Source: Alphaproteobacteria bacterium (GTDB lineage: Bacteria > Pseudomonadota > Alphaproteobacteria > JBFXJJ01). From it: DNA of 64,000 nt. A program made the translations under genes and the position numbers. Below are positions 1-64,000 of this stretch, piece by piece. Under the pieces are notes generated by a model that was not told the DNA's origin, did not search any database, and saw nothing but the letters and a program-made list of their open reading frames with translations. Location of the stretch: contig JBFXJJ010000013.1 of NCBI GenBank assembly GCA_050175015.1, positions 1 to 64,000 of the forward strand, written 5' to 3'. The stretch's first letter is position 1. Each line of letters starts with the position of its first letter.

Positions 1-201
1 AACAGATGAAAATTTCTTATTGCACCTAAAAGAATGTGAGTGTAGATTTAATCACAGAAAAGATAATTTTTATCTATTTATGAACCGTATCTTTTTTGAA
101 AAAATAAAAAGATACTAGTCAAGAGCCTAAATTATAATTAAAATTGCTTGTAATTATAATAAAAACAAAAGTTTAATTATAACAAAAGCGTGGGGGGACA
201 T

Positions 202-846
202 ATGAAAGTATTATTAGCAGATGACCATGCTCTATTTAGAGATGGTTTGAGGTTACAAATAGAATCTATGAGTTCTGAAACAACTTTTGCCGAGGTTTCA
301 AATTATAAAGACCTTATAGAGCTATCTAGAAAAAATGCGGCTTTTGATTTGGCTTTACTTGATTTAGATATGCCCACAATGGATTGGTTTGAGGGGCTGT
401 CAAAATTTTGTGAAAACTTTGATAAGAGCAAAATTATAATCATATCGGCATCAGAAAATCATAAAAATATTAACAAAGTTTTGGAGTTTGGTGTTGCAGG
501 ATATATTCCAAAAAGATCAGCTACCAAAGTTTTACTAAGTGCTATTAACCTTGTTTTGGACGGTGGAAAATATATTCCGCCGACAATTTTATGTGGGGTA
601 GATAGAACACATAGTAGTGATAATTACCATATTTCTGATGAAAAGCTTGAAGATGCCAGATTAACTAAACGGCAAAAACAGGTTTTATATTTTTTAGGCG
701 AAGGTTTAGCTAACAAGCAAATTGCATACAAAATGCAGCTTTCTGAGGCGACCATCAAACTGCATATTAATGCGTTGCTAAAAAATTTAGGAGTAAACAA
801 TCGTACGCAGGCTGTTTTGATTGCGCAAAAAAACGGCTTGTTATAG
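202..846 (+). CDS. NarL/LuxR-family DNA-binding response regulator
   Basis: REC domain (LLADDH..LLDLDMP..GYIPK) plus LuxR HTH (LTKRQKQVL..GLANKQIA..TIKLH). ATG at 202 follows GGGGGA; ORF track starts at 190. Confidence 0.92.
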   Translation: MKVLLADDHALFRDGLRLQIESMSSETTFAEVSNYKDLIELSRKNAAFDLALLDLDMPTMDWFEGLSKFCENFDKSKIIIISASENHKNINKVLEFGVAGYIPKRSATKVLLSAINLVLDGGKYIPPTILCGVDRTHSSDNYHISDEKLEDARLTKRQKQVLYFLGEGLANKQIAYKMQLSEATIKLHINALLKNLGVNNRTQAVLIAQKNGLL

Positions 847-1221
847 AATTATATTAAAGTTAATTAGACTTGTTTGCTTTGGATATCTAGTTGCTAGAAA
901 ACGAAATACATCGTATTCAGGGTTTTGCAGATGTATTTCTAATAAAATGGTTTTCTTGCAAAGGTCTTCTAAAAGGACTTTTTCCTTTTAGAACTTAGAG
1001 CCTATTCTTGTGTTATGTTGGGTACGCCTCGAATAGGCTCTAAGCATTTCTAATAAAATTATCATTTAAAATATCTTTTATTAGAAATAGCAATTATATG
1101 CTATCACTGATACAGTAATATTCAATATATTTTTTTGTTAATATTATGCTTGTTATTGATGACTATTTGTTAAAATACCAGAGCATATTTGATAACAACT
1201 TGTTTTTTGTACTCAAAGTAT

Positions 1222-2733
1222 TTAACAATTACTTTTTGTGCATTGTTTAGGGTTGGTTTCAACATCAAAATAGAAACAGCTTCCTTGCCCTAATTTTGAT
1301 TTTATTTTTACTTCGGTTTTGAGAATATCGGCAAGATTTTTCACGATATACAAACCAAGCCCAAATCCTTTTGATTTTTGAATCTCACCTAAGTTGATTT
1401 GTTCAAATTCTTTGAATATTAAGTTTTGTTTTTCTTCGGCAATTCCTTGCCCAGAATCGTGAATTTCTATTCGTATTTTATCGCCCTTTTTACGGCACCC
1501 TATTATAATTTTTCCTTTATCCGTATATTTTACAGCGTTGCCAACCAAGTTTCTTAAAATTCGTTCAATTAAAATAGGATCGCTGTAAATGGTTGCGCTA
1601 GAAGGTATATTCTTTATTATAATGTTTTTTTGAGAGGCTAAAACCCTGAATTCTTCAGCCAAACTAGATTTGATGATATCTAAAGAAAAAACAAATTTAT
1701 TAGGTTTTACCTTGCCAACATCAATTTGGGAAATATCTAATAGATTGTCAATTAAAGTTGCAAGATTACTTAAGGACATTGAAAGTTTAGATACTATATT
1801 TTGAGATTTTTGTTCCAGAATAGTTTCGGCGAGAGTTTTTATTAAAAGTTCCATTGCGTGTAAAGGCTGCCTGATATCATGGCTGGCACTGGCTAAAAAT
1901 CTAGTTTTTTCTTTGTTTGCTTTTTCTGATTCTTCTTTAGATTTTTTGAGCTTTATCTCTTCTTTTTTTTGGTTGGTGATATCTATTAATGTGCCAAAAA
2001 TAAGCTGTTTTTTTGTTTTATCTTCTATTTCTGATATTATGTTGCTTTGTAGATGCTTGATTTTACCGGTTGCTGTAATTATGCGAAATAAGAACTGTTT
2101 GTTGTTTTGTTCTGGTAAATTTTTAATAGAGTTTTTAAAATAAAGGAGGTCGTTTGGATGAATAAAAGAAAGAGTTTTTTTGTAATTAGGAATAAAGTCT
2201 TCGGGGCTTAACTCAAAAATATTAAACATTTCTTGTGACCAGAATATTTTATTGTTAAGCATATCCCATTCCCAGTATCCTAAATGGGTTATTCTTTCTG
2301 CTGTTGTTAGTCTTTCAATAGTTTTTCTTAAAACCTCAGCTGTGTTTTTGTCTTTTGTTATATCTCTGGCATATATTGCAATGCCATCTATTTCATCATT
2401 ATCGTTTATGATTGGGCTGTATAAACAATCAAACCATTTGTTTTTATAAAAGTAGTTTATGGTAAATTTTTTCTTGGAACTCTTTATAATATTAAAGATT
2501 CTTTGGTGAATTTTACTTGTTTCAGAAGGTAGAAAAAAGTCTATATTTTCACCGACAATTTGTTTCTCTGTCACATTAAAAGTTTTTAAACCAGCATCAT
2601 TTATAGTTTCAACAATTCCATCATTGTTGATAAGGATAATGGTTTCCATACTAAAATTTAAAAGGGCTTTTAATTTAGGATCAGCCTTAGGTATGGGTTT
2701 GATGTTTATTTCTGCTTTTTTACTTTTTATCAT
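1222..2733 (-). CDS. Cytoplasmic PAS-PAS sensor histidine kinase
   Basis: Two PAS domains, H-box ASHDIRQPL, N box NLVGNAVKYT, G boxes DSGQGI and GFGLGL; no TM segments; convergent with the regulator. Confidence 0.9.
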   Translation of the reverse strand: MIKSKKAEINIKPIPKADPKLKALLNFSMETIILINNDGIVETINDAGLKTFNVTEKQIVGENIDFFLPSETSKIHQRIFNIIKSSKKKFTINYFYKNKWFDCLYSPIINDNDEIDGIAIYARDITKDKNTAEVLRKTIERLTTAERITHLGYWEWDMLNNKIFWSQEMFNIFELSPEDFIPNYKKTLSFIHPNDLLYFKNSIKNLPEQNNKQFLFRIITATGKIKHLQSNIISEIEDKTKKQLIFGTLIDITNQKKEEIKLKKSKEESEKANKEKTRFLASASHDIRQPLHAMELLIKTLAETILEQKSQNIVSKLSMSLSNLATLIDNLLDISQIDVGKVKPNKFVFSLDIIKSSLAEEFRVLASQKNIIIKNIPSSATIYSDPILIERILRNLVGNAVKYTDKGKIIIGCRKKGDKIRIEIHDSGQGIAEEKQNLIFKEFEQINLGEIQKSKGFGLGLYIVKNLADILKTEVKIKSKLGQGSCFYFDVETNPKQCTKSNC

Positions 2734-3075
2734 ATTCCAAAGAACAATAAATTTAACAAAACAAAAAATAGAACATTTAATAGATGTTTTGCTTTTTTAT
2801 AGAATCAGGAAAAAATAAAAAACCAAAAAAATATTTTTGATTTTATTAAGTGTTCCCCCCCTTACATAAGGATATAATTTATAGTTGTTACTATCCTTTT
2901 GTATGCAACCAATAATAACAGATTTCTGGTAATCAATCAAGATATTTGATGAAGTGTTTATTTTTTAAGGATTTTTTTGCATTTTTATAAAAAAGCCAAG
3001 CAAAAGCAATATGTATACATTTTAATATATACTAAAATATATGTTAATATAGACTAAAGTTTATATTAATTTTTT

Positions 3076-4986
3076 TTAAGACATCAAATTTTTAACAGCC
3101 AAGGCAATGTTTTGAGCATCTAAACCAGCTTCAATAATTTGGTTTTCTCTAGTGTCGTGTTTTATGAATGCATCTGGTGCTGTTAAAATATCTATTTTTA
3201 AATTTTTTTCAAAAAGCTTGTTTTTTATGAGAAATTGGCAAACTTGGGAGGCAAATCCTCCAATAGCGGCTTCTTCAACTAAAAGTATATTTTGATGTTC
3301 TTTTGCGATATCTAAAATTAGTTGCGTATCAATAGGCTTGGCAAATCTAGCATCGACAACAGTAGGCGTGATATTTTCTTCTTTTAAAATTTTCACAGCT
3401 TTTAGGCATTCTGCCACAATAGTGCCGATTCCAATAATAGCTGTTTTTGAGCCTTCTTTGAGAATAACTCCTTTGCCGATATCTAAGATTCTGCCCTCTC
3501 TTAATGGTGTAGAATATTCAATAAATCCTCTAGGATATCTAAAGGATATAGCGCCGTCATTATAGGCAGCAGCAGTTGCTACCATATCAATTAATTCTTG
3601 TTGGTTTGATGGTGCCATAACAACCATATCAGGCAGATTGCTTAAGAAGCAGGTGTCATACATACCGTGATGGGTTGCTCCGTCTCCGCCAACAAATCCA
3701 GCTCGGTCTATCGCAAATTTTACAGGAAGATGCTGCAAAGCAACATCGTGAACAATTTGATCATAAGCTCTTTGCAAAAAGCTTGAATAAATAGCAATGA
3801 AGGGTTTGTAGCCCTCACATGCCAAGCCGGCGGCATAAGTTACGGCATGCTGTTCAGCTATTCCGACATCAAAGAACCTTTCGGGAAAACGTTTAGCAAA
3901 TTTATCAAGTCCAGTGCCTTCAGGCATTGCGGCGCAAATAGCAACAATTTTTGAATCTCTTTCCCCTTCTTTAATCAAAGATTGAGAAAAGATGCTGGTG
4001 AAATCTGGATTGTTTGAGTTGTTTGAAGAAATAATATTTCCAGTTTCAACATTAAACCCTGCAACCCCATGGTATTTGGTTGGAGCTTCTTCCGCAGGGG
4101 TATAGCCTTTACCTTTCTGCGTTACTACGTGAATCAAGATAGCTTCAGGACCTTTAGCTTCTTTAACATTTTTTAAAATGGGAACAAGATGGTCAAAATT
4201 ATGGCCATCAATAGGACCGACATAATAAAAACCGAGTTCTTCAAAAAGAGTACCGCCAGTAACCAGTCCTCTAGCATATTCTTCCGCTTTTTTTGCGGTT
4301 TTTTCTAAATACTTAGGGAACTTGGAAGCAATATCCATCGCAAATTGACGGAAGGATAAATAAGGTTTTGATGAAATAAGTTCAGAGAGATAGGCGCTTA
4401 ACGCCCCAACTGGCGGGGCTATTGACATATCGTTATCGTTTAGAATTACAATTAGTTTGGTATTCATTGAACCAGCATTATTCAGAGCTTCAAACGACAT
4501 TCCGCCACTCATAGAGCCATCTCCGATAACACAGATAACATTGTTATCATCGCCTTTTAAATCTCGAGCAATCGCCATTCCTAGTCCAGCAGAAATTGAA
4601 GTTGAACTATGTCCTGCTCCAAAGGGGTCAAATTCACTTTCACTGCGGCAGGTAAAACCTGAGATACCGTTTTTTTGACGTAGAGAAGGCATTGCATCTC
4701 TGCGTCCTGTGATTATTTTATGAGGGTAGCATTGATGTCCAACGTCCCATATAAGTTTATCTTTGGGGGTATTAAAAACATAATGTAAGGCTAAAGTGAG
4801 TTCAACTACGCCTAAACTGGCACCAAGATGCCCTCCTGTATTAGCAACCGAATTAATAATTTCGTTTCTAATTTCTTGCGCTAGGATAGGTAGATCTTCA
4901 ACTTTAAGCTTTCTTAAATCAACAGGGGTGTTGATGTTATCAAGAAAGGACTCTTTAGATTCTGACGGGACATTAACTGAATCCAA
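3076..4986 (-). CDS. dxs: 1-deoxy-D-xylulose-5-phosphate synthase
   Basis: [34 protein letters not shown] motif, [12 protein letters not shown]; TTG start after AAGGAG. Confidence 0.97.
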
Positions 4987-5025
4987 AATAATTCTCCTTC
5001 AAGAAAATCTCTAAATTTTAGAAGT

Positions 5026-5916
5026 TTAAGATTTTCTTTCAATAATATACTTAGCGACATCTCTTAACAAGTATGCTCTTTCTCCGAAAATATCAAGATT
5101 AGAGCAGGCTTGTTCAACTAAATCTTGAGCTTTTTGCTTAGCTTCCTCTAGCCCTAATAGAGAGACAAAGGTTGCCTTGCCGTGATCTTTATCTTTGCCC
5201 AGAGCTTTGCCGACAGCTTTTTCATCTCCAGTTACATCAAGAATATCATCAGCAATCTGAAAGGCGAGACCAATATCTCTAGCATAAGCTTTAAGGTGCA
5301 TAAAGGTTGAACGTGAGGCGCCACCCATAACGGCACCAGCTTCGCAGGCATAAGAAATCAGTCTCCCTGTTTTTAATTGCTGTAATCTTGTGATTTCAGC
5401 AAGGGTCATTTCAGAAAGTTCTGCTGCAAGTAAGTCCAGCATTTGCCCTGCAACCATTCCTCTGCCGCCTGCTGCTAAAGCCAAATCATTAACAAGGCGG
5501 CATCTGACATTAGCATCAGGATGGGTTTTTTTATCTGAAAGAATTTCGAAAGCTTTAGTTAGAAGACCATCTCCAGCAAGAATAGCCGTTGCTTCATCAT
5601 ATTTTTTATGAACAGTTGGCAAGCCTCGTCTTAAATCATCATTATCCATAGCAGGCAAATCATCGTGAACTAAAGAATAGCTGTGAAGTATTTCTAAAGC
5701 CGCCGCTGCTCTTACTGATAAAGAATCATCGACATTGAATAGTCTCGCACAGGTTATCAGAAGAAAGGGACGGAGTCTTTTGCCGCCATTTAAAACCGCA
5801 TAGCGCATAGCTTCTTTGATTTTTCGTTCAGGCGTTTCTGGCAGGAAGATTAGTTCTTTAAGTTCAGCCTCAACCATCTCGGCAATTTCATTCATAGCTT
5901 CTTTTAAATTATTCAT
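5026..5916 (-). CDS. ispA: Farnesyl diphosphate synthase / geranyltranstransferase
   Basis: GGKRLRP, HDDLPAMDNDDLRRG, FQIADDILD; xseB-ispA-dxs order. Confidence 0.95.
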   Translation of the reverse strand: MNNLKEAMNEIAEMVEAELKELIFLPETPERKIKEAMRYAVLNGGKRLRPFLLITCARLFNVDDSLSVRAAAALEILHSYSLVHDDLPAMDNDDLRRGLPTVHKKYDEATAILAGDGLLTKAFEILSDKKTHPDANVRCRLVNDLALAAGGRGMVAGQMLDLLAAELSEMTLAEITRLQQLKTGRLISYACEAGAVMGGASRSTFMHLKAYARDIGLAFQIADDILDVTGDEKAVGKALGKDKDHGKATFVSLLGLEEAKQKAQDLVEQACSNLDIFGERAYLLRDVAKYIIERKS

Positions 5917-5932
5917 AATTATTTCCTAGAGC

Positions 5933-6202
5933 TTAATCGGCAGGTTTGGTTTCAAAAGGTTCTAATGTAATGGCTTCACCATCTTCTGAAACCGATATTT
6001 TTTCAATTCTAAGAGAGGCATCTTTTAATTTTTCTTCACAGTGATTCTTCAAAAGAATGCCCTTTTCATAGGCATCAACTGCATCTTCAAGTTTAATTCT
6101 TCCTCCTTCTAACTGTCTTACAATATCTTCAAGAGCAGTTAGAGAATCTTCAAAACTTAAAGCTTTAATTTCTGAAAGAATTTTGTTTTGGTTCGGAGAC
6201 AT
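5933..6202 (-). CDS. xseB: Exodeoxyribonuclease VII small subunit
   Basis: LSFEDSLTALEDIVRQLEGG..LEDAVDAYEKG..C; canonical position. Confidence 0.95.
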   Translation of the reverse strand: MSPNQNKILSEIKALSFEDSLTALEDIVRQLEGGRIKLEDAVDAYEKGILLKNHCEEKLKDASLRIEKISVSEDGEAITLEPFETKPAD

Positions 6203-6324
6203 ATTTTTTCCCTAAAAATATCCTGATTTAATATTTTATTTTGTTCTTATTTTATGTATAAGATAATTATATAAAGCTTGTCGATATTTAAAATAAAATT
6301 ATCAAAAAACAGTGGAGAAATAAG

Positions 6325-7227
6325 TTGAATATTCGTTTTGGTATAGATCTTGGTGGCACTAAGACTGAAATCATTGCTTTAGGCAGTAAAGGTGAAGAAC
6401 TTCTAAGAAGAAGAATCCCTACAGTTAAAAATGATTATCAAAAAACAGTAGAAAGTATCTGTACACTGGTTTTTGATGCCGAAAAAGAGCTTGGAGCCAA
6501 AGGGACGGTTGGAATGGGTATTCCTGGAACAATTTCTCCCGCTACTGGTCTTGTTAAAAATGCTAATTCAACTTGGCTTAATGGTATGCCTTTTGACAAA
6601 GATTTATCCAATGCTCTTAATCGTCCGATTAAAATCTGCAATGATGCTGATTGTCTAGCACTTTCAGAAGCAACCGACGGCGCAGGCAAAGGCTATGATA
6701 TTGTTTGGTCTGTTATTATCGGCACAGGAGCTGGCAGCGGCATCACAGCTTACGGCAAGCTGGTTACTGGTCCTAATGCTATTGGTGGTGAATGGGGGCA
6801 TAATCCACTTCCTTGGCAGACCGAAGAGGATCAACCATTGCCTAAATGTTACTGCGGCAAACATGGCTGTAATGAAACCTTTATTTCTGGCACTGGTTTA
6901 GAAAGAGACTATGAAAAGCATAATGATAAAAAACTTAAGGCTTTTGAAATTGTTAAATTGGCTGAAGGTGGAGATAAAGCTGCTGACGAAGCTTTACAGA
7001 GATATGAAGATCGCTTAGCAAGAGCTACGGCATCTGTAATAAATGTTATTGATCCTCACGTTGTTGTTCTAGGCGGCGGCATGTCAAATTGTGAAAGACT
7101 TTATGACACTGTGCCGAAGCTTTGGCCGAAATATGTTTTTTCTGATAAGGTTGATACCATTTTAAAGAAATCGCTTCACGGTGATTCCAGCGGTGTTAGA
7201 GGCGCTGCGTGGTTGTGGCAGAATTAA
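6325..7227 (+). CDS. mak: ROK-family sugar kinase (Mak/fructokinase-like)
   Basis: GIDLGGTK, NDADC, GEWGHNPLP, CYCGKHGC Zn motif, HGDSSGVRGAAWLW end. Confidence 0.88.
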   Translation: MNIRFGIDLGGTKTEIIALGSKGEELLRRRIPTVKNDYQKTVESICTLVFDAEKELGAKGTVGMGIPGTISPATGLVKNANSTWLNGMPFDKDLSNALNRPIKICNDADCLALSEATDGAGKGYDIVWSVIIGTGAGSGITAYGKLVTGPNAIGGEWGHNPLPWQTEEDQPLPKCYCGKHGCNETFISGTGLERDYEKHNDKKLKAFEIVKLAEGGDKAADEALQRYEDRLARATASVINVIDPHVVVLGGGMSNCERLYDTVPKLWPKYVFSDKVDTILKKSLHGDSSGVRGAAWLWQN

Positions 7228-7304
7228 ATTTATAAAAAATAACGATATATTAATAAACAGCAAATAAACTTACCTACAAAGGCTTTTTTATAGGTATAGG
7301 TAAG

Positions 7305-7904
7305 ATGGGTGCTGCCTCAAAAAAAATAGATAAATCGTTAGTTACGGAAGAAATAGTTTCGATTCTTAGAAAAAACTACTGCCATAATAACAATTTTTAT
7401 TATCACGATGACTTCAGCAATGGCTATGAACTTGCTCATAACATTATGAAGGAGATGGTTGGCTTTGCCGAATACCAAAACAAGAAAGATATTAATAAAA
7501 ACATAGGTTTAATAAGTTTTGATGAGCTTTGCAGATATTTAAACCACGTTTCTGGTCAATTTGTAGTTCTTACCTTAGATGTTTACGGGCTTGATTTTTT
7601 AGGACGAAATTTTGGTCAGAATGCGATTAACTATGTTTTGAAAAAAGTGGTAGAAATAGCCTATACACATATCGATGCTGTAAATAAATGTTGTCTGGAC
7701 GAGAACGGCAAATTGGTCTTTTTGTTAGAAGAGGCGCATTGCAATAATCCAGAAATGCGAGCTCGAAAAATTATATCAGCGATTAATAGCACAATGGTTT
7801 TTACGCATAATCATCTCTTCACGGTAAAAGTTGGTGCTGATATTTTTGCCGCCCAAACATCAAAAGAAGCTCAAAAGTACTTGTTGGAAGACGGCAAGAT
7901 TTAA
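7305..7904 (+). CDS. Hypothetical protein, possible degenerate GGDEF-fold domain
   Basis: C-half resembles the diguanylate-cyclase fold (LTLDVYGLDFLGRNFGQNAINYVLKKV..ARKIISAI..VKVGA) but has DENGK where GG(D/E)EF is expected. Confidence 0.5.
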   Translation: MGAASKKIDKSLVTEEIVSILRKNYCHNNNFYYHDDFSNGYELAHNIMKEMVGFAEYQNKKDINKNIGLISFDELCRYLNHVSGQFVVLTLDVYGLDFLGRNFGQNAINYVLKKVVEIAYTHIDAVNKCCLDENGKLVFLLEEAHCNNPEMRARKIISAINSTMVFTHNHLFTVKVGADIFAAQTSKEAQKYLLEDGKI

Positions 7905-8621
7905 ACTTTGCCATTTTGGTTTAAACGTAAGGCAAAAATAAACACTTTATTTTCAATAAGTTTATCGAGCGTATCTTATCTAGTTGTGCGTCATTGTTTT
8001 AGATGTACGCTATTGCTTTTGCTTTGCGGCAAGTTTTAGCAGACGATTGTTGCTTTTATAAGGATAAAATCAAATTTTTTTTACATCAATTATAAAAGAT
8101 ACAATTAAACACAAAAAATTCTAATTCCTACGATTTTATTAAGCTGAAAAAATAAAATTCATATAAGTGGATATTTTAAGATGGTGTTTATTACAAAACA
8201 GCAACAAGACTCGGAATAGTGTTACAATATTTTAATAATAAAAAACACTATTTTACAGTATTTTATGGTATTTATGAAAGATAATAATAACCATAGTTAG
8301 GATATAATTGAGTTATTGTCAAAAACAGCAAACCTATAATTTTATAATTACTAAACATAGTCTTGCCCTTTCATAAAGTGTTTTAAATAAAATTTGTTTT
8401 TTATTTATCTTTATTTTGCATTAGTTTCAACGCTATTGCAAGAAGAAAAAATAATATATCTTATAAAGGTTTTAGTGAGGAATAGATAAGAAGATAGTAT
8501 CTTTTTTTAGCTTTATGACCCTAAAAAGGATGTTTAGCAAGGGATGTTAGGCAAAAATGACTAAAAGTATCAAAAAAATAACTTGTTGATTTAACTTGAT
8601 ATTTTATTTTTTAATTTTATC

Positions 8622-8641
8622 GGGTAACAAAAGGGTAACAA
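8622..8641. promoter_or_regulatory. Tandem direct repeat with 11-bp period, candidate regulator site
   Basis: GGGTAACAA-AA-GGGTAACAA; a related pair GGTAGCA-N4-GGTAGCA lies at 8735-8752. Confidence 0.35.
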
Positions 8642-8919
8642 TCAGATTGTAAAAATGCGGCTAAAAAGCTAATATTTTTTTGCTTAATATATTGATAAAT
8701 AATATTTTATTATAATTAATGCTATCAATTTATGGGTAGCAAATAGGTAGCATTTTCAAGCTGAAAACAGCTTAAAACAAAAATTTTAGTAAAAAGTAAG
8801 TTTTTTAAGTAACTGATATTTATATATTTTTTTGCATATACTCCTAGTTAAAAACCTTTAATTGGACACTGTATCCTAACTATGGTTATGCTCAGACAGC
8901 AATAACGAATTGTACGCAG

Positions 8920-11550
8920 TTGCAGGCAATGAGCAGTAATTTGGCAGGTAATTATTATCTATCTGGCAATATTGACTGTAGTGCGACCTCAAGCTGGAAT
9001 TCGGGGCAAGGCTTTGTTCCAGTTGGCGGCAGCTCAACACCGTTTACGGGAAAATTTGATGGTAAGGGATATAAAATAACAGGACTTTATTTTAACCGCA
9101 GCGGTACATCTTATCAGGGGCTTTTTGGTTATTTAAGTGGGGCTACGGTTGAAAATGTTGGTCTCGAGAGCTTGTATATAAGAGGCGATGATTATATTGG
9201 TGGTCTTGCTGGTTATCTTAAAAATTCTACCGTTAATAACAGCTATGTTGTCGGTAATATTGTTGCTGATGATTATATCGGAGGTTTTGGGGGTGTTGCC
9301 CAAAATTCTGATATTAGCAGTTGTTATTCGCAAGGAGCGGTTACTAGTTCTGGCGGCAGCAATGATTTTGCTGGCGGTTTAATTGGCAAAATCTATGAAG
9401 GCTCTTCAATTATAGGAAGTTATTCATCTAGTACAATGAAGGGTGTTAATTATCTTGGTGGTTTGGTTTCATATGCCACGGATTCAACAGTTACAAACAG
9501 TTATGCCACGGGCAATATTGGTACTTCCAGCAGTAAAGCAGGCTTTTATTCTGGGGGATTGATTGGTTATACATCTAATGTAACGATCAATAACAGTAAT
9601 GCTACGGGTATAATCTATGCCGATGATTATATTGGCGGTCTTGTTGGTTCTGCGGTAACAACAACGATAAAGGAAAGCTATGCAACAGGGGCGGTAACTT
9701 CTATTGGCGGCGGTGAAATTGACTGTGCCGGTGGTTTAGTAGGTCAGCTTTATACGAGCTCTTCAATTATTAACAGTTATGCAACGGGTGCTGTTTCTGG
9801 AACAGGATTTAGGATTGGAGGTCTAGTTGGGCGCACGGATAGTTCTAGTATCTCAGGCAGCCACGCTACGGGGAATGTTAGAGGTGATGACTATTTTGGT
9901 GGTTTAGTTGGAGAAGCACAAAAAACCTCAATTACAAATAGTTACGCTACAGGCAACTTAACTTGCACAGGTTCTGGCGATGATTATGCGGGTGGTTTGG
10001 TTGGCAAAATCAGCAATTCGCCATCATCAATTTCGGGAAGTTATGCTACAGGTTCAATTACTTGCTCAGGTTTTTATGACGGCGGGCTGGCTGGTATGGC
10101 TTATAACACGACAATAACCAATAGTTATGCTACAGGAAATGTTAGAGCCGATGACTTTTTAGGCGGGCTAGTTGGTGAGATAAGTGGAACAACTATATCA
10201 GGCAGTTATGCTGAAGGCTCAATTACTTGCTCAGGGTCAGGCGAAGATAAGGCAGGGGGCTTGGTTGGCAAAATTTATAATGGTGCATCAATCACCAACA
10301 GTTTTGCTAAAGGCTCAATTTCTTGTTCAGGTTCTTATGATGGTGGTTTGGTTGGTCAAATAACGGGAACGACAACTATTACCAACACATATGCTATAGG
10401 TGATATTAACGGTTCAAGCAGTGTTGGCGGACTAATTGGTTCTGGCTCATCTACGGTAGTAAGCAGTTATTGGGATATTCAAACCTCAGGTCTTACAACC
10501 AGCTCGGGCGGTACAGGTAAAACTACGGCTCAAATGAAGAAAGAAAGTACTTTTACAAATTGGGATTTTGAAAATGTTTGGTGTATGATTGACGATGTTT
10601 ATTATCCGTCTTTATATTACTTTGGTAATTGTAAGCCAACGTGTACTGGGTGCGCTGTTTTGAGTGGTTCGGTCTGCGTTGCTGGCAATAGTTGTTCAGG
10701 TGAACACCCCAACTGTGTTGTAACTGATAATGACGGGGTTTGCGAATGTTCATCATCAAGTTGTGCGGCAGGACGCAGTTGTTCAGCTTCTGGAACTTGT
10801 ACCGATTGTGAAAGTTCTGACGGCTGTGGAGCTTGTGCTTGCGGGACATCACAAAAGCCAACAGGAACAGGAACTTGTATGAATGATAGTTCTTGCTGTG
10901 CGGGTGAGTGCAATATGGCAACTGGTGCTAATTCTTGTAGTTATAGTGACAGCTTATGTCCTTCTGGTGTTGCCTGCAATCGTTCAACTTTATCTTGCTG
11001 TGCTTTAACACTTCCTTATTGGCGTAGCAGTGAGTGCCGAGCTTGTTCAGCAACTAGTGGACTTTCAGGTAATTGCACAACAAAAGGTATGATGTGTAAT
11101 TCAAGTTATGACTGCGTAAATTGTTTTGCTAATATGCAGTGTACTTGTGATGATGGTTTTGTCGCTGATGGCGCTGGTGGCTGTATTGAACCTGTCTGTT
11201 TTGATGACGGAGATTGCGGAGTAGATAAATGTATCAATGCGGCACATTATGATGCTTTTTGCTCTAATTGCAGTGCTTCAAGCAAGGTTTGGGTCGATGG
11301 TACTTGTGAAAGTTGTCCAAGCGGTTCGAGTTATCATAGCGGAATATGTTTATGTATTGACGGCAAGATATGGAACTCATCAAGCAATACGTGTTCTAAG
11401 AAAAGTGTAATTTCAAGTCATGGCGTTATTGATACCAAAAGCACGTCAACGGCAGAAACCCCAGAAAGTCGTTATGACAGGATTAAACGTAAAATGAATC
11501 GGATTACATCAAGCGCTTATGCTGGAGTAGCTGATAAGGAAAGTGAGTAA
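8920..11550 (+). CDS. GLUG-repeat surface/adhesin-like protein with Cys-rich C-terminal region
   Basis: YYLSGNIDC..FTGKFDGKGYKI cap, about 15 GGLVG/SYATG repeats, YWDIQTSG..GKTTAQMK..WDF closure, then about 260 aa Cys-rich. Start uncertain. Confidence 0.8.
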   Translation: MQAMSSNLAGNYYLSGNIDCSATSSWNSGQGFVPVGGSSTPFTGKFDGKGYKITGLYFNRSGTSYQGLFGYLSGATVENVGLESLYIRGDDYIGGLAGYLKNSTVNNSYVVGNIVADDYIGGFGGVAQNSDISSCYSQGAVTSSGGSNDFAGGLIGKIYEGSSIIGSYSSSTMKGVNYLGGLVSYATDSTVTNSYATGNIGTSSSKAGFYSGGLIGYTSNVTINNSNATGIIYADDYIGGLVGSAVTTTIKESYATGAVTSIGGGEIDCAGGLVGQLYTSSSIINSYATGAVSGTGFRIGGLVGRTDSSSISGSHATGNVRGDDYFGGLVGEAQKTSITNSYATGNLTCTGSGDDYAGGLVGKISNSPSSISGSYATGSITCSGFYDGGLAGMAYNTTITNSYATGNVRADDFLGGLVGEISGTTISGSYAEGSITCSGSGEDKAGGLVGKIYNGASITNSFAKGSISCSGSYDGGLVGQITGTTTITNTYAIGDINGSSSVGGLIGSGSSTVVSSYWDIQTSGLTTSSGGTGKTTAQMKKESTFTNWDFENVWCMIDDVYYPSLYYFGNCKPTCTGCAVLSGSVCVAGNSCSGEHPNCVVTDNDGVCECSSSSCAAGRSCSASGTCTDCESSDGCGACACGTSQKPTGTGTCMNDSSCCAGECNMATGANSCSYSDSLCPSGVACNRSTLSCCALTLPYWRSSECRACSATSGLSGNCTTKGMMCNSSYDCVNCFANMQCTCDDGFVADGAGGCIEPVCFDDGDCGVDKCINAAHYDAFCSNCSASSKVWVDGTCESCPSGSSYHSGICLCIDGKIWNSSSNTCSKKSVISSHGVIDTKSTSTAETPESRYDRIKRKMNRITSSAYAGVADKESE

Positions 11551-11733
11551 TAATTTCAATATGATAAGACTTACAACTTAAGGAAATAAAGTTTTTCCCT
11601 AGTTGGTTTTTTTGAAAATGATTTAGTGTGATTTATATAGAAGCTAACTGAAAGGAGGAAATTAAAGAAAATAATAGGTTTGGAATATTGAGATTTAATC
11701 TAGGCCTAAAACTTTGCAAGAACAAACCCTGAT

Positions 11734-11779
11734 AAAAACGAGGAAGCTTTTTAAAACAATTTTGCTTCCTCGTTTTTTA
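11734..11779 (+). terminator. Intrinsic terminator-like hairpin
   Basis: AAAAACGAGGAAGC / GCTTCCTCGTTTTT inverted repeat with T tail downstream of the GLUG gene. Confidence 0.65.
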
Positions 11780-12042
11780 TTGCTTAGATGTAGTCTACTG
11801 CTATATGTTTTTACCTTATGGCAGCCTTAACAAGTACGTTCTTGCTTTAAAAGCAAGAGTAAAACTTTTATGTTTCCCCCAATCTTGGGAATAAAGCATT
11901 GTTTTTTGAATAACAAAAAATTAATCAAAAAAGTTTTTAAAATCCTTATTTGTGAAGTATATAATTCCAAATAAAAGCAAAACAGTCTAATTTTATATGC
12001 ACTAAGGTAAAAAATTTATCTTAGATATTGCTATTTTTTATA

Positions 12043-12074
12043 AAAAAAGAGGGAGATTTATTCTCCCTCTTTTT
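12043..12074 (-). terminator. Intrinsic terminator
   Basis: AAAAAAGAGGGAGA-TTTAT-TCTCCCTCTTTTT just past the stop of 12101..12751. Confidence 0.75.
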
Positions 12075-12100
12075 GTTTATTTTATTGTAAATACTAAAGT

Positions 12101-12751
12101 CTATCTAGCATTGCTTTTAAGATTAGCAACATTAAGAGCTGTTTTTTGAGATTTGCTCCAAGCTTTTAAAGTTTCAGCACTTAAGCCTTCAGCTTTATCT
12201 AAGCCTTTGAGAGACGTAAAGCCATTTGTGTATCTAAGACTCTTGTCGCCTTCAAAATTAGCACCAGCAACATTGCTGCCTTCAACAAAAGTATCTTTAG
12301 AAAGAACAACATCTTTGAAGTTTACATCTCTTAAATCAGCGTTTGAAATAATAGAATCTTCGAAAAGGATTTGAGAATAGCCAGCGGTAACGCTTGTAAC
12401 GCAAACAGGTTTAGCCATAATTTCAGCTTTTTCAAAGCTCGCACCTTGAAGTTTTGCTCCAGCTATTTTTAAACCGATAAATTTTTTGTTTGAAGCGTCA
12501 AGGCGAGGAAGAGCAACGCCTCTTTTAACGGCTTGTTCTAATACTCGCTGATAAGCTTGATCTTTTCCTTGTCCACGCCAAGTTTTGCCTACATAGAGAA
12601 CTTTACCGTCCAAATCTTTTAGCTCAACAGGTTCTTTGAGACGTTCAATTATAGCTTTGCCTTGTTCTTTTATGGTTTCCCATAGGCCTTTTTCACCGCA
12701 AGCATAAACTTTGGCATTTTTAGACTTAAATGCAGTAACGCGATTATCCAT
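12101..12751 (-). CDS. Pentapeptide-repeat protein (paralog 1)
   Basis: AKLQG-ASFEK, ADLRD-VNFKD, SNVAG-ANFEG; ATG at 12751 after AGGGG aligns with the paralog start (ORF track starts at 12808). Confidence 0.75.
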   Translation of the reverse strand: MDNRVTAFKSKNAKVYACGEKGLWETIKEQGKAIIERLKEPVELKDLDGKVLYVGKTWRGQGKDQAYQRVLEQAVKRGVALPRLDASNKKFIGLKIAGAKLQGASFEKAEIMAKPVCVTSVTAGYSQILFEDSIISNADLRDVNFKDVVLSKDTFVEGSNVAGANFEGDKSLRYTNGFTSLKGLDKAEGLSAETLKAWSKSQKTALNVANLKSNAR

Positions 12752-12959
12752 GATATTACCCCTTGTGTTTTTTTGTTTTAATATATCTTGAAAAACAAAA
12801 GTTGTCAACTTTTTTTGTATTTTTTCTAAAATTTTTTTGGCTGTTTTGTTGGTGGTAAAGCCAATTTGTGTTTTTTTATATAAATATTAAAGACAAAAAA
12901 ATACAAGTTTCATTATTCGAAAGAATTAATGAATTAAAAGAAATTATTCAAATGTTAAG

Positions 12960-13640
12960 TTATAGAGTCTGTTGTTTTCGTAATTGAGCAATATTAACAG
13001 GTGTTTTTCTTGATGCTTTTTTAGCTTTAGCCTCTTTAGATTTTTGCCATATTTTTAAATCTTTGTCTTTAATTCCTTTGGCTTTATCTAAATTTTTTAT
13101 ATTAAGAAAACCATAAGTTTTGCGAAGCTCATTAAACTCACCTTCAAAGACGGCTCCTGTCACATCACTGTTTTCAAGTTTGGTTCCTTGCGCTATTGCG
13201 GTATTTTTAAAGCAGACACCGTTTAAGTCAGAATTTGATAAATCAGATTCTTGGAAATGAACATAGCAAGGTCCATAAGGGTTGCAGGAATAAACAGGGT
13301 AAGGATTAATTTCAGAATTTTCAAAACTGGCGCCAGATATTTTGGCATTAGGAATAGTTAAACCGTTAAAAATCCTATTGCTGGCATCTAGCTTAGGCAG
13401 CGGTTTTCCATCTTTTACGGCTGTTTCAAAAACTTTTTGAAAAGCTTCATCATCAGTTTGCCATTTCCAAGCTTTCCCACTATAAAGCGTTTTGCCGTTA
13501 AGATCTTTTAGAGAAACGTCTTTTTTCAGAGTTTCAACAAAAGCCATACCTTGTTCTTTTAGACTTTCCCAGAGACCTTTCTCTCCGCAGGAAAAAGTTT
13601 TGGCGTTTTTTTCTTTAAAAGAATTGATGCGATGGTTCAT
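12960..13640 (-). CDS. Pentapeptide-repeat protein (paralog 2)
   Basis: AKISG-ASFEN, SDLSN-SDLNG-VCFKN, SDVTG-AVFEG; GGAGG RBS; colinear with paralog 1 (CGEKGLWE..KEQG, LKDLxGKxLYxGKxW). Confidence 0.78.
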   Translation of the reverse strand: MNHRINSFKEKNAKTFSCGEKGLWESLKEQGMAFVETLKKDVSLKDLNGKTLYSGKAWKWQTDDEAFQKVFETAVKDGKPLPKLDASNRIFNGLTIPNAKISGASFENSEINPYPVYSCNPYGPCYVHFQESDLSNSDLNGVCFKNTAIAQGTKLENSDVTGAVFEGEFNELRKTYGFLNIKNLDKAKGIKDKDLKIWQKSKEAKAKKASRKTPVNIAQLRKQQTL

Positions 13641-13764
13641 AAGCCGCCTCCTTTTCTTTAAAAAAGATAGTTTATTATAGCTTTTTTATACAAAAAGTTC
13701 AAATTCTTATTTTTGGGTAAAATGCTTTTTTAAATGAAAGATGTTTGGTTTTGTCAAAATATCT

Positions 13765-15633
13765 TTAAGAGTTTCTTTCAATATTTTCTGATATTTCAAG
13801 CCAAGTTTCCTCAAGCTGGTTAATGTCTTTTTCAATATAGCCAATATCTTTTTGAATTTTTGTTATGTCGGAAGAGGTTTTCTGTTCATAAATTTCAGGT
13901 GAGGCGAGGAGCTTCTCAAGTTCATTTTTTTGAGAATTAAGCTTGGCAAGATTATGCTCAATTTGCTTGAGTTCTTTTTTTAACGGGGCAATTTCTAAGC
14001 GTTTTTCAGCTTTTTCTTTGCGCAGCTGTTTTTTTAAATTTGCTTTAGACGAGCTGTCTTCCGCAGTTTTGTTTTTATTGCTTAAAAAATCGCTGTAATC
14101 ATTAATGTCACCAACAAAAGGTTTGCAGGTTCCCTCGTCAACCAGCCAGAGATTGTCGGTTGTCATTTCAATAATACTGGCATCGTGGGTTATTAGGATA
14201 ACGGCGCCTTTAAAATTGTTGATTGCTTCACACAAAGCATTCCTTGTGTCGATATCAAGGTGATTGGTTGGTTCGTCTAAAATTAGAATCTGAGGCGAAG
14301 TGTGGCAGATGGTTGCTAGAACTAATCTTGTTTTTTCTCCGCCTGAGAGTTTGCTTATTTGATTGTCAGCAATATCTATTCCAAAACTGAATCTGCCCAA
14401 ATATGATCTTACAAAAGTTTCGTTCTTATCAGGGAAGAGCTTAGATATATGTTCAAAAGGACTTAATGTAACATCTAATTCTTCACTTCGTTCTTGTGAA
14501 AAATATCCAATCTCGAGGCTGGGAGAAATGTTAATGCTGCCAGACATTGGTTTAATTCTTCGTGAAATTAAGCGGGCAAAAGTTGATTTCCCGTTGCCGT
14601 TTGTTCCTAAAAGAGCAATTCTATCGTCCATATCAATTCTTAAATTAAGCTTAGACAAGATTGTTTTATCACCATAGCCGCACGAGCAGTTTTCTAAGGT
14701 GATTAATGGTGGTGGCAGCTCTTTAGGCTCGGGAAAGTTAATATTAAAAGCCCTGTCTTCTACAACAGGCATTAATGGGGGCATTTTTTCAATTTTTTTC
14801 AACCTGCTTTGGGCTTGTTTTGCTTTGGTTGCCTTGTAGCGAAACCTGTCAACAAACTTCATCATATGCTTTTTTTCTTCAAGCTGTTTTTCGTAAGCCT
14901 TGTTAGCAAGAGCCATTTTCATCTGTCTGGTTGCTTCAAACTCATCATAATTGCCTGTGTATGAAACCAGTTTTTTATTATCAATATGGATAATACGATT
15001 GGCAACTTTGTTTAGAAGATTGCGATCGTGGCTTATCAGAACAATAGTGCCGCTGTATCGGGCAAGATAGGTTTCCAGCCATTTTGCTGATTCAAAGTCT
15101 AAATGGTTTGTTGGTTCATCAAGCAGCATAACATCTGGTTTTACGAATAAAACTGCGGCTAAAGCGGCTCGCATACGCCAACCGCCAGAAAATTTATTCA
15201 AAGCCTCTTGCTGTTTTGAAAATTCAAAACCTAGTCCCGTTAAAATTGATGAAGCTCTAGCTTCGGCACTGTTGGCGTCAATGGCATTTAATTTTTCGTG
15301 AATATCCGAAATTCTAAGATCATCATCAGGCATATTTTCTAATGCTTCTAATAAAGAAGATCTTTTGGTGTCGCAGGAGACAACATAATCAATAACGCTT
15401 GTTTCTGATAACGGCGGTTCTTGGGGAAGAAAACCTATGGTTTGATTCGATGATATACTTAAGTTTCCAGAATCAATTTGAAGCCAGTTATTAATAATTT
15501 TAAATAAGGTTGTTTTGCCGCAGCCGTTTTTGCCAATTAAGCCAATGTGTTGTCCGTCTGAAATAAAGGCTGACGCCTTATCAAACAACACTCTGCCGCC
15601 TATTCTAAATGTTATGTCATCAATATTAATCAT
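13765..15633 (-). CDS. ABC-F family ATPase (YheS-like)
   Basis: Two ABC cassettes (GKNGCGKT/FSGGWRMR/LLDEPTNHLD; GTNGNGKS/LSGGEK/LDEPTNHLD), linker KATKAKQAQSR, coiled-coil tail, no TM. Confidence 0.92.
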   Translation of the reverse strand: MINIDDITFRIGGRVLFDKASAFISDGQHIGLIGKNGCGKTTLFKIINNWLQIDSGNLSISSNQTIGFLPQEPPLSETSVIDYVVSCDTKRSSLLEALENMPDDDLRISDIHEKLNAIDANSAEARASSILTGLGFEFSKQQEALNKFSGGWRMRAALAAVLFVKPDVMLLDEPTNHLDFESAKWLETYLARYSGTIVLISHDRNLLNKVANRIIHIDNKKLVSYTGNYDEFEATRQMKMALANKAYEKQLEEKKHMMKFVDRFRYKATKAKQAQSRLKKIEKMPPLMPVVEDRAFNINFPEPKELPPPLITLENCSCGYGDKTILSKLNLRIDMDDRIALLGTNGNGKSTFARLISRRIKPMSGSINISPSLEIGYFSQERSEELDVTLSPFEHISKLFPDKNETFVRSYLGRFSFGIDIADNQISKLSGGEKTRLVLATICHTSPQILILDEPTNHLDIDTRNALCEAINNFKGAVILITHDASIIEMTTDNLWLVDEGTCKPFVGDINDYSDFLSNKNKTAEDSSSKANLKKQLRKEKAEKRLEIAPLKKELKQIEHNLAKLNSQKNELEKLLASPEIYEQKTSSDITKIQKDIGYIEKDINQLEETWLEISENIERNS

Positions 15634-15741
15634 AGAACATACATATAAATAATATCAAAAATTAGCAAGTTAATGTTGCTTGTTTTTGATACTCAGGTTA
15701 TAAACCCTAAAATCAAAATAATTTTTTAAGAGAGAGTACTA

Positions 15742-16158
15742 ATGGAAAGAACATTATCAATTATTAAACCTGATGCTACAAAACGTAATTTAACTGGTAA
15801 AATTAATGCTGTTTTTGAAGAAAATGGTTTGAGAATCGTTGCTCAAAAAAGAATTAGATTAACAAGAGAACAAGCAGAACAGTTTTATGAAGTTCATAAA
15901 GAAAGACCTTTTTATCAAAGCTTAGTTGAGTTTATGATTTCTGGTCCTGTTGTGGTTCAAGTTTTTGAAGGACGCAGTGCTGTTCTTAAGAATCGTGAAA
16001 TTATGGGTGCAACCAACCCAGCTGTTGCCGAAGAAGGCACAGTTAGAGCGCTGTTTGCTGAATCTGTTGAAGCTAATTCAGTTCACGGTTCCGATTCTTT
16101 AGAAAATGCCGCAAGAGAAATATCTTTCTTTTTTAGCGAAACTGAAATTGTAGGCTGA
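15742..16158 (+). CDS. ndk: Nucleoside diphosphate kinase
   Basis: [30 protein letters not shown]. Confidence 0.97.
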
Positions 16159-16192
16159 TTTTTTTAAAAAATTGGTTTAACATATTCACGTT

Positions 16193-17335
16193 ATGAAAAA
16201 TGAAATTTTAAAAATTAGTCAAAATAAAGCTCTGAAATACAGCCTTATGCTTATTTTAGGGCTTGTTTTGTGTTTTAGTAATATCAGATTGTCCTATGCG
16301 GATTCTGAGGCTGATTTATTCACCGTATCTAATATAGCGGTAGATGTTACCGCAGATACAGCATCGAAAGCTAGAGATGATGCTATGAATGATGTCAGGG
16401 TAAATGCTTTTAATAAAATTTTGAAAAGAATTTTGTTGCCCCAAGATTTAGTAAAACTGCCAGAGTTTTTACCAGAGCAGATTTTTTCAATGATTAAGGA
16501 AGTAACGGTTATCGAAGAAAAAACATCTGCTGTTAGATATATTGCGAAACTAAGCATATCTTTTGATGGTGAAGCTATAAAGAAAATGCTTTCGGAGGCG
16601 TTTGTTCCTTTTATTGTTGAAACCAGTAATCCCTCATTGATACTTCCTATTTACAGTGTTTCGGGGAAGCGTTCTTTGCTATGGGAAGAAAGCAACCCCT
16701 GGTTTAAGCTTTGGAGTGATAATGTTTCTCAAGCCGTTGTTGTTCCAATGGTTATGCCATATGGCGAACTTTTAGACATTTCTACCCTCAGTGCTTCAAA
16801 GGCTCTAAGATATGACGATGATGCTTTAACTGCGATTGCTCAAAATTATAACGTAGATAATATTTTTATTGTAAGGGCAACTTCTTATGAAGGCTTAGAG
16901 GCAAGGGTTGAGGTCGAGGTTTCAAGTTATAATGTGAAAACAAAGCAAAAGAATGTTTTTGAGCAACCTATAACCATATACCGTGAACCTGATGATGACT
17001 TTAAACAGGTCTTAAAGCAGGCTTTAAACCTTACAATAGATGAAATTGAAAATAAGTGGAAAGAAGAAAAGTCAGTTTTCTTTTCTATTGATTCGAATAT
17101 GATTCTGATAGCTAAAACAGAGACCCTTGCAAATCTTAATAAGATTATTAAGATGCTTGAAAAAATACCACTTGTTCAAAACTTGCAGGTTCAAGCCACA
17201 ACTAAAGATAAAGTTCAGCTCAACTTATCTTTTGCTGGAAATATTTCTAATATTATAAATAACATTGCTAAAAATGGTTATGATGCCGAATTTAATCGCG
17301 GCTATTGGATCTTAAAAAAGCAGTCATCTAATTAA
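16193..17335 (+). CDS. Exported DUF2066-like protein
   Basis: Signal peptide, FTVSNIAVDVTA..AR..A, LWEESNPW..W; usual position upstream of AI-2E/hdaA. Confidence 0.75.
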   Translation: MKNEILKISQNKALKYSLMLILGLVLCFSNIRLSYADSEADLFTVSNIAVDVTADTASKARDDAMNDVRVNAFNKILKRILLPQDLVKLPEFLPEQIFSMIKEVTVIEEKTSAVRYIAKLSISFDGEAIKKMLSEAFVPFIVETSNPSLILPIYSVSGKRSLLWEESNPWFKLWSDNVSQAVVVPMVMPYGELLDISTLSASKALRYDDDALTAIAQNYNVDNIFIVRATSYEGLEARVEVEVSSYNVKTKQKNVFEQPITIYREPDDDFKQVLKQALNLTIDEIENKWKEEKSVFFSIDSNMILIAKTETLANLNKIIKMLEKIPLVQNLQVQATTKDKVQLNLSFAGNISNIINNIAKNGYDAEFNRGYWILKKQSSN

Positions 17336-17352
17336 ATATATTAATAAAGGTT

Positions 17353-18438
17353 TTGGTATCGATGCAGGGAAATTCTACGCAGCAGCCTAAGTTTTATCTT
17401 GGTGTCATATTTTTAGGACTTTTTCTTTTTGCTCTTTATTACATTAGAAGTGTCATTTTTCCTTTTGCTTCGGCGATGATTATTGCTTATTTCTTAGCGC
17501 CTTTTGTTGCGTTGCTTGAAAGACACAAAGTAAAAAGGGGACTTGGTACTTTTTTAGCATTTGCTCTGGTTGCACTGATAGCGGCGTTAATTGTTTTATT
17601 TATATATCCTGTATTTAAAACCCAAATGGCTTCTTTAATGAAATATTTTCCGGTTTTATTTGAAGCTGTTTTGGATAAGCTTAAACCGCTTTTTGATTCA
17701 ATAGAAAATAAGATTCAAGATCATTACTTTGATCCGATGAAAGCGGCTCTTTCTGCTGGAAACTATCTTTCTTCAGCAATAAAATGGATCGTAAATATCC
17801 TTTCAGGTTTTATAAGCGGCAGTATGTTTTTCGTAAATATTATATCCTTCGTAACAATTACGCCGTTTGTTGCTTTTTATTTTATTCGTGATTGGAATAA
17901 GATTATTAGCAAACTGAATGGTTTTGTTCCCGTTAAATACCGCAAGGATATTCAAATCGTATTTAAAGATATTGATAATATTTTATCTGGCTATATTAAA
18001 GGACAGGCATATGTCTGCTTGGCAATGGCGGTCTATTACGCCTTAGCCCTGTCCTTAGCGGGACTTGATGTTGGTCTCGTTGTTGGTCTCGTTTCAGGGG
18101 TGTTTACTTTTATACCATTCGTAGGTCCTTTTGTAGGCTTTGCCCTAGCGGTAAGTTTTGCGGTTATTCAGTTTTCCAGCTTTATTAATATCGTAGTTGT
18201 TATTGTTTTGTTTGGAATAGGTCAGATTTTAGAAGGCAACTTCTTGACGCCTAATCTTGTTGGAGATAAGACCAAACTGCACCCTGTATGGATTGTTTTT
18301 GCTGTTATGACTGGCGGTGCTTGTTTAGGTCTTCTTGGCGTTCTAATTTCAATTCCCGTTGCAGCAACAGTCGGGGTTGTCGTCAGATATTTAATCGATA
18401 ATTATTACAAAAGTAATTTTTACTTAGAAGAGTCATAA
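17353..18438 (+). CDS. AI-2E (PerM) family transporter
   Basis: Multi-TM; FIPFVGP, QILEGNFLTPNLVG..LHPVW, SIPVAA. Confidence 0.9.
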   Translation: MVSMQGNSTQQPKFYLGVIFLGLFLFALYYIRSVIFPFASAMIIAYFLAPFVALLERHKVKRGLGTFLAFALVALIAALIVLFIYPVFKTQMASLMKYFPVLFEAVLDKLKPLFDSIENKIQDHYFDPMKAALSAGNYLSSAIKWIVNILSGFISGSMFFVNIISFVTITPFVAFYFIRDWNKIISKLNGFVPVKYRKDIQIVFKDIDNILSGYIKGQAYVCLAMAVYYALALSLAGLDVGLVVGLVSGVFTFIPFVGPFVGFALAVSFAVIQFSSFINIVVVIVLFGIGQILEGNFLTPNLVGDKTKLHPVWIVFAVMTGGACLGLLGVLISIPVAATVGVVVRYLIDNYYKSNFYLEES

Positions 18439-18450
18439 GAGGTTTGGCGA

Positions 18451-19134
18451 ATGAATGTAAAGCAGATTCCTCTTAATTTTCAGTGTGAAACGTCTTATTT
18501 AGCAGAAGACTTTATTGTATCAAAGGAAAATCAAGATGCCGTTTTCTTTTTAGAAGAATGGCCAGACTGGCAAAGTCCTGTAGTAATTATATATGGAGCT
18601 TCAGGCTGTGGTAAAACCCATCTTTTAAAAAGATTTGCATCAAAAAATGCAGAAGATGTTGTTTTTTTGAATGGTGAGGATTTAAAACAGCCAGATAAAA
18701 TTGTTTCGTTGAAGCCGTGTATCGTAATTGATAATGCCGAAAAATGCCACGATGAAAACTTGTTTCATCTTTTTAATATGATTAAAGAAGAAAACAAAAC
18801 GATGCTTCTTTCATCTCAAAACCCACCCGCAAGATGGCAGACTGTGCTGCCAGATCTTAAATCTAGACTGTCTTCGGTTGTTAATATTGATATTAAATCA
18901 CCTAGTGATGAGCTTATGGCGATGGTTATAGTAAAAATGTTTTCGGATAGACAGCTTGAAATAGGTAAGGAAGCTCTTGGTTTTTTGATTAAAAATATTG
19001 AGCGTTCTTTTTTGGCGATAGCTGACACTGTAGAAAAAGCCGATAAATTAGCCTTAGCATCTAAACGAGCGATAACTATACCATTATTAAAAGAAGCTAT
19101 TATGGCGGAACAAAAAAATTGCATTGTCCCATAA
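18451..19134 (+). CDS. hdaA: DnaA regulatory inactivator HdaA
   Basis: N-terminal clamp-binding QIPLNF, Walker A GASGCGKT, PDLKSRL, ERS; no DnaA domain IV. Confidence 0.88.
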   Translation: MNVKQIPLNFQCETSYLAEDFIVSKENQDAVFFLEEWPDWQSPVVIIYGASGCGKTHLLKRFASKNAEDVVFLNGEDLKQPDKIVSLKPCIVIDNAEKCHDENLFHLFNMIKEENKTMLLSSQNPPARWQTVLPDLKSRLSSVVNIDIKSPSDELMAMVIVKMFSDRQLEIGKEALGFLIKNIERSFLAIADTVEKADKLALASKRAITIPLLKEAIMAEQKNCIVP

Positions 19135-19245
19135 ATACTATCGCACAAATGCTTGGAGATTTGATGTTGATCTGTGAAAGTTTTGATAAAAGTAAAGTTG
19201 CTGCAGGCATTTTTTGTAAGGTAAAAAAAGCAACACATTCTAATT

Positions 19246-20139
19246 TTAAAGCAAGGCTCCGCTTAAAATTCTAAATTCCTTTGTGGTGTTCCACATTTTT
19301 TTTAATTCATCAAAATTTTCATCTGGTTTTTGCATCATTTCTGCAAGCTTATCGATTTTGTGCAAATCCATCTCACTAATTTTAGGAAAATTCTCACAGT
19401 TGACCATTGGCGGCACGTGCAAATAGATTATTTCACTGTTCATTAAAGAGTGGAAATCATAAAAAAGTTCCCACGCGATAGGCATTAGCCCTTCAAAATT
19501 ACCAGCATTAAAAAATCTTTCGGGCGAAACTTCTTGGTTGCGGCTTTTGATCCAAGCATCGGCTGCAAAATCAAAAACTCCATCAGGAATATCATAAGGA
19601 TTAAAACTGATATAATCTTCTAAGCTGCCATCAACATCAATGGTAATCCAGCGTTTTTCTTGATATGACCAATATTGATTTATCCAATGGTCAAAGCTTT
19701 TATTCAATTTGTTGGGCATAAAATAGGGCGCAAAACCAGAGCGGACTCTTGTTGGAATACCTTTGGATTTTAAGATTGATGCGGTTAAAATAGCAACAAA
19801 CCTGCAAGTTACGATAATTTTGTTTTCTTCTTTGCGGTTTAATGTAAACCCTTTTTCATCTCTGCGGTATAGTTCCGAAATCATAGCTGAAGCAGATGGA
19901 AGGTTGTCATCTTCTGGCTGTCTGAACCAAGGAACTTTGTTCATATCGCCATAACGCAAGTCTTTATTCGTACCTGTGTTGCCATTTCTTAACGTTGCTC
20001 TATGGATACATTGCTTGCGTACCAATAGACCTATTTCTTCAATACTGTTTGGAAGGTCTTTTTTTAGCTTTTCACAATATAAGCCAGGATATGTAAATAA
20101 GCTGAAATTTAAATAATGGTCTAGAATTGAGGGCTGCAT
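19246..20139 (-). CDS. Transglutaminase-like domain protein
   Basis: Triad-like VTCRF..GIPTRVRSGFAPYF..DHWINQYW..RWITID. Confidence 0.8.
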   Translation of the reverse strand: MQPSILDHYLNFSLFTYPGLYCEKLKKDLPNSIEEIGLLVRKQCIHRATLRNGNTGTNKDLRYGDMNKVPWFRQPEDDNLPSASAMISELYRRDEKGFTLNRKEENKIIVTCRFVAILTASILKSKGIPTRVRSGFAPYFMPNKLNKSFDHWINQYWSYQEKRWITIDVDGSLEDYISFNPYDIPDGVFDFAADAWIKSRNQEVSPERFFNAGNFEGLMPIAWELFYDFHSLMNSEIIYLHVPPMVNCENFPKISEMDLHKIDKLAEMMQKPDENFDELKKMWNTTKEFRILSGALL

Positions 20140-20156
20140 TTTTTTAGTTTAATCGG

Positions 20157-21320
20157 TTATTTTTTATCAAAAGTTTCAATAAAGGCTTTTTTCTTAGAAG
20201 CGTCGTAACCAATTAAAATCTTTCCTTTTTTTAAGAGTAGAGCATCTTTGCCAAACAACTCTCTGCGCCAGCCCTTAAGGGCGGGGACATCGGCACTATC
20301 GTTTTCGGCAATAAGTTCAATATCATTTTTGACAGCTATCATTTTGGTAGCAACGTTGTGCATACCGCACTTGATGCTTAAAAGCATCATTAAAAGTTCG
20401 GTAATTTGTTCTAGTGATTTATCTTTCTTGTGGAATGGTTCAGGCTGTGGCATATCTTTTTCATTATAGCTTAAGCCCTTTTTTACGGCGTCAACTATAT
20501 CTGAGCCAAATTTTCCATCGGCAATGCCGTTTGGAATTCCTCTCAAAGATTTTAATTCACTTAAACTTGTTGGCTGAGCTGCTGAAATTTCAAGAAGCTG
20601 CTCGTCTTTTAAGATGTGGCGGCGTGGTTTATCAATCTCAATGGCTTTAACTTCACGCCATTTAGCAAGTTCTTTTAAAACGGCAAGCTGTTTTGGTGAA
20701 GTTGAGCTCGTCTTAATTTTGAGCCAAGCCTTTTCGGGATTAATAAGGTAGGTTTTAGGATTGGTTATTATTGCCATTTCCTCATCAAGCCAACTTGTGC
20801 GGTTGTTTTTTTCAACTTCTTCCTTAATTTGCTCATAGATATTTCTTAAATAAGTAACATCAGCTAAGGCATATTTAAGCTGATTTTCAGAAAGAGGACG
20901 TTTTGACCAATCTGAAAAACGCATTCCCTTATCAATGTTTTTTCCTGTAACTGCAAAAACCAGTTTTTGATAGCTGATAGAATCGCTGAAGCCGCAAACC
21001 ATTGCTGCAATTTGGGTGTCAAAAATAGGAGAGGGAATTTCTTTCATTAAATAGAAAAAAATTTCAATGTCCTGACGAGCAGAGTGAAAAACTTTAACGA
21101 TATTAGGGTTTTTCATAATATCGAATAAACTTGATAAATCAATATTGCTAGCTAAAGCATCAATACAGACAGCTTCATTTTTATTAGCAACCTGAATCAG
21201 GCAAAGTTTTGAGAAGAAGGTTTTTTCTCTCATAAACTCTAAGTCTACCGTAATATAAGGCGAACTTTCAATTCTACGGCAGAAACTTTCAAGCTCTTTT
21301 GTGTTACTAATCAAAGACAT
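20157..21320 (-). CDS. rnd: Ribonuclease D
   Basis: VDLEF, KVFHSARQD, FDTQIAA, SDWSKRPLS..YALADV, HRDC region; divergent from aspS. Confidence 0.95.
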   Translation of the reverse strand: MSLISNTKELESFCRRIESSPYITVDLEFMREKTFFSKLCLIQVANKNEAVCIDALASNIDLSSLFDIMKNPNIVKVFHSARQDIEIFFYLMKEIPSPIFDTQIAAMVCGFSDSISYQKLVFAVTGKNIDKGMRFSDWSKRPLSENQLKYALADVTYLRNIYEQIKEEVEKNNRTSWLDEEMAIITNPKTYLINPEKAWLKIKTSSTSPKQLAVLKELAKWREVKAIEIDKPRRHILKDEQLLEISAAQPTSLSELKSLRGIPNGIADGKFGSDIVDAVKKGLSYNEKDMPQPEPFHKKDKSLEQITELLMMLLSIKCGMHNVATKMIAVKNDIELIAENDSADVPALKGWRRELFGKDALLLKKGKILIGYDASKKKAFIETFDKK

Positions 21321-21471
21321 AATTCTATGCTATACAACCTCATAATAAAAATCGCAAGTAAGAATATTTGTTGACAATAAGAAAAGTTTTTTGTTTCCTG
21401 CTTGTTGTCTTGTTTTATTTAGTTTAAAAATAGTCAAATAAAAAGTTTATAACTAAAAATTTAAGGAAAGA

Positions 21472-23262
21472 ATGATGCATTGCTATCGAAGTCATAATTG
21501 TGATGAGTTAAGAGCCAAAGATTCTGGCAAACAAGTAAAATTATCAGGTTGGGTTCACAGTAAGCGTGACCATGGAAATTTGCTTTTCATCGATTTAAGA
21601 GATCACTATGGTATAACTCAATGTGTTATTGATATTTCTTCTAATGTTTTTAAAACTTTGGAACATATCCGCTTAGAAAGTGTGATTTGTGTTACAGGTA
21701 AGGTTGTAATTCGTGTTGGTGACAATATCAATCCTAAGATTACAACAGGGGAAATTGAGATTCAGGTTGATGAAGTTGAGGTGTTATCTGAAGCTGCTAT
21801 GCTTCCAATCCAGGTTTCTGGTGAACACGACTTCCCAGAAGATTTGAGACTCCGCTATCGTTTTCTAGACTTGAGAAGAGAAAAAGTTCACAAAAATATG
21901 ATTCTTCGTTCTCAAGTAATTTCTTCTATCAGAAAGAGAATGATAGATCAGGGCTTTATGGAATATCAAACTCCTATTCTCACCGCATCTTCACCAGAAG
22001 GCGCTCGAGATTTCTTGGTTCCAAGCCGTTTGCATCCTGGAAAATTTTATGCTTTGCCGCAAGCTCCACAGCAATTTAAACAGCTTTTGATGGTTTCTGG
22101 TTTTGACAGATATTTCCAAATTGCTCCTTGTTTCCGTGATGAGGACAGCCGTGCGGACAGGTCTCCAGGTGAATTCTATCAGCTTGATTTCGAAATGGCT
22201 TTTGTTACTCAAGACGATGTTTTTGAAGCTATTGAACCTGTTTTAGCTGGTATCTTTGAGGAATTTTCTAAAGATAAAAAAATAACCAAACCACCGTTTG
22301 TTAGAATCCCTTATAGAGAATCAATGCTTAAATATGGAAGTGACAAACCTGATTTGAGAAATCCTTTGGTTATTTCTGATGTTTCAGAAATCTTTAGAGG
22401 TTCAGGTTTTGGTTTCTTTGCAAATGCTGTTGAAAAAGGACATATTGTCAGAGCTATTCCAGCGCCCGATGCTTCAACCAGACCAAGAAGCTGGTTTGAT
22501 AAATTAAATGATTGGGCTAAAGAAACTGGCAATGGCGGTTTAGCTTATATTAATTTTGCTGTTGATGGGGCAAAAGGTCCTATTGCTAAAAACCTTGATG
22601 AAGACCGTATCAACCAAATTAAAACTTTAACAGGTGTTAAAGATGGCGATGCTCTTTTCTTTATATGTGGAGAGAAGAAAAAGGCTGAAAGTTTTGCTGG
22701 CACAGTTAGGACGAGGCTTTGCCAAGACCTTGATTTGCTCGAGAAAGATGCTTTCAAATTCTGTTGGATTGTTGATTTCCCAATGTTTGAGCAGAATGAA
22801 GAAACTGGAGCTATTGAGTTCAGCCATAACCCATTCTCAATGCCACAAGGCGGACTAGACGCTCTTTTGAACAAGGATCCTTTGGATATTTTGGCATATC
22901 AGTATGATATTGTTTGTAACGGCATTGAGCTTTCTTCTGGTGCGATTAGAAACCATTTACCAGAAATTATGTACAAAGCTTTTGAAATTGCTGGCTATGG
23001 CAAAGAAGTTGTTGAAAACAAATTTGGCGGTATGTTGAATGCCTTTAAGTATGGAGCTCCTCCACACGGTGGCTCTGCTCCAGGTATTGACCGTATCGTG
23101 ATGCTGTTAGCCGATGAACCTAACATTAGAGAAGTTATTTTATTCCCAATGAATCAGAAAGCTGAAGATTTGCTTATGCAGGCACCTTCAGAAGCTACGG
23201 AAAAGCAATTAAGAGAACTTCACATTAAGATTAATGTGCCTCCTAAAGCTTCAACAAAATAA
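21472..23262 (+). CDS. aspS: Aspartate-tRNA ligase
   Basis: [42 protein letters not shown]. Confidence 0.97.
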
Positions 23263-23285
23263 CTTTTTTTGTTAAATAATGTTTT

Positions 23286-23320
23286 AAAAAGCAGTCTGAT
23301 AATATTCAGGCTGCTTTTTT
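23286..23320 (+). terminator. Intrinsic terminator after aspS
   Basis: AAAAAGCAGTCTGA..TCAGGCTGCTTTTTT. Confidence 0.75.
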
Positions 23321-23528
23321 ATATGTTCTAAGCACAAGATAATGCTTTACAGATTAAGAATTTTTTCAAAAAATTCTTAACAATCCTTAAAATTATTTTT
23401 AAAAAAGTTTTACTTTTGCTTTTGCCGTAAAACAAAGTTATGAACGTTAATTTTCATATAAACAAATGAAAGATGCTTTAAAATCTTTGCCAGTAAAAAA
23501 AGTTTTCTTAATTTAGGCTTTCTAGTTT

Positions 23529-24782
23529 TTAACCGATTTTGGATTTTGTTATTAAGAAAGCGTTGTCAATTGCTTGCAAAGTTCTATTAAGTTCAGCTTG
23601 AGAATGTCTGTAGCAGATATACCCGTGATGATAAGGTTGCAAAAAGATTCCTTGTCTAATGAGCTGGGTATAAAATTCGTTACGGCGTTTTTTATAGATG
23701 CCATCTTCAGTCTTATCAAAGGTGATATAAAACATTAAACCTGTACCGCTGAGCCTTGCTCCTAAATTATGTTTATCTATAACGGTTTGTATCTTTTGAT
23801 AAAAATCTTTGCCCGTGTTCCACATTTTATCAAGAACACAATCACGGCGCAAAATTTCAACTGTTTTTAATGCCGCAACATAGCTATCACTGTTAGGGAA
23901 AAAGGTTGAAGATATAAAAACGTCTTTTTCTCCTTTCATCATAATTTCACGCTTACCGCATAGAGCTCCTATGGCATATCCATTTGCCATAGCCTTACCA
24001 AATGTGGATAAATCAGGGGTTACACCATAATATTTCTGGGCTCCGCCAAGAGACATTCTAAAACCTGTTCGGATTTCATCAAAAATCAAAACAACCCCAT
24101 ATTCATCGGCAAGTTTTCTAACGCCTTCTAAAAAGCCATCTTTAGGGTCTTGCATAGGAAGAGCTGTCGGGTGTCCGTAAGGTGTAACGATAATGGCTGC
24201 GGTATCATCTTTATGGGTTTTAAGAAGATTTTCTAGTTCATCTAGCTTGTTATAATGAAACTCAAACACATCTTCATAAAGCTTTTCTGGTACGCCGCCT
24301 TTAACTTCAACACACCAGTCGTGCCAGCCGTGATAGCCGCACCTGAGAATTTTTGTTTTTCCGGTATACCCTCTAGCCATTCTAACAGCGCAGGTTGTCG
24401 CATCAGAACCCGTTTTAACAAATATGGTCATTTCGGCGCAAGGGATAAGCTCTTTTAGAATAGAGGCTAATTCGTTTTGATATTCTTGAGTAAGAGAAAA
24501 ACAAAATCCTTTATCTCTTATTTGTTTAATTACCGCTTCATCAACTTCTTCTTCACGGTATCCTAAAATAATTGGACCATAAGCACACAGAAAATCAATA
24601 TATTCATTACCATCAATATCTATAACTCTGCCACCTTTACCACTTTCAAAATAAATAGGATATTCGCCTTCAACAAAGTTATAAGGCCGTCTAATTCCTA
24701 AAACCGCTCCTGGAATAATTTTTTTAGCATTTTCGTAAGTCGTCAGAGATTTATTAAGATTTAATTTTGGAAATTCGAGCAT
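23529..24782 (-). CDS. kat: Class III aminotransferase, probable 3-aminobutyryl-CoA aminotransferase
   Basis: PLP fold (LIFDEIRTGFR, STFGKAMANG). N-terminus GIRRPYNFVEGEYPI and GYHGWHDWCVEVKGG match my recollection of Cloacimonas Kat rather than HemL; 3 kb from a lysine cluster lacking kal. Confidence 0.75.
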   Translation of the reverse strand: MLEFPKLNLNKSLTTYENAKKIIPGAVLGIRRPYNFVEGEYPIYFESGKGGRVIDIDGNEYIDFLCAYGPIILGYREEEVDEAVIKQIRDKGFCFSLTQEYQNELASILKELIPCAEMTIFVKTGSDATTCAVRMARGYTGKTKILRCGYHGWHDWCVEVKGGVPEKLYEDVFEFHYNKLDELENLLKTHKDDTAAIIVTPYGHPTALPMQDPKDGFLEGVRKLADEYGVVLIFDEIRTGFRMSLGGAQKYYGVTPDLSTFGKAMANGYAIGALCGKREIMMKGEKDVFISSTFFPNSDSYVAALKTVEILRRDCVLDKMWNTGKDFYQKIQTVIDKHNLGARLSGTGLMFYITFDKTEDGIYKKRRNEFYTQLIRQGIFLQPYHHGYICYRHSQAELNRTLQAIDNAFLITKSKIG

Positions 24783-24850
24783 TTTAAACTCCTAATTAAT
24801 AAGAGATTTAGTTAAGAAAATTTAAGTAACGATTAGATGCCAGTCTAAGA

Positions 24851-26746
24851 CTACTCAGAAGGTTGAGCCTGATTTTTATCAGTTTCCATTGTCGAAGTCT
24901 TGCCATTTGTTTGTTCTGTTGCCGCTGTTCCAGAGTTGTTTGCGCCTGTTGTGTTATAAACATCGGAACCAGCTGATGAATCATTGTTAATAAAGGTTGC
25001 ATCATCAGGATTAACAACCGGCGTTGTTACAAAGCCTGAATCGGGTTCATTGGTTTCATCATCAACTAAAGGCTCACTTCCAGTGATTTTAGGTTCAGGA
25101 ACAGGCATAAATAAAACTTTTCCAGGAGGCAGAACTTCTTTTGGTTTTACCTTTTGCGGCATTAATTGTCTTGGTGCTTTTTCGTGAGGAATACAATTGA
25201 AGTTTTGATCACAAACGTTAGGATTCAAGCACAACATAGAACTATATCCAATAGAATGGCACGGTTTGCACGCATTATTGCGCCAGTAAGGCAAGTATTC
25301 TGGGCAAGAAGCACAAATTGCACCGCCTCTAGTATCACATTCCGAGCATTCGAAGTTGCCGTTGCATTGGTAGCCCTCACGCAGGCAGTGATCGCTTACG
25401 CCCATAGGAGAGTGGCAAGGACGGCAAGCCCCATTACGCCAGTAAGGCATATTTTCAGGGCAAGAAGGACAGGTTGCGGTATCATTGCGATCGCATTCTG
25501 AACACTCATAATTTGAGTTACAGTTGCGTCCTGCTGACTTACAGAAATCACTTGTTCCTCTTGCGGAGTGGCAAGGTCTACAGAAACCGTTGCGCCAATA
25601 AGGAGCATCTTTCGGACATAATGGACAGGTCTTGGTACCAGTTATATCGCAGTTAACGCAATCATAATTCTTGTTGCAGGCATTGCCTTCTTTATGGCAG
25701 AAATCGCTTGTGCCACCTGTGTTTTCATAGCAAGGCTTGCATTCGCCGTTACGCCAGTAAGGAGCATCTTTCGGACATAATGGGCAAGTATTGGTTCCAA
25801 TGGTTTCACATTCAACGCATTCATAGTCTGTGCCGCAATAATGACCATCAGCCTTGCAGAATTGACTGAGACCTTTTTTAGCATTACAAGGTCTGCAGAA
25901 GCCATCACGCCAGTAAGGGGCTTCTTCTGGACACAGGGCACAGGTTGCTGTTCCCGTTTCATCGCATTCTTTAGGCTGTGTAACATAGTTAAGGTTGCGA
26001 TCAGCTTTGAACATCTTATTGCGTGATAAACCATCTTTAACAAAGCGCATTAAAATATAACCAACTTTACCGCCATAAGCAGTTCCTGAAGCTCCTATAG
26101 AGTAGTGAGCTCCAATAAGACCATAATCTAAATCAATGAAATCAACACTGTAAACGGTTGTCATTACAGAGCTGCCAACTGTTGTTAAGCGGCATTCATG
26201 TCCTGTTGCATCTTCCATAATAATTTGATCTGGAGAATTAACAGATATTACAGTTTTTGAAGGTCTGCAGCTCGGAGTAATACCGTTAAAATAGTATTTG
26301 TAACCGATTATTAATTCAATTTTTTGTTCAGCGCGAAGAAGTCTAACATCTGATAAATCTGCTGAATCTACGAAGATGTTTCCTGGGGTTATTCCAGCTT
26401 TTACGGGATAAGAAATAAAATTATCATAACATTTATGGTGAATTTCATCAGCTTCGCAAAGCAAAACCGTGGAGTAAACATTAGTATCAAAGAAATACCA
26501 TAGAGTATTAAAGATAAATTCACGATTGTTTAGTTTGTTGGTTGCAACGCACTGATGTGAACGGCAAAGCATTATAGCGTCAGGGGTTCTGGAAAAAATG
26601 GGAGAAGGGGGTAAACTTGAGTGAACCTCATCAAGAAAAACCGCGGTATCATCGTAACCATAAGGAGCCTGATAACAGGAAGCCATTATCAAAGCTAGAA
26701 CTAAAACACATAATTTTTTTGAGTATTTCTTTAACCCAGAAGTCAT
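24851..26746 (-). CDS. Lipoprotein with five tandem Cys-rich PYWR repeats and low-complexity tail
   Basis: KKYSKK-hydrophobic-IMAS/C lipobox-like signal; unknown N domain; 5 repeats; Pro/Thr/Asn-rich tail. ATG at 26746 preferred to TTG at 26794. Confidence 0.75.
   Translation of the reverse strand: MTSGLKKYSKKLCVLVLALIMASCYQAPYGYDDTAVFLDEVHSSLPPSPIFSRTPDAIMLCRSHQCVATNKLNNREFIFNTLWYFFDTNVYSTVLLCEADEIHHKCYDNFISYPVKAGITPGNIFVDSADLSDVRLLRAEQKIELIIGYKYYFNGITPSCRPSKTVISVNSPDQIIMEDATGHECRLTTVGSSVMTTVYSVDFIDLDYGLIGAHYSIGASGTAYGGKVGYILMRFVKDGLSRNKMFKADRNLNYVTQPKECDETGTATCALCPEEAPYWRDGFCRPCNAKKGLSQFCKADGHYCGTDYECVECETIGTNTCPLCPKDAPYWRNGECKPCYENTGGTSDFCHKEGNACNKNYDCVNCDITGTKTCPLCPKDAPYWRNGFCRPCHSARGTSDFCKSAGRNCNSNYECSECDRNDTATCPSCPENMPYWRNGACRPCHSPMGVSDHCLREGYQCNGNFECSECDTRGGAICASCPEYLPYWRNNACKPCHSIGYSSMLCLNPNVCDQNFNCIPHEKAPRQLMPQKVKPKEVLPPGKVLFMPVPEPKITGSEPLVDDETNEPDSGFVTTPVVNPDDATFINNDSSAGSDVYNTTGANNSGTAATEQTNGKTSTMETDKNQAQPSE
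25187..25966 (-). repeat. 5 x ~52-aa coding repeat with 8 Cys each
   Basis: C-x7-C-x2-CP-x3-PYWR-x3-C(R/K)PC-..-C-..-C-..-C read directly from the translation. Confidence 0.92.
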
Positions 26747-26901
26747 AAAAATATATTTCCACAAACTTAAAGTTTTATTATCTTTTAAGCACAATAATTT
26801 GTTATTATAATTTTTTCAATCTACTAAATTTTTCAATCTACAATAAATGCTATTTCAATAAAATTCTATATATTTTTTTAATTTATACGGAGGCTTTCAA
26901 A

Positions 26902-27807
26902 GTGATTACGGTTTTTGGTTCTATAAATGCTGACTTTATTTTGGCTCTTAAAGATTTTCCTGCCCCTAAAGAGACGGTTTTGTGCCCGTCATATGAGATA
27001 AAAATTGGGGGAAAAGGTGCTAATCAAGCGGCAGCAGCTTCTCTTTCTGGTGGAAGTGTTGAAATGTTTGGAACTGTTGGCCGTGACGATTTTGGTAGTT
27101 TTGCAAAAGGAAAAATGGCTCATAAAGGTGTTGATATTTCTAACATTAAGGAAGGTGATGCGCCAACAGCGGTTGCGATAGTTATGGTTGATAGCAAGGG
27201 TGAAAACTCAATCGTAGTGGCATCTGGAGCTAATCTTTTATCAAAAGCCGAAGATGTTCCAGATGAAGCTTTGAGCAATGACAAGGTTTTGGTTTTGCAA
27301 ATGGAAGTTTCTAAAGAGGAAAATTTTAAACTTTTAAAAAGAGCCAAAAAGTTAGGCGCCAAAACCATTTTGAATGTTGCTCCCGCTGCGGAACTTCCTA
27401 ATGATATTCTGCCTTTCGTTGACTACTTGATAGTTAATGAGGTTGAAGCTTTGATGGTCGCTAAAAGCCTTAAAATCAAAGGAAGTGATATTGCTGTGAT
27501 TTTAAAGAAAATATCAGAGGTTTCTAAAGGCGTATGTATAGCGACTCTTGGTGGCGATGGTGTTTTAGCGGTTTCTGATAAGGAAGAAATAAAAGTTGAA
27601 GCCATAAAAATAAAACCTGTTGATACAACGGGGGCTGGCGATGCTTTTGTCGGCATTTTTGCTGCGGCGGTTGATGAGGGGCTTAATTTAAAAGATGCCT
27701 TAAAAAGAGCCTCGGTTGGAGCCTCGCTTGCTTGTCTTGGTCTAGGCGCCCAAGAAGCTCTTCCCACAAGAAACGATATTTTAGTAAAAATAGCTGAAGA
27801 GGCTTAA
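26902..27807 (+). CDS. rbsK: Ribokinase (PfkB family)
   Basis: GSINAD, GGKGANQA, GENSIVVASGAN, LQME, NEVE, DTTGAGDAF. Confidence 0.88.
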   Translation: MITVFGSINADFILALKDFPAPKETVLCPSYEIKIGGKGANQAAAASLSGGSVEMFGTVGRDDFGSFAKGKMAHKGVDISNIKEGDAPTAVAIVMVDSKGENSIVVASGANLLSKAEDVPDEALSNDKVLVLQMEVSKEENFKLLKRAKKLGAKTILNVAPAAELPNDILPFVDYLIVNEVEALMVAKSLKIKGSDIAVILKKISEVSKGVCIATLGGDGVLAVSDKEEIKVEAIKIKPVDTTGAGDAFVGIFAAAVDEGLNLKDALKRASVGASLACLGLGAQEALPTRNDILVKIAEEA

Positions 27808-27881
27808 AAAATCTTTCTTGAATCCTGCTTTTGAAGAGAATAGCATCAAACATTAAATTTAATTATCTAAAGAGGAAATAT

Positions 27882-28940
27882 ATGAACAATATTACAGAGA
27901 AAAAAAACGGCTGTCCGTTCGGTTCACACCGTGTTTTAGAGCCTAAAGGTCTTTTGCCGCAGGCAGCAGTGAAGCTTAATAATGATATGTCAACGATTTA
28001 CTCTAATGAGATATTGATTGATGTTGAAACTCTTAATATTGATTCTGCAAGTTTTCATCAAATATCCGAATCGGTTGGCGGTGATGATGCTCTTATTATG
28101 AAAAGAGTTAAAGAAATAGTTGCAACCAAAGGAAAACATCAAAATCCTGTAACAGGATCAGGCGGTGTTTTAATTGGAAAAGTTGCTAAAATCGGCTCTG
28201 ATTTAGAAGGCAAAGTTAAAGTAAAAGTTGGCGATACTATTGTTACGCTGGTTTCTTTGTCATTAACACCCCTTAGAATTGATGAAACTTTATGCGTTCG
28301 TAAAGATATGGATCAAGTAGATGTTAAAGGGCAGGCAATTTTATTTGAAAAAACCGTTTATGCCAAACTTCCAGAAGATCTGCCAAGAGGCATTGCTCTT
28401 TCAGTTTTAGATGTTGCTGGGGCTCCAGCTCAAGTCGAAAGATTAGTAAAAAAAGGCGATAAAGTATTAATTCTAGGAGCTGGCGGCAAGTCTGGAATGC
28501 TCTGTTCCTATGTAGCCAAAAAGATGTCAGGCAAAGAAGGTTTGGTAATAGGAAATACCCATTCCCCATCTTCGACAGAAAGATTAAAAAAACTTGGCAT
28601 CTGCGATTACGTTTTTGCCGCAGACTGTACTAAACCCCTTGATATTTATCAGAAAATCTATGAATTAACTGATGGTAAAATGGTTGATGTTGCTATTAAC
28701 TGCGTTAACATTGAAGGAAGCGAAATGGCAACTATTCTTCCTGTGCGTCAACGTGGTGTTGTTTATTTCTTTAGTATGGCAACAAGTTTTACCAGAGCGG
28801 CGCTAGGTGCTGAGGGTTACGGTTTTGATGTCGATATGATTATAGGGAACGGATTTGCCGAAAATCACGGTAATATTTCCTTAGATGTTTTAAGGGAATC
28901 TAAGGAATTAAGAGATGTTTTTGAGAAACTCTTTGTGTGA
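27882..28940 (+). CDS. kdd: L-erythro-3,5-diaminohexanoate dehydrogenase
   Basis: GCPFGSHRVLEPKG.LPQAA, LNIDSASF, GKHQNPVTGSGG, TLVSLSLTPL, FFSMATSF; ATG at 27882 after AGAGGA. Confidence 0.93.
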   Translation: MNNITEKKNGCPFGSHRVLEPKGLLPQAAVKLNNDMSTIYSNEILIDVETLNIDSASFHQISESVGGDDALIMKRVKEIVATKGKHQNPVTGSGGVLIGKVAKIGSDLEGKVKVKVGDTIVTLVSLSLTPLRIDETLCVRKDMDQVDVKGQAILFEKTVYAKLPEDLPRGIALSVLDVAGAPAQVERLVKKGDKVLILGAGGKSGMLCSYVAKKMSGKEGLVIGNTHSPSSTERLKKLGICDYVFAADCTKPLDIYQKIYELTDGKMVDVAINCVNIEGSEMATILPVRQRGVVYFFSMATSFTRAALGAEGYGFDVDMIIGNGFAENHGNISLDVLRESKELRDVFEKLFV

Positions 28941-28957
28941 TTTTTGAGGCAGTTAAT

Positions 28958-29782
28958 ATGAATAAGACGATTATTACTTGTGCGGTATGCGGAGCCGAAA
29001 CCACCAGAGAGCAAAACCCAAATCTTCCAATTACGCCAGATGAAATAGCCGCAGCAGCTTTGGAAGCTAGAAAGGCTGGAGCCGCTATTTTACATTTGCA
29101 CGTAAGAAAAAACGATGGTTCGCCAACGCAGGATATTGAAGTTTTTAAAGAAGCTATCAAAAAAATTAGGGATTTAACCGATTTAGTAATAGAAGTAACC
29201 ACGGGCGGGGCTGTTGGTATGAGCCTTGAAGAAAGGCTTATGCCGTTAAAGTTAAAACCTGAAATGGCATCGCTCGATTGTGGAACGGTCAATTTTGGCG
29301 ATGACTACATCATCAATACAATGCCGATGATGCGTGATGCGGCCAAAGAAATGAATAAATATGAGGTTCGTCCAACGATTGAATGTTTTGATATTTCTCA
29401 TATTGATGCATCTAAGATATTGATAAGAGAAGGATTAATTGAAGCTCCACTGCATTATGGCTTAGTTTTTAATGTGCCATCTGCTGTTCGGTATGATGCT
29501 GAGACTTTATCTTTTTTTGTTAAAAGGCTTCCCGAAGGAGCAAATTGGACGGCCGTAGGAGTAGGGGGAAAAGCTGCTCTTGAGGCTTCGGTTGGAGCCT
29601 TGGCTATGGGGGGAAATATTAGAGTAGGCTTTGAAGACAATGTCTATATGACCAAGGGTGTTCTTGCTCAAAGTAATGCAGAACTGGTTGAGCGGGCGGC
29701 AAAAATGATAACCGCTTGCGGCAATCTCGTGGCAACGCCAGATGATGTAAGAACAATGTTTAAAATTAAAAATAATATTTAA
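28958..29782 (+). CDS. kce: 3-keto-5-aminohexanoate cleavage enzyme (DUF849/BKACE)
   Basis: IITCAVCGAE..NPNLPITPDE, HLHVR, TTGGAVGM, RVGFEDN; follows kdd. ORF track start 28937. Confidence 0.92.
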   Translation: MNKTIITCAVCGAETTREQNPNLPITPDEIAAAALEARKAGAAILHLHVRKNDGSPTQDIEVFKEAIKKIRDLTDLVIEVTTGGAVGMSLEERLMPLKLKPEMASLDCGTVNFGDDYIINTMPMMRDAAKEMNKYEVRPTIECFDISHIDASKILIREGLIEAPLHYGLVFNVPSAVRYDAETLSFFVKRLPEGANWTAVGVGGKAALEASVGALAMGGNIRVGFEDNVYMTKGVLAQSNAELVERAAKMITACGNLVATPDDVRTMFKIKNNI

Positions 29783-29795
29783 AGTAGGTAGTAGT

Positions 29796-31064
29796 ATGAA
29801 AACTTATGCTGCTGTTGATTATAAAAGAGTTCCGCTTTTTAAAGATGTTTCTGAAAAAGATTGGTACGATTGGAAATGGCAAATCAAAAATGTCGTGCGT
29901 GATGTTGCAACATTAAAAAAGATTATTGAGGTAACAGATAAGGAAGAAGAAGACTTAAATAAGTGTTTATCTCGTTTTCAAATGTCAATCACGCCTTATT
30001 ATGCGTCATTAATGGATAAAGCTTATCGTTTATGTTCTGTAAGGCTTCAGGCTGTTCCTGATGCCAGAGAACTTAATGACAGCTCAAGTGATTTGGACGA
30101 TCCTTTGTCTGAAGATGAAGATTCTCCAGTGCCAGGTTTAACGCATCGTTATCCTGACAGAGTGTTGTTTCTTGTTACCGATATATGCTCAATGAATTGC
30201 CGCCACTGCACAAGACGCAGATTGGTTGGTCAAAAGGATAAACATCTTAATACATCAGATTTAGAAAAGGGTTTTGAATATATCCGTAATCATAAAGAAG
30301 TTAGAGATGTTTTGATTAGCGGCGGCGATCCTTTCACGCTTGATGATGACCGTTTAGAGTATATTATTAAAAGCATCAGAGCGATTGAACACGTTGAGAT
30401 TATTCGTATTGGGACGAGAACACCTGTTGTGATGCCGATGCGTATTACGGATAACCTTGTTAATATGCTTAAAAAATATCACCCTATTTATGTAAACACT
30501 CATTTTAACCATTATTCGGAAGTTACTCTTGAATCCAAGGAGGCTTGTGAAAAATTGGCTAATGCGGGAATTTCTATCGGCAATCAAAGTGTGCTTTTGC
30601 GTGATGTTAATGACTGCCCACGCATTATGAAAAAACTGGTACACGAGCTTTTGATGATAAGAGTTCGCCCTTATTATATTTATCAATGTGATTTATCACG
30701 AGGGATAGGACACTTTAGAACTTCAATAGCTAAAGGTCTTCAGATTATTGAAAGCCTGCGTGGTCATACCAGCGGACTTGCGGTTCCAACTTTTGTGGTC
30801 GATGCTCCGGGAGGCGGCGGCAAAATTCCTGTAATGCCTCAATATACGCTTTCTCGTTCAGATAAGCATATGATTTTGCGCAATTACGAAGGGGTAATTA
30901 CAACCTATACCGAGCCAGAAAATATCTATTCTAATTGCTGGTGCGAGCTTTGCAAAAATAATGAATATGGTCCAGAAGATGGCGTTGCTAAGTTGCTTAT
31001 GGGCGAAAAATTAGTTTTAGAACCTTCTGATATGAAGAGAAAACAAAGGCATAGGCATGAATAA
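29796..31064 (+). CDS. kamA: Lysine 2,3-aminomutase (radical SAM/PLP)
   Basis: THRYPDR, CSMNCRHCTRRR, SGGDP, DAPGGGGKIP (PLP Lys), C-terminal Cys cluster. Confidence 0.96.
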   Translation: MKTYAAVDYKRVPLFKDVSEKDWYDWKWQIKNVVRDVATLKKIIEVTDKEEEDLNKCLSRFQMSITPYYASLMDKAYRLCSVRLQAVPDARELNDSSSDLDDPLSEDEDSPVPGLTHRYPDRVLFLVTDICSMNCRHCTRRRLVGQKDKHLNTSDLEKGFEYIRNHKEVRDVLISGGDPFTLDDDRLEYIIKSIRAIEHVEIIRIGTRTPVVMPMRITDNLVNMLKKYHPIYVNTHFNHYSEVTLESKEACEKLANAGISIGNQSVLLRDVNDCPRIMKKLVHELLMIRVRPYYIYQCDLSRGIGHFRTSIAKGLQIIESLRGHTSGLAVPTFVVDAPGGGGKIPVMPQYTLSRSDKHMILRNYEGVITTYTEPENIYSNCWCELCKNNEYGPEDGVAKLLMGEKLVLEPSDMKRKQRHRHE

Positions 31065-31947
31065 AGAAGTGGCAGATATTACCAAAATAATATTTGTTAC
31101 GGGAGAACAGAAAAACGCAGGCAAGACAACTTTTTTAAAACATTTATTATTTGAGGCGAGGACAAAGGGCAAAAATTTTGTGGTTTCATCTGTCGGGATT
31201 GATGGTGAAAAAACCGATGCCGTTTATGGTAACAGCAAGCCGCAAATAGTTTTAGAAAAAGGCGAAATGGTCGTAACTTCAGAAGAGGCAATAAAACTTT
31301 CTGAAGGCGATTTTGATATTTTGAATGTTTTTGAAAATAATAAATATCAGCAAAATGAAAGATCCGTTTTAGCAAAAGCCAAGAGATTGAGTGCCATTGA
31401 AGTTGTGGCCTCTGGTGATAATTTGGTTTTGTCTGATGTTCTTTCTGCGATAAAAAAAGATATTGCGCCCGATTTTATTTTTGTTGATGGGGCAGCAGAT
31501 AGAATTACTCAAGTGGCGTCATCTCAAAATACAGCGTTTTACTATGTCGTTAAAATAAGTAATGCTAATTTTTATAGTGCTGTTGATAATATCAAAAAAC
31601 TAGATGCATTGTCTCGCCTGCCGTTATTTAGAGAGCAAAAAGACGGCAAAAAAAGGGTTAAGATAGAAGGGGCGCTGACCAGCAATAAAATAAATAAGCT
31701 AAAAGATGAAATCGAAGAAATTGTAATAAATGATTTTTCTAAAGTTTTTTTAAGTTTTGCCGAACTTAAAATCCTTTTAAAAAAGCGGACGGTATCAGTT
31801 AATAACCAATATGATTTAAAGTCTTTTATTATTATTGACAGTGAGATTTCTAAAGACAAAATAATAAAAGAGTTTCAAAACAAAAACTTATTATCAAAAA
31901 TAAAGTTTAATCCGTATGAAAATCAAATTTTGGAAGAATATATTTAA
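31057..31947 (+). CDS. kamB: KamB-like P-loop accessory protein
   Basis: GEQKNAGKTT, SVGIDGEKTD, VDGAADR; position between kamA and the MutS-like gene. Confidence 0.75.
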   Translation: MNKEVADITKIIFVTGEQKNAGKTTFLKHLLFEARTKGKNFVVSSVGIDGEKTDAVYGNSKPQIVLEKGEMVVTSEEAIKLSEGDFDILNVFENNKYQQNERSVLAKAKRLSAIEVVASGDNLVLSDVLSAIKKDIAPDFIFVDGAADRITQVASSQNTAFYYVVKISNANFYSAVDNIKKLDALSRLPLFREQKDGKKRVKIEGALTSNKINKLKDEIEEIVINDFSKVFLSFAELKILLKKRTVSVNNQYDLKSFIIIDSEISKDKIIKEFQNKNLLSKIKFNPYENQILEEYI

Positions 31948-33494
31948 TGGAAAAAATAAAAAAAGTTACCAAATTTGATGTTTTGCTGCAAAAGTTTAGT
32001 CCTCTGACACCGCAGGGAAAGAGTGCTAAAAACAATTTAACACTTATAAATGATAAAGAGCTTTTGCGGCATATCTATGATGAAACTGAGGCGGCAGTAA
32101 AGTTTTCTAATGAAAATGAAGCGGCGGTTGATAAAATAAAGTGGCATTTAAAACGTATTCCTAAAATTCCATCATTTGATAGTAAGGTGTTTTCTGCGGT
32201 TGATATTTTTCTGTTTAAAAAATTTTTGATTAATACTAAAGCTGTTTGCCGAAGTTATAACTTTGGTTTTAACTTAAGCGATTTACTAGAGTTTCTAGAC
32301 CGAGATAATATGGGCGAAGAAACGTTTTATCTAAGTAGTAAATATGACAACAAACTAAAAAGTATTCGTGATGAAATTTCTAATGTTGATGTGCTTATAA
32401 ATGAAAGCAAAAAAAGGACTTTAGAGCTGGCAAAAGAAAAATATGGGCTTGATTTTGATGGACACGATTTTTTATTAATGCCGTCAGAGTTTGCGTCTAA
32501 AGTAAATCAAAATGAACTTAATATCGAATCTTATGATGGTCATAAAATAATTTTAAAACCCGTTTTTTCTAAGGATTATTTTGAACTTTTAGGAAAACGT
32601 TCCGCAAAAATAAAACAAGAAAGAGAGATAGAAAATAAGGTCTTAAAAACAATTACGTCTCACATAAAGCAAGAAGAAAAAAAGATTTTACAATTAGAAA
32701 AAGACGTAACGTCTCTTGATTTAGCCTTGGCTAGGGCTTTTTTAGTTAAAGAACTAAAATTAACGAGACCCGAAATTGGAGAAATCCGAAGTTACCAGAT
32801 AAAAGGCGGCAGATTGCTTAGCGTAGAAGATTACTGTGCCGAGCAAAAACTTAAATACTGGGCTTTAGATTTAGAGACCGATAAGCAGAATATTATGCTC
32901 TATGGCTCTAATATGTGTGGCAAGACGGTTGTTTTGCATACTATAGCTTTTCTTCAACTAACGGCTCAGTTTGGGTTTTTTGTTCCAGCTAAAGTTTTTA
33001 AGGCGCCGTTATTTGATAAAATAGCGCTGGTTACTGATTATGATGATGGGCAGGAGGGCTTAAGCGCCTTTGGAAGAGAAATAGTTGCTCTTAATGAGGC
33101 TGTTTCTGATAAAAATCTTAGAACCTTAATTCTTTTTGATGAATTTGCTAGAACAACAAACAGTACAGATGCCGTTTCGCTGCTTAATGGTCTTTTAGAA
33201 TATCTTATTCATAATGCTAATTTTAATGCCTTGTTATCAACCCATTATGATTCTATTGCCCGTCATAGTGAAGTCGATTTTTTCCGTATGAAGGGAATAA
33301 AGTGGCAGGATTTGGAAAGGGCAGAAATAGATGATAAGGAAAACAGGATTAATCTTATTCAAAAGTATATTGAATACGTTCCTGAAAAAGATAAATCCAG
33401 TGGTTTTTCTGGCGAAGCTTTGAAAATTGCTGAAATTTTAGGTGCCGATATGTCTTTAATTAACTATGCTAAAAAAGGATTAGGTAATGGCTAA
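31947..33494 (+). CDS. kamC: KamC-like MutS-domain ATPase (aminomutase accessory/reactivase)
   Basis: GSNMCGKT, GLSAFGRE, LFDEFARTTN, STHY; no mismatch-binding domain; overlaps kamB and kamD. Confidence 0.8.
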   Translation: MEKIKKVTKFDVLLQKFSPLTPQGKSAKNNLTLINDKELLRHIYDETEAAVKFSNENEAAVDKIKWHLKRIPKIPSFDSKVFSAVDIFLFKKFLINTKAVCRSYNFGFNLSDLLEFLDRDNMGEETFYLSSKYDNKLKSIRDEISNVDVLINESKKRTLELAKEKYGLDFDGHDFLLMPSEFASKVNQNELNIESYDGHKIILKPVFSKDYFELLGKRSAKIKQEREIENKVLKTITSHIKQEEKKILQLEKDVTSLDLALARAFLVKELKLTRPEIGEIRSYQIKGGRLLSVEDYCAEQKLKYWALDLETDKQNIMLYGSNMCGKTVVLHTIAFLQLTAQFGFFVPAKVFKAPLFDKIALVTDYDDGQEGLSAFGREIVALNEAVSDKNLRTLILFDEFARTTNSTDAVSLLNGLLEYLIHNANFNALLSTHYDSIARHSEVDFFRMKGIKWQDLERAEIDDKENRINLIQKYIEYVPEKDKSSGFSGEALKIAEILGADMSLINYAKKGLGNG

Positions 33495-35037
33495 TATCAA
33501 CTTACCTCAGGATAAAATAGAATATGCTCGCAAATTAGCGCAGACTATCACAAATCCTGTGCAAGAATATATTAAAAAGCATACCACAACGACGGTCGAA
33601 AGAGCTACTTTGCGCTTACTTGGGGCAGATGGTGCTGATGAAAATGGCATTCCTGTACCTAATTTGGTTGTCGATGCTCAAAGCAGCAATTTAGAATATG
33701 GAGCTGCTAGATATTATTTATCGGCGTTAACAAAATTTGATAACAATCCTGAAAAGTTAAACGATGCTCTTGCTAAAGGATATGACATTAAGTCTGTGCC
33801 TTTATTGGATATGGCAAAGATAAAGGTGGTTGCAGAAGATAGAGTTATGGCATTTAGCCGTCAAGTTAGTCAAAATGCAGCGTATCGTCAGGAAAAAATT
33901 GAGCTTACTAAAGCTAACCAGCCCGAACCTCTTTTATATGTTATTGTTGCTACAGGAAATATTTATGAAGATGTCAAGCAGGCACAAGCTGCGGCTGAAC
34001 AAGGTGCTGATATCATAGCGGTTATTAGAACAACCGCCCAAAGTCTTTTAGACTATGTTCCGTATGGGGCAACAACCGAAGGTTTTGGAGGAACTTATGC
34101 GACGCAAGAAAACTTTAAGATTATGAGAGCGGCGTTAGATGATGTTTCGGCAAAACAAAATCGCTATATCCGTTTGGTTAATTACTGCTCAGGATTATGT
34201 ATGCCTGAGATTGCGGCAATGGGAGCTTTAGAGCGTCTTGATATGATGCTTAACGATTCAATGTATGGTATTTTGTTTCGTGATATTAATATGTATCGGA
34301 CGTTTGTGGATCAAAACTTTTCTCGTATGATAAATTCTTTTGCTGGAATAGTTATTAACACAGGCGAAGATAACTACTTAACAACTTCTGATGCTGTGGA
34401 ATCTGCGCATACGGTTTTAGCTTCACAGCTTTTAAATGAAAGATTTGCGCTTAATGCGGGGCTTAAAGAAGAGTTTATGGGACTTGGACACGCTTTTGAG
34501 ATGGATCCCTCACTTAAAGACGGCTTTTTATTTGAGCTGGCTCAAGCTCAAATGGCAAGAGAAATATTTCCTAAGAGTCCTCTAAAATATATGCCGCCAA
34601 CGAAACATATGACGGGCGATATTTTTAAAGGGTATATTATGAATGCGATGTTTAATTTTGTGGCACAGGCAACAGGGCAGTCAATTTTGCTTTTAGGTAT
34701 GCTTACCGAGGCCATTCATACTCCGTTTATGCAAGACAGGTTTTTGGCAATTAAAAATGCCAAATATGTTATGAATAATATGAAATCTTTCGGAGATGAT
34801 ATTGTTTTTAAAGACGACGGAATCATTAAAAAAAGAGCCTTTGAGGTCTTTTATAAAGCAATCGATTTTATGGAAGAAATAGAAAAAATCGGTCTTTTTG
34901 AAGCGATAGCCAAAGGACTTTTTGCCGATGTTAAACGCCCTCGTGATGGCGGCAAAGGATTTAATGGGGTTGTTCCTAAAGCGCCTGATTATTATAACCC
35001 TGTAATGGACTTTTTAGAAAACAAGTTGGAGGTTTGA
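33487..35037 (+). CDS. kamD: Lysine 5,6-aminomutase alpha subunit
   Basis: HTTTTVERA, YVIVATGNIYED, GFGGTYATQENF, NYCSGLCMPE, KYMPPTK. Confidence 0.96.
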   Translation: MANINLPQDKIEYARKLAQTITNPVQEYIKKHTTTTVERATLRLLGADGADENGIPVPNLVVDAQSSNLEYGAARYYLSALTKFDNNPEKLNDALAKGYDIKSVPLLDMAKIKVVAEDRVMAFSRQVSQNAAYRQEKIELTKANQPEPLLYVIVATGNIYEDVKQAQAAAEQGADIIAVIRTTAQSLLDYVPYGATTEGFGGTYATQENFKIMRAALDDVSAKQNRYIRLVNYCSGLCMPEIAAMGALERLDMMLNDSMYGILFRDINMYRTFVDQNFSRMINSFAGIVINTGEDNYLTTSDAVESAHTVLASQLLNERFALNAGLKEEFMGLGHAFEMDPSLKDGFLFELAQAQMAREIFPKSPLKYMPPTKHMTGDIFKGYIMNAMFNFVAQATGQSILLLGMLTEAIHTPFMQDRFLAIKNAKYVMNNMKSFGDDIVFKDDGIIKKRAFEVFYKAIDFMEEIEKIGLFEAIAKGLFADVKRPRDGGKGFNGVVPKAPDYYNPVMDFLENKLEV

Positions 35038-35038
35038 A

Positions 35039-35767
35039 ATGATAATAAAACCTTATGGCGACACTTTAAACGATGGTTCAATTCAGCTTTCTTTCACGCT
35101 GCCTGTTGCTAATAATGCTCAAGGGCAGGAAGCCGCAAAACAGCTTGTTTTAAAACTGGGCTTTGATAGTTGTGAAGTCGTTGATTCTCAGAATCTTTCA
35201 GATGATTTTACGATGTTTGTGGCTTATGGCAAAACTTCAAAAAGCATCGATTTGGATACGATAAAGGTTGAAGTTGCAACCGAAGAATATTTGAGTTTTG
35301 ATGAAATTAATGCGTTCATTAAGGCAAAAATAGGGCGCAAAGTTGTTATCGTCGGCGGCTGTACAGGCTCAGATGCCCATACCGTAGGAATTGACGCTAT
35401 TATGAATATGAAGGGCTACAATCATCATTATGGACTTGAGCGTTATACTATGATTGAAGCCTATAATTTAGGAGCGCAGGTTCCTAATGAAACGATGATA
35501 GAGTTTGCTAAAAACAAAAACGCAGATGCGATAATCATCTCTCAAGTTGTTACTCAGAAAGATGTTCATATCAAAAATTTGACGGAAATGGTCGAGCTTT
35601 TGGAGGCAGAAAATTTAAGAGATAGGTTTATTCTTGTTGCAGGAGGTCCTAGAATAAGTCATAAGTTAGCATTGGAGTTAGGTTATGATGCAGGTTTTGG
35701 AAGAGGAACCTATGCCGAGCACGTTGCGACGCACATTATAAAAACGATGGAAAATCGTAAAAAATAA
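35039..35767 (+). CDS. kamE: Lysine 5,6-aminomutase beta subunit (B12-binding)
   Basis: KPYGDTLNDG..QLSFTLP, DAHTVG base-off motif, NMKGY PLP Lys, GYDAGFG. Confidence 0.96.
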   Translation: MIIKPYGDTLNDGSIQLSFTLPVANNAQGQEAAKQLVLKLGFDSCEVVDSQNLSDDFTMFVAYGKTSKSIDLDTIKVEVATEEYLSFDEINAFIKAKIGRKVVIVGGCTGSDAHTVGIDAIMNMKGYNHHYGLERYTMIEAYNLGAQVPNETMIEFAKNKNADAIIISQVVTQKDVHIKNLTEMVELLEAENLRDRFILVAGGPRISHKLALELGYDAGFGRGTYAEHVATHIIKTMENRKK

Positions 35768-35790
35768 AGGAAGAGGTTAAATAAAGTAAA

Positions 35791-36801
35791 ATGAAAATAT
35801 TAGTAACTGGAACCGCAGGCTTTATAGGCAACCATGTCGCACTAAAACTTTTGCAACAAGGACACGAGGTAATTGGGCTTGATTGTCTTACCGACTATTA
35901 TGATGTCAATCTAAAAGAAGCAAGGCTGGAAAGATTAAAAGCTTTTGCTGGGTTTACAGAAGAAAGAGTTGATTTGGCAGATGCTAAAGAAATTACTCGT
36001 ATTTTTAAAACTAGAGAACCAGAAAAAATTGTGAACCTCGCCGCTCAGGCAGGCGTTCGCCATAGTTTAAAAAAGCCTCAAGATTATATTGATTCCAACA
36101 TAACGGGTTTTCTTAATATTTTGGAAGGCTGTCGTAATTTTGGAATTAAGCATTTAGTTTATGCCTCAAGCAGTTCGGTTTATGGTGCGGAAACCGCAAT
36201 GCCGTTTTCAACCCATCAAAAAGCGGTCCACCCCGTAAGTTTATATGCTGCAACTAAACGAGCTAATGAGTTAATGGCTCACTGCTATAGTCATCTTTTT
36301 AGGTTCCCGACAACAGGACTTCGTTTTTTTACCGTTTATGGTCCTTGGGGACGCCCTGATATGGCTCTTTTCTTATTTGCCGATGCCATACTTAAAGACA
36401 AGCCGATTGATGTTTTTAACTATGGTAAAATGAAGAGAGATTTTACATATATTGATGATATTGTTGATGGCATTATTCGTCTTTTAGATAGACCCGCCGA
36501 AGTTAATAATGATTGGGATAGTGATAATCCTGATAATGCAACAAGCGGCGTTGCTCCTTGGAGAGTATATAATATCGGTAACAGCAAGCCTGTCAGCTTG
36601 ATGACCTATATCGAAGTTTTAGAAAAAGAACTAGGAAAAACAGCTCAAAAAAATATGCTTCCTATTCAAGCGGGAGATGTTCCTGCAACTTGGGCAGACG
36701 TTGATGATTTGATTAGAGATGCGGAGTATAAACCTGATACTAGTGTTGAAGTCGGGGTTGCAAACTTTGTTAAATGGTACCGAGACTATTATAAAATTTA
36801 G
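35791..36801 (+). CDS. NAD-dependent epimerase (UDP-glucuronate 4-epimerase type)
   Basis: TGTAGFIG, LAAQAGVR, ASSSSVYG, YAATK, FFTVYGPWGRPDMA. Confidence 0.92.
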   Translation: MKILVTGTAGFIGNHVALKLLQQGHEVIGLDCLTDYYDVNLKEARLERLKAFAGFTEERVDLADAKEITRIFKTREPEKIVNLAAQAGVRHSLKKPQDYIDSNITGFLNILEGCRNFGIKHLVYASSSSVYGAETAMPFSTHQKAVHPVSLYAATKRANELMAHCYSHLFRFPTTGLRFFTVYGPWGRPDMALFLFADAILKDKPIDVFNYGKMKRDFTYIDDIVDGIIRLLDRPAEVNNDWDSDNPDNATSGVAPWRVYNIGNSKPVSLMTYIEVLEKELGKTAQKNMLPIQAGDVPATWADVDDLIRDAEYKPDTSVEVGVANFVKWYRDYYKI

Positions 36802-36831
36802 AGCTATGCCTATTTAGGTATAAACAAAATC

Positions 36832-36869
36832 AAAAACAGAGGTTTAAATTTTTAAACCTCTGTTTTTTT
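36832..36869. terminator. Bidirectional intrinsic terminator
   Basis: AAAAACAGAGGTTTAAA / TTTAAACCTCTGTTTTT between convergent genes. Confidence 0.8.
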
Positions 36870-36900
36870 GTAGCTAAAACATTTTGTTATGTTTTTCTAA

Positions 36901-38385
36901 TTAGTCTTTAACGTGGAACGTTCTAATAACATAAGAAAGTTTCTGGTTAATAGATTTGTTTGCTAATTTATTTTTCTTAATATTAGGAAGAGGTTTCCAA
37001 CTTTCAGAAAGAGCAGATAAAGCATCTTTCAACTGCCATTTATGCTCAAACGTGCTGCCTGATAATTGATAAAGTGTTGCAATATCATCTTCATTAAACC
37101 AAGAAAAATCAGTAAGTTTTAGTTTTTTCTCATCAATGTATATAGGATAAATTTCAGAGCGCTCAATAACTTTGGCAACTTGATCTCTATCCATAGTATT
37201 AAAAGAAATAAGTTTTTTTCTAAATTCAACAGCGTTATCAAATTTCTTATTAACAGCGTTCTTAAGTTGTGCTTTTTTTATGCCGTCAGTTTCCAATTTA
37301 GCTAGAACTGGGGCATTAATGTTATAATAAACCTTGTTGTATACAGCTTGGTTAAAAACATTTTGCAGAAAGAATAAAGATACAAAGCAGATTGATGCTG
37401 AAATAACAGGGGTTGTTACCCAGCCGCTGCTGATACGCCCTAAAACACGCCAGCTAATACCTTTACCGCCCTTTAAAAGTCCGATACCAATAACAGCGCC
37501 AACAACCGCTTGTGAGCTTGAAACAGGAACGAGCGGAATAGTTGGAAGATTTCTAACTGCAAGCCAGTGTTCCAATCCTTCGGAAGCAAAAAGTAAAAGG
37601 ACAACCGATTGAGCTACCACAACAACCCAAGCGCCAATTGGAGATAGGGGCATAAGTCCGCCGCCAACTGTTACCATAACTCGTTTAGAATATGTGAATA
37701 CGCCCACAGCGATAGCAAGTGCACCAACGAAGAATAGCTGTTGCACGCCCGTTACTTGGAAGGTATCAAAAATCTTAAAGTTAGTAAAAGGAGAAACAGG
37801 GACAAAAACACCCATAACGTTTGATATGTTGTTAGCTCCAAGTGCATAAGAACCGAAGGCTCCGCCTAGAATTAGTCCTATTCTTGTTAAAGCATCAAGT
37901 CTGACTAAATGCAATTTAGAAATAGAAAGTATGATTTTTACTAGTTTGTATATTGGCATAGCGATTAAGGCTGCGAGTAAAGGACACGCAACCCAAGTAC
38001 CAAAAATCTTGATTAAAGCTGATAAATCAGTAATAGAACCAGAAAAAAGGTTCCAGCCGATAATTGCTCCAACAATGGCTTGGGTCGTAGATACAGGTAT
38101 GCCAAGAGTTGTCATCCAATAAACGGTTATTGCAGCAGCTAACGCTACCATAAAAGAACCAGCAATAGCATTTACAGAACCTAGTTGTCCTAAAGTGTGT
38201 GCTGCACCTGCGCCGCCTACGGTTGCTCCCCATATAACAAAAATGCTGCATACGATAGCTGCCGTTGAGAATTTGACCATTCTTGTTCCGACAGCTGTTC
38301 CGAAAACGTTTGACGCATCATTAGCGCCAAGAGACCAGCCCAAAAATAGACCACTGCTTAAAAATACTAAAATTGTAAGAGACAT
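36901..38385 (-). CDS. PiT-family inorganic phosphate transporter
   Basis: GANDASN, PVSTTQ, GANNISN, PVSSSQ; soluble C-terminal extension. Confidence 0.9.
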   Translation of the reverse strand: MSLTILVFLSSGLFLGWSLGANDASNVFGTAVGTRMVKFSTAAIVCSIFVIWGATVGGAGAAHTLGQLGSVNAIAGSFMVALAAAITVYWMTTLGIPVSTTQAIVGAIIGWNLFSGSITDLSALIKIFGTWVACPLLAALIAMPIYKLVKIILSISKLHLVRLDALTRIGLILGGAFGSYALGANNISNVMGVFVPVSPFTNFKIFDTFQVTGVQQLFFVGALAIAVGVFTYSKRVMVTVGGGLMPLSPIGAWVVVVAQSVVLLLFASEGLEHWLAVRNLPTIPLVPVSSSQAVVGAVIGIGLLKGGKGISWRVLGRISSGWVTTPVISASICFVSLFFLQNVFNQAVYNKVYYNINAPVLAKLETDGIKKAQLKNAVNKKFDNAVEFRKKLISFNTMDRDQVAKVIERSEIYPIYIDEKKLKLTDFSWFNEDDIATLYQLSGSTFEHKWQLKDALSALSESWKPLPNIKKNKLANKSINQKLSYVIRTFHVKD

Positions 38386-38431
38386 TGTTTGTTACACTTT
38401 CCCTTTGATTGTTCTGTCTTAAAGAACAAGA

Positions 38432-39097
38432 TTACATATCACGTTTAATAACATTGATGGCTAACTGATCAGCTATATCTTCAGCATCGTCGGCAATTTG
38501 ATCAATTAAATCAATAAAATATCTGATGTGCATCTTTGAAGCGAGAGGAAGATCAGAATCGAAAACTTTTTTCTTTAATTCACTTCCAATTTTATCAGCT
38601 TCGTGTTCATAAAACATAACTTTGTGGTTATGGTCTCTTACGGCAAAGAAATCTCTAAAGAATGCTCGTGATGCTAAAATAGCATTTTCTACACAGTTTG
38701 TTACGGCATCGACAAGATTCATCATTTCCATTTTTTCAAGAGGTCTAAAGTCTGGTTTTTCAATTGTAAAACGAAAACCATTGGCATCGTAGGTGTTAAG
38801 AAGATCATCTAAGTTCTCAACTAAAGATAAAACATCAGCTCTAAGGTCTGGGATTAAATTTTGTTCATAAAGACGGATTTCAATTTTGCGGCGTAATCTA
38901 TCGCCCCTGCCTTCAATTTTATTTAATTGACCAGCATAAGATAAAAATTCCTCGTTAACACCATTATCAAGATAAAGGCTGATTGCTTTTCTGAAAACAA
39001 TACCCGCTTCGGATATGCCATCAAGAAATTCATCAATCTGATTTTCTAAAACCTTGGTACCTCTAAAAAGTGAAACCGACTTTGTGACAAACTGCAT
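38432..39097 (-). CDS. DUF47 / PhoU-like phosphate transport regulator
   Basis: EGRGD..RR, EHEAD, IADDAED; directly upstream of the PiT gene. Confidence 0.88.
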   Translation of the reverse strand: MQFVTKSVSLFRGTKVLENQIDEFLDGISEAGIVFRKAISLYLDNGVNEEFLSYAGQLNKIEGRGDRLRRKIEIRLYEQNLIPDLRADVLSLVENLDDLLNTYDANGFRFTIEKPDFRPLEKMEMMNLVDAVTNCVENAILASRAFFRDFFAVRDHNHKVMFYEHEADKIGSELKKKVFDSDLPLASKMHIRYFIDLIDQIADDAEDIADQLAINVIKRDM

Positions 39098-39337
39098 TAA
39101 TCTTCTCCCAAAAAGCCATAAAAAAACCCAGAGTTATAATCGAGTTATAACACGAAAAAAATGAATATAAAAATTATGATAATTCATTCGACAAACTAAC
39201 AGAATATCATTTTTTAAAACAATTTCAAGAGGCTTTTTTAGTTAAAAAAATTAAGGTGACTTTAAGAATATATGCTTTATATTAAAAAAGCTGCAACTAA
39301 AAATTAATTATAAAATTAAATATTTCAAGGAGATTTT

Positions 39338-40429
39338 ATGAATAGTATAAAAAATTTTCTGTCATCAAGATTAGGAATTATTCTTGCGGGCAGTATTATC
39401 GGGATAATTGCGGTTCTATTGCAATATTATGGCAATCCTGCAAATATGGGTATTTGTATGGCTTGTTTCGTAAGAGATATTACTGGAGCAACGGGCTTTC
39501 ATAGAGCCGCGGTTGTTCAATATTTAAGACCAGAAATCCCAGCTTTGATTTTAGGTGCTTTTTTATCTTCCGTTGTTTTTGGAGAATTTAAATCAAGATC
39601 GGGTTCATCTCCAATTCTTCGTTTTGTATTAGGCGCCTGTGCTATGATTGGAGCTTTAGTCTTTTTGGGTTGTCCTTGGAGAGCTTTTTTAAGACTAGCT
39701 GGCGGCGATTTAAATGCATTATATGGAATAGCAGGTCTTGTAGTTGGTGTTTTTGTTGGAACTCTTTTCATTAGAAATGGTTACAGCTTAGGGGCTACAC
39801 AGAAAGCATCAAAAGCATCAGGTTTAGTTATGCCTTTAATAGCATTATTTTTATTAGCACTTAGATTTATCTATCCTCCGATTGAAGGAGCTGATAAATC
39901 AGGACTTCTTTTCTATTCATTAAAGGGGCCAGGTGCTAGTTTTGCACCATTAGCATATTCCGTTTGTGCTGGAATTTTAATTGGTTTTATCTGCCAAAGA
40001 AGTCGTTTTTGCACTATGGGTGCCGTTCGTGACTTGTTAATGTTTAGGCAGGTTCACCTTTTAAGTGCTTTATTAAGTTTTTTAGTTGTTGCATTCGTTG
40101 CTAATAACCTTTTAGGTCTTTTTCATATGGGATTTGATGGACAACCTGTTGCCCATACCGCTTCATTATGGAACTTCCTTGGAATGGTAGGTTCAGGTTT
40201 AGCTTTTGCTTTAGCTGGCGGCTGCCCTGGAAGACAATTAGTTTTATCTGCAGAAGGAGATAGTGATGCAGGAGTATTCGTTTTAGGAATGTTTGCTGGA
40301 GCGGCTATTTCTCACAATATGATGTTTGCAAGCTCTCCTGCCGGTGTTGGCGCTTATGGTGTTGCCGCAACGGTTTGTGTGATTGCAATCGGGCTTGTGA
40401 TTGGTTTAACTAATATAAGAAAGATATAG
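39338..40429 (+). CDS. yedE: YedE/YeeE-family selenium/sulfur transporter
   Basis: GNPANMGICMACFVRD, VQYLRPE, GCPWR, QRSRFC, GGCPGRQ. Confidence 0.88.
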   Translation: MNSIKNFLSSRLGIILAGSIIGIIAVLLQYYGNPANMGICMACFVRDITGATGFHRAAVVQYLRPEIPALILGAFLSSVVFGEFKSRSGSSPILRFVLGACAMIGALVFLGCPWRAFLRLAGGDLNALYGIAGLVVGVFVGTLFIRNGYSLGATQKASKASGLVMPLIALFLLALRFIYPPIEGADKSGLLFYSLKGPGASFAPLAYSVCAGILIGFICQRSRFCTMGAVRDLLMFRQVHLLSALLSFLVVAFVANNLLGLFHMGFDGQPVAHTASLWNFLGMVGSGLAFALAGGCPGRQLVLSAEGDSDAGVFVLGMFAGAAISHNMMFASSPAGVGAYGVAATVCVIAIGLVIGLTNIRKI

Positions 40430-40437
40430 GTAATAAA

Positions 40438-40659
40438 ATGACAGATGAAATTAATGCAAGAGGTCTTTCTTGTCCTCAACCTGTTTTACTTGCCACAAAA
40501 AAAATTAAAGAGGGCAAAGTAAGTGAATTTTCAATTGTTGTTGATTGCGGCGTTAGCGATGAAAATGTTGAACGTGCAGCAAAGCATAATGGTTGGAATG
40601 TAAAAGACAAAGAACTTAAAGATGATGGTGCTGTTAAGATTACATTAGCTAAGTCATAG
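40438..40659 (+). CDS. TusA/SirA-family sulfur or selenium carrier (YedF-like)
   Basis: INARGLSCPQPV motif; follows yedE. Confidence 0.88.
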   Translation: MTDEINARGLSCPQPVLLATKKIKEGKVSEFSIVVDCGVSDENVERAAKHNGWNVKDKELKDDGAVKITLAKS

Positions 40660-40705
40660 AAATTAAAAAGTATAGCAATGAATATTTTATTTGCTATATA
40701 GTCAT

Positions 40706-40740
40706 AAAAAAGCCGTATAGAAAACTATACGGCTTTTTTT
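40706..40740. terminator. Bidirectional intrinsic terminator
   Basis: AAAAAAGCCGTATAG-AAAA-CTATACGGCTTTTTT. Confidence 0.82.
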
Positions 40741-40752
40741 ATTTTATGTGTT

Positions 40753-41574
40753 CTAGCTTTTAACTGTTTCGGAAGTTTGTTCCAATTCAGAGACTTGTTG
40801 TTCTAAAGCTTCAAACTTTTTCTTCTTTTTCATAAATACAATGACACTTACAGGTATGCTGCAAGAGTAAGCTAAAGCTAATAAGCTAATCGTAACCCAA
40901 GGCTGGCTTATAATGAAACCTGCAACGATAGTTGTAATAAGAAATAGAGGTATTACTAGAAATACTGGTATTTTAAGCTTCTTAACTGAGAAGGTTGGAA
41001 TTTGGCTTACCATAAGTCCACTACATACTATTAAAACAATTCCAACAACAACGGGAGCTCTTAAAAACTCGAAACCTAAGTGGAAATAAAGCATAATTGG
41101 AGTTAAAGATAGAATCGCACCCGCAGGAGCAGGGACACCTACGAAGAATGACCCCCAATAAGGAGGAGGATTTTCATCTTCCAGCATAGTGTTGAATCTT
41201 GCGAGTCTTAAGGCGCAAGACATTGAGTAAAGAATACTGATGACCCAACCAGGATAAACACCGCCCCAAGGTGTCCAAAAATATAGTATAATAGCAGGGG
41301 CAACACCAAAGCTGAGGAAGTCACATAGTGAATCAAGCTCGGCTCCAAATTTTGAGGTTCCACGAAGCATTCTGGCTACTCTGCCGTCAAGACCATCAAG
41401 CACAGCAGCAATAAAAATAGCAATTACCGCAGCTTCCCAGCGACCTTGTGCCGCAAATCTTATAGATGTAATACCAGAAGCTAACGCAAATAAGGTTACC
41501 ATATTAGGTATAATATGTTTAAAAGGCAGCTGTTTTAGACGAACAGGAACCTCTCGTGCAGATTTTCTAAGCAT
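40753..41574 (-). CDS. pssA: CDP-diacylglycerol-serine O-phosphatidyltransferase
   Basis: DGLDGRVAR..FGAELDSLCDFLSFGVAP, LRLARFN; coupled to psd. Confidence 0.93.
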   Translation of the reverse strand: MLRKSAREVPVRLKQLPFKHIIPNMVTLFALASGITSIRFAAQGRWEAAVIAIFIAAVLDGLDGRVARMLRGTSKFGAELDSLCDFLSFGVAPAIILYFWTPWGGVYPGWVISILYSMSCALRLARFNTMLEDENPPPYWGSFFVGVPAPAGAILSLTPIMLYFHLGFEFLRAPVVVGIVLIVCSGLMVSQIPTFSVKKLKIPVFLVIPLFLITTIVAGFIISQPWVTISLLALAYSCSIPVSVIVFMKKKKKFEALEQQVSELEQTSETVKS

Positions 41575-42284
41575 TAAAGCACTTCTCCTTTAATTTCTGC
41601 CTGCTTGCCTTCCAAATTAGCTAAAATAGTTTCTCCAGCAATGGCAGTTTGACCAATGCAGACTTTTGGTTCAATTCCTTTAGGAAGATAGACATCTAGT
41701 CTGCTTCCAAAGCGAATTAGGCCAAATCTTTCACCAGCTTTCATTTCTTGCTCTTCCATAACTTCGCAAAGAATTCTTCTGGCAACAAGTCCTGCAATTT
41801 GAACAAAGGCAATTTTTTTACTGCCTTTTTTGGTTTCTAACAAAAGCAATTGTCTTTCGTTATCTTCGCTGGCTTTATCTAATGTTGCATTGAAGAATTT
41901 GCCAGGAACATAAACGGTTTTCATAATGGTTCCTGTTGCAGGAACACGGTTGACGTGAACGTTAAAGACACTCATAAAAATGCTGACTCTTTTAACAGGT
42001 TCATCACCCATTTCTAATTCTTTGGGGGGAGCTGTTTCTGTTATCATTTGGACGATGCCATCAGCTGGACTTATAACAAGGTCTTCACCCTCAGGAGTTA
42101 CTCTTTCAGGATCTCTAAAAAAGTAGAAACACCATATAGTGACAACTAATCCCACTAAAGCTAACGGCTTAAATAAAATGCCTAAAAGGGCAGATACGGC
42201 TGCAAAAGATGCAATGAAGCGCCAGCCTTCAGAATGAATAGGGGGTAAAATATACTTACGCCAAGATATATCGTAAACAGACAC
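41574..42284 (-). CDS. psd: Phosphatidylserine decarboxylase proenzyme
   Basis: FFRDPER, SPADG, FNVHVNR, RFGSRLD autocleavage site. Confidence 0.95.
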   Translation of the reverse strand: MSVYDISWRKYILPPIHSEGWRFIASFAAVSALLGILFKPLALVGLVVTIWCFYFFRDPERVTPEGEDLVISPADGIVQMITETAPPKELEMGDEPVKRVSIFMSVFNVHVNRVPATGTIMKTVYVPGKFFNATLDKASEDNERQLLLLETKKGSKKIAFVQIAGLVARRILCEVMEEQEMKAGERFGLIRFGSRLDVYLPKGIEPKVCIGQTAIAGETILANLEGKQAEIKGEVL

Positions 42285-42397
42285 GTTGAACCTCCATAAG
42301 AAATATGTTGTAATTTTTTTTGTTATTGTTTTCCTAAAAAATATACTCGTAAAAGTATTTTTGCAATCAAATTACTATTGGCTGTTAATAGTATTGC

Positions 42398-43774
42398 TTA
42401 AATCCCCAGCATAAGCTTAGCTATATTAAAATATATTATTAAACCAGAAATATCCACAATCGTTGTAATTGCAGGGCTTGCGACGACAGCAGGATCTTGT
42501 TTTAATTTAGATGCGATTAAAGGAAGCACGCAGCCTATTACTGTGGAGCTTATGACCTGAAGAACAACAGCGATGGCAATTACGGCGCCAATCATCAGCA
42601 GGCTGGTATTTCCTGTATCGGTGCCTTGCGATAAGAAAATAACCTTAGCAAAAGCAACCGCACCTAAAGTGAAACCAAGCAATATTGATATTTTGAGTTC
42701 TTTGAAAATAATTTTAGGAAGATCTTTAAAAGATATTTCGCCCATTGCAAGAGCTCTAATTACAAGAGTGGCCGACTGACTTCCTGTGTTTCCTCCAGTA
42801 TCGGCAATCATAGGCATATAAAGGGCTAAAATCATCATAGAAAATAAAGTCCCTTCAAAAAGATGAATGATAGCCCCCGAAACAAATCCTAGGAAAGCTA
42901 AGATAAAAACCCAAGTTCCTCTATTTCTGAAATGAGTAAAAACAGGAGTGTTTAGGTAGCCAAACTCTTCGTTATGGTTAACAATAGCCATAAATTTTTC
43001 TAAATCTTCGGTGTGTTCTTCATGAATAATATCGATAGCATCATCGTAAGTAACAATTCCAACCAAGGCTTCATTAGCATCAACAACAGGCAGCGCCAAA
43101 AGTCCATATTTAGCAATTTTTTTAGAGGCTTCTTCTTGGTCGTCTGTAACATAAACAGTAATAACCTCCGTTTGCATAATATCTTTAACATATTGGTTAG
43201 GTTTGGCGACAATTAAGTCTTTTAAAGACACAAATCCTTCAATTTTGCGTTGTTTATCAACAACATAGGAAACATAAATGGTTTCTTTATCGGGAGCTTC
43301 TCTTTGCAGTTTAGCAATAGCTTCGCTGGCCGTAAGATATTGAGATAAGGTTACATATTCGGAAGTCATAACTGAACCGCAGGTTTCTTCAGTGTATGAA
43401 GAAAGCCTTCTAATATCCTCTCTTTCAGCATGGGCAAGAGCAGGCATTAAGGCTTCACGATATTCATCGGGAATTTTTTTGATAAGGTCAACTCTATCAT
43501 CTGAAGACATTTCAGCAATAAGGCCAGCTAAAAATTTACGGTCAAAGGTTTCTGCTAGTTTTATCTGGTAAGAAACATCAAAGTTACAAAAGACGCTTGC
43601 GCTTTCTTCTGTTCCCAAAAGTTTTAAAAGTCCAATTGATTGGCTTTCATCTAAATCCAGCATAGCGTCAGCAATAACAGCAGGGTGATATTCTGCACAA
43701 TACTCTCTTAGTCCTTTGCCATCTTTAGCATTTAAAAAAGATATTAAAATTTCTGATGGAATATTTTCTTGCAT
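42398..43774 (-). CDS. mgtE: Magnesium transporter MgtE
   Basis: N domain, CBS pair, GGNTGSQ, DPAVVASPAITTIVD. Confidence 0.94.
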   Translation of the reverse strand: MQENIPSEILISFLNAKDGKGLREYCAEYHPAVIADAMLDLDESQSIGLLKLLGTEESASVFCNFDVSYQIKLAETFDRKFLAGLIAEMSSDDRVDLIKKIPDEYREALMPALAHAEREDIRRLSSYTEETCGSVMTSEYVTLSQYLTASEAIAKLQREAPDKETIYVSYVVDKQRKIEGFVSLKDLIVAKPNQYVKDIMQTEVITVYVTDDQEEASKKIAKYGLLALPVVDANEALVGIVTYDDAIDIIHEEHTEDLEKFMAIVNHNEEFGYLNTPVFTHFRNRGTWVFILAFLGFVSGAIIHLFEGTLFSMMILALYMPMIADTGGNTGSQSATLVIRALAMGEISFKDLPKIIFKELKISILLGFTLGAVAFAKVIFLSQGTDTGNTSLLMIGAVIAIAVVLQVISSTVIGCVLPLIASKLKQDPAVVASPAITTIVDISGLIIYFNIAKLMLGI

Positions 43775-43883
43775 TTTTCCCCTCCCTAAGAAAATGAATA
43801 GCCCTGATTGAGACGTTTTTAATCCGAAATATAGGAAAAAAACAAATGTTTTTTTAGTTTTATGATATTTTGCTAAGAACTAT

Positions 43884-45161
43884 TTAACAGATATAAACAG
43901 CTCTGAAGTCATTAACATTGGTTAAGGTTGGATTTGTTATAATTAAATCATTAGTATTTTTAAAAAAGCTATAAGAATCATTGTTTATAATGCTTGATGA
44001 AAAAAAGCTATAATTATCTAATGCTTTTTTTGATGTTTCTGGTGTCCATAAGGCTCCAGCATTGTTCTCAGAGCCATCAATTCCATCGGTATCACAGGCA
44101 ATAGCATAGAAAGAGTTTACCATTTCGGGATATTTTATAATCTGATTTCCAAGTGAGATTAAAAATTCGGAATTGCGTCCGCCTCTGCCGCTGCCTGTTA
44201 AGGTAACACTGGTTTCACCGCCAGAGATAATTACGCAGGGAGGTTTTATTGGGTTATAATTAAATTTTATAGATAGAGCTATTCCCGCAATTACTTTAGC
44301 AACATCTTTTGACTCTCCCTCAATATAGTCACCCAAATTTATAACCGTAAGGTTCTGTTCTTCCGCAATTTTGGCGGCGCTGGCAAGTGAGGCAAAAGGA
44401 GAAGCTATAATTTGATTCTTAACGGTTTTAAAACAAATGTTATCAGCTTTAGGGGTTTCTAATTTCCCATCTTTTAGCTGTTGGCGAATAGTATTGTTGA
44501 TCTTGATATCAAACTTATCGATAATTTTTAAGGCATCATCGCAGGTTGTAGTATCAGGGACAGTAGGTCCAGAAGCAATTACGGATAAGTCATTGCCAGT
44601 AACATCGGAAATAAATAAATTAAGCATAGGAGCTTTGCAAAAAGCAGCTAGATGACCACCTTTTATCGCGGATAAATGTTTGCGGACACAGTTCATTGAT
44701 GCAATATCGGCACCGCTTTTTAAAAGTTCTTTGGTTATATTTCTTTTTTCATCAAAAGATATGCCATCGCTTGGCAATGCGAGCAGAGCTGAGCCCCCAC
44801 CAGAAAAAAGACCAATTATTAAATCGTTGGGATTAGCATTTTTTACGATTTTTAAAATCTGCCGAGCAGCTTCTTGACCGTTATCATCAGGGACGGGGTG
44901 CGATGCTTCAATTATGTTGATATTTTTACAGTCGGTTTTATGTCCATAGCGTGTAATTACCACCCCAGAAAGAGGAATGTCTTTATAATAATTTTCGACA
45001 GCTTTTGCCATTGCTGCCGAAGCTTTTCCTGCTCCAATGACATAAATATTATCAGCCTTTAGGTTCTGAGGCAGATATTGAGGAATTTTTTTAAAAGGAT
45101 CAGCTTCAGAGACCGCAGCAAAAAACATTTTTGTTAAAAGATTTTCTGGCGTTAGGTTCAT
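43884..45161 (-). CDS. Glycerate 2-kinase (MOFRL/TtuD family)
   Basis: GAGKASAAMA, ASHPVPD, SGGGSAL, SGGET, GRGGRN, TDGIDG, TNVNDFR. Confidence 0.9.
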   Translation of the reverse strand: MNLTPENLLTKMFFAAVSEADPFKKIPQYLPQNLKADNIYVIGAGKASAAMAKAVENYYKDIPLSGVVITRYGHKTDCKNINIIEASHPVPDDNGQEAARQILKIVKNANPNDLIIGLFSGGGSALLALPSDGISFDEKRNITKELLKSGADIASMNCVRKHLSAIKGGHLAAFCKAPMLNLFISDVTGNDLSVIASGPTVPDTTTCDDALKIIDKFDIKINNTIRQQLKDGKLETPKADNICFKTVKNQIIASPFASLASAAKIAEEQNLTVINLGDYIEGESKDVAKVIAGIALSIKFNYNPIKPPCVIISGGETSVTLTGSGRGGRNSEFLISLGNQIIKYPEMVNSFYAIACDTDGIDGSENNAGALWTPETSKKALDNYSFFSSSIINNDSYSFFKNTNDLIITNPTLTNVNDFRAVYIC

Positions 45162-45194
45162 CTTCGGCTAATCCTTTTTAGATTGAATAATATT

Positions 45195-47147
45195 TTAGGT
45201 CGCTCTAATTTTTTGGATAAAACCATTAACTTCCAGTTTTAATTGAGAGGCCTTGCTTTCGAGTTCTTCTGAAGATGATAACACTTGGTTGGCAGCTACG
45301 CCAGCTTGTTGTGCTGCCGCTGTTACGTTTACAATATTATTTGAAACTTCAGTAGTTCCATTAGAGGCTTCTTCAACGTTTCTTGATATTTCTTGGGTTG
45401 CAGCTTCTTGCTCTTCTATTGATGAAGCTATTGTTGTTGATATTTCATCAATTTTATTAATAACATTGCCGATTTTTTCAATAGCGATTACCGCAAGGTT
45501 CGTTTTGCTTTGAACATCGGTAATTTGATTGGCAATATCATCAGTTGCTTTCGCTGTTTGACTGGCAAGCGACTTAACTTCGCCAGCAACAACGGCAAAT
45601 CCTTTGCCGGCATCACCAGCACGAGCGGCTTCAATCGTGGCATTAAGGGCAAGGAGATTGGTTTGACTTGCAATATCAGTAATAAGAGATACAACCTCAT
45701 TAATTTTACTAGCGGCTTGAGCCAAGCTTCCTATGACTTGATTAGTCTCATTAACTTCAGATACAGCTTGCCTTGCGATATGAGATTCTTCTCCTACCTG
45801 CCTTGCAATTTCGGCAATGGAGTAAGAAAGTTCTTCAGTCGCAGAGGCAACGGTTTGAACGTTAATTGATGCTTGTTCTGACGCTGAAGCTACGGTCGTG
45901 GCTTTTTCAGAAGTTTCTTGGGATATATGAGACATGCTTTTGGCTGTTTTATTAAGTTCGCTGGCAGAAGAACTGACGGCATCGACAATAGCCATTGCTT
46001 TAGATTCAAAGTCTTTAATAATTCCCTCAAGTGAAAAAAGACGTTCTTCTTGTTTGCGGCTTTCAACCTGTCTGTTCTGCTCTAATTCTTTAGTCTTAAT
46101 AGCATTTTTCCTAAAGATTTCAATAACACGAGCCATATCTCCAATCTCTCCCGTTTTATCGAGATGCTTAATTTCAGCCTTGAGATTGTCGTTAGAAATT
46201 TGTTCCATTGATTTGTTTAAGCTAAGAAGAGGTCCAGAAATGCTTTTGGTTGCCCAAGTAACAAGAGGTACCAGCAGTAAGAGCAGCAATAATACAGCTC
46301 CAAGAGATTTTAAAAAGGCGGTTTTTCTTTCTGCTTCTAATGCATTTCTAGCATATTTGGTTACGATAACAGCGTGATATTCTCCATTTTCGTCAGCTAG
46401 TGGAGTGTAAACCATATTGAAATTGTTGGTGCCAACTTTTTCTATCATATTAACGGTTTCGCCTCTAGCTAACTTTGCTTTTACTTCATTAGAAAGCTTG
46501 AAGTCAGTAAATCCTTTCATAGATCCAGCCATAAAAGTATCATCAACCATTAGGCTTATATCAGCATTGCTATTTTGGGATATATAGTTTACCAGTTCTT
46601 CAGAGATATATGCCCCAATTTTTAATGTTCCAACTATTTTGTCCTTATAATGCAAAGGGGCAACGGTATCAAAAGCTGTTTTTTTGGAAGTTGGAGAGAC
46701 TGTCAAGGCGCTGGTTGTTTGGTTATTTAGAGCGTTTACTACCATTTTATGCTTTGACTTGTCATCGCCCTTAACTGAGGGATTATGTCCTCTTATAAGA
46801 ATAATTCCTTTGTCATTGGTAATTTCCATAGATCGAACCACAGGATCTAATGAGCTTATTTTTTTATATTCATCTTTGATGAGTTTTTCATAAGTTGAAG
46901 CATCATCTAAAGCAACCGCTTCTGCAATGTCTTCTCTACGAGAAAGCATATCAGTATAAACGGCAATTCGATTTTCGGCCTGTACTAAAAAATTGTCTCC
47001 AGATGCAGCATTTTGAGATGCTATGGTAGTATAATTGTTATCTGTTGCATTAATTAAAACCCATAAATCAGTTACTAATTGTGATATAGAAGACAATATA
47101 AAAGGCATTAAGGCAACGAAATACATTTTGGAACGAATAGTGTTCAT
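45195..47147 (-). CDS. Methyl-accepting chemotaxis protein (Cache-like sensor, HAMP)
   Basis: 2 [37 protein letters not shown]. Confidence 0.93.
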
Positions 47148-47317
47148 GTCGCAATATTTCCTAAAAAATAATAATTTTATATTAAGTAATTTATAGTGAT
47201 GTTTTCTTATTTAGATATTTATATTAATAAATTTCACAAATTAAAAATATTTTATTGTATTATTTTTGTAACAAACAATTGGAATCATTGTTTTTTGGTT
47301 GTTTGAAAACAAAAAAT

Positions 47318-47369
47318 CTTCCTTAAAGAATAAGGAAGCTTTTTGATTTGTTTAAAATATATTACATTT
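47318..47369. repeat. 52-bp direct repeat, left copy
   Basis: CTTCCTTAAAGAATAAGGAAGCTTTTTGATTTGTTTAAAATATATTACATTT; 51/52 identical to 48275-48326. Confidence 0.92.
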
Positions 47370-47404
47370 ATTTAGGCTGTTTAAAGAAAAATTGAGAATG
47401 GAAT

Positions 47405-48250
47405 ATGAAAGCAATGTTTAAAGAACTAGAAGATATTAATAATAAGCCTAAAGTTTTTGAATTTTATACTACTCAAGATTTATGGAATGATGAATATACC
47501 TCAAAGCAGATGATGAAATTTCATCTTAACCAAGATGTTGATGCGGCTTCTCGCAATCATAGTTTTATTGATAAGTCTGTTGCTTGGATTATAGATGAAT
47601 TTAAAATAAGTAACCAAAGTAGTATTGCCGATTTTGGTTGTGGTCCAGGTTTATATACATCTCGGTTGGCAAAAACGGGGGCAGCGGTTACAGGAATCGA
47701 TTTTTCTAGGAATTCTTTACAATATGCTAGAGATGTTGCCCAAAAGAATAATATTAATATTAATTACGTTAATCAAAATTATTTAGACTTTAAAACCAAA
47801 GATAAATTTGACTTAATAATAATGATTATGTGTGATTTTTGTGTTCTAAGTCCTAACCAAAGAAAACAAATTCTAACAAAATTTTATAATTTGCTAAAGT
47901 CAGGAGGAGCTGTTTTGCTGGATGTTTATTCTCTTTGTGCTTTTGCAAGAAGAGAAGAGCAGAGCATTTATGAGATCAATTTACTAAATGGTTTTTGGTC
48001 CCCTAATAAGTATTATGGCTTTTTGAATGTCTTTAAATATGAACAGGAAAAAGTTATTTTAGATAAATATACTATTGTTGAAGAAGGCAAGATAAAAAAT
48101 ATTTATAACTGGCTTCAATATTTTGATTTTAATGGTTTAAAGCGTGAGTTTGAAAGTTACGGTTTCGAAGTTACGGCTAAATATGGGGACGTTGCAGGTT
48201 CATCATTTGTTGAAAATGCTGAAGAGTTTGCTATTGTTGCCCTTAAATAA
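47405..48250 (+). CDS. Class I SAM-dependent methyltransferase
   Basis: ADFGCGPGLY, TGIDFS, FDLII, LKSGGAVLLDV. Confidence 0.88.
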   Translation: MKAMFKELEDINNKPKVFEFYTTQDLWNDEYTSKQMMKFHLNQDVDAASRNHSFIDKSVAWIIDEFKISNQSSIADFGCGPGLYTSRLAKTGAAVTGIDFSRNSLQYARDVAQKNNININYVNQNYLDFKTKDKFDLIIMIMCDFCVLSPNQRKQILTKFYNLLKSGGAVLLDVYSLCAFARREEQSIYEINLLNGFWSPNKYYGFLNVFKYEQEKVILDKYTIVEEGKIKNIYNWLQYFDFNGLKREFESYGFEVTAKYGDVAGSSFVENAEEFAIVALK

Positions 48251-48263
48251 AAATATTTATCAA

Positions 48264-48326
48264 AAATCAAAAAGCTTCCTTAAAGAATAAGGAAGCTTTT
48301 TGATTTGTTTAGAATATATTACATTT
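48264..48326. terminator. Bidirectional terminator overlapping the right copy of the 52-bp repeat
   Basis: Perfect 19-bp stem AAATCAAAAAGCTTCCTTA-AAGAA-TAAGGAAGCTTTTTGATTT between convergent genes. Confidence 0.82.
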
Positions 48327-48628
48327 TACTCAACGATAAGAACTTCATTAAGTTTAGTCGCTTCGATAATGTTTTTAACCTTATTTTTAGCTCCCTTTAT
48401 AATCAAATTCATATTGTTCTTCTGGGCGGTGTCGTTAAGAATTAAAAACATTCCAAGACCAGCTGAATCTACGAAGTCAACACTAGCAAGATTAACAATA
48501 CATTCTTTTGTTTTGTTATCATTGATAAAAGAAGTTGCTTCAAAAAAGTCATCATGATCACGATAAGTAATTTGTCCTGAGATTACGACTTCTCCACTAT
48601 AACCTGTGCGATTAACTTTATATTCCAT
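48326..48628 (-). CDS. STAS-domain anti-sigma-factor antagonist
   Basis: VNLASVDFVDSAGLGMFL phospho-Ser motif, 100 aa. Confidence 0.88.
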   Translation of the reverse strand: MEYKVNRTGYSGEVVISGQITYRDHDDFFEATSFINDNKTKECIVNLASVDFVDSAGLGMFLILNDTAQKNNMNLIIKGAKNKVKNIIEATKLNEVLIVE

Positions 48629-48650
48629 GATTTGTTTTACCTTTCAAAAA

Positions 48651-50708
48651 TTAAACTTTCATTAGTTCTGCTTTTTCTCGCAGATGAGCGATAAATCTGT
48701 CAACGTCTATTTGAAGTTTATCAGAAGAATCCGCAAGTCCTTGAGCGGCAGATAAAAGCTCTGCGGAAGCATTGCCAGCTCTTTTCGCTGCTTCGTTAAC
48801 GGTTACAACATTTTGTGAAACTTCGTTAGTTCCAGCCGCAGCTTCTTGAGTGTTTCTTGAAATTTCCTGTGTTGCAGCACCTTGTTCTTCAACGGCGGCG
48901 GCAATAGCTGAGGTTATTTCATTAATACTTCCAATGGTTTCGGTGATAGTTTTAATAGATTCGACTGATTGTTCTGTAGATTGCTGTACTTCATTAATTT
49001 GAGTTACAATCTCATCGGTAGCTTTTGCGGTTTGATTGGCAAGAGATTTAACTTCACCAGCAACAACAGCAAAACCTTTACCAGCATCGCCAGCTCTGGC
49101 AGCTTCAATGGTAGCGTTAAGAGCAAGCAAATTGGTTTGATTGGCAATATCGGTAATTATACCTACAACATCACCAATTTTGTTAACGGCAGATGTCAGG
49201 CCGCCAACCATTTCATTTGCTTTTTTGGCTTCATGAACAGCATTTGCTGAAATTTCTGTAGCGTGAGAAACTTGAGCGCTAATTTCAGAAATGGAGGAAG
49301 AAAGCTCTTCAGTAGCAGATGCGACGGTTGAAACATTAGAAGAAGCTTCTTCGGTTGCCGCAGCAACGGTCGCCATTCTTGAAACGAGGTCATTAGAAAT
49401 TTCGCCAAATTCTTCAGCGGTGTTTTTCATTTGAACAGCTGATGCTGATACCGTGTTTACAATACCTTTAATAGATGCTTCAAAGTTATCAGCAATATCA
49501 AGGAATGCAAGTCTTTGTTTTTCGGCATTTTCTTTCTCAATTTCTTTCTGTCTGTTTTCCATTTCTTTGGTTTTTATGGCATTTTCTTTAAATATTTCCA
49601 TGGTCGCAGCCATTTGACCAATTTCGTCATGATGCTCGGTTGCTGGAATTTGAACTTGAAGGTTCCCATCAGCAAGCTCTTCCATAGCATTGGTCATAGC
49701 TTTGATTGGAGGCACAATGCTTAATGATATTGTATATGCCGCAATTATTGCTAAAATGATAGCTATGATAACTTGAATTATAAGCTTTTGAATTTCTGAA
49801 GCTATACTTTGGGCACTTTCCTCAGATAGTTCAAGCGTTCTGTTAATATATTCATTAGCTAAAACATTCGAAATATTAGCAATTTCGAGTCCTGATGCTG
49901 CCATTTTTTGAAGAATCTCAAAAGATTCTTTAGATAAATTATATTGAGTCGTAAAGGCTTCATTATATTTTTCAACATAATCAGCTAGCGTTTTTAAATT
50001 TTTAATAATGGTGCTCTTTACTGTCGTTTGGCTGTTTTGCATTAAGTTAATAACTGTTGCCAAATTGTTTTTATAAACTTCAACATTTTTGAAAACAGCT
50101 TCGGCATCTTTGTCTTCATAGCGACCTTGATAACGCAACATCGCAACTCGTGCCATACTAAAGTGGTTTTGTCCCTCACTAATTATTGCAATAATTTTGC
50201 TGCTTTCATTCTGATTAATTAAATTAACTGTTTCATCTAGGAGATTAGAACTATCTCTTCCTAAAACATCGGTTCCATTTTTAATAGTTTCTTCTCGTTG
50301 ATTGCGAGATTCAATTAAAATTTTAAAGTATTCTTGATAACCAGAAAAATATTCTTGTGCTTTTTCAATTTTTTTCCGTCTCTCTGGACTTCTTATGTTT
50401 TCTAAAGTTTTTGTAAAATCAGCATTAATAGCGACAATTAAATCAGTAACTCTTTTTTTTGCAGTTTCTAAACCTTGATTCCAAATATAAAGAACGTTGA
50501 GCCTCATTTCTGTTATATTACGGTCAATGGTTATAATGTTTTGAGCGTTGTTAGAAACTGTTGCAAATTCTTTAAAGTTCTTATCAATGTTCTTCATTCC
50601 CAGCATAGCTTGGTAAGACATAAAGGCCAAAAGAATCACAACAATCCCAAAGCCACTATAAACTCTGGTTCCGACCTTAAATTTCGATAGTTTTTGAATT
50701 ATACTCAT
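48651..50708 (-). CDS. Methyl-accepting chemotaxis protein (helical sensor, HAMP)
   Basis: 2 TM, large helical periplasmic domain, HAMP, conserved signalling tip. Confidence 0.93.
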
Positions 50709-50851
50709 TTTTAATCCCCCTTTTTTTTACGTAAATAAGATGTTATATGAAAAGTAAGGTTTTCGTAAATATGGCTAGTAGTTTTAAACAAAAGTAAACC
50801 TTAAGTTTTATTGACTTGTTTTAACTATCTGAATGTTAGGGATATTTTTTT

Positions 50852-51994
50852 ATGTTGAAGTCTTTCTTTAATGTTGTCATGGAAGTTTGGCAACAAGGTT
50901 TTTTAGGAATAGATATTGGTCGTATTGTTGTATCTATAATAATATTTTCATTGTTTTTTGCGCTTAGAAACAAAATAACCAATACTATTTTGTTTCATTC
51001 TGAAAGGGTTGTCAGAAAGATAGGTTCGGAAACGGCAGCGAAAATACTTGAAACCTTAAGAGCTCCTCTTCGTATGATACCTGTTATTTTAGGAACTTTT
51101 TTTGCGATAGATTATTTAAATCTTGATGATAACGGACTCAAAATTATTGCTGATAGAACAGTTAGAACTCTTATTTCTTGTAATATCTTTTGGGCATTTT
51201 ATGTATCGATAGCCCCAATTACCAAAATTTTTGATCCTTTAAAGAAGATTGTTACAGCAGAAGCGGTTGAATGGCTTATTAAAACAATTAAGTTTCTTGT
51301 AATCTTTTTTAATGTGGCAACAGTCTTGGAAATATGGGGTATTAATGTTGGGGCTTTAATTGCAGGTATAGGTCTTTTTGGTATAGCAGGTGCGCTTGGT
51401 GCTCAGGATTTAGTTAAGAATTTAATATCAGGTATTTTAATTATTGCAGAAAAAAGGTTTCGCATTGGAGATTGGATTTTGGTTGATGGTGTTGTTGAGG
51501 GGACAGTTGAACAAATAGGTTTTCGCTCTACGTTAGTTAGAAGATTCGACAAAGCTCCAGTTTTTGTTCCTAATGCTAGTTTAGCAGACACAGCTGTTAC
51601 TAATTTTAGTGAAATGACATATCGCAGAATATTTTTTCATATAGGGTTAGTTTATAGCACAAAAATTGAGCAGTTACAGAACGTTAGAGATAGAATCGAA
51701 GACTATATAACTAAAAATTCAGACTTTGTTCCATCTAAAGATGCTCCATTGTTTGTCAGAATTGATCGTTTTAATGATTCTTCAATCGATATAATGCTTT
51801 ACTGTTTTACTAAAACCAAAATTTGGGGAGATTGGCTTAAAATAAAGGAAGACTTAGCGTTAGAGATTAAAAAGATTGTAGAAGAAGAGAAAACATCTTT
51901 TGCTTTTCCAAGCCAGTCTGTTTATTTGGAAAATTTGCCAATCTTAGGAGAAAGACCTGAAATTTTTGTTCCACCAGCTAAAAAAAATAAATAA
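50852..51994 (+). CDS. MscS-family mechanosensitive channel
   Basis: ALGAQDLVKNLISG..FRIGDWI..GTVEQIGFRST..VPNA..N, FAFPSQ. Confidence 0.92.
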   Translation: MLKSFFNVVMEVWQQGFLGIDIGRIVVSIIIFSLFFALRNKITNTILFHSERVVRKIGSETAAKILETLRAPLRMIPVILGTFFAIDYLNLDDNGLKIIADRTVRTLISCNIFWAFYVSIAPITKIFDPLKKIVTAEAVEWLIKTIKFLVIFFNVATVLEIWGINVGALIAGIGLFGIAGALGAQDLVKNLISGILIIAEKRFRIGDWILVDGVVEGTVEQIGFRSTLVRRFDKAPVFVPNASLADTAVTNFSEMTYRRIFFHIGLVYSTKIEQLQNVRDRIEDYITKNSDFVPSKDAPLFVRIDRFNDSSIDIMLYCFTKTKIWGDWLKIKEDLALEIKKIVEEEKTSFAFPSQSVYLENLPILGERPEIFVPPAKKNK

Positions 51995-52032
51995 TTCAAA
52001 ATATTTTAAGTTAAAGGTATTTTGATACAAAA

Positions 52033-52065
52033 AAACAGCGGTCAGAGACCGCTGTTTCTTTTTTT
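52033..52065. terminator. Bidirectional intrinsic terminator
   Basis: AAACAGCGGTC-AGA-GACCGCTGTTT with A/T tails. Confidence 0.78.
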
Positions 52066-52097
52066 GAAGATGGAACAAATTATTCTTTTCATACTTG

Positions 52098-54311
52098 TTA
52101 GAATAATTTAAGCACGCTCTGAGCTGACTGTGAAGCCAGTGAAAGCGAGTTTGTACCAAGCTCCTGCCTGGTTTGAAGTGCAAGCATATTTGCTGCTTCT
52201 TCGTTCATATCGGCGATTGTCAATTTGTCTGCGCCGGCTGTTAAAGTATCGATTAAACCTTCTGAGAAATCTTCTCTCGTTTGAACAACTGTTAAGTTGT
52301 TACCAAAAACAGAAGCTTGAGATCTAAGAGTTTCAAGAGCACGCTCAACTTGTTCAAGCTGTTTTTGAATATCTTCATTAGTCTTCCACTTGTTTTCAGT
52401 TTCAGAAATTCCGAGTCCAACCGCATCAAGAGTTACACCTTTAATTTCAAGCTTACTTGTACGATTTGCGTTGAATATAACAGTTAAATCATCACCGTTA
52501 AGAAGGTTAACACCTTTATAACCCGTATCTTCGATTAACTCACTCATTTGCTGACGTAATAAGTCAAACTGTTCTGCATATTCGGCTCTAGCATTAGCGC
52601 CGGTTGTATCATTGGTTTCCACACCAAGAACTAAGGCAGACTCGCCGCCATTTACGTCAAAGATAGATAAATCGTTTCCGAGGTTATCGGTTATAACAAG
52701 TTTTTTATCAACGATAGATGCTGTGATATCAAGATTGGCAGCTGTAGCTGCAGCATTGATAGAATCAACCAAATCTTCAGCGGTTGTTACTTCTTGAGGT
52801 ATTGTTATTTCAAAATTATAAGTATCATATCCTAAAGTTGCTGCTAAGGTACTAGTGTTATTGGCAACGTTGACACCAGCTGTAGCGTCAGCGTTTGTTC
52901 CAAGTAAATCTGTAAGTGCCGTCTTTGAGGCCGCTCCTGAGCCGACAATAGCTAAGTCGTTTTTAATGTCGGTTCCACTTTGAGATATGGATAATTTGCC
53001 ATTAGTTGTGATTGATGCTGTAATATTATGAGCAGTATCTGAGATGGTTGAAACCAAATCGCCAACCGTCATAGCACCAGAAATGGTTGCCGTGTATGTA
53101 TCTGACATCAAGCCAAGACCAGAAACGATATTGCCGCCATTGTTGGTACCGCCGGTTATAACAATGGATTCTCCGCTGTCAGTTGTAATACTTAAATATA
53201 CATCTCCTGCGCTTTCCGTAACAGAAGCAGTAATTCCAGCAATAGAATTAAAAGCACTTGCAATATTGTCTAAAGTGATGCCTGTAGCGGTAGTTGCACT
53301 AGAGTTGGCAACGATTTCGATTGAAGCCGAAACGCCGCCTAACATATAGTTAATAGTTGCGCCACTGCCTGCATTTAAGGTCGTTACACCGTCAAGTGAA
53401 TTGAATGTTGTGTCCGCGGTTGCATCTTGAATAGTTTTTGCTATTTGATCGCTTCTTTCACCATTGCGGATAAAGAAAGTGTAAGCTGTACCATTAGCTA
53501 TAGAACCGCCAGTTATATCACTTAAAACGGTGCTGCCGCCGCTAGTTGGGCTTAAGTCAGCTAAACCTGTAACTTCACCAGCATAGTTGCTGTCTCTAAC
53601 AGTGATAAGAGAGTTATCGTTAGATTTTAAAACAAGATTTCCGTCTTCGTCAATGCTTGCCGTAACGTCAATGGTTTCGTTGCTGTTAATAGCAGACATA
53701 AAATCACCAACTGTAGCTGTGGCTGGGTCGACATCAAGTTTTATGGTCGCCATTTTATCGCCATTATCGCCATCTTTGGTATAGATTTCAAATTGGTAAG
53801 CGTTAAGATCAGTTGTTAAATCTTCGCTTAAAGAAGAAAGCAAAGTGTTTTCTGTTACAGCTCTGTTCATAACACTTTTAACTTCGGCTGAATCTTCCTT
53901 AGAAGAAATTACAAAAGTATCACCAGCTTCAATGCCTGTGATTTCTTTTATGTCATCATAGCCGTCTATTTTTAAAGTTCCACTAATTGTGCTATCGACA
54001 ATAGATGAATCTAGAGCGGTTGTTGTAAGTGACTTCGCTTGTTCTGCTAAATCGGTTAGAGCTTCAATACCTTGGTCTGCAGCTTTAAGAGTCTGGACAC
54101 CTTGTCCCATTGAATCCATAAGCGATTCAAGGTCGTTTGCTCTGTTATTAAGAGACGCCGCTGTAAAATAGTTATCAGGATTATCTAATGCTGAGTTTAC
54201 TTTTTTACCTGTAGCTAAGCGTTCTTGGGTAATATCGAAGAGATCATTAGTCTGCTGGAGACTTAATAGATTAGATCTCATACTTTCAGTTAAAGAGATT
54301 CTTGTTGACAT
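52098..54311 (-). CDS. Flagellin (alphaproteobacterial type, paralog 2)
   Basis: ISLTESMRSNLLSLQ..RLATGKKVNSALDNP; ADMNEEAANMLALQTRQELG..VLKLF. ATG at 54311 aligns with the paralog. Confidence 0.93.
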   Translation of the reverse strand: MSTRISLTESMRSNLLSLQQTNDLFDITQERLATGKKVNSALDNPDNYFTAASLNNRANDLESLMDSMGQGVQTLKAADQGIEALTDLAEQAKSLTTTALDSSIVDSTISGTLKIDGYDDIKEITGIEAGDTFVISSKEDSAEVKSVMNRAVTENTLLSSLSEDLTTDLNAYQFEIYTKDGDNGDKMATIKLDVDPATATVGDFMSAINSNETIDVTASIDEDGNLVLKSNDNSLITVRDSNYAGEVTGLADLSPTSGGSTVLSDITGGSIANGTAYTFFIRNGERSDQIAKTIQDATADTTFNSLDGVTTLNAGSGATINYMLGGVSASIEIVANSSATTATGITLDNIASAFNSIAGITASVTESAGDVYLSITTDSGESIVITGGTNNGGNIVSGLGLMSDTYTATISGAMTVGDLVSTISDTAHNITASITTNGKLSISQSGTDIKNDLAIVGSGAASKTALTDLLGTNADATAGVNVANNTSTLAATLGYDTYNFEITIPQEVTTAEDLVDSINAAATAANLDITASIVDKKLVITDNLGNDLSIFDVNGGESALVLGVETNDTTGANARAEYAEQFDLLRQQMSELIEDTGYKGVNLLNGDDLTVIFNANRTSKLEIKGVTLDAVGLGISETENKWKTNEDIQKQLEQVERALETLRSQASVFGNNLTVVQTREDFSEGLIDTLTAGADKLTIADMNEEAANMLALQTRQELGTNSLSLASQSAQSVLKLF

Positions 54312-54793
54312 TTTTCTGTTCCACTTCAAAAAAATTGTTCTTCAAACAAAAGACTCACGTCTTTATCTTCATAATTCCAGTATGTCTTATCTGTATTAAT
54401 AAAAAGTAAAAAAGGTTAATTTTTTTGGAAACACTCTAAAAAGAAAGAAATGTTAATCTAACAAATTGATTATTAAAGATTTTTTGTGGGGATGTTTTTT
54501 GCTGGAGACGGGATAAAAATACTAAAAAAAATTTTTTTTAGACAATAGTAAATTTAAGATTTTAGTTTTTCTTATTAATTTTAAGCTGGAAAAAAAGAAA
54601 AGTTGAAAACAAAAATATGCTCTAAGCTCTCAACATGAATAAGTATTTTTATTTAAAGTTTTTGGTTGAATTTTTTATATTAAATTAAAAATTTTAAATA
54701 TGATTATAAAAATATTACTCGATGGTTAAGCAATATGTTTTGATTATAAATTTTAAGAGAGCAGTAAAATAAAAGATTATGCTGTTATTGAAC

Positions 54794-54832
54794 AAAAAAA
54801 GAGGAGCAGAAAATTAATTCTGCTCCCTTTTT
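54794..54832 (-). terminator. Intrinsic terminator after upstream flagellin
   Basis: GGAGCAGAA..TTCTGCTCC stem with T tail on the minus strand. Confidence 0.72.
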
Positions 54833-54879
54833 GATAACTGATATTAAAAGGTTTAAGCCTTTTAAATATCTTAGCTTGA

Positions 54880-57069
54880 TTAGAATAAGCTGAGAACGCT
54901 CTGTGATGACTGTGAAGCCAATGACAAAGAATTCGTACCTAATTGCTGTCTGGTTTGAAGAGCAAGCATGTTAGCTGCTTCTTCGTTCATATCAGCCAAG
55001 GTCAACTTATCTGCACCTGCCGTTAACGTGTCAATCATACCTTGAGTAAAGTCTTCACGGGTTTGCACAACCGCTAAGTTATTACCGAAAGTTGAAGCTT
55101 GTGAACGTAAGGTTTCTAAAGCTGCTTCTACTTGTTCAAGCTGAGCATTGATGTCGTCATTGGTCTTCCAGCTGTTCTCTGTTGCTTGGATTCCAAGACC
55201 AGTCGCATCTAATGTTACGCCCTTAATTTCAAGTTTACTGGTACGGGATTCATTAAAGATAACCGTTAAGTCGTCACCTTTAAGAAGGTTTACACCTTTG
55301 TAACCTGTATCTTGAACGAGTTCGTTCATTTGAGTACGTAAGTCATCAAACTGCTGAGCATATTCAGCACGAGCATTGGTACCTGTGGTATCATTTTTAG
55401 CAATACCAAGAACATCTGCAGTCTCGCCGCCATTTACGTCAAAGATTGATAAGTCGTTTCCGAGGTTATCGGTAATAACAAGTTTTTTATCAACGATTGA
55501 AGCGGTAATGTCGAGGTTTGCTGCGGTTGCTGCGGTATTAATAGCAGTAACAAGTTCATCTGCGGTTTGAGCTGCTGTTGGCATAGTGATTTCAATATTG
55601 TAATCATCATAACCAAAAGTGCTTGCCATCGTAGACGTGCCTTTGCTTTCGTCAACACCAGCTGTTGCACCAGCGGTATCGCCAAACAAGGCATCAACTG
55701 CGGCTTTACCACCAGCTGCGCCACCAACGATAGTTAAGTCTTTTTCAACGCCGTCTTGTGAAACAACAAGTTTACCATTGGTAGAAATGCTTGCGGTTAC
55801 GCCATTAGCTGTATTAGTAAGAGCTGTTGCTAAAGAACCTGCTGTCATTCCACCTGTAATGGTTGCTGAGAAGACGTCGTCTTTTAAGCCAAGACCTGCA
55901 ATAATACTTGCACCATTGGTAGTGCCACCAGTTATAACTACAGAATCACCATTGGTGTCGGTAATGCTTAAGAATACATCACTTCCTGTTTGGGTAACAG
56001 TTGCGGTAATACCGGCAACACTATTAAATGCAGAAGCAATATTCTGAAGGGTGATACCTGATGCTGTAGTTGCAGCAGAAGTGCCAACTATATCGAGTGT
56101 TGCAGAAGTGCCGCCCAACATATAGTTGATAGTTGCAGTAGCCCCAGCCAAAGCCGTAACACCACTTAAAGAGTTGAATGTTGTACCTGCGGTTGCATCT
56201 GCAATTGTAGATGTTACGACAGCATTATCTTCAGCGTTACGTACATATACGGTATAACTTGAACCAGCAGCAACGGTACCATCGGTGCTGTCATCAAGGG
56301 TGCCAGTTGAAAGGTCAACGGTTCCTTGAGCTCTACCTGCATAGTCAGCATCTCTGATAGTTACAATAGAGTTATCGTCAGAAGATAAAACTAAGTTACC
56401 TTCATCATCGAGGGCAGCTGTAACATCAACAGATGTGCTGTTGTTGATGGCGTCCATTAAGTCGCCAACTGTTGCTGTTGCTAAGTCTTTATCAATGCTG
56501 ATAACGGCTGATTTGTCGCCATTATCTCCGCCTCTGGTAACGATTTCAAACTGATAAGAGTTTGGATCGGTTCCAAGGCTGTCACTTAATGTTGAAAGTA
56601 ATGTGTCTTTAGAAACTGCACGATTCATATTACTTTCGACTTTTTCACCGTCTTCTTTTGAAGAAATAACAAACTTATCACCAGCGGTGATGCCTGTAAC
56701 TTCTTTAATATCGGTGTAGTCTTCAATCTTTAAAGTACCGCTTACTTTGCTATCAATAATAGAAGCATCAAGAGCGGTTGTTGTTAAGGATTGAGCTTGT
56801 TCAACTAAAGATGTTAAAGTTTCAATACCTTGGTCAGCAGCCTTAAGGGTTTGAACACCTTGACCCATTGAGTCCATAAGAGAGTCTAAATCGTTAGCTC
56901 TGTTATTAAGTGATGCTGCGGTAAAGTAACTGTTTGGATTATCAAGAGCTGAGTTAACCTTGTTACCTGTTGATAAACGTTCTTGAACACTGTTGAATAA
57001 CTCCTGAGTGTATTGCAAACTCTGAAGGTTAGATCTCATACTCGCTGTTAGGGAAATTCCACCTGACAT
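54880..57069 (-). CDS. Flagellin (alphaproteobacterial type, paralog 1)
   Basis: ISLTASMRSNLQSLQ..RLSTGNKVNSALDNP; C-terminal flagellin domain ending VLSLF; GGAG RBS. Confidence 0.94.
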   Translation of the reverse strand: MSGGISLTASMRSNLQSLQYTQELFNSVQERLSTGNKVNSALDNPNSYFTAASLNNRANDLDSLMDSMGQGVQTLKAADQGIETLTSLVEQAQSLTTTALDASIIDSKVSGTLKIEDYTDIKEVTGITAGDKFVISSKEDGEKVESNMNRAVSKDTLLSTLSDSLGTDPNSYQFEIVTRGGDNGDKSAVISIDKDLATATVGDLMDAINNSTSVDVTAALDDEGNLVLSSDDNSIVTIRDADYAGRAQGTVDLSTGTLDDSTDGTVAAGSSYTVYVRNAEDNAVVTSTIADATAGTTFNSLSGVTALAGATATINYMLGGTSATLDIVGTSAATTASGITLQNIASAFNSVAGITATVTQTGSDVFLSITDTNGDSVVITGGTTNGASIIAGLGLKDDVFSATITGGMTAGSLATALTNTANGVTASISTNGKLVVSQDGVEKDLTIVGGAAGGKAAVDALFGDTAGATAGVDESKGTSTMASTFGYDDYNIEITMPTAAQTADELVTAINTAATAANLDITASIVDKKLVITDNLGNDLSIFDVNGGETADVLGIAKNDTTGTNARAEYAQQFDDLRTQMNELVQDTGYKGVNLLKGDDLTVIFNESRTSKLEIKGVTLDATGLGIQATENSWKTNDDINAQLEQVEAALETLRSQASTFGNNLAVVQTREDFTQGMIDTLTAGADKLTLADMNEEAANMLALQTRQQLGTNSLSLASQSSQSVLSLF

Positions 57070-57346
57070 TTTTCTTCTCCATTTCTATGGGTTAAATTCT
57101 AAAATAATGGCTCGTTTTTCTAAGCCATTTAAGAAACATAGCACAATATTAGCTACAAGACAAGCTAAAAATATCTTTCGGTGATGTAAATAATGCATTG
57201 ATATATAATAATATTTTTTTAAAAAAACTATAAAATTTTATGCTTTTCATAATTTAAATAAAGAAAACAATAATCTAAATTATATGTCACAATAAAAGTA
57301 AATTAAGATTCATTACCAATTTTTTTGTTTAATATTCATCTTTTTT

Positions 57347-60300
57347 TTACTTTTTTAAATTTTTTAAAAATATATCAAGCTGAGGCTTTATATAATCTGA
57401 CACTAGCTGAGAGTAGGTTGATTCTGCTGGCTTTTGGAATGTAAACCTTGATTTAGAGTATAAAGGCGTATTAGAAAACGTTGGGACTTGATTGTTAACG
57501 TATGCCGTTACGCTCCACGTTGGGATTCCTAGGCCATTAGCAATAGAATCGACAGCTGTTTGGGCAGAAATCACAAGATCGAGATTTGACATCAGAGATG
57601 CGACTCTATCAATTTCGTTTTTTTGATTTATGCCTTCCGGGTTGTAGATTGTGACGCCGTATTTGTCTTTTATGAGGTCAAGTTCTTCCTGACAATCATC
57701 ATATTGTAAGTTAACAAAGTCGACGTTATCATTTTTAAATAGTTCGGCATAGTCTTCAATTGTTCCATAAAGCACACTTCTATATGATTTAAGAAGTCCA
57801 CTTCGCCAACATATTCCAACTTTTGGTTTTGAACTGATACTTTCTAACTTTTCTTTCCAGTTTTGTTTTTCAACTTCGTCTGGAATTAGGTAAGGCTCGT
57901 AGTTATTAAGTCGGTTAAATTTTTTATAATGAATATAGCGGATACTGGCTGCTGGACAATGAATATCAAAGTCTCTTCGATAAATGTCCTTAGATAGGTC
58001 TAAAGGCTGAGCCATAACAGCAGCTTCAGGAAAAGAGCGTTTAAATAATGAAACAAGACGTGGTTCTACTTCAAGAATACAAGCCTTGGCAGCTTTAATA
58101 GCTTCGTTATAATAAACCGCAAAATAGATTTCGTCTCCAATACCTTGTTCACGCCAAACAAGAAGCTTTTTGTCAGAGATATCTTCGCCATTCCATTGGG
58201 GGACTCCAAATGTTCGATAAGGTTGTCTTGCTTTAGTTCCTAGTCCTGCTTCATAATATTTAAGACCTTCTGCCATAGAATCTTCATAATAAATAAGCTT
58301 CGTTGCCATATTCCATTGAGCTTTTATATCAGCAGAATTTTGGTTGTGAGCTTGTTTTAACAAGGCTTTGCCTTTATCAATATTACCAGAATAAAAATAA
58401 GGTGTTGCCAGATTAACTAAGGTTTCGTAATGATTAGGATTAAGTTCTAAGCACTTTGTAAGCAATGCTTGGACATCATCAATCCTTCCAGCCTCAGTTA
58501 AAATAGCGGAAACATCATGGTAATACTTGCAGTCTTTAGCTCCAGAATTGATAATTTTGGTTATATAAGGTCCTAGTTCTTCAAAACGTCCTTTTTCAGC
58601 ATATAAGACGGCTATTTCTGATATTGCTGTAATATTGTCAGGGTAATTTTTAAGGACTCGCTTTAGATAATCTTCTTGTTTTTCAAAGTCTCGCTCTTCT
58701 TTTGCTATACTGGCATAAAGAAGAAGGCTTTCTGGCTGGTCTTTGCTGTAACTGAGAATAACATCTAAAATAATTTTGGCATCTTTAAATTCATTGCCAT
58801 TTTTAAGAACTGAAGCTTTTTGATAAAGCTGGCTTATAGTGTTTGGCTTATCTAATTCCAGCCGTTTTCTATTAGCGGTAATAATAAAACCTCTAAAACG
58901 CGGATCTTCTTCAATTTTTTTAGCTAGAACGGTTGTAACAAAATTTTTGGAAGGCTTTGATGTGTGGCTAAGCAATATCGTAACGTTTTCAGGGTAAAGT
59001 TGTTTAAGCTTAGCTAAATCATCATTTGATAAATTACTCTTTTTGATAATCAAAGTTTCAACACCAAGAGCTGCTGCAAATTCTGCTATAGGATTATCTG
59101 TTGTAATTATTAAATCTAAGTTGGTTAAAATTGAACTGCATTCTTCCAAATCGTCCATAATATTTATATCTAGTTTATGGATATCTTTTAAATCGTTTTT
59201 TGACAGGTTTATAAAAGTTAAACCTTCAATTTTTAGCAGGTCTTCTAAATTGTCATAATTAAACCTAGTGAAGTTATCACAATCTTCATAATAAATGCCG
59301 ATTTTGGGCTGCTTATTTATTTTTGTGAAATTCTTTTTCCAGTAATAAGCCTTTTTTGACGACGGCTTTATAAATTTATTTCTAAATGAGATGCTTTTTT
59401 CTTTTTGATAAAAAATATTTATAAGATTGTCGGCATTAATTTTTACATCAGCTTTAATATTTGAGGCTTCATAGGACGTAACAAACTCAGCTTTTGTAAA
59501 ATTTAGTTCAAACACAGAAAGAAGCTCAGGTGAGCATTCAATAATGCATTTTTTTGAACTCCTGATAACAAAATTATAAAAATTAGAAGCTTTTATCTCA
59601 TCACCTAAATTAAAGGATTTTGAAACATAGATTGTTTGATTGGAAATGTCTTCTCCCTGCCACAAGGGTAAATCTATATTATCATCGTCAAAGAAGACAG
59701 TTTCGCTGAAATAGTTATCGTTTTCACTTGCTAAGAAATTTATTCTTGCAGCTAAGCGGCTTAGCTTATGTCCTGATTTGTTTTTTGATGTGAAATTTTG
59801 GTAAATGGTTTGGGCAGCGCCAGCTTTTCCAAATAAAAGAAGGATTTCTATATAAGAAATTACTACATCTTCATTATCAGGTGATTTTTGATAACAATCT
59901 TTGGCGATATTAAATGCTGCGGTCCATTTTTCTTCAGCTAAGTTTTTTTCAATGTCATCTAAAAGATAAGAACTAGAAGCTTCTTGGACACTATCGCGGT
60001 TTGTTTCATCTTTTAATGCCGATTTTTCTTCGTTTTCTTGATTGTCTTCTGGCAAAATCTCAGCAAGATATTTTAAATAAGGTTTTATATCTTTTTTACT
60101 ATTATTGACGGTGATGCTTTGAAGATATTGTTTTGCTTGAATATAGTCTTTTTTATAGAAAGCTATTTTTCCAAGAAATGAAGTTGCCTCAATAAAATTA
60201 GGAAAATTTTCTAGAAAAGCTTTTAATAAATATTCGGCATCATCAATATTTAATAGAGACGCTTCGTTATGAATGTTCTTATAAATATCAAGAGTCGTGA

Positions 60301-62011
60301 GTTTGTTATTTAGAAGTAGTTTTTTTGCTTTTTCTTCAAGTTCTTTAGCTGGCAAAGGCTCAATTATAGGCGTTTTTTTATTTTCAAAACCAGCCGCTAA
60401 TTTTTTCTGAAAAGCAGGAAACAGACGTTCTTTTATTACACTTTCCCAAGTTTCGTTTTGGTGTTTTATGAAGCGCTTAACATTAGGTAAGTCTAAGGGA
60501 AGGCGCTCTTTATTATCATTATCATCATATCCAATTTCAAGGAGCCAAGTTTCGATTCCTAAACTAGAAGATAATAATGACGAGCCACTTCTTATTGATA
60601 TTACTAAGTCAAAATTTGTTAATAATGATAAGGCTTCGTCAAAAGGATCGTCTAAGTCGTTTTTAGATGCAGTGATAGTTTTAATTTTTATGCCGTATTT
60701 TGCTTCTAAAAGAGCGGTTTCGGCAAAACTGTCATCTTGTTGTAAATTAATAAAAAAGACATCATCTTTTATATCGGCAAAAGACGCAAAATCTAAAATA
60801 TCAATAACGCCGCTTTGATAAAGATTGCTGCTATTGGCATTTCTCCAGCAAATACCGATTTTAGGTTTTTCTTGGTCTGCTTTTTTAAGAGATATCTCCC
60901 AATCTTTGGCTTTAATCAGGTTGGGAAGCATATAACTTTTAGGAAAATCAATTTTCTGCTTTTTATTAAACATGATTTTATTTAGAGATCCAAAAGGACA
61001 TTGATAGTCAATGCCTGTTAACTCTGATGCATCACTAATAATTTCTGCTTTTTTGAAAGAGCGTTTAAAAACACGATGTAAAAGCTCATCAGATTCAATA
61101 AATACCTTCTTAGCAGATGCGGTTATTTCTGGGATATTTCCAGAAAATAATACCGTTTCATCTATTCCTTGTTCGTTCAAGATTACAATGGTTTTTCCAG
61201 CTAAATCTTCACCATTCCAAACTTTTACATTATGAATAAACTTAGGGTTTCTAAATTTTGTGTTTAACCCCTGTTCGTATAATTCAAAACCTCGTGCTAA
61301 GTCTTGTCCGTTTTGAAGCAAATGCCTAGATAAAAACCAAGCAGCTTCGTCTTTTAGCTCGCCATTTGATGATGCCAAATTTTCTAGTATTTTTACTGCT
61401 TTTTCATTTTCTCCAACAGCTTCGTAACATTTTGCTAAAGTAATTTCGAGTGCTTTTTTTTGTTGGTTAGATGCTATAAGGTTATTAATAATAGCGATGG
61501 CTTCGTGATTTTTTCCCATATATGCTAAATCTGAAGCATAATCATTTAAAATAGAAGGATTGTTCTTTTCAATTTTTAAGAGGTTTTCATAGACGCTAAT
61601 AACTTTGTTCCAAAGCATCATATTTTTAGCAACAAAAATAAGGTCTCTCTGAGCTTTTAAGAAATAAGGGTTTATGGCTACGGTTTTTTCAAGATACTTT
61701 AAAGCTTGGTCGTGCTCTCCTTTTAACCAGCAGGTACAGCCTATTTTATGAAGACCAATATAGTTATTAGGTTCATATCGAATAATGTCAAAAAAGCAAT
61801 TATATGCATTCTTAAAATCACCCTTATCAAAAAAATCGCTGCCTCTTTTTAAAAGACTTGTAACAATAGGGTTTTCTTTTTTTTCTTCAAATTCAATATT
61901 GGTAGCTAGATTTAGCACTAAAGAAGTTTTTTTTGTTTCAACCGTATTATCATTTGGAGTTTCATTTGTTTTAGTATCTAAAATCTTCTGTCTATGTATT
62001 CTTCTAACCAT
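57347..62011 (-). CDS. Triple TPR + GT-B glycosyltransferase (FlmG/FlbA-like), candidate flagellin glycosyltransferase
   Basis: Three repeats of TPR-WxGED-(EQGIGD-like)-PKIGI(C)W-F(I/V)NLQ-DLVIS-LGIxTW; adjacent to and co-oriented with the flagellins. Confidence 0.78.
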   Translation of the reverse strand: MVRRIHRQKILDTKTNETPNDNTVETKKTSLVLNLATNIEFEEKKENPIVTSLLKRGSDFFDKGDFKNAYNCFFDIIRYEPNNYIGLHKIGCTCWLKGEHDQALKYLEKTVAINPYFLKAQRDLIFVAKNMMLWNKVISVYENLLKIEKNNPSILNDYASDLAYMGKNHEAIAIINNLIASNQQKKALEITLAKCYEAVGENEKAVKILENLASSNGELKDEAAWFLSRHLLQNGQDLARGFELYEQGLNTKFRNPKFIHNVKVWNGEDLAGKTIVILNEQGIDETVLFSGNIPEITASAKKVFIESDELLHRVFKRSFKKAEIISDASELTGIDYQCPFGSLNKIMFNKKQKIDFPKSYMLPNLIKAKDWEISLKKADQEKPKIGICWRNANSSNLYQSGVIDILDFASFADIKDDVFFINLQQDDSFAETALLEAKYGIKIKTITASKNDLDDPFDEALSLLTNFDLVISIRSGSSLLSSSLGIETWLLEIGYDDNDNKERLPLDLPNVKRFIKHQNETWESVIKERLFPAFQKKLAAGFENKKTPIIEPLPAKELEEKAKKLLLNNKLTTLDIYKNIHNEASLLNIDDAEYLLKAFLENFPNFIEATSFLGKIAFYKKDYIQAKQYLQSITVNNSKKDIKPYLKYLAEILPEDNQENEEKSALKDETNRDSVQEASSSYLLDDIEKNLAEEKWTAAFNIAKDCYQKSPDNEDVVISYIEILLLFGKAGAAQTIYQNFTSKNKSGHKLSRLAARINFLASENDNYFSETVFFDDDNIDLPLWQGEDISNQTIYVSKSFNLGDEIKASNFYNFVIRSSKKCIIECSPELLSVFELNFTKAEFVTSYEASNIKADVKINADNLINIFYQKEKSISFRNKFIKPSSKKAYYWKKNFTKINKQPKIGIYYEDCDNFTRFNYDNLEDLLKIEGLTFINLSKNDLKDIHKLDINIMDDLEECSSILTNLDLIITTDNPIAEFAAALGVETLIIKKSNLSNDDLAKLKQLYPENVTILLSHTSKPSKNFVTTVLAKKIEEDPRFRGFIITANRKRLELDKPNTISQLYQKASVLKNGNEFKDAKIILDVILSYSKDQPESLLLYASIAKEERDFEKQEDYLKRVLKNYPDNITAISEIAVLYAEKGRFEELGPYITKIINSGAKDCKYYHDVSAILTEAGRIDDVQALLTKCLELNPNHYETLVNLATPYFYSGNIDKGKALLKQAHNQNSADIKAQWNMATKLIYYEDSMAEGLKYYEAGLGTKARQPYRTFGVPQWNGEDISDKKLLVWREQGIGDEIYFAVYYNEAIKAAKACILEVEPRLVSLFKRSFPEAAVMAQPLDLSKDIYRRDFDIHCPAASIRYIHYKKFNRLNNYEPYLIPDEVEKQNWKEKLESISSKPKVGICWRSGLLKSYRSVLYGTIEDYAELFKNDNVDFVNLQYDDCQEELDLIKDKYGVTIYNPEGINQKNEIDRVASLMSNLDLVISAQTAVDSIANGLGIPTWSVTAYVNNQVPTFSNTPLYSKSRFTFQKPAESTYSQLVSDYIKPQLDIFLKNLKK

Positions 62012-62110
62012 ATTAAAACCTAAAAAATTTTTTAAAAGAAACGATTAAAGTATATTTATTAATATAGTAAAAGCTCAAAAAGATAAATAATTATAATAAC
62101 AAACACAAAA

Positions 62111-62154
62111 AATAACCATAAAATCAAATTGTAATATAAGATTTTATGGTTATT
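62111..62154 (-). terminator. Terminator-like hairpin after RND gene
   Basis: 15-bp stem AATAACCATAAAATC / GATTTTATGGTTATT. Confidence 0.6.
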
Positions 62155-62174
62155 AGTTTAGCTTGTCGTCGAGC

Positions 62175-64000
62175 TTATTTTGAAAAAAACTTTTTATCAA
62201 ACCACTGCATAAATTTTGCTTGAAGCATCAAAGCGCATGGCGTAACAATCAAAGTTAAAATCGTTGCGAAAGCGAGACCGTTAACTACAGCTGTAGATAA
62301 TTGAACCCACCATTGCATAGACGGAGCTCCAATTGAGAGATTTCGGTTCACAAAATCAATGTTGAGGGCAATCATCATTGGAATAAGTCCAAGTATTGTT
62401 GTTGTCGTTGTTAACAAAACAGGTCTTAACCTCTGAGCTCCAGTTCTAACGATAGCCTCTTTAGGGTCAGAATATTGTTTTTTCAACAAGTCATAAGTAT
62501 CAATAAGAATAATATTATTGTTAACCACTATACCTGCGAGCGAAATGACGCCTATGCCCGTCATAATGACGCCAAACGGCTGCTGGAATATAACAAGACC
62601 TAGGAGTACGCCAATAGTTGATAGAATAACAGCGGTTAAAATTAAGAACGTTGAATAAAAACTGTTAAATTGTGTTACCAAAATAATTGCCATAATAAAC
62701 AACGCTATACCAAAGGCTTTGCTTAAGAAAGCTTGTGACTCTTTTTGGTCTTCATCTTCACCTTTAAACTTAAACGTAACATTTTCATTAAGTGGGTTTT
62801 TCTGTAAATATTGTCCTAATTCAACAACTTTATCATTTGCCAAAACGCCTTTTGCTACATCAGATTTAACTGTAATGACACGTTTTGAGTCGGTACGATA
62901 TATGTTACTAACCATAGGCTCAGGTGTTAGGGTTACAAAACTTGAAATCGGAACTATGCCTGAGGAGGTTGCAACTTTAAGACGGTTGATTTGGGAAATT
63001 GAGCGATATTCTTCAGGATATCTTGCAACAATGTCAATTTCATCATCAGAATCATCTGGTCGGTATGAAGAGAACTTGATGCCGTTAGTAATGAGCTGGA
63101 CCATATCGCCAACGGAACTTACATCAACGCTAAATTTGGCGGCTTGAGTTCTATCAACATTAATATTCCATTGAATACCAGGAAGAGGAAGTGTGTCTTC
63201 AATATCAACGAACCCTCCTAGTTCCTCCATAGCTTTTTCAATATGGTTTGCTGCTTCAGGTAATAATGTTGGATCTTTTGAAGATAGTTCAACACTAATA
63301 GGTTTACCTTGGCGAGGACCTTCTTCTTGTTCTCGAACTTCAATATAATATCCAGCAACATCCTTAGTTTTTTCTCTAATTTCTTCAATAACTACCGCCG
63401 CAGGTCGTCTTTCGTCCCATTCTTTGAATTCAAGGTTTACAACACCAATAACATCTTCGGCAGCATCATTTCCTGAATAGCCAGAACGAGCATAAACAGC
63501 TTTGAAATCGTCCATTCCTAATACAAATTTCTCAACATCTTTAACAAAGGCATCTTTTTCTTCTACCGAAAGATTTCCTCTAGCGTGAACTCTTATCAAA
63601 GCCTGACTTGGTTCGATATTGGGGAAAAATTCAAGACCTCTGCCGTACATTCCGTATATTACTGGAGCGACAAAAAGCATTATTAATGCGGCAATAATTA
63701 TTTTTCCAGGGTTGTCTAAAGCTTTAGATAATATTCGAGCGTATTTTCCTGTAAAACCGTGTATTTTAGTGATGTCTCCGTGCTCACTGTTTTCTAAGTC
63801 CTCGGTTACTTCTTTGTCTTGTTCTACAGGTTTTCCTATAAGTCCGCCAAGTGTTGGGACAAATATGATAGCCATTACTAGAGATGCCAGCAATGTTGCA
63901 ATTAATGTTATTGGGAGATATTTCATAAATTCGCCAACGATACCTGTCCAAAAAATCAGAGGAGCAAAAGCAGCAAGTGTTGTAGCTGTTGAGGCTATCA
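62175..64000 (-). CDS. AcrB/RND-family efflux transporter (5' end outside window)
   Basis: ASTATTLAAFAPL..GIVGEFMKYLP continues to the window edge; LAGIVVNNNIILID, RLRPVLLT. Confidence 0.93.
   Translation of the reverse strand, partial: IASTATTLAAFAPLIFWTGIVGEFMKYLPITLIATLLASLVMAIIFVPTLGGLIGKPVEQDKEVTEDLENSEHGDITKIHGFTGKYARILSKALDNPGKIIIAALIMLFVAPVIYGMYGRGLEFFPNIEPSQALIRVHARGNLSVEEKDAFVKDVEKFVLGMDDFKAVYARSGYSGNDAAEDVIGVVNLEFKEWDERRPAAVVIEEIREKTKDVAGYYIEVREQEEGPRQGKPISVELSSKDPTLLPEAANHIEKAMEELGGFVDIEDTLPLPGIQWNINVDRTQAAKFSVDVSSVGDMVQLITNGIKFSSYRPDDSDDEIDIVARYPEEYRSISQINRLKVATSSGIVPISSFVTLTPEPMVSNIYRTDSKRVITVKSDVAKGVLANDKVVELGQYLQKNPLNENVTFKFKGEDEDQKESQAFLSKAFGIALFIMAIILVTQFNSFYSTFLILTAVILSTIGVLLGLVIFQQPFGVIMTGIGVISLAGIVVNNNIILIDTYDLLKKQYSDPKEAIVRTGAQRLRPVLLTTTTTILGLIPMMIALNIDFVNRNLSIGAPSMQWWVQLSTAVVNGLAFATILTLIVTPCALMLQAKFMQWFDKKFFSK

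Follow-up and report, generated by a model that had tools for sequence, protein, structure and literature searches.

We analysed a 64,000-nt stretch of DNA (hereafter the window), in which seven genes in the order kdd-kce-kamA-kamB-kamC-kamD-kamE run along one strand at 27831-35767 (+), with neighbours abutting or overlapping (Table 1). A gene for a class III aminotransferase, hereafter kat, lies on the opposite strand, 3,048 nt upstream of kdd and outside the kam operon. An earlier note on this DNA had described both the contiguous run and a Kat-like aminotransferase about 3 kb upstream, and both descriptions were borne out when gene identities were assigned by NCBIfam equivalog models against their curated cut-offs, together with Pfam and solved-structure matches.

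Table 1. Features of the lysine locus and its flanks, with profile scores and cut-offs where available
Feature	Position	Strand	Match or remark
kat, predicted 3-aminobutyryl-CoA:2-oxoglutarate aminotransferase (EC 2.6.1.111), class III PLP	23529-24782	-	PF00202 177 bits
Lipoprotein gene	24851-26794	-	between kat and ribokinase-like gene
Divergent intergenic region, lipoprotein gene / rbsK-like-kdd operon	26795-26901	.	direct repeat TTTTTCAATCTAC twice
PfkB-family ribokinase-like gene, predicted first of transcription unit	26902-27807	+	TIGR02152 254 bits, cut-off 300
kdd, L-erythro-3,5-diaminohexanoate dehydrogenase	27831-28940	+	NF052381 254 bits, cut-off 200
kce	28937-29782	+	NF052387 371 bits, cut-off 382; PF05853 323 bits
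kamA, lysine 2,3-aminomutase (radical SAM)	29796-31064	+	TIGR03820 603 bits, cut-off 525
kamB-like, divergent reactivase subunit	31057-31947	+	NF052386 110 bits, cut-off 210
kamC, MutS-like reactivase ATPase	31947-33494	+	NF052383 360 bits, cut-off 300; PF00488
kamD, lysine 5,6-aminomutase alpha subunit	33487-35037	+	NF052384 819 bits, cut-off 600
kamE, lysine 5,6-aminomutase beta subunit (B12-binding)	35039-35767	+	NF052385 381 bits, cut-off 280
Extended-SDR, UDP-sugar-epimerase-like gene	35791-36801	+	PF01370 192 bits
Hairpin terminator, 16 pairs	36832-36867	.	closes kam unit and convergent PiT gene

KamA and KamD also match solved structures (2a5h at 569 bits and 1xrs at 695 bits, respectively), and KamA and KamE carry the motifs CSMNCRHC at residue 131 and DAHTVG at residue 112. 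Kce scores 11 bits short of its curated cut-off; the protein matches the solved enzyme 2y7d at 226 bits, retains the HLH and GFEDN motifs and aligns to the bifunctional Kal-Kce model over the Kce half alone (model positions 169-438). The KamB-like protein matches its model at the N-terminal end only (141 of 326 positions) and is 30-36% identical to the gene at the same position in 11 of the 80 loci compared. Seven family-specific matches in a row cannot be a chance pattern, and steps 1-4 of the published Kat route (KamA, KamDE, Kdd and Kce) are all encoded in the window.

The ribokinase-like gene ends 23 nt before kdd. At the other end, the SDR gene starts 23 nt past kamE with no terminator between them and is probably co-transcribed with the kam genes, in a predicted operon that would extend from the ribokinase-like gene to the hairpin. 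The divergent intergenic region carries promoter-like hexamers on both strands and may have a regulatory role. The ribokinase-like gene stands beside kat or kam in 0/80 loci, and the SDR gene is likewise absent from the 80 kat loci; their nearest atlas clusters are ribokinases and UDP-glucuronate 4-epimerases, respectively, mostly from Pseudomonadota in both cases. We read both genes as probable native flanks; the ribokinase-like one is unlikely to encode a pathway enzyme.

Identity of the aminotransferase

Among NCBIfam models, the aminotransferase matches those for GSAM best, scoring 242-290 bits where the cut-offs are 398-637. Against the HemL model TIGR00713 it scores 275 bits (273.6 in the genome search), with a cut-off of 527.3, and we rejected a HemL identity on this score. 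GSAMs are the closest solved proteins (3bs8 at 218 bits), yet the HemL equivalog scores are about half of the cut-offs and the protein falls below every one of them. A profile search of the genome found no true HemL and no other HemL candidate. Alphaproteobacteria normally make 5-aminolevulinate via ALA synthase, which we count against a HemL role.

The closest relatives of the protein are 86% and 82% identical to it, and Kat-family proteins adjoining kam genes in other phyla are 66-72% identical; at least three family members among the matches listed are named '3-aminobutanoyl-CoA transaminase' by JGI. Identity to nine Cloacimonadota homologues is 66-69%, including 69% to that of locus L028 (labelled Ca. 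Cloacimonas sp.), and likeness to the characterised Kat is gauged through these homologues, not through the CLOAM0809 sequence itself. At L028 a thiolase gene directly precedes kat, a pairing that the available text of Perret et al. 2011 (PMC3149608) also gives for CLOAM0810/0809, together with >65% identity between its two Kat proteins. Of the 80 loci, 27 have kce no more than 10 kb from kat, nearly all of these with at least 66% Kat identity.

The protein carries the motifs LGIRRPYNF at residue 28, HGWHDWC at residue 151 and FGKAM at residue 261, the last with the invariant K263. HGWHDWC is present in 87/87 Kat-family rows and in 0/4 rows of the outgroup aminotransferases. A quick tree of 91 rows with SH-aLRT support places the trio containing the window protein with kam-linked neighbours such as L021 (SH-aLRT 92, unstarred) and outside a 43-row clade of unlinked, NaphS2-like Desulfobacterota proteins (clade support 100%). 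Family membership alone leaves the substrate unfixed, since Desulfobacterota Kat-like proteins with 61-64% identity have no kam genes nearby and, according to the available part of PMC3149608, a non-lysine-fermenter carries a 60% Kat homologue. In the window, kat and kdd co-occur about 3 kb apart in a genome with 0 kal matches. The sub-cut-off HemL scores, the family identity and the position among kam-linked members support, at the level of sequence, a predicted Kat and not a HemL, as the earlier note had read it.

Host genome and lower pathway

For the AspRS encoded beside the cluster, 21/21 organism-named relatives at 72-77% identity are Alphaproteobacteria. The low-GC genome (99.42% complete, 0.56% contamination, 49 contigs) is the sole representative of its order in the genome set searched. 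It holds four [FeFe]-hydrogenase genes (Fe_hyd_lg_C), and the search for a heme-copper oxidase found no COX1 in the genome; two flagellin and two MCP genes lie in the window. The host appears to be an uncultured, hydrogen-producing anaerobic alphaproteobacterium, and the anaerobic, motile member of this class that the earlier note had envisaged agrees with these observations. As to the B12 that KamDE requires, the genome search found no CobS but did find two cobalamin riboswitches.

In a sample of 400 other genomes from the class, a Kat orthologue was found in none, KamD in one and Kdd in two, never combined. The nearest relatives of the window Kat and KamD belong to other phyla, not to Alphaproteobacteria. 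Based on this rarity and these relatives, we infer that the lysine gene set was acquired by horizontal transfer, in agreement with the earlier proposal. Lysine fermentation depends on a radical-SAM enzyme that is sensitive to oxygen and on a B12 enzyme, and accounts of it usually concern Firmicutes, Fusobacteria, Bacteroidota and Cloacimonadota. The claim that it is known mainly from those four phyla did not stand: Kat and kam clusters occur in far more.

Steps 7-10 of the published Kat route are all found in the genome, namely a large (~1,100 aa) NAD-glutamate dehydrogenase on contig C1 (Bac_GDH 843 bits), a single thiolase gene on contig C3 (550 bits), and adjacent pta and ackA on contig C11. 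The absence of kal and of CoA-transferases, previously noted for the window, extends genome-wide: NF052388 has 0 matches, on which ground classical Kal-type fermentation was rejected, and PF01144, PF02550 and PF02515 (atoAD included) each have 0. The genome likewise has no match to acyl-CoA (butyryl-CoA) dehydrogenase (PF00441; bcd), no acetoacetate decarboxylase (PF06314), no acetoacetyl-CoA synthetase and no 3-hydroxybutyrate dehydrogenase above cut-off, and, NRPS open frames aside, a DltA-like protein is its only AMP-binding enzyme. Searching the genome by tblastn with eight CoA-transferase subunits and one AACS-like protein, all taken from other kat loci, produced no credible match.

Proposed route and rival readings

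We consider it likely that the locus serves Kat (ammonia-lyase-free) fermentation of lysine by an alphaproteobacterium of strictly fermentative metabolism, which gained the genes by transfer and has no recognised enzyme for the acetoacetate released. KamA would convert lysine to beta-lysine, and KamDE, kept active by KamBC, would convert beta-lysine to 3,5-diaminohexanoate, from which Kdd would form 3-keto-5-aminohexanoate, NH3 and NAD(P)H. Kce would add acetyl-CoA and release acetoacetate and 3-aminobutyryl-CoA. The latter would be transaminated by Kat with 2-oxoglutarate, which the glutamate dehydrogenase would restore, and the thiolase would split acetoacetyl-CoA into two acetyl-CoA, one returning to Kce and the other yielding acetate and ATP via Pta-AckA. 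Reducing equivalents would leave as H2 through the [FeFe]-hydrogenases, and butyrate would not be formed. NADH-to-H2 requires low H2 pressure or confurcation.

Since we found no enzyme activating, decarboxylating or reducing free acetoacetate, the predicted balance ends at acetate and acetoacetate: lysine -> acetate + acetoacetate + 2 NH3 + 4 [H], with ~1 ATP per lysine. The acetoacetate may be excreted, decay to acetone or be taken by an unrecognised enzyme. The suggestion in the earlier note that lysine is degraded toward acetate rather than butyrate stood in part: pta-ackA is present and acyl-CoA dehydrogenase is absent, but, as no CoA-transferase is present, no route to acetate was found for acetoacetate, which holds four of the six lysine carbons.

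For this last step, we put forward only tentatively that the Kat route is shortened, without acetoacetate activation, or that the activating enzyme belongs to an unrecognised family. The full published route, with a CoA-transferase or synthetase in an assembly gap or an unmodelled family and a yield of three acetate and ~2 ATP, seems to us unlikely, although a two-gene atoDA could sit in a gap of an assembly of 49 contigs. A CoA-transferase or AACS-like gene is present at 25/25 kam-linked loci with at least 66% Kat identity and usable flanks, and at 7/12 annotated loci, so that loss of the step would be unusual. However, the gene is likewise missing within the flanks of twelve kam-linked loci of lower Kat identity, and in this nearly complete genome the three CoA-transferase Pfams, the AMP-binding enzymes and the nine tblastn queries all came back empty. 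We regard as improbable a different role for the aminotransferase (as HemL, or with some other amine as its substrate, like the unlinked Desulfobacterota proteins), with 3-aminobutyryl-CoA handled otherwise or the kam cluster serving another purpose. Its place outside the kam operon, its nearest solved proteins and the existence of the 43-row clade would fit such a role, whereas its exclusion from that clade, its HemL scores, the lack of any other HemL candidate in the genome, the lack of kal as a substitute and the proximity to kdd point away from it.

That the cluster is foreign to the alphaproteobacterium, through a chimeric contig or bin, is very improbable. In the Logan assembly of run X1, breaks fall at 23385-23425 (between aspS and kat) and at ~38360, which, with the foreign affinities of Kat and KamD, is what could suggest a chimera; however, the 31-mer core of the break recurs elsewhere in the same genome, on contig C1, indicating an intragenomic repeat, and depth is 16.2 vs 15.6 on either side. 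Of 146 other windows, 33% equal or exceed the 15-kb block in tetranucleotide distance, GC3 is uniform, and the lipoprotein gene within it has N-terminal homologues in 4/40 genomes of the class. The low contamination also speaks against a mixed bin, as do the Pseudomonadota-type nearest clusters of the flanking kinase and SDR genes, which are leads only. The contig is not visibly chimeric; composition and the independent assembly argue against the chimerism that the earlier note had wanted checked.

Comparison with known systems

The locus represents a new host lineage for the Kat pathway published in 2011 and extends its host range; no report of the pathway in an alphaproteobacterium was found in the open-access literature searched. 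It also broadens the view of Alphaproteobacteria that live strictly by fermentation and offers a natural test case, a kat route with the acetoacetate-activating step missing. If the proposed route is correct, lysine fermentation would in either case (no activation, or an unrecognised enzyme) end in a way not yet described, and the organism could be a microbe that supplies anoxic waste habitats with acetoacetate or acetone.

The only other KamD among the 400 sampled class genomes belongs to G039, an alphaproteobacterium of 4.6 Mb with a locus GC of 65%. Its KamD and KamE are 44% and 41% identical to those of the window, and there is neither kdd, kce, kamA nor kat in the vicinity of this pair, which we rejected both as a lysine fermentation cluster and as a source of the window genes. 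Classical lysine fermentation (Fusobacterium nucleatum / Clostridium sticklandii), as described in the available parts of PMC3149608 and PMC8473912, has the same five upper activities, taking lysine to 3-aminobutyryl-CoA and acetoacetate. Compared to that route, the window genome is without Kal, butyryl-CoA dehydrogenase and acetoacetate:butyrate CoA-transferase, and butyrate cannot be among the products.

The available text of Perret et al. 2011 (PMC3149608) places the Kat variant in 'Candidatus Cloacamonas acidaminovorans' and a digester Bacteroidetes, with AtoA/AtoD at step 6, glutamate dehydrogenase, thiolase, Pta and Ack at steps 7-10 and butyryl-CoA dehydrogenase at step 11. Compared to the scheme given there, the window genome is without AtoA/AtoD and without Bcd/Etf candidates, and its glutamate dehydrogenase is of the large NAD type; compared to Cloacamonas, its thiolase is on a separate contig and not beside kat, and its host is alphaproteobacterial. 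The kdd-kce order also differs from the kce-kdd of most other loci, and kat loci elsewhere usually carry atoAD, which this genome does not. As far as the same text describes them, the two systems have in common kamA, kamDE, kdd, kce and a HemL-like aminotransferase replacing kal, encoded apart from the kam genes in Cloacamonas and window alike, as well as a glutamate dehydrogenase that would recycle 2-oxoglutarate and thiolase, Pta and Ack downstream.

Gene content and identity of the aminotransferase

The seven genes of the kam block each abut or overlap the next, and NCBIfam lysine-fermentation equivalog models name their products, in order, Kdd, Kce, KamA, KamB, KamC, KamD and KamE. Models and gene order together confirm the contiguous run described in the earlier note. 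Curated cut-offs are exceeded by five of the seven proteins; the divergent KamB lies at the kamB position and shares 30-36% identity with the gene found there in 11 of 80 related loci. KamA retains CSMNCRHC intact, KamE retains DAHTVG, and Kce retains both HLH and GFEDN, all of which we take to be cofactor motifs. A second KamA-family radical-SAM gene in the host genome, on contig C6, is 46% identical to the KamA of the block and may encode EpmB or another aminomutase.

Features of the window and of other host contigs (prefix C), with NCBIfam score and cut-off in bits
Feature	Location	Strand	Score / cut-off	Remark
GLUG protein	8920-11550	+		876 aa; GLUG motifs, M26 IgA1-protease N-terminal-like region
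kat	23529-24782	-		
Lipoprotein-like ORF	24851-26794	-		647 aa; upstream of kat; signal …LALIMASC
Divergent intergenic region	26795-26901			
kam block	27831-35767	+		
Kdd	kam block	+	254 / 200	above
Kce	kam block	+	371 / 382	11 bits below
KamA	kam block	+	603 / 525	above; 2a5h match 569 bits
KamB	kam block	+	110 / 210	divergent; match confined to N-terminal part
KamC	kam block	+	360 / 300	above
KamD	kam block	+	819 / 600	above; 1xrs match 695 bits
KamE	kam block	+	381 / 280	above
Terminator	36832-36867			
Flagellin genes	52098-54329, 54880-57069	-		743 and 729 aa
NAD-glutamate dehydrogenase	C1			1,138 aa; Bac_GDH_CD 843 bits
Acetyl-CoA C-acetyltransferase	C3:206723-207895			one copy in genome
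KamA-family radical-SAM gene	C6:2323-3396	-		
NRPS/PKS-type open frames	C7:30-48 kb			2,367, 2,447 and 1,150 aa
pta, ackA	C11			adjacent
Cobalamin riboswitch and gene	C21:3227-4576	-		riboswitch 95 bits; gene 325 aa

The kat product is a class III, HemL-like aminotransferase. Perret et al. 2011 (PMC3149608) describe Kat as found through a gene mis-annotated 'hemL', place it in the stead of kal in a digester Bacteroidetes, report that kat adjoins a thiolase gene in 'Ca. Cloacamonas acidaminovorans' and that the two Kat proteins of that study are >65% identical, and mention a 60% Kat homologue, thought to act otherwise, in the non-lysine-fermenter NaphS2. As a proxy for the Cloacamonas enzyme (CLOAM0809) we used the Kat-family protein of locus L028 (label Ca. 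Cloacimonas sp.); it shares 69% identity with the window protein, and a thiolase gene immediately precedes its gene.

Relatives of the window aminotransferase number in the thousands; among the best 120, at 61-86% identity, three bear the JGI name '3-aminobutanoyl-CoA transaminase'. Scanning one genome per species returned at least 590 coding stretches, the best 80 of which were taken as loci; these belong to Bacteroidota, Cloacimonadota, Planctomycetota, Verrucomicrobiota, Lentisphaerota, Spirochaetota, Chloroflexota, Bacillota and Thermodesulfobacteriota. Of the 80 loci, 27 have kce, 25 have kdd, 19 have kamA and 19 have kamD within 10 kb of the kat homologue. Nearly all kam-linked loci among them have a Kat identity of at least 66%, and the Desulfobacterota loci at 61-64% have no kam, kdd or kce gene within 10 kb of the aminotransferase.

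In a quick IQ-TREE tree of 91 rows (4 of them outgroup), the unlinked Desulfobacterota are gathered in a single 43-row clade (support 100%). Outside it, the window protein and two metagenomic proteins, 86% and 82% identical to it, make up a trio (support 100%) whose neighbour is a kam-linked Spirochaetales protein (SH-aLRT 92, unstarred), and nine Cloacimonadota rows fall inside a 35-row, mostly kam-linked clade (support 95%). The motif HGWHDWC is shared by all 87 Kat-family rows and by none of the four outgroup rows. The 43-row unlinked clade (L023-L083, mostly Thermodesulfobacteriota) holds Kat-like aminotransferases of 61-64% identity that presumably act on another substrate.

The possibility, raised earlier, that the window enzyme might be a HemL is countered by its scores, which are under every HemL cut-off, and by its place outside the unlinked clade; no true HemL was found in the host genome. 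That genome (2.53 Mb, 49 contigs, 35% GC) is 99.42% complete with 0.56% contamination, and a genome-wide search for Kal, the ammonia-lyase, found none, upholding the claimed absence of kal. The gene set of Kat-type lysine fermentation is well supported as real, in an unexpected host.

Contig integrity, host and probable acquisition

The earlier note had considered a chimeric contig, which would detach the kat and kam genes from their host. Run X1 is labelled landfill metagenome and is possibly the source sample, and so offers an independent assembly rather than independent data. One X1 Logan contig of 14,988 bp spans 23396-38383 without a difference, and a second covers 19500-23414; their depths agree (15.6 and 16.2). 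They join at a 41-nt unitig of depth 41.7, whose AT-rich intergenic 31-mer core (within window 23385-23425) recurs in the host genome at C1:232441; this intragenomic repeat accounts for the break in the graph as well as for the raised depth. The X1 assembly, like the composition of the cluster, argues against chimerism. We set aside a joint of 24720 to 29142 in one X1 contig, whose short side is just 21 letters, as a repeat or another organism. Two further runs, X2 and X3, contain next to none of the window stretch.

On the contig of kat, an AspRS gene lies 267 nt from the kat stop codon. The best 120 relatives of this AspRS share 72-77% identity with it, and each of the 21 named by organism is alphaproteobacterial (Alphaproteobacteria, Rhodospirillales and Rhodospirillaceae MAGs, 'Acetobacter sp. 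CAG:977', Novispirillum, Telmatospirillum and Oleispirillum), in agreement with the alphaproteobacterial host claimed earlier. The remaining genes of the window are of ordinary chromosomal types (dxs, ispA, ndk, hda, rnd, pssA, psd, mgtE, MCPs and flagellins). The two flagellins are unusually long, with large central regions between conserved N- and C-terminal helices.

The host is the sole genome of its order in the compared set, and all 40 'relatives' are related at class level only. In an even sample of 400 other genomes of the class, one has KamD and two have Kdd, three different genomes in all, and none has a Kat orthologue at E<=1e-90. The only other KamD in this sample, from the alphaproteobacterium G039, is 44% identical, and kdd, kce, kamA and kat are all absent from its vicinity. 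G039 (4.6 Mb, locus GC 65%) carries a lone divergent kamD-kamE (L106:16667-19095 / L107:7549-10629) about 8.5 kb from rnd-aspS; we regard this proximity as coincidental, given the identity and a position on the opposite side of the gene pair.

The nearest relatives of KamD are one 80% metagenomic protein and then a 65-70% plateau over many phyla (Elusimicrobiota, Spirochaetota, Ignavibacteriales, Muiribacteriota, Planctomycetota, Bacteroidota and Lentisphaerota); among the nearest relatives listed, none is named alphaproteobacterial. A metagenome contig scan for close kin returned no match above 71% identity. The tetranucleotide make-up and GC3 of the kam cluster are typical of the host genome. 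Taken together, the host AspRS, the rarity in the class, the KamD kin in other phyla and the host-like composition point to horizontal acquisition, which the earlier note had proposed, from an anaerobe, and to an acquisition old enough for composition to equilibrate or a donor of like composition. Because the KamD plateau is flat and the deep Kat-tree branches lack resolution, we name no donor.

Flanking genes and predicted operon layout

A ribokinase-like gene ends 23 nt before kdd and an SDR gene begins 23 nt after kamE, and the sole strong terminator of the kam unit lies downstream of the latter. None of the 80 other loci has either gene next to kat or kam. Their nearest atlas clusters, which serve as leads only, are ordinary ribokinases (PfkB kinase) and UDP-glucuronate epimerases (SDR), common sugar enzymes of Pseudomonadota. 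On both grounds we rejected the pair as pathway enzymes (e.g., an acetoacetate reductase), and we read them as native genes that the kam block has come to separate.

On the other strand, kat is separated by 68 nt from the lipoprotein-like ORF, with no terminator predicted between them. This ORF encodes five ~60-aa Cys-rich repeats (TCPLCPxxAPYWRNGxCxPC…) followed by a low-complexity tail, and matches no Pfam or NCBIfam family; only its ~210-aa N-terminal domain recurs: of 40 genomes of the class, 4 hold homologues of this domain at 36-45%. As a secreted, familyless lipoprotein-like protein of this kind, it was rejected as a pathway component. The divergent intergenic region contains two copies of the 13-nt direct repeat TTTTTCAATCTAC and a related third copy, which may be an operator of the kam unit. 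No regulator gene adjoins the region, unlike in the kat loci L021 and L011, where a PAS/sigma-54 activator lies upstream.

Fate of acetoacetate and comparison with other kat loci

In the open-access papers searched, we found no report of the pathway in an alphaproteobacterium. Papers that mention both lysine fermentation and Alphaproteobacteria are, judged by title, microbiome surveys; one of them attributes the pathway to a Clostridiales MAG, and a Flintibacter species description mentions the Kat enzyme as an annotation. Kat-type lysine fermentation is already known and the host is unexpected.

The upper pathway with Kat would yield acetoacetyl-CoA and free acetoacetate, and the thiolase would convert acetoacetyl-CoA to two acetyl-CoA, one returning to Kce and the other giving ATP via Pta-AckA. 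Glutamate dehydrogenase would recycle 2-oxoglutarate. Since crotonyl-CoA reduction would be impossible, the two NAD(P)H per lysine would exit solely via hydrogenases or other sinks. For free acetoacetate, the genome's genes offer no identified fate. We infer all enzyme activities and the product balance from gene content.

The host genome has four [FeFe]-hydrogenase catalytic-domain genes and no heme-copper oxidase. It contains two cobalamin riboswitches, one preceding metE and the other upstream of a gene with a weak NADAR-domain match only. As CobS was not found in the genome, the host may depend on imported corrinoids; no B12 transporter was identified.

Genome-wide, we found no CoA-transferase of the AtoDA/SCOT (PF01144), Cat1 (PF02550) or type III (PF02515) kind, no acyl-CoA dehydrogenase (PF00441), no acetoacetate decarboxylase (PF06314) and no 3-hydroxybutyrate dehydrogenase over the TIGR01963 cut-off (best 199 of 307 bits). 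Of the four AMP-binding matches, three fall within large NRPS-type open frames; the fourth is a DltA-like gene of a sugar cluster. As an HMM-independent check, tblastn with eight CoA-transferase subunits and one acetoacetyl-CoA-synthetase (AACS)-like protein from other kat loci returned nothing but a 23% match to an NRPS domain; thiolase queries recovered the C3 gene at 51-57% identity. Separately, contig C7 of this 2.5-Mb anaerobe genome carries three large NRPS/PKS-type open frames.

We annotated 36 of 84 ORFs around kat in 12 loci, excluding kat, the kam genes already identified and farther ORFs. A PF01144 subunit pair follows kat in six loci and an ACAS_N/AMP-binding gene in one; a thiolase gene adjoins kat in six. 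Among 88 loci at 55-66% Kat identity, 17 are kam-linked, and 9 of these have no CoA-transferase or AACS-like gene within the fetched flanks. A Kat of at least 66% identity with at least 4 kb of flank was available at 36 of 160 kat loci, 25 of them kam-linked. Because a CoA-transferase or AACS-like gene accompanies every one of these 25, the host's genome-wide want of an acetoacetate-activating enzyme is unusual, if perhaps not unique.
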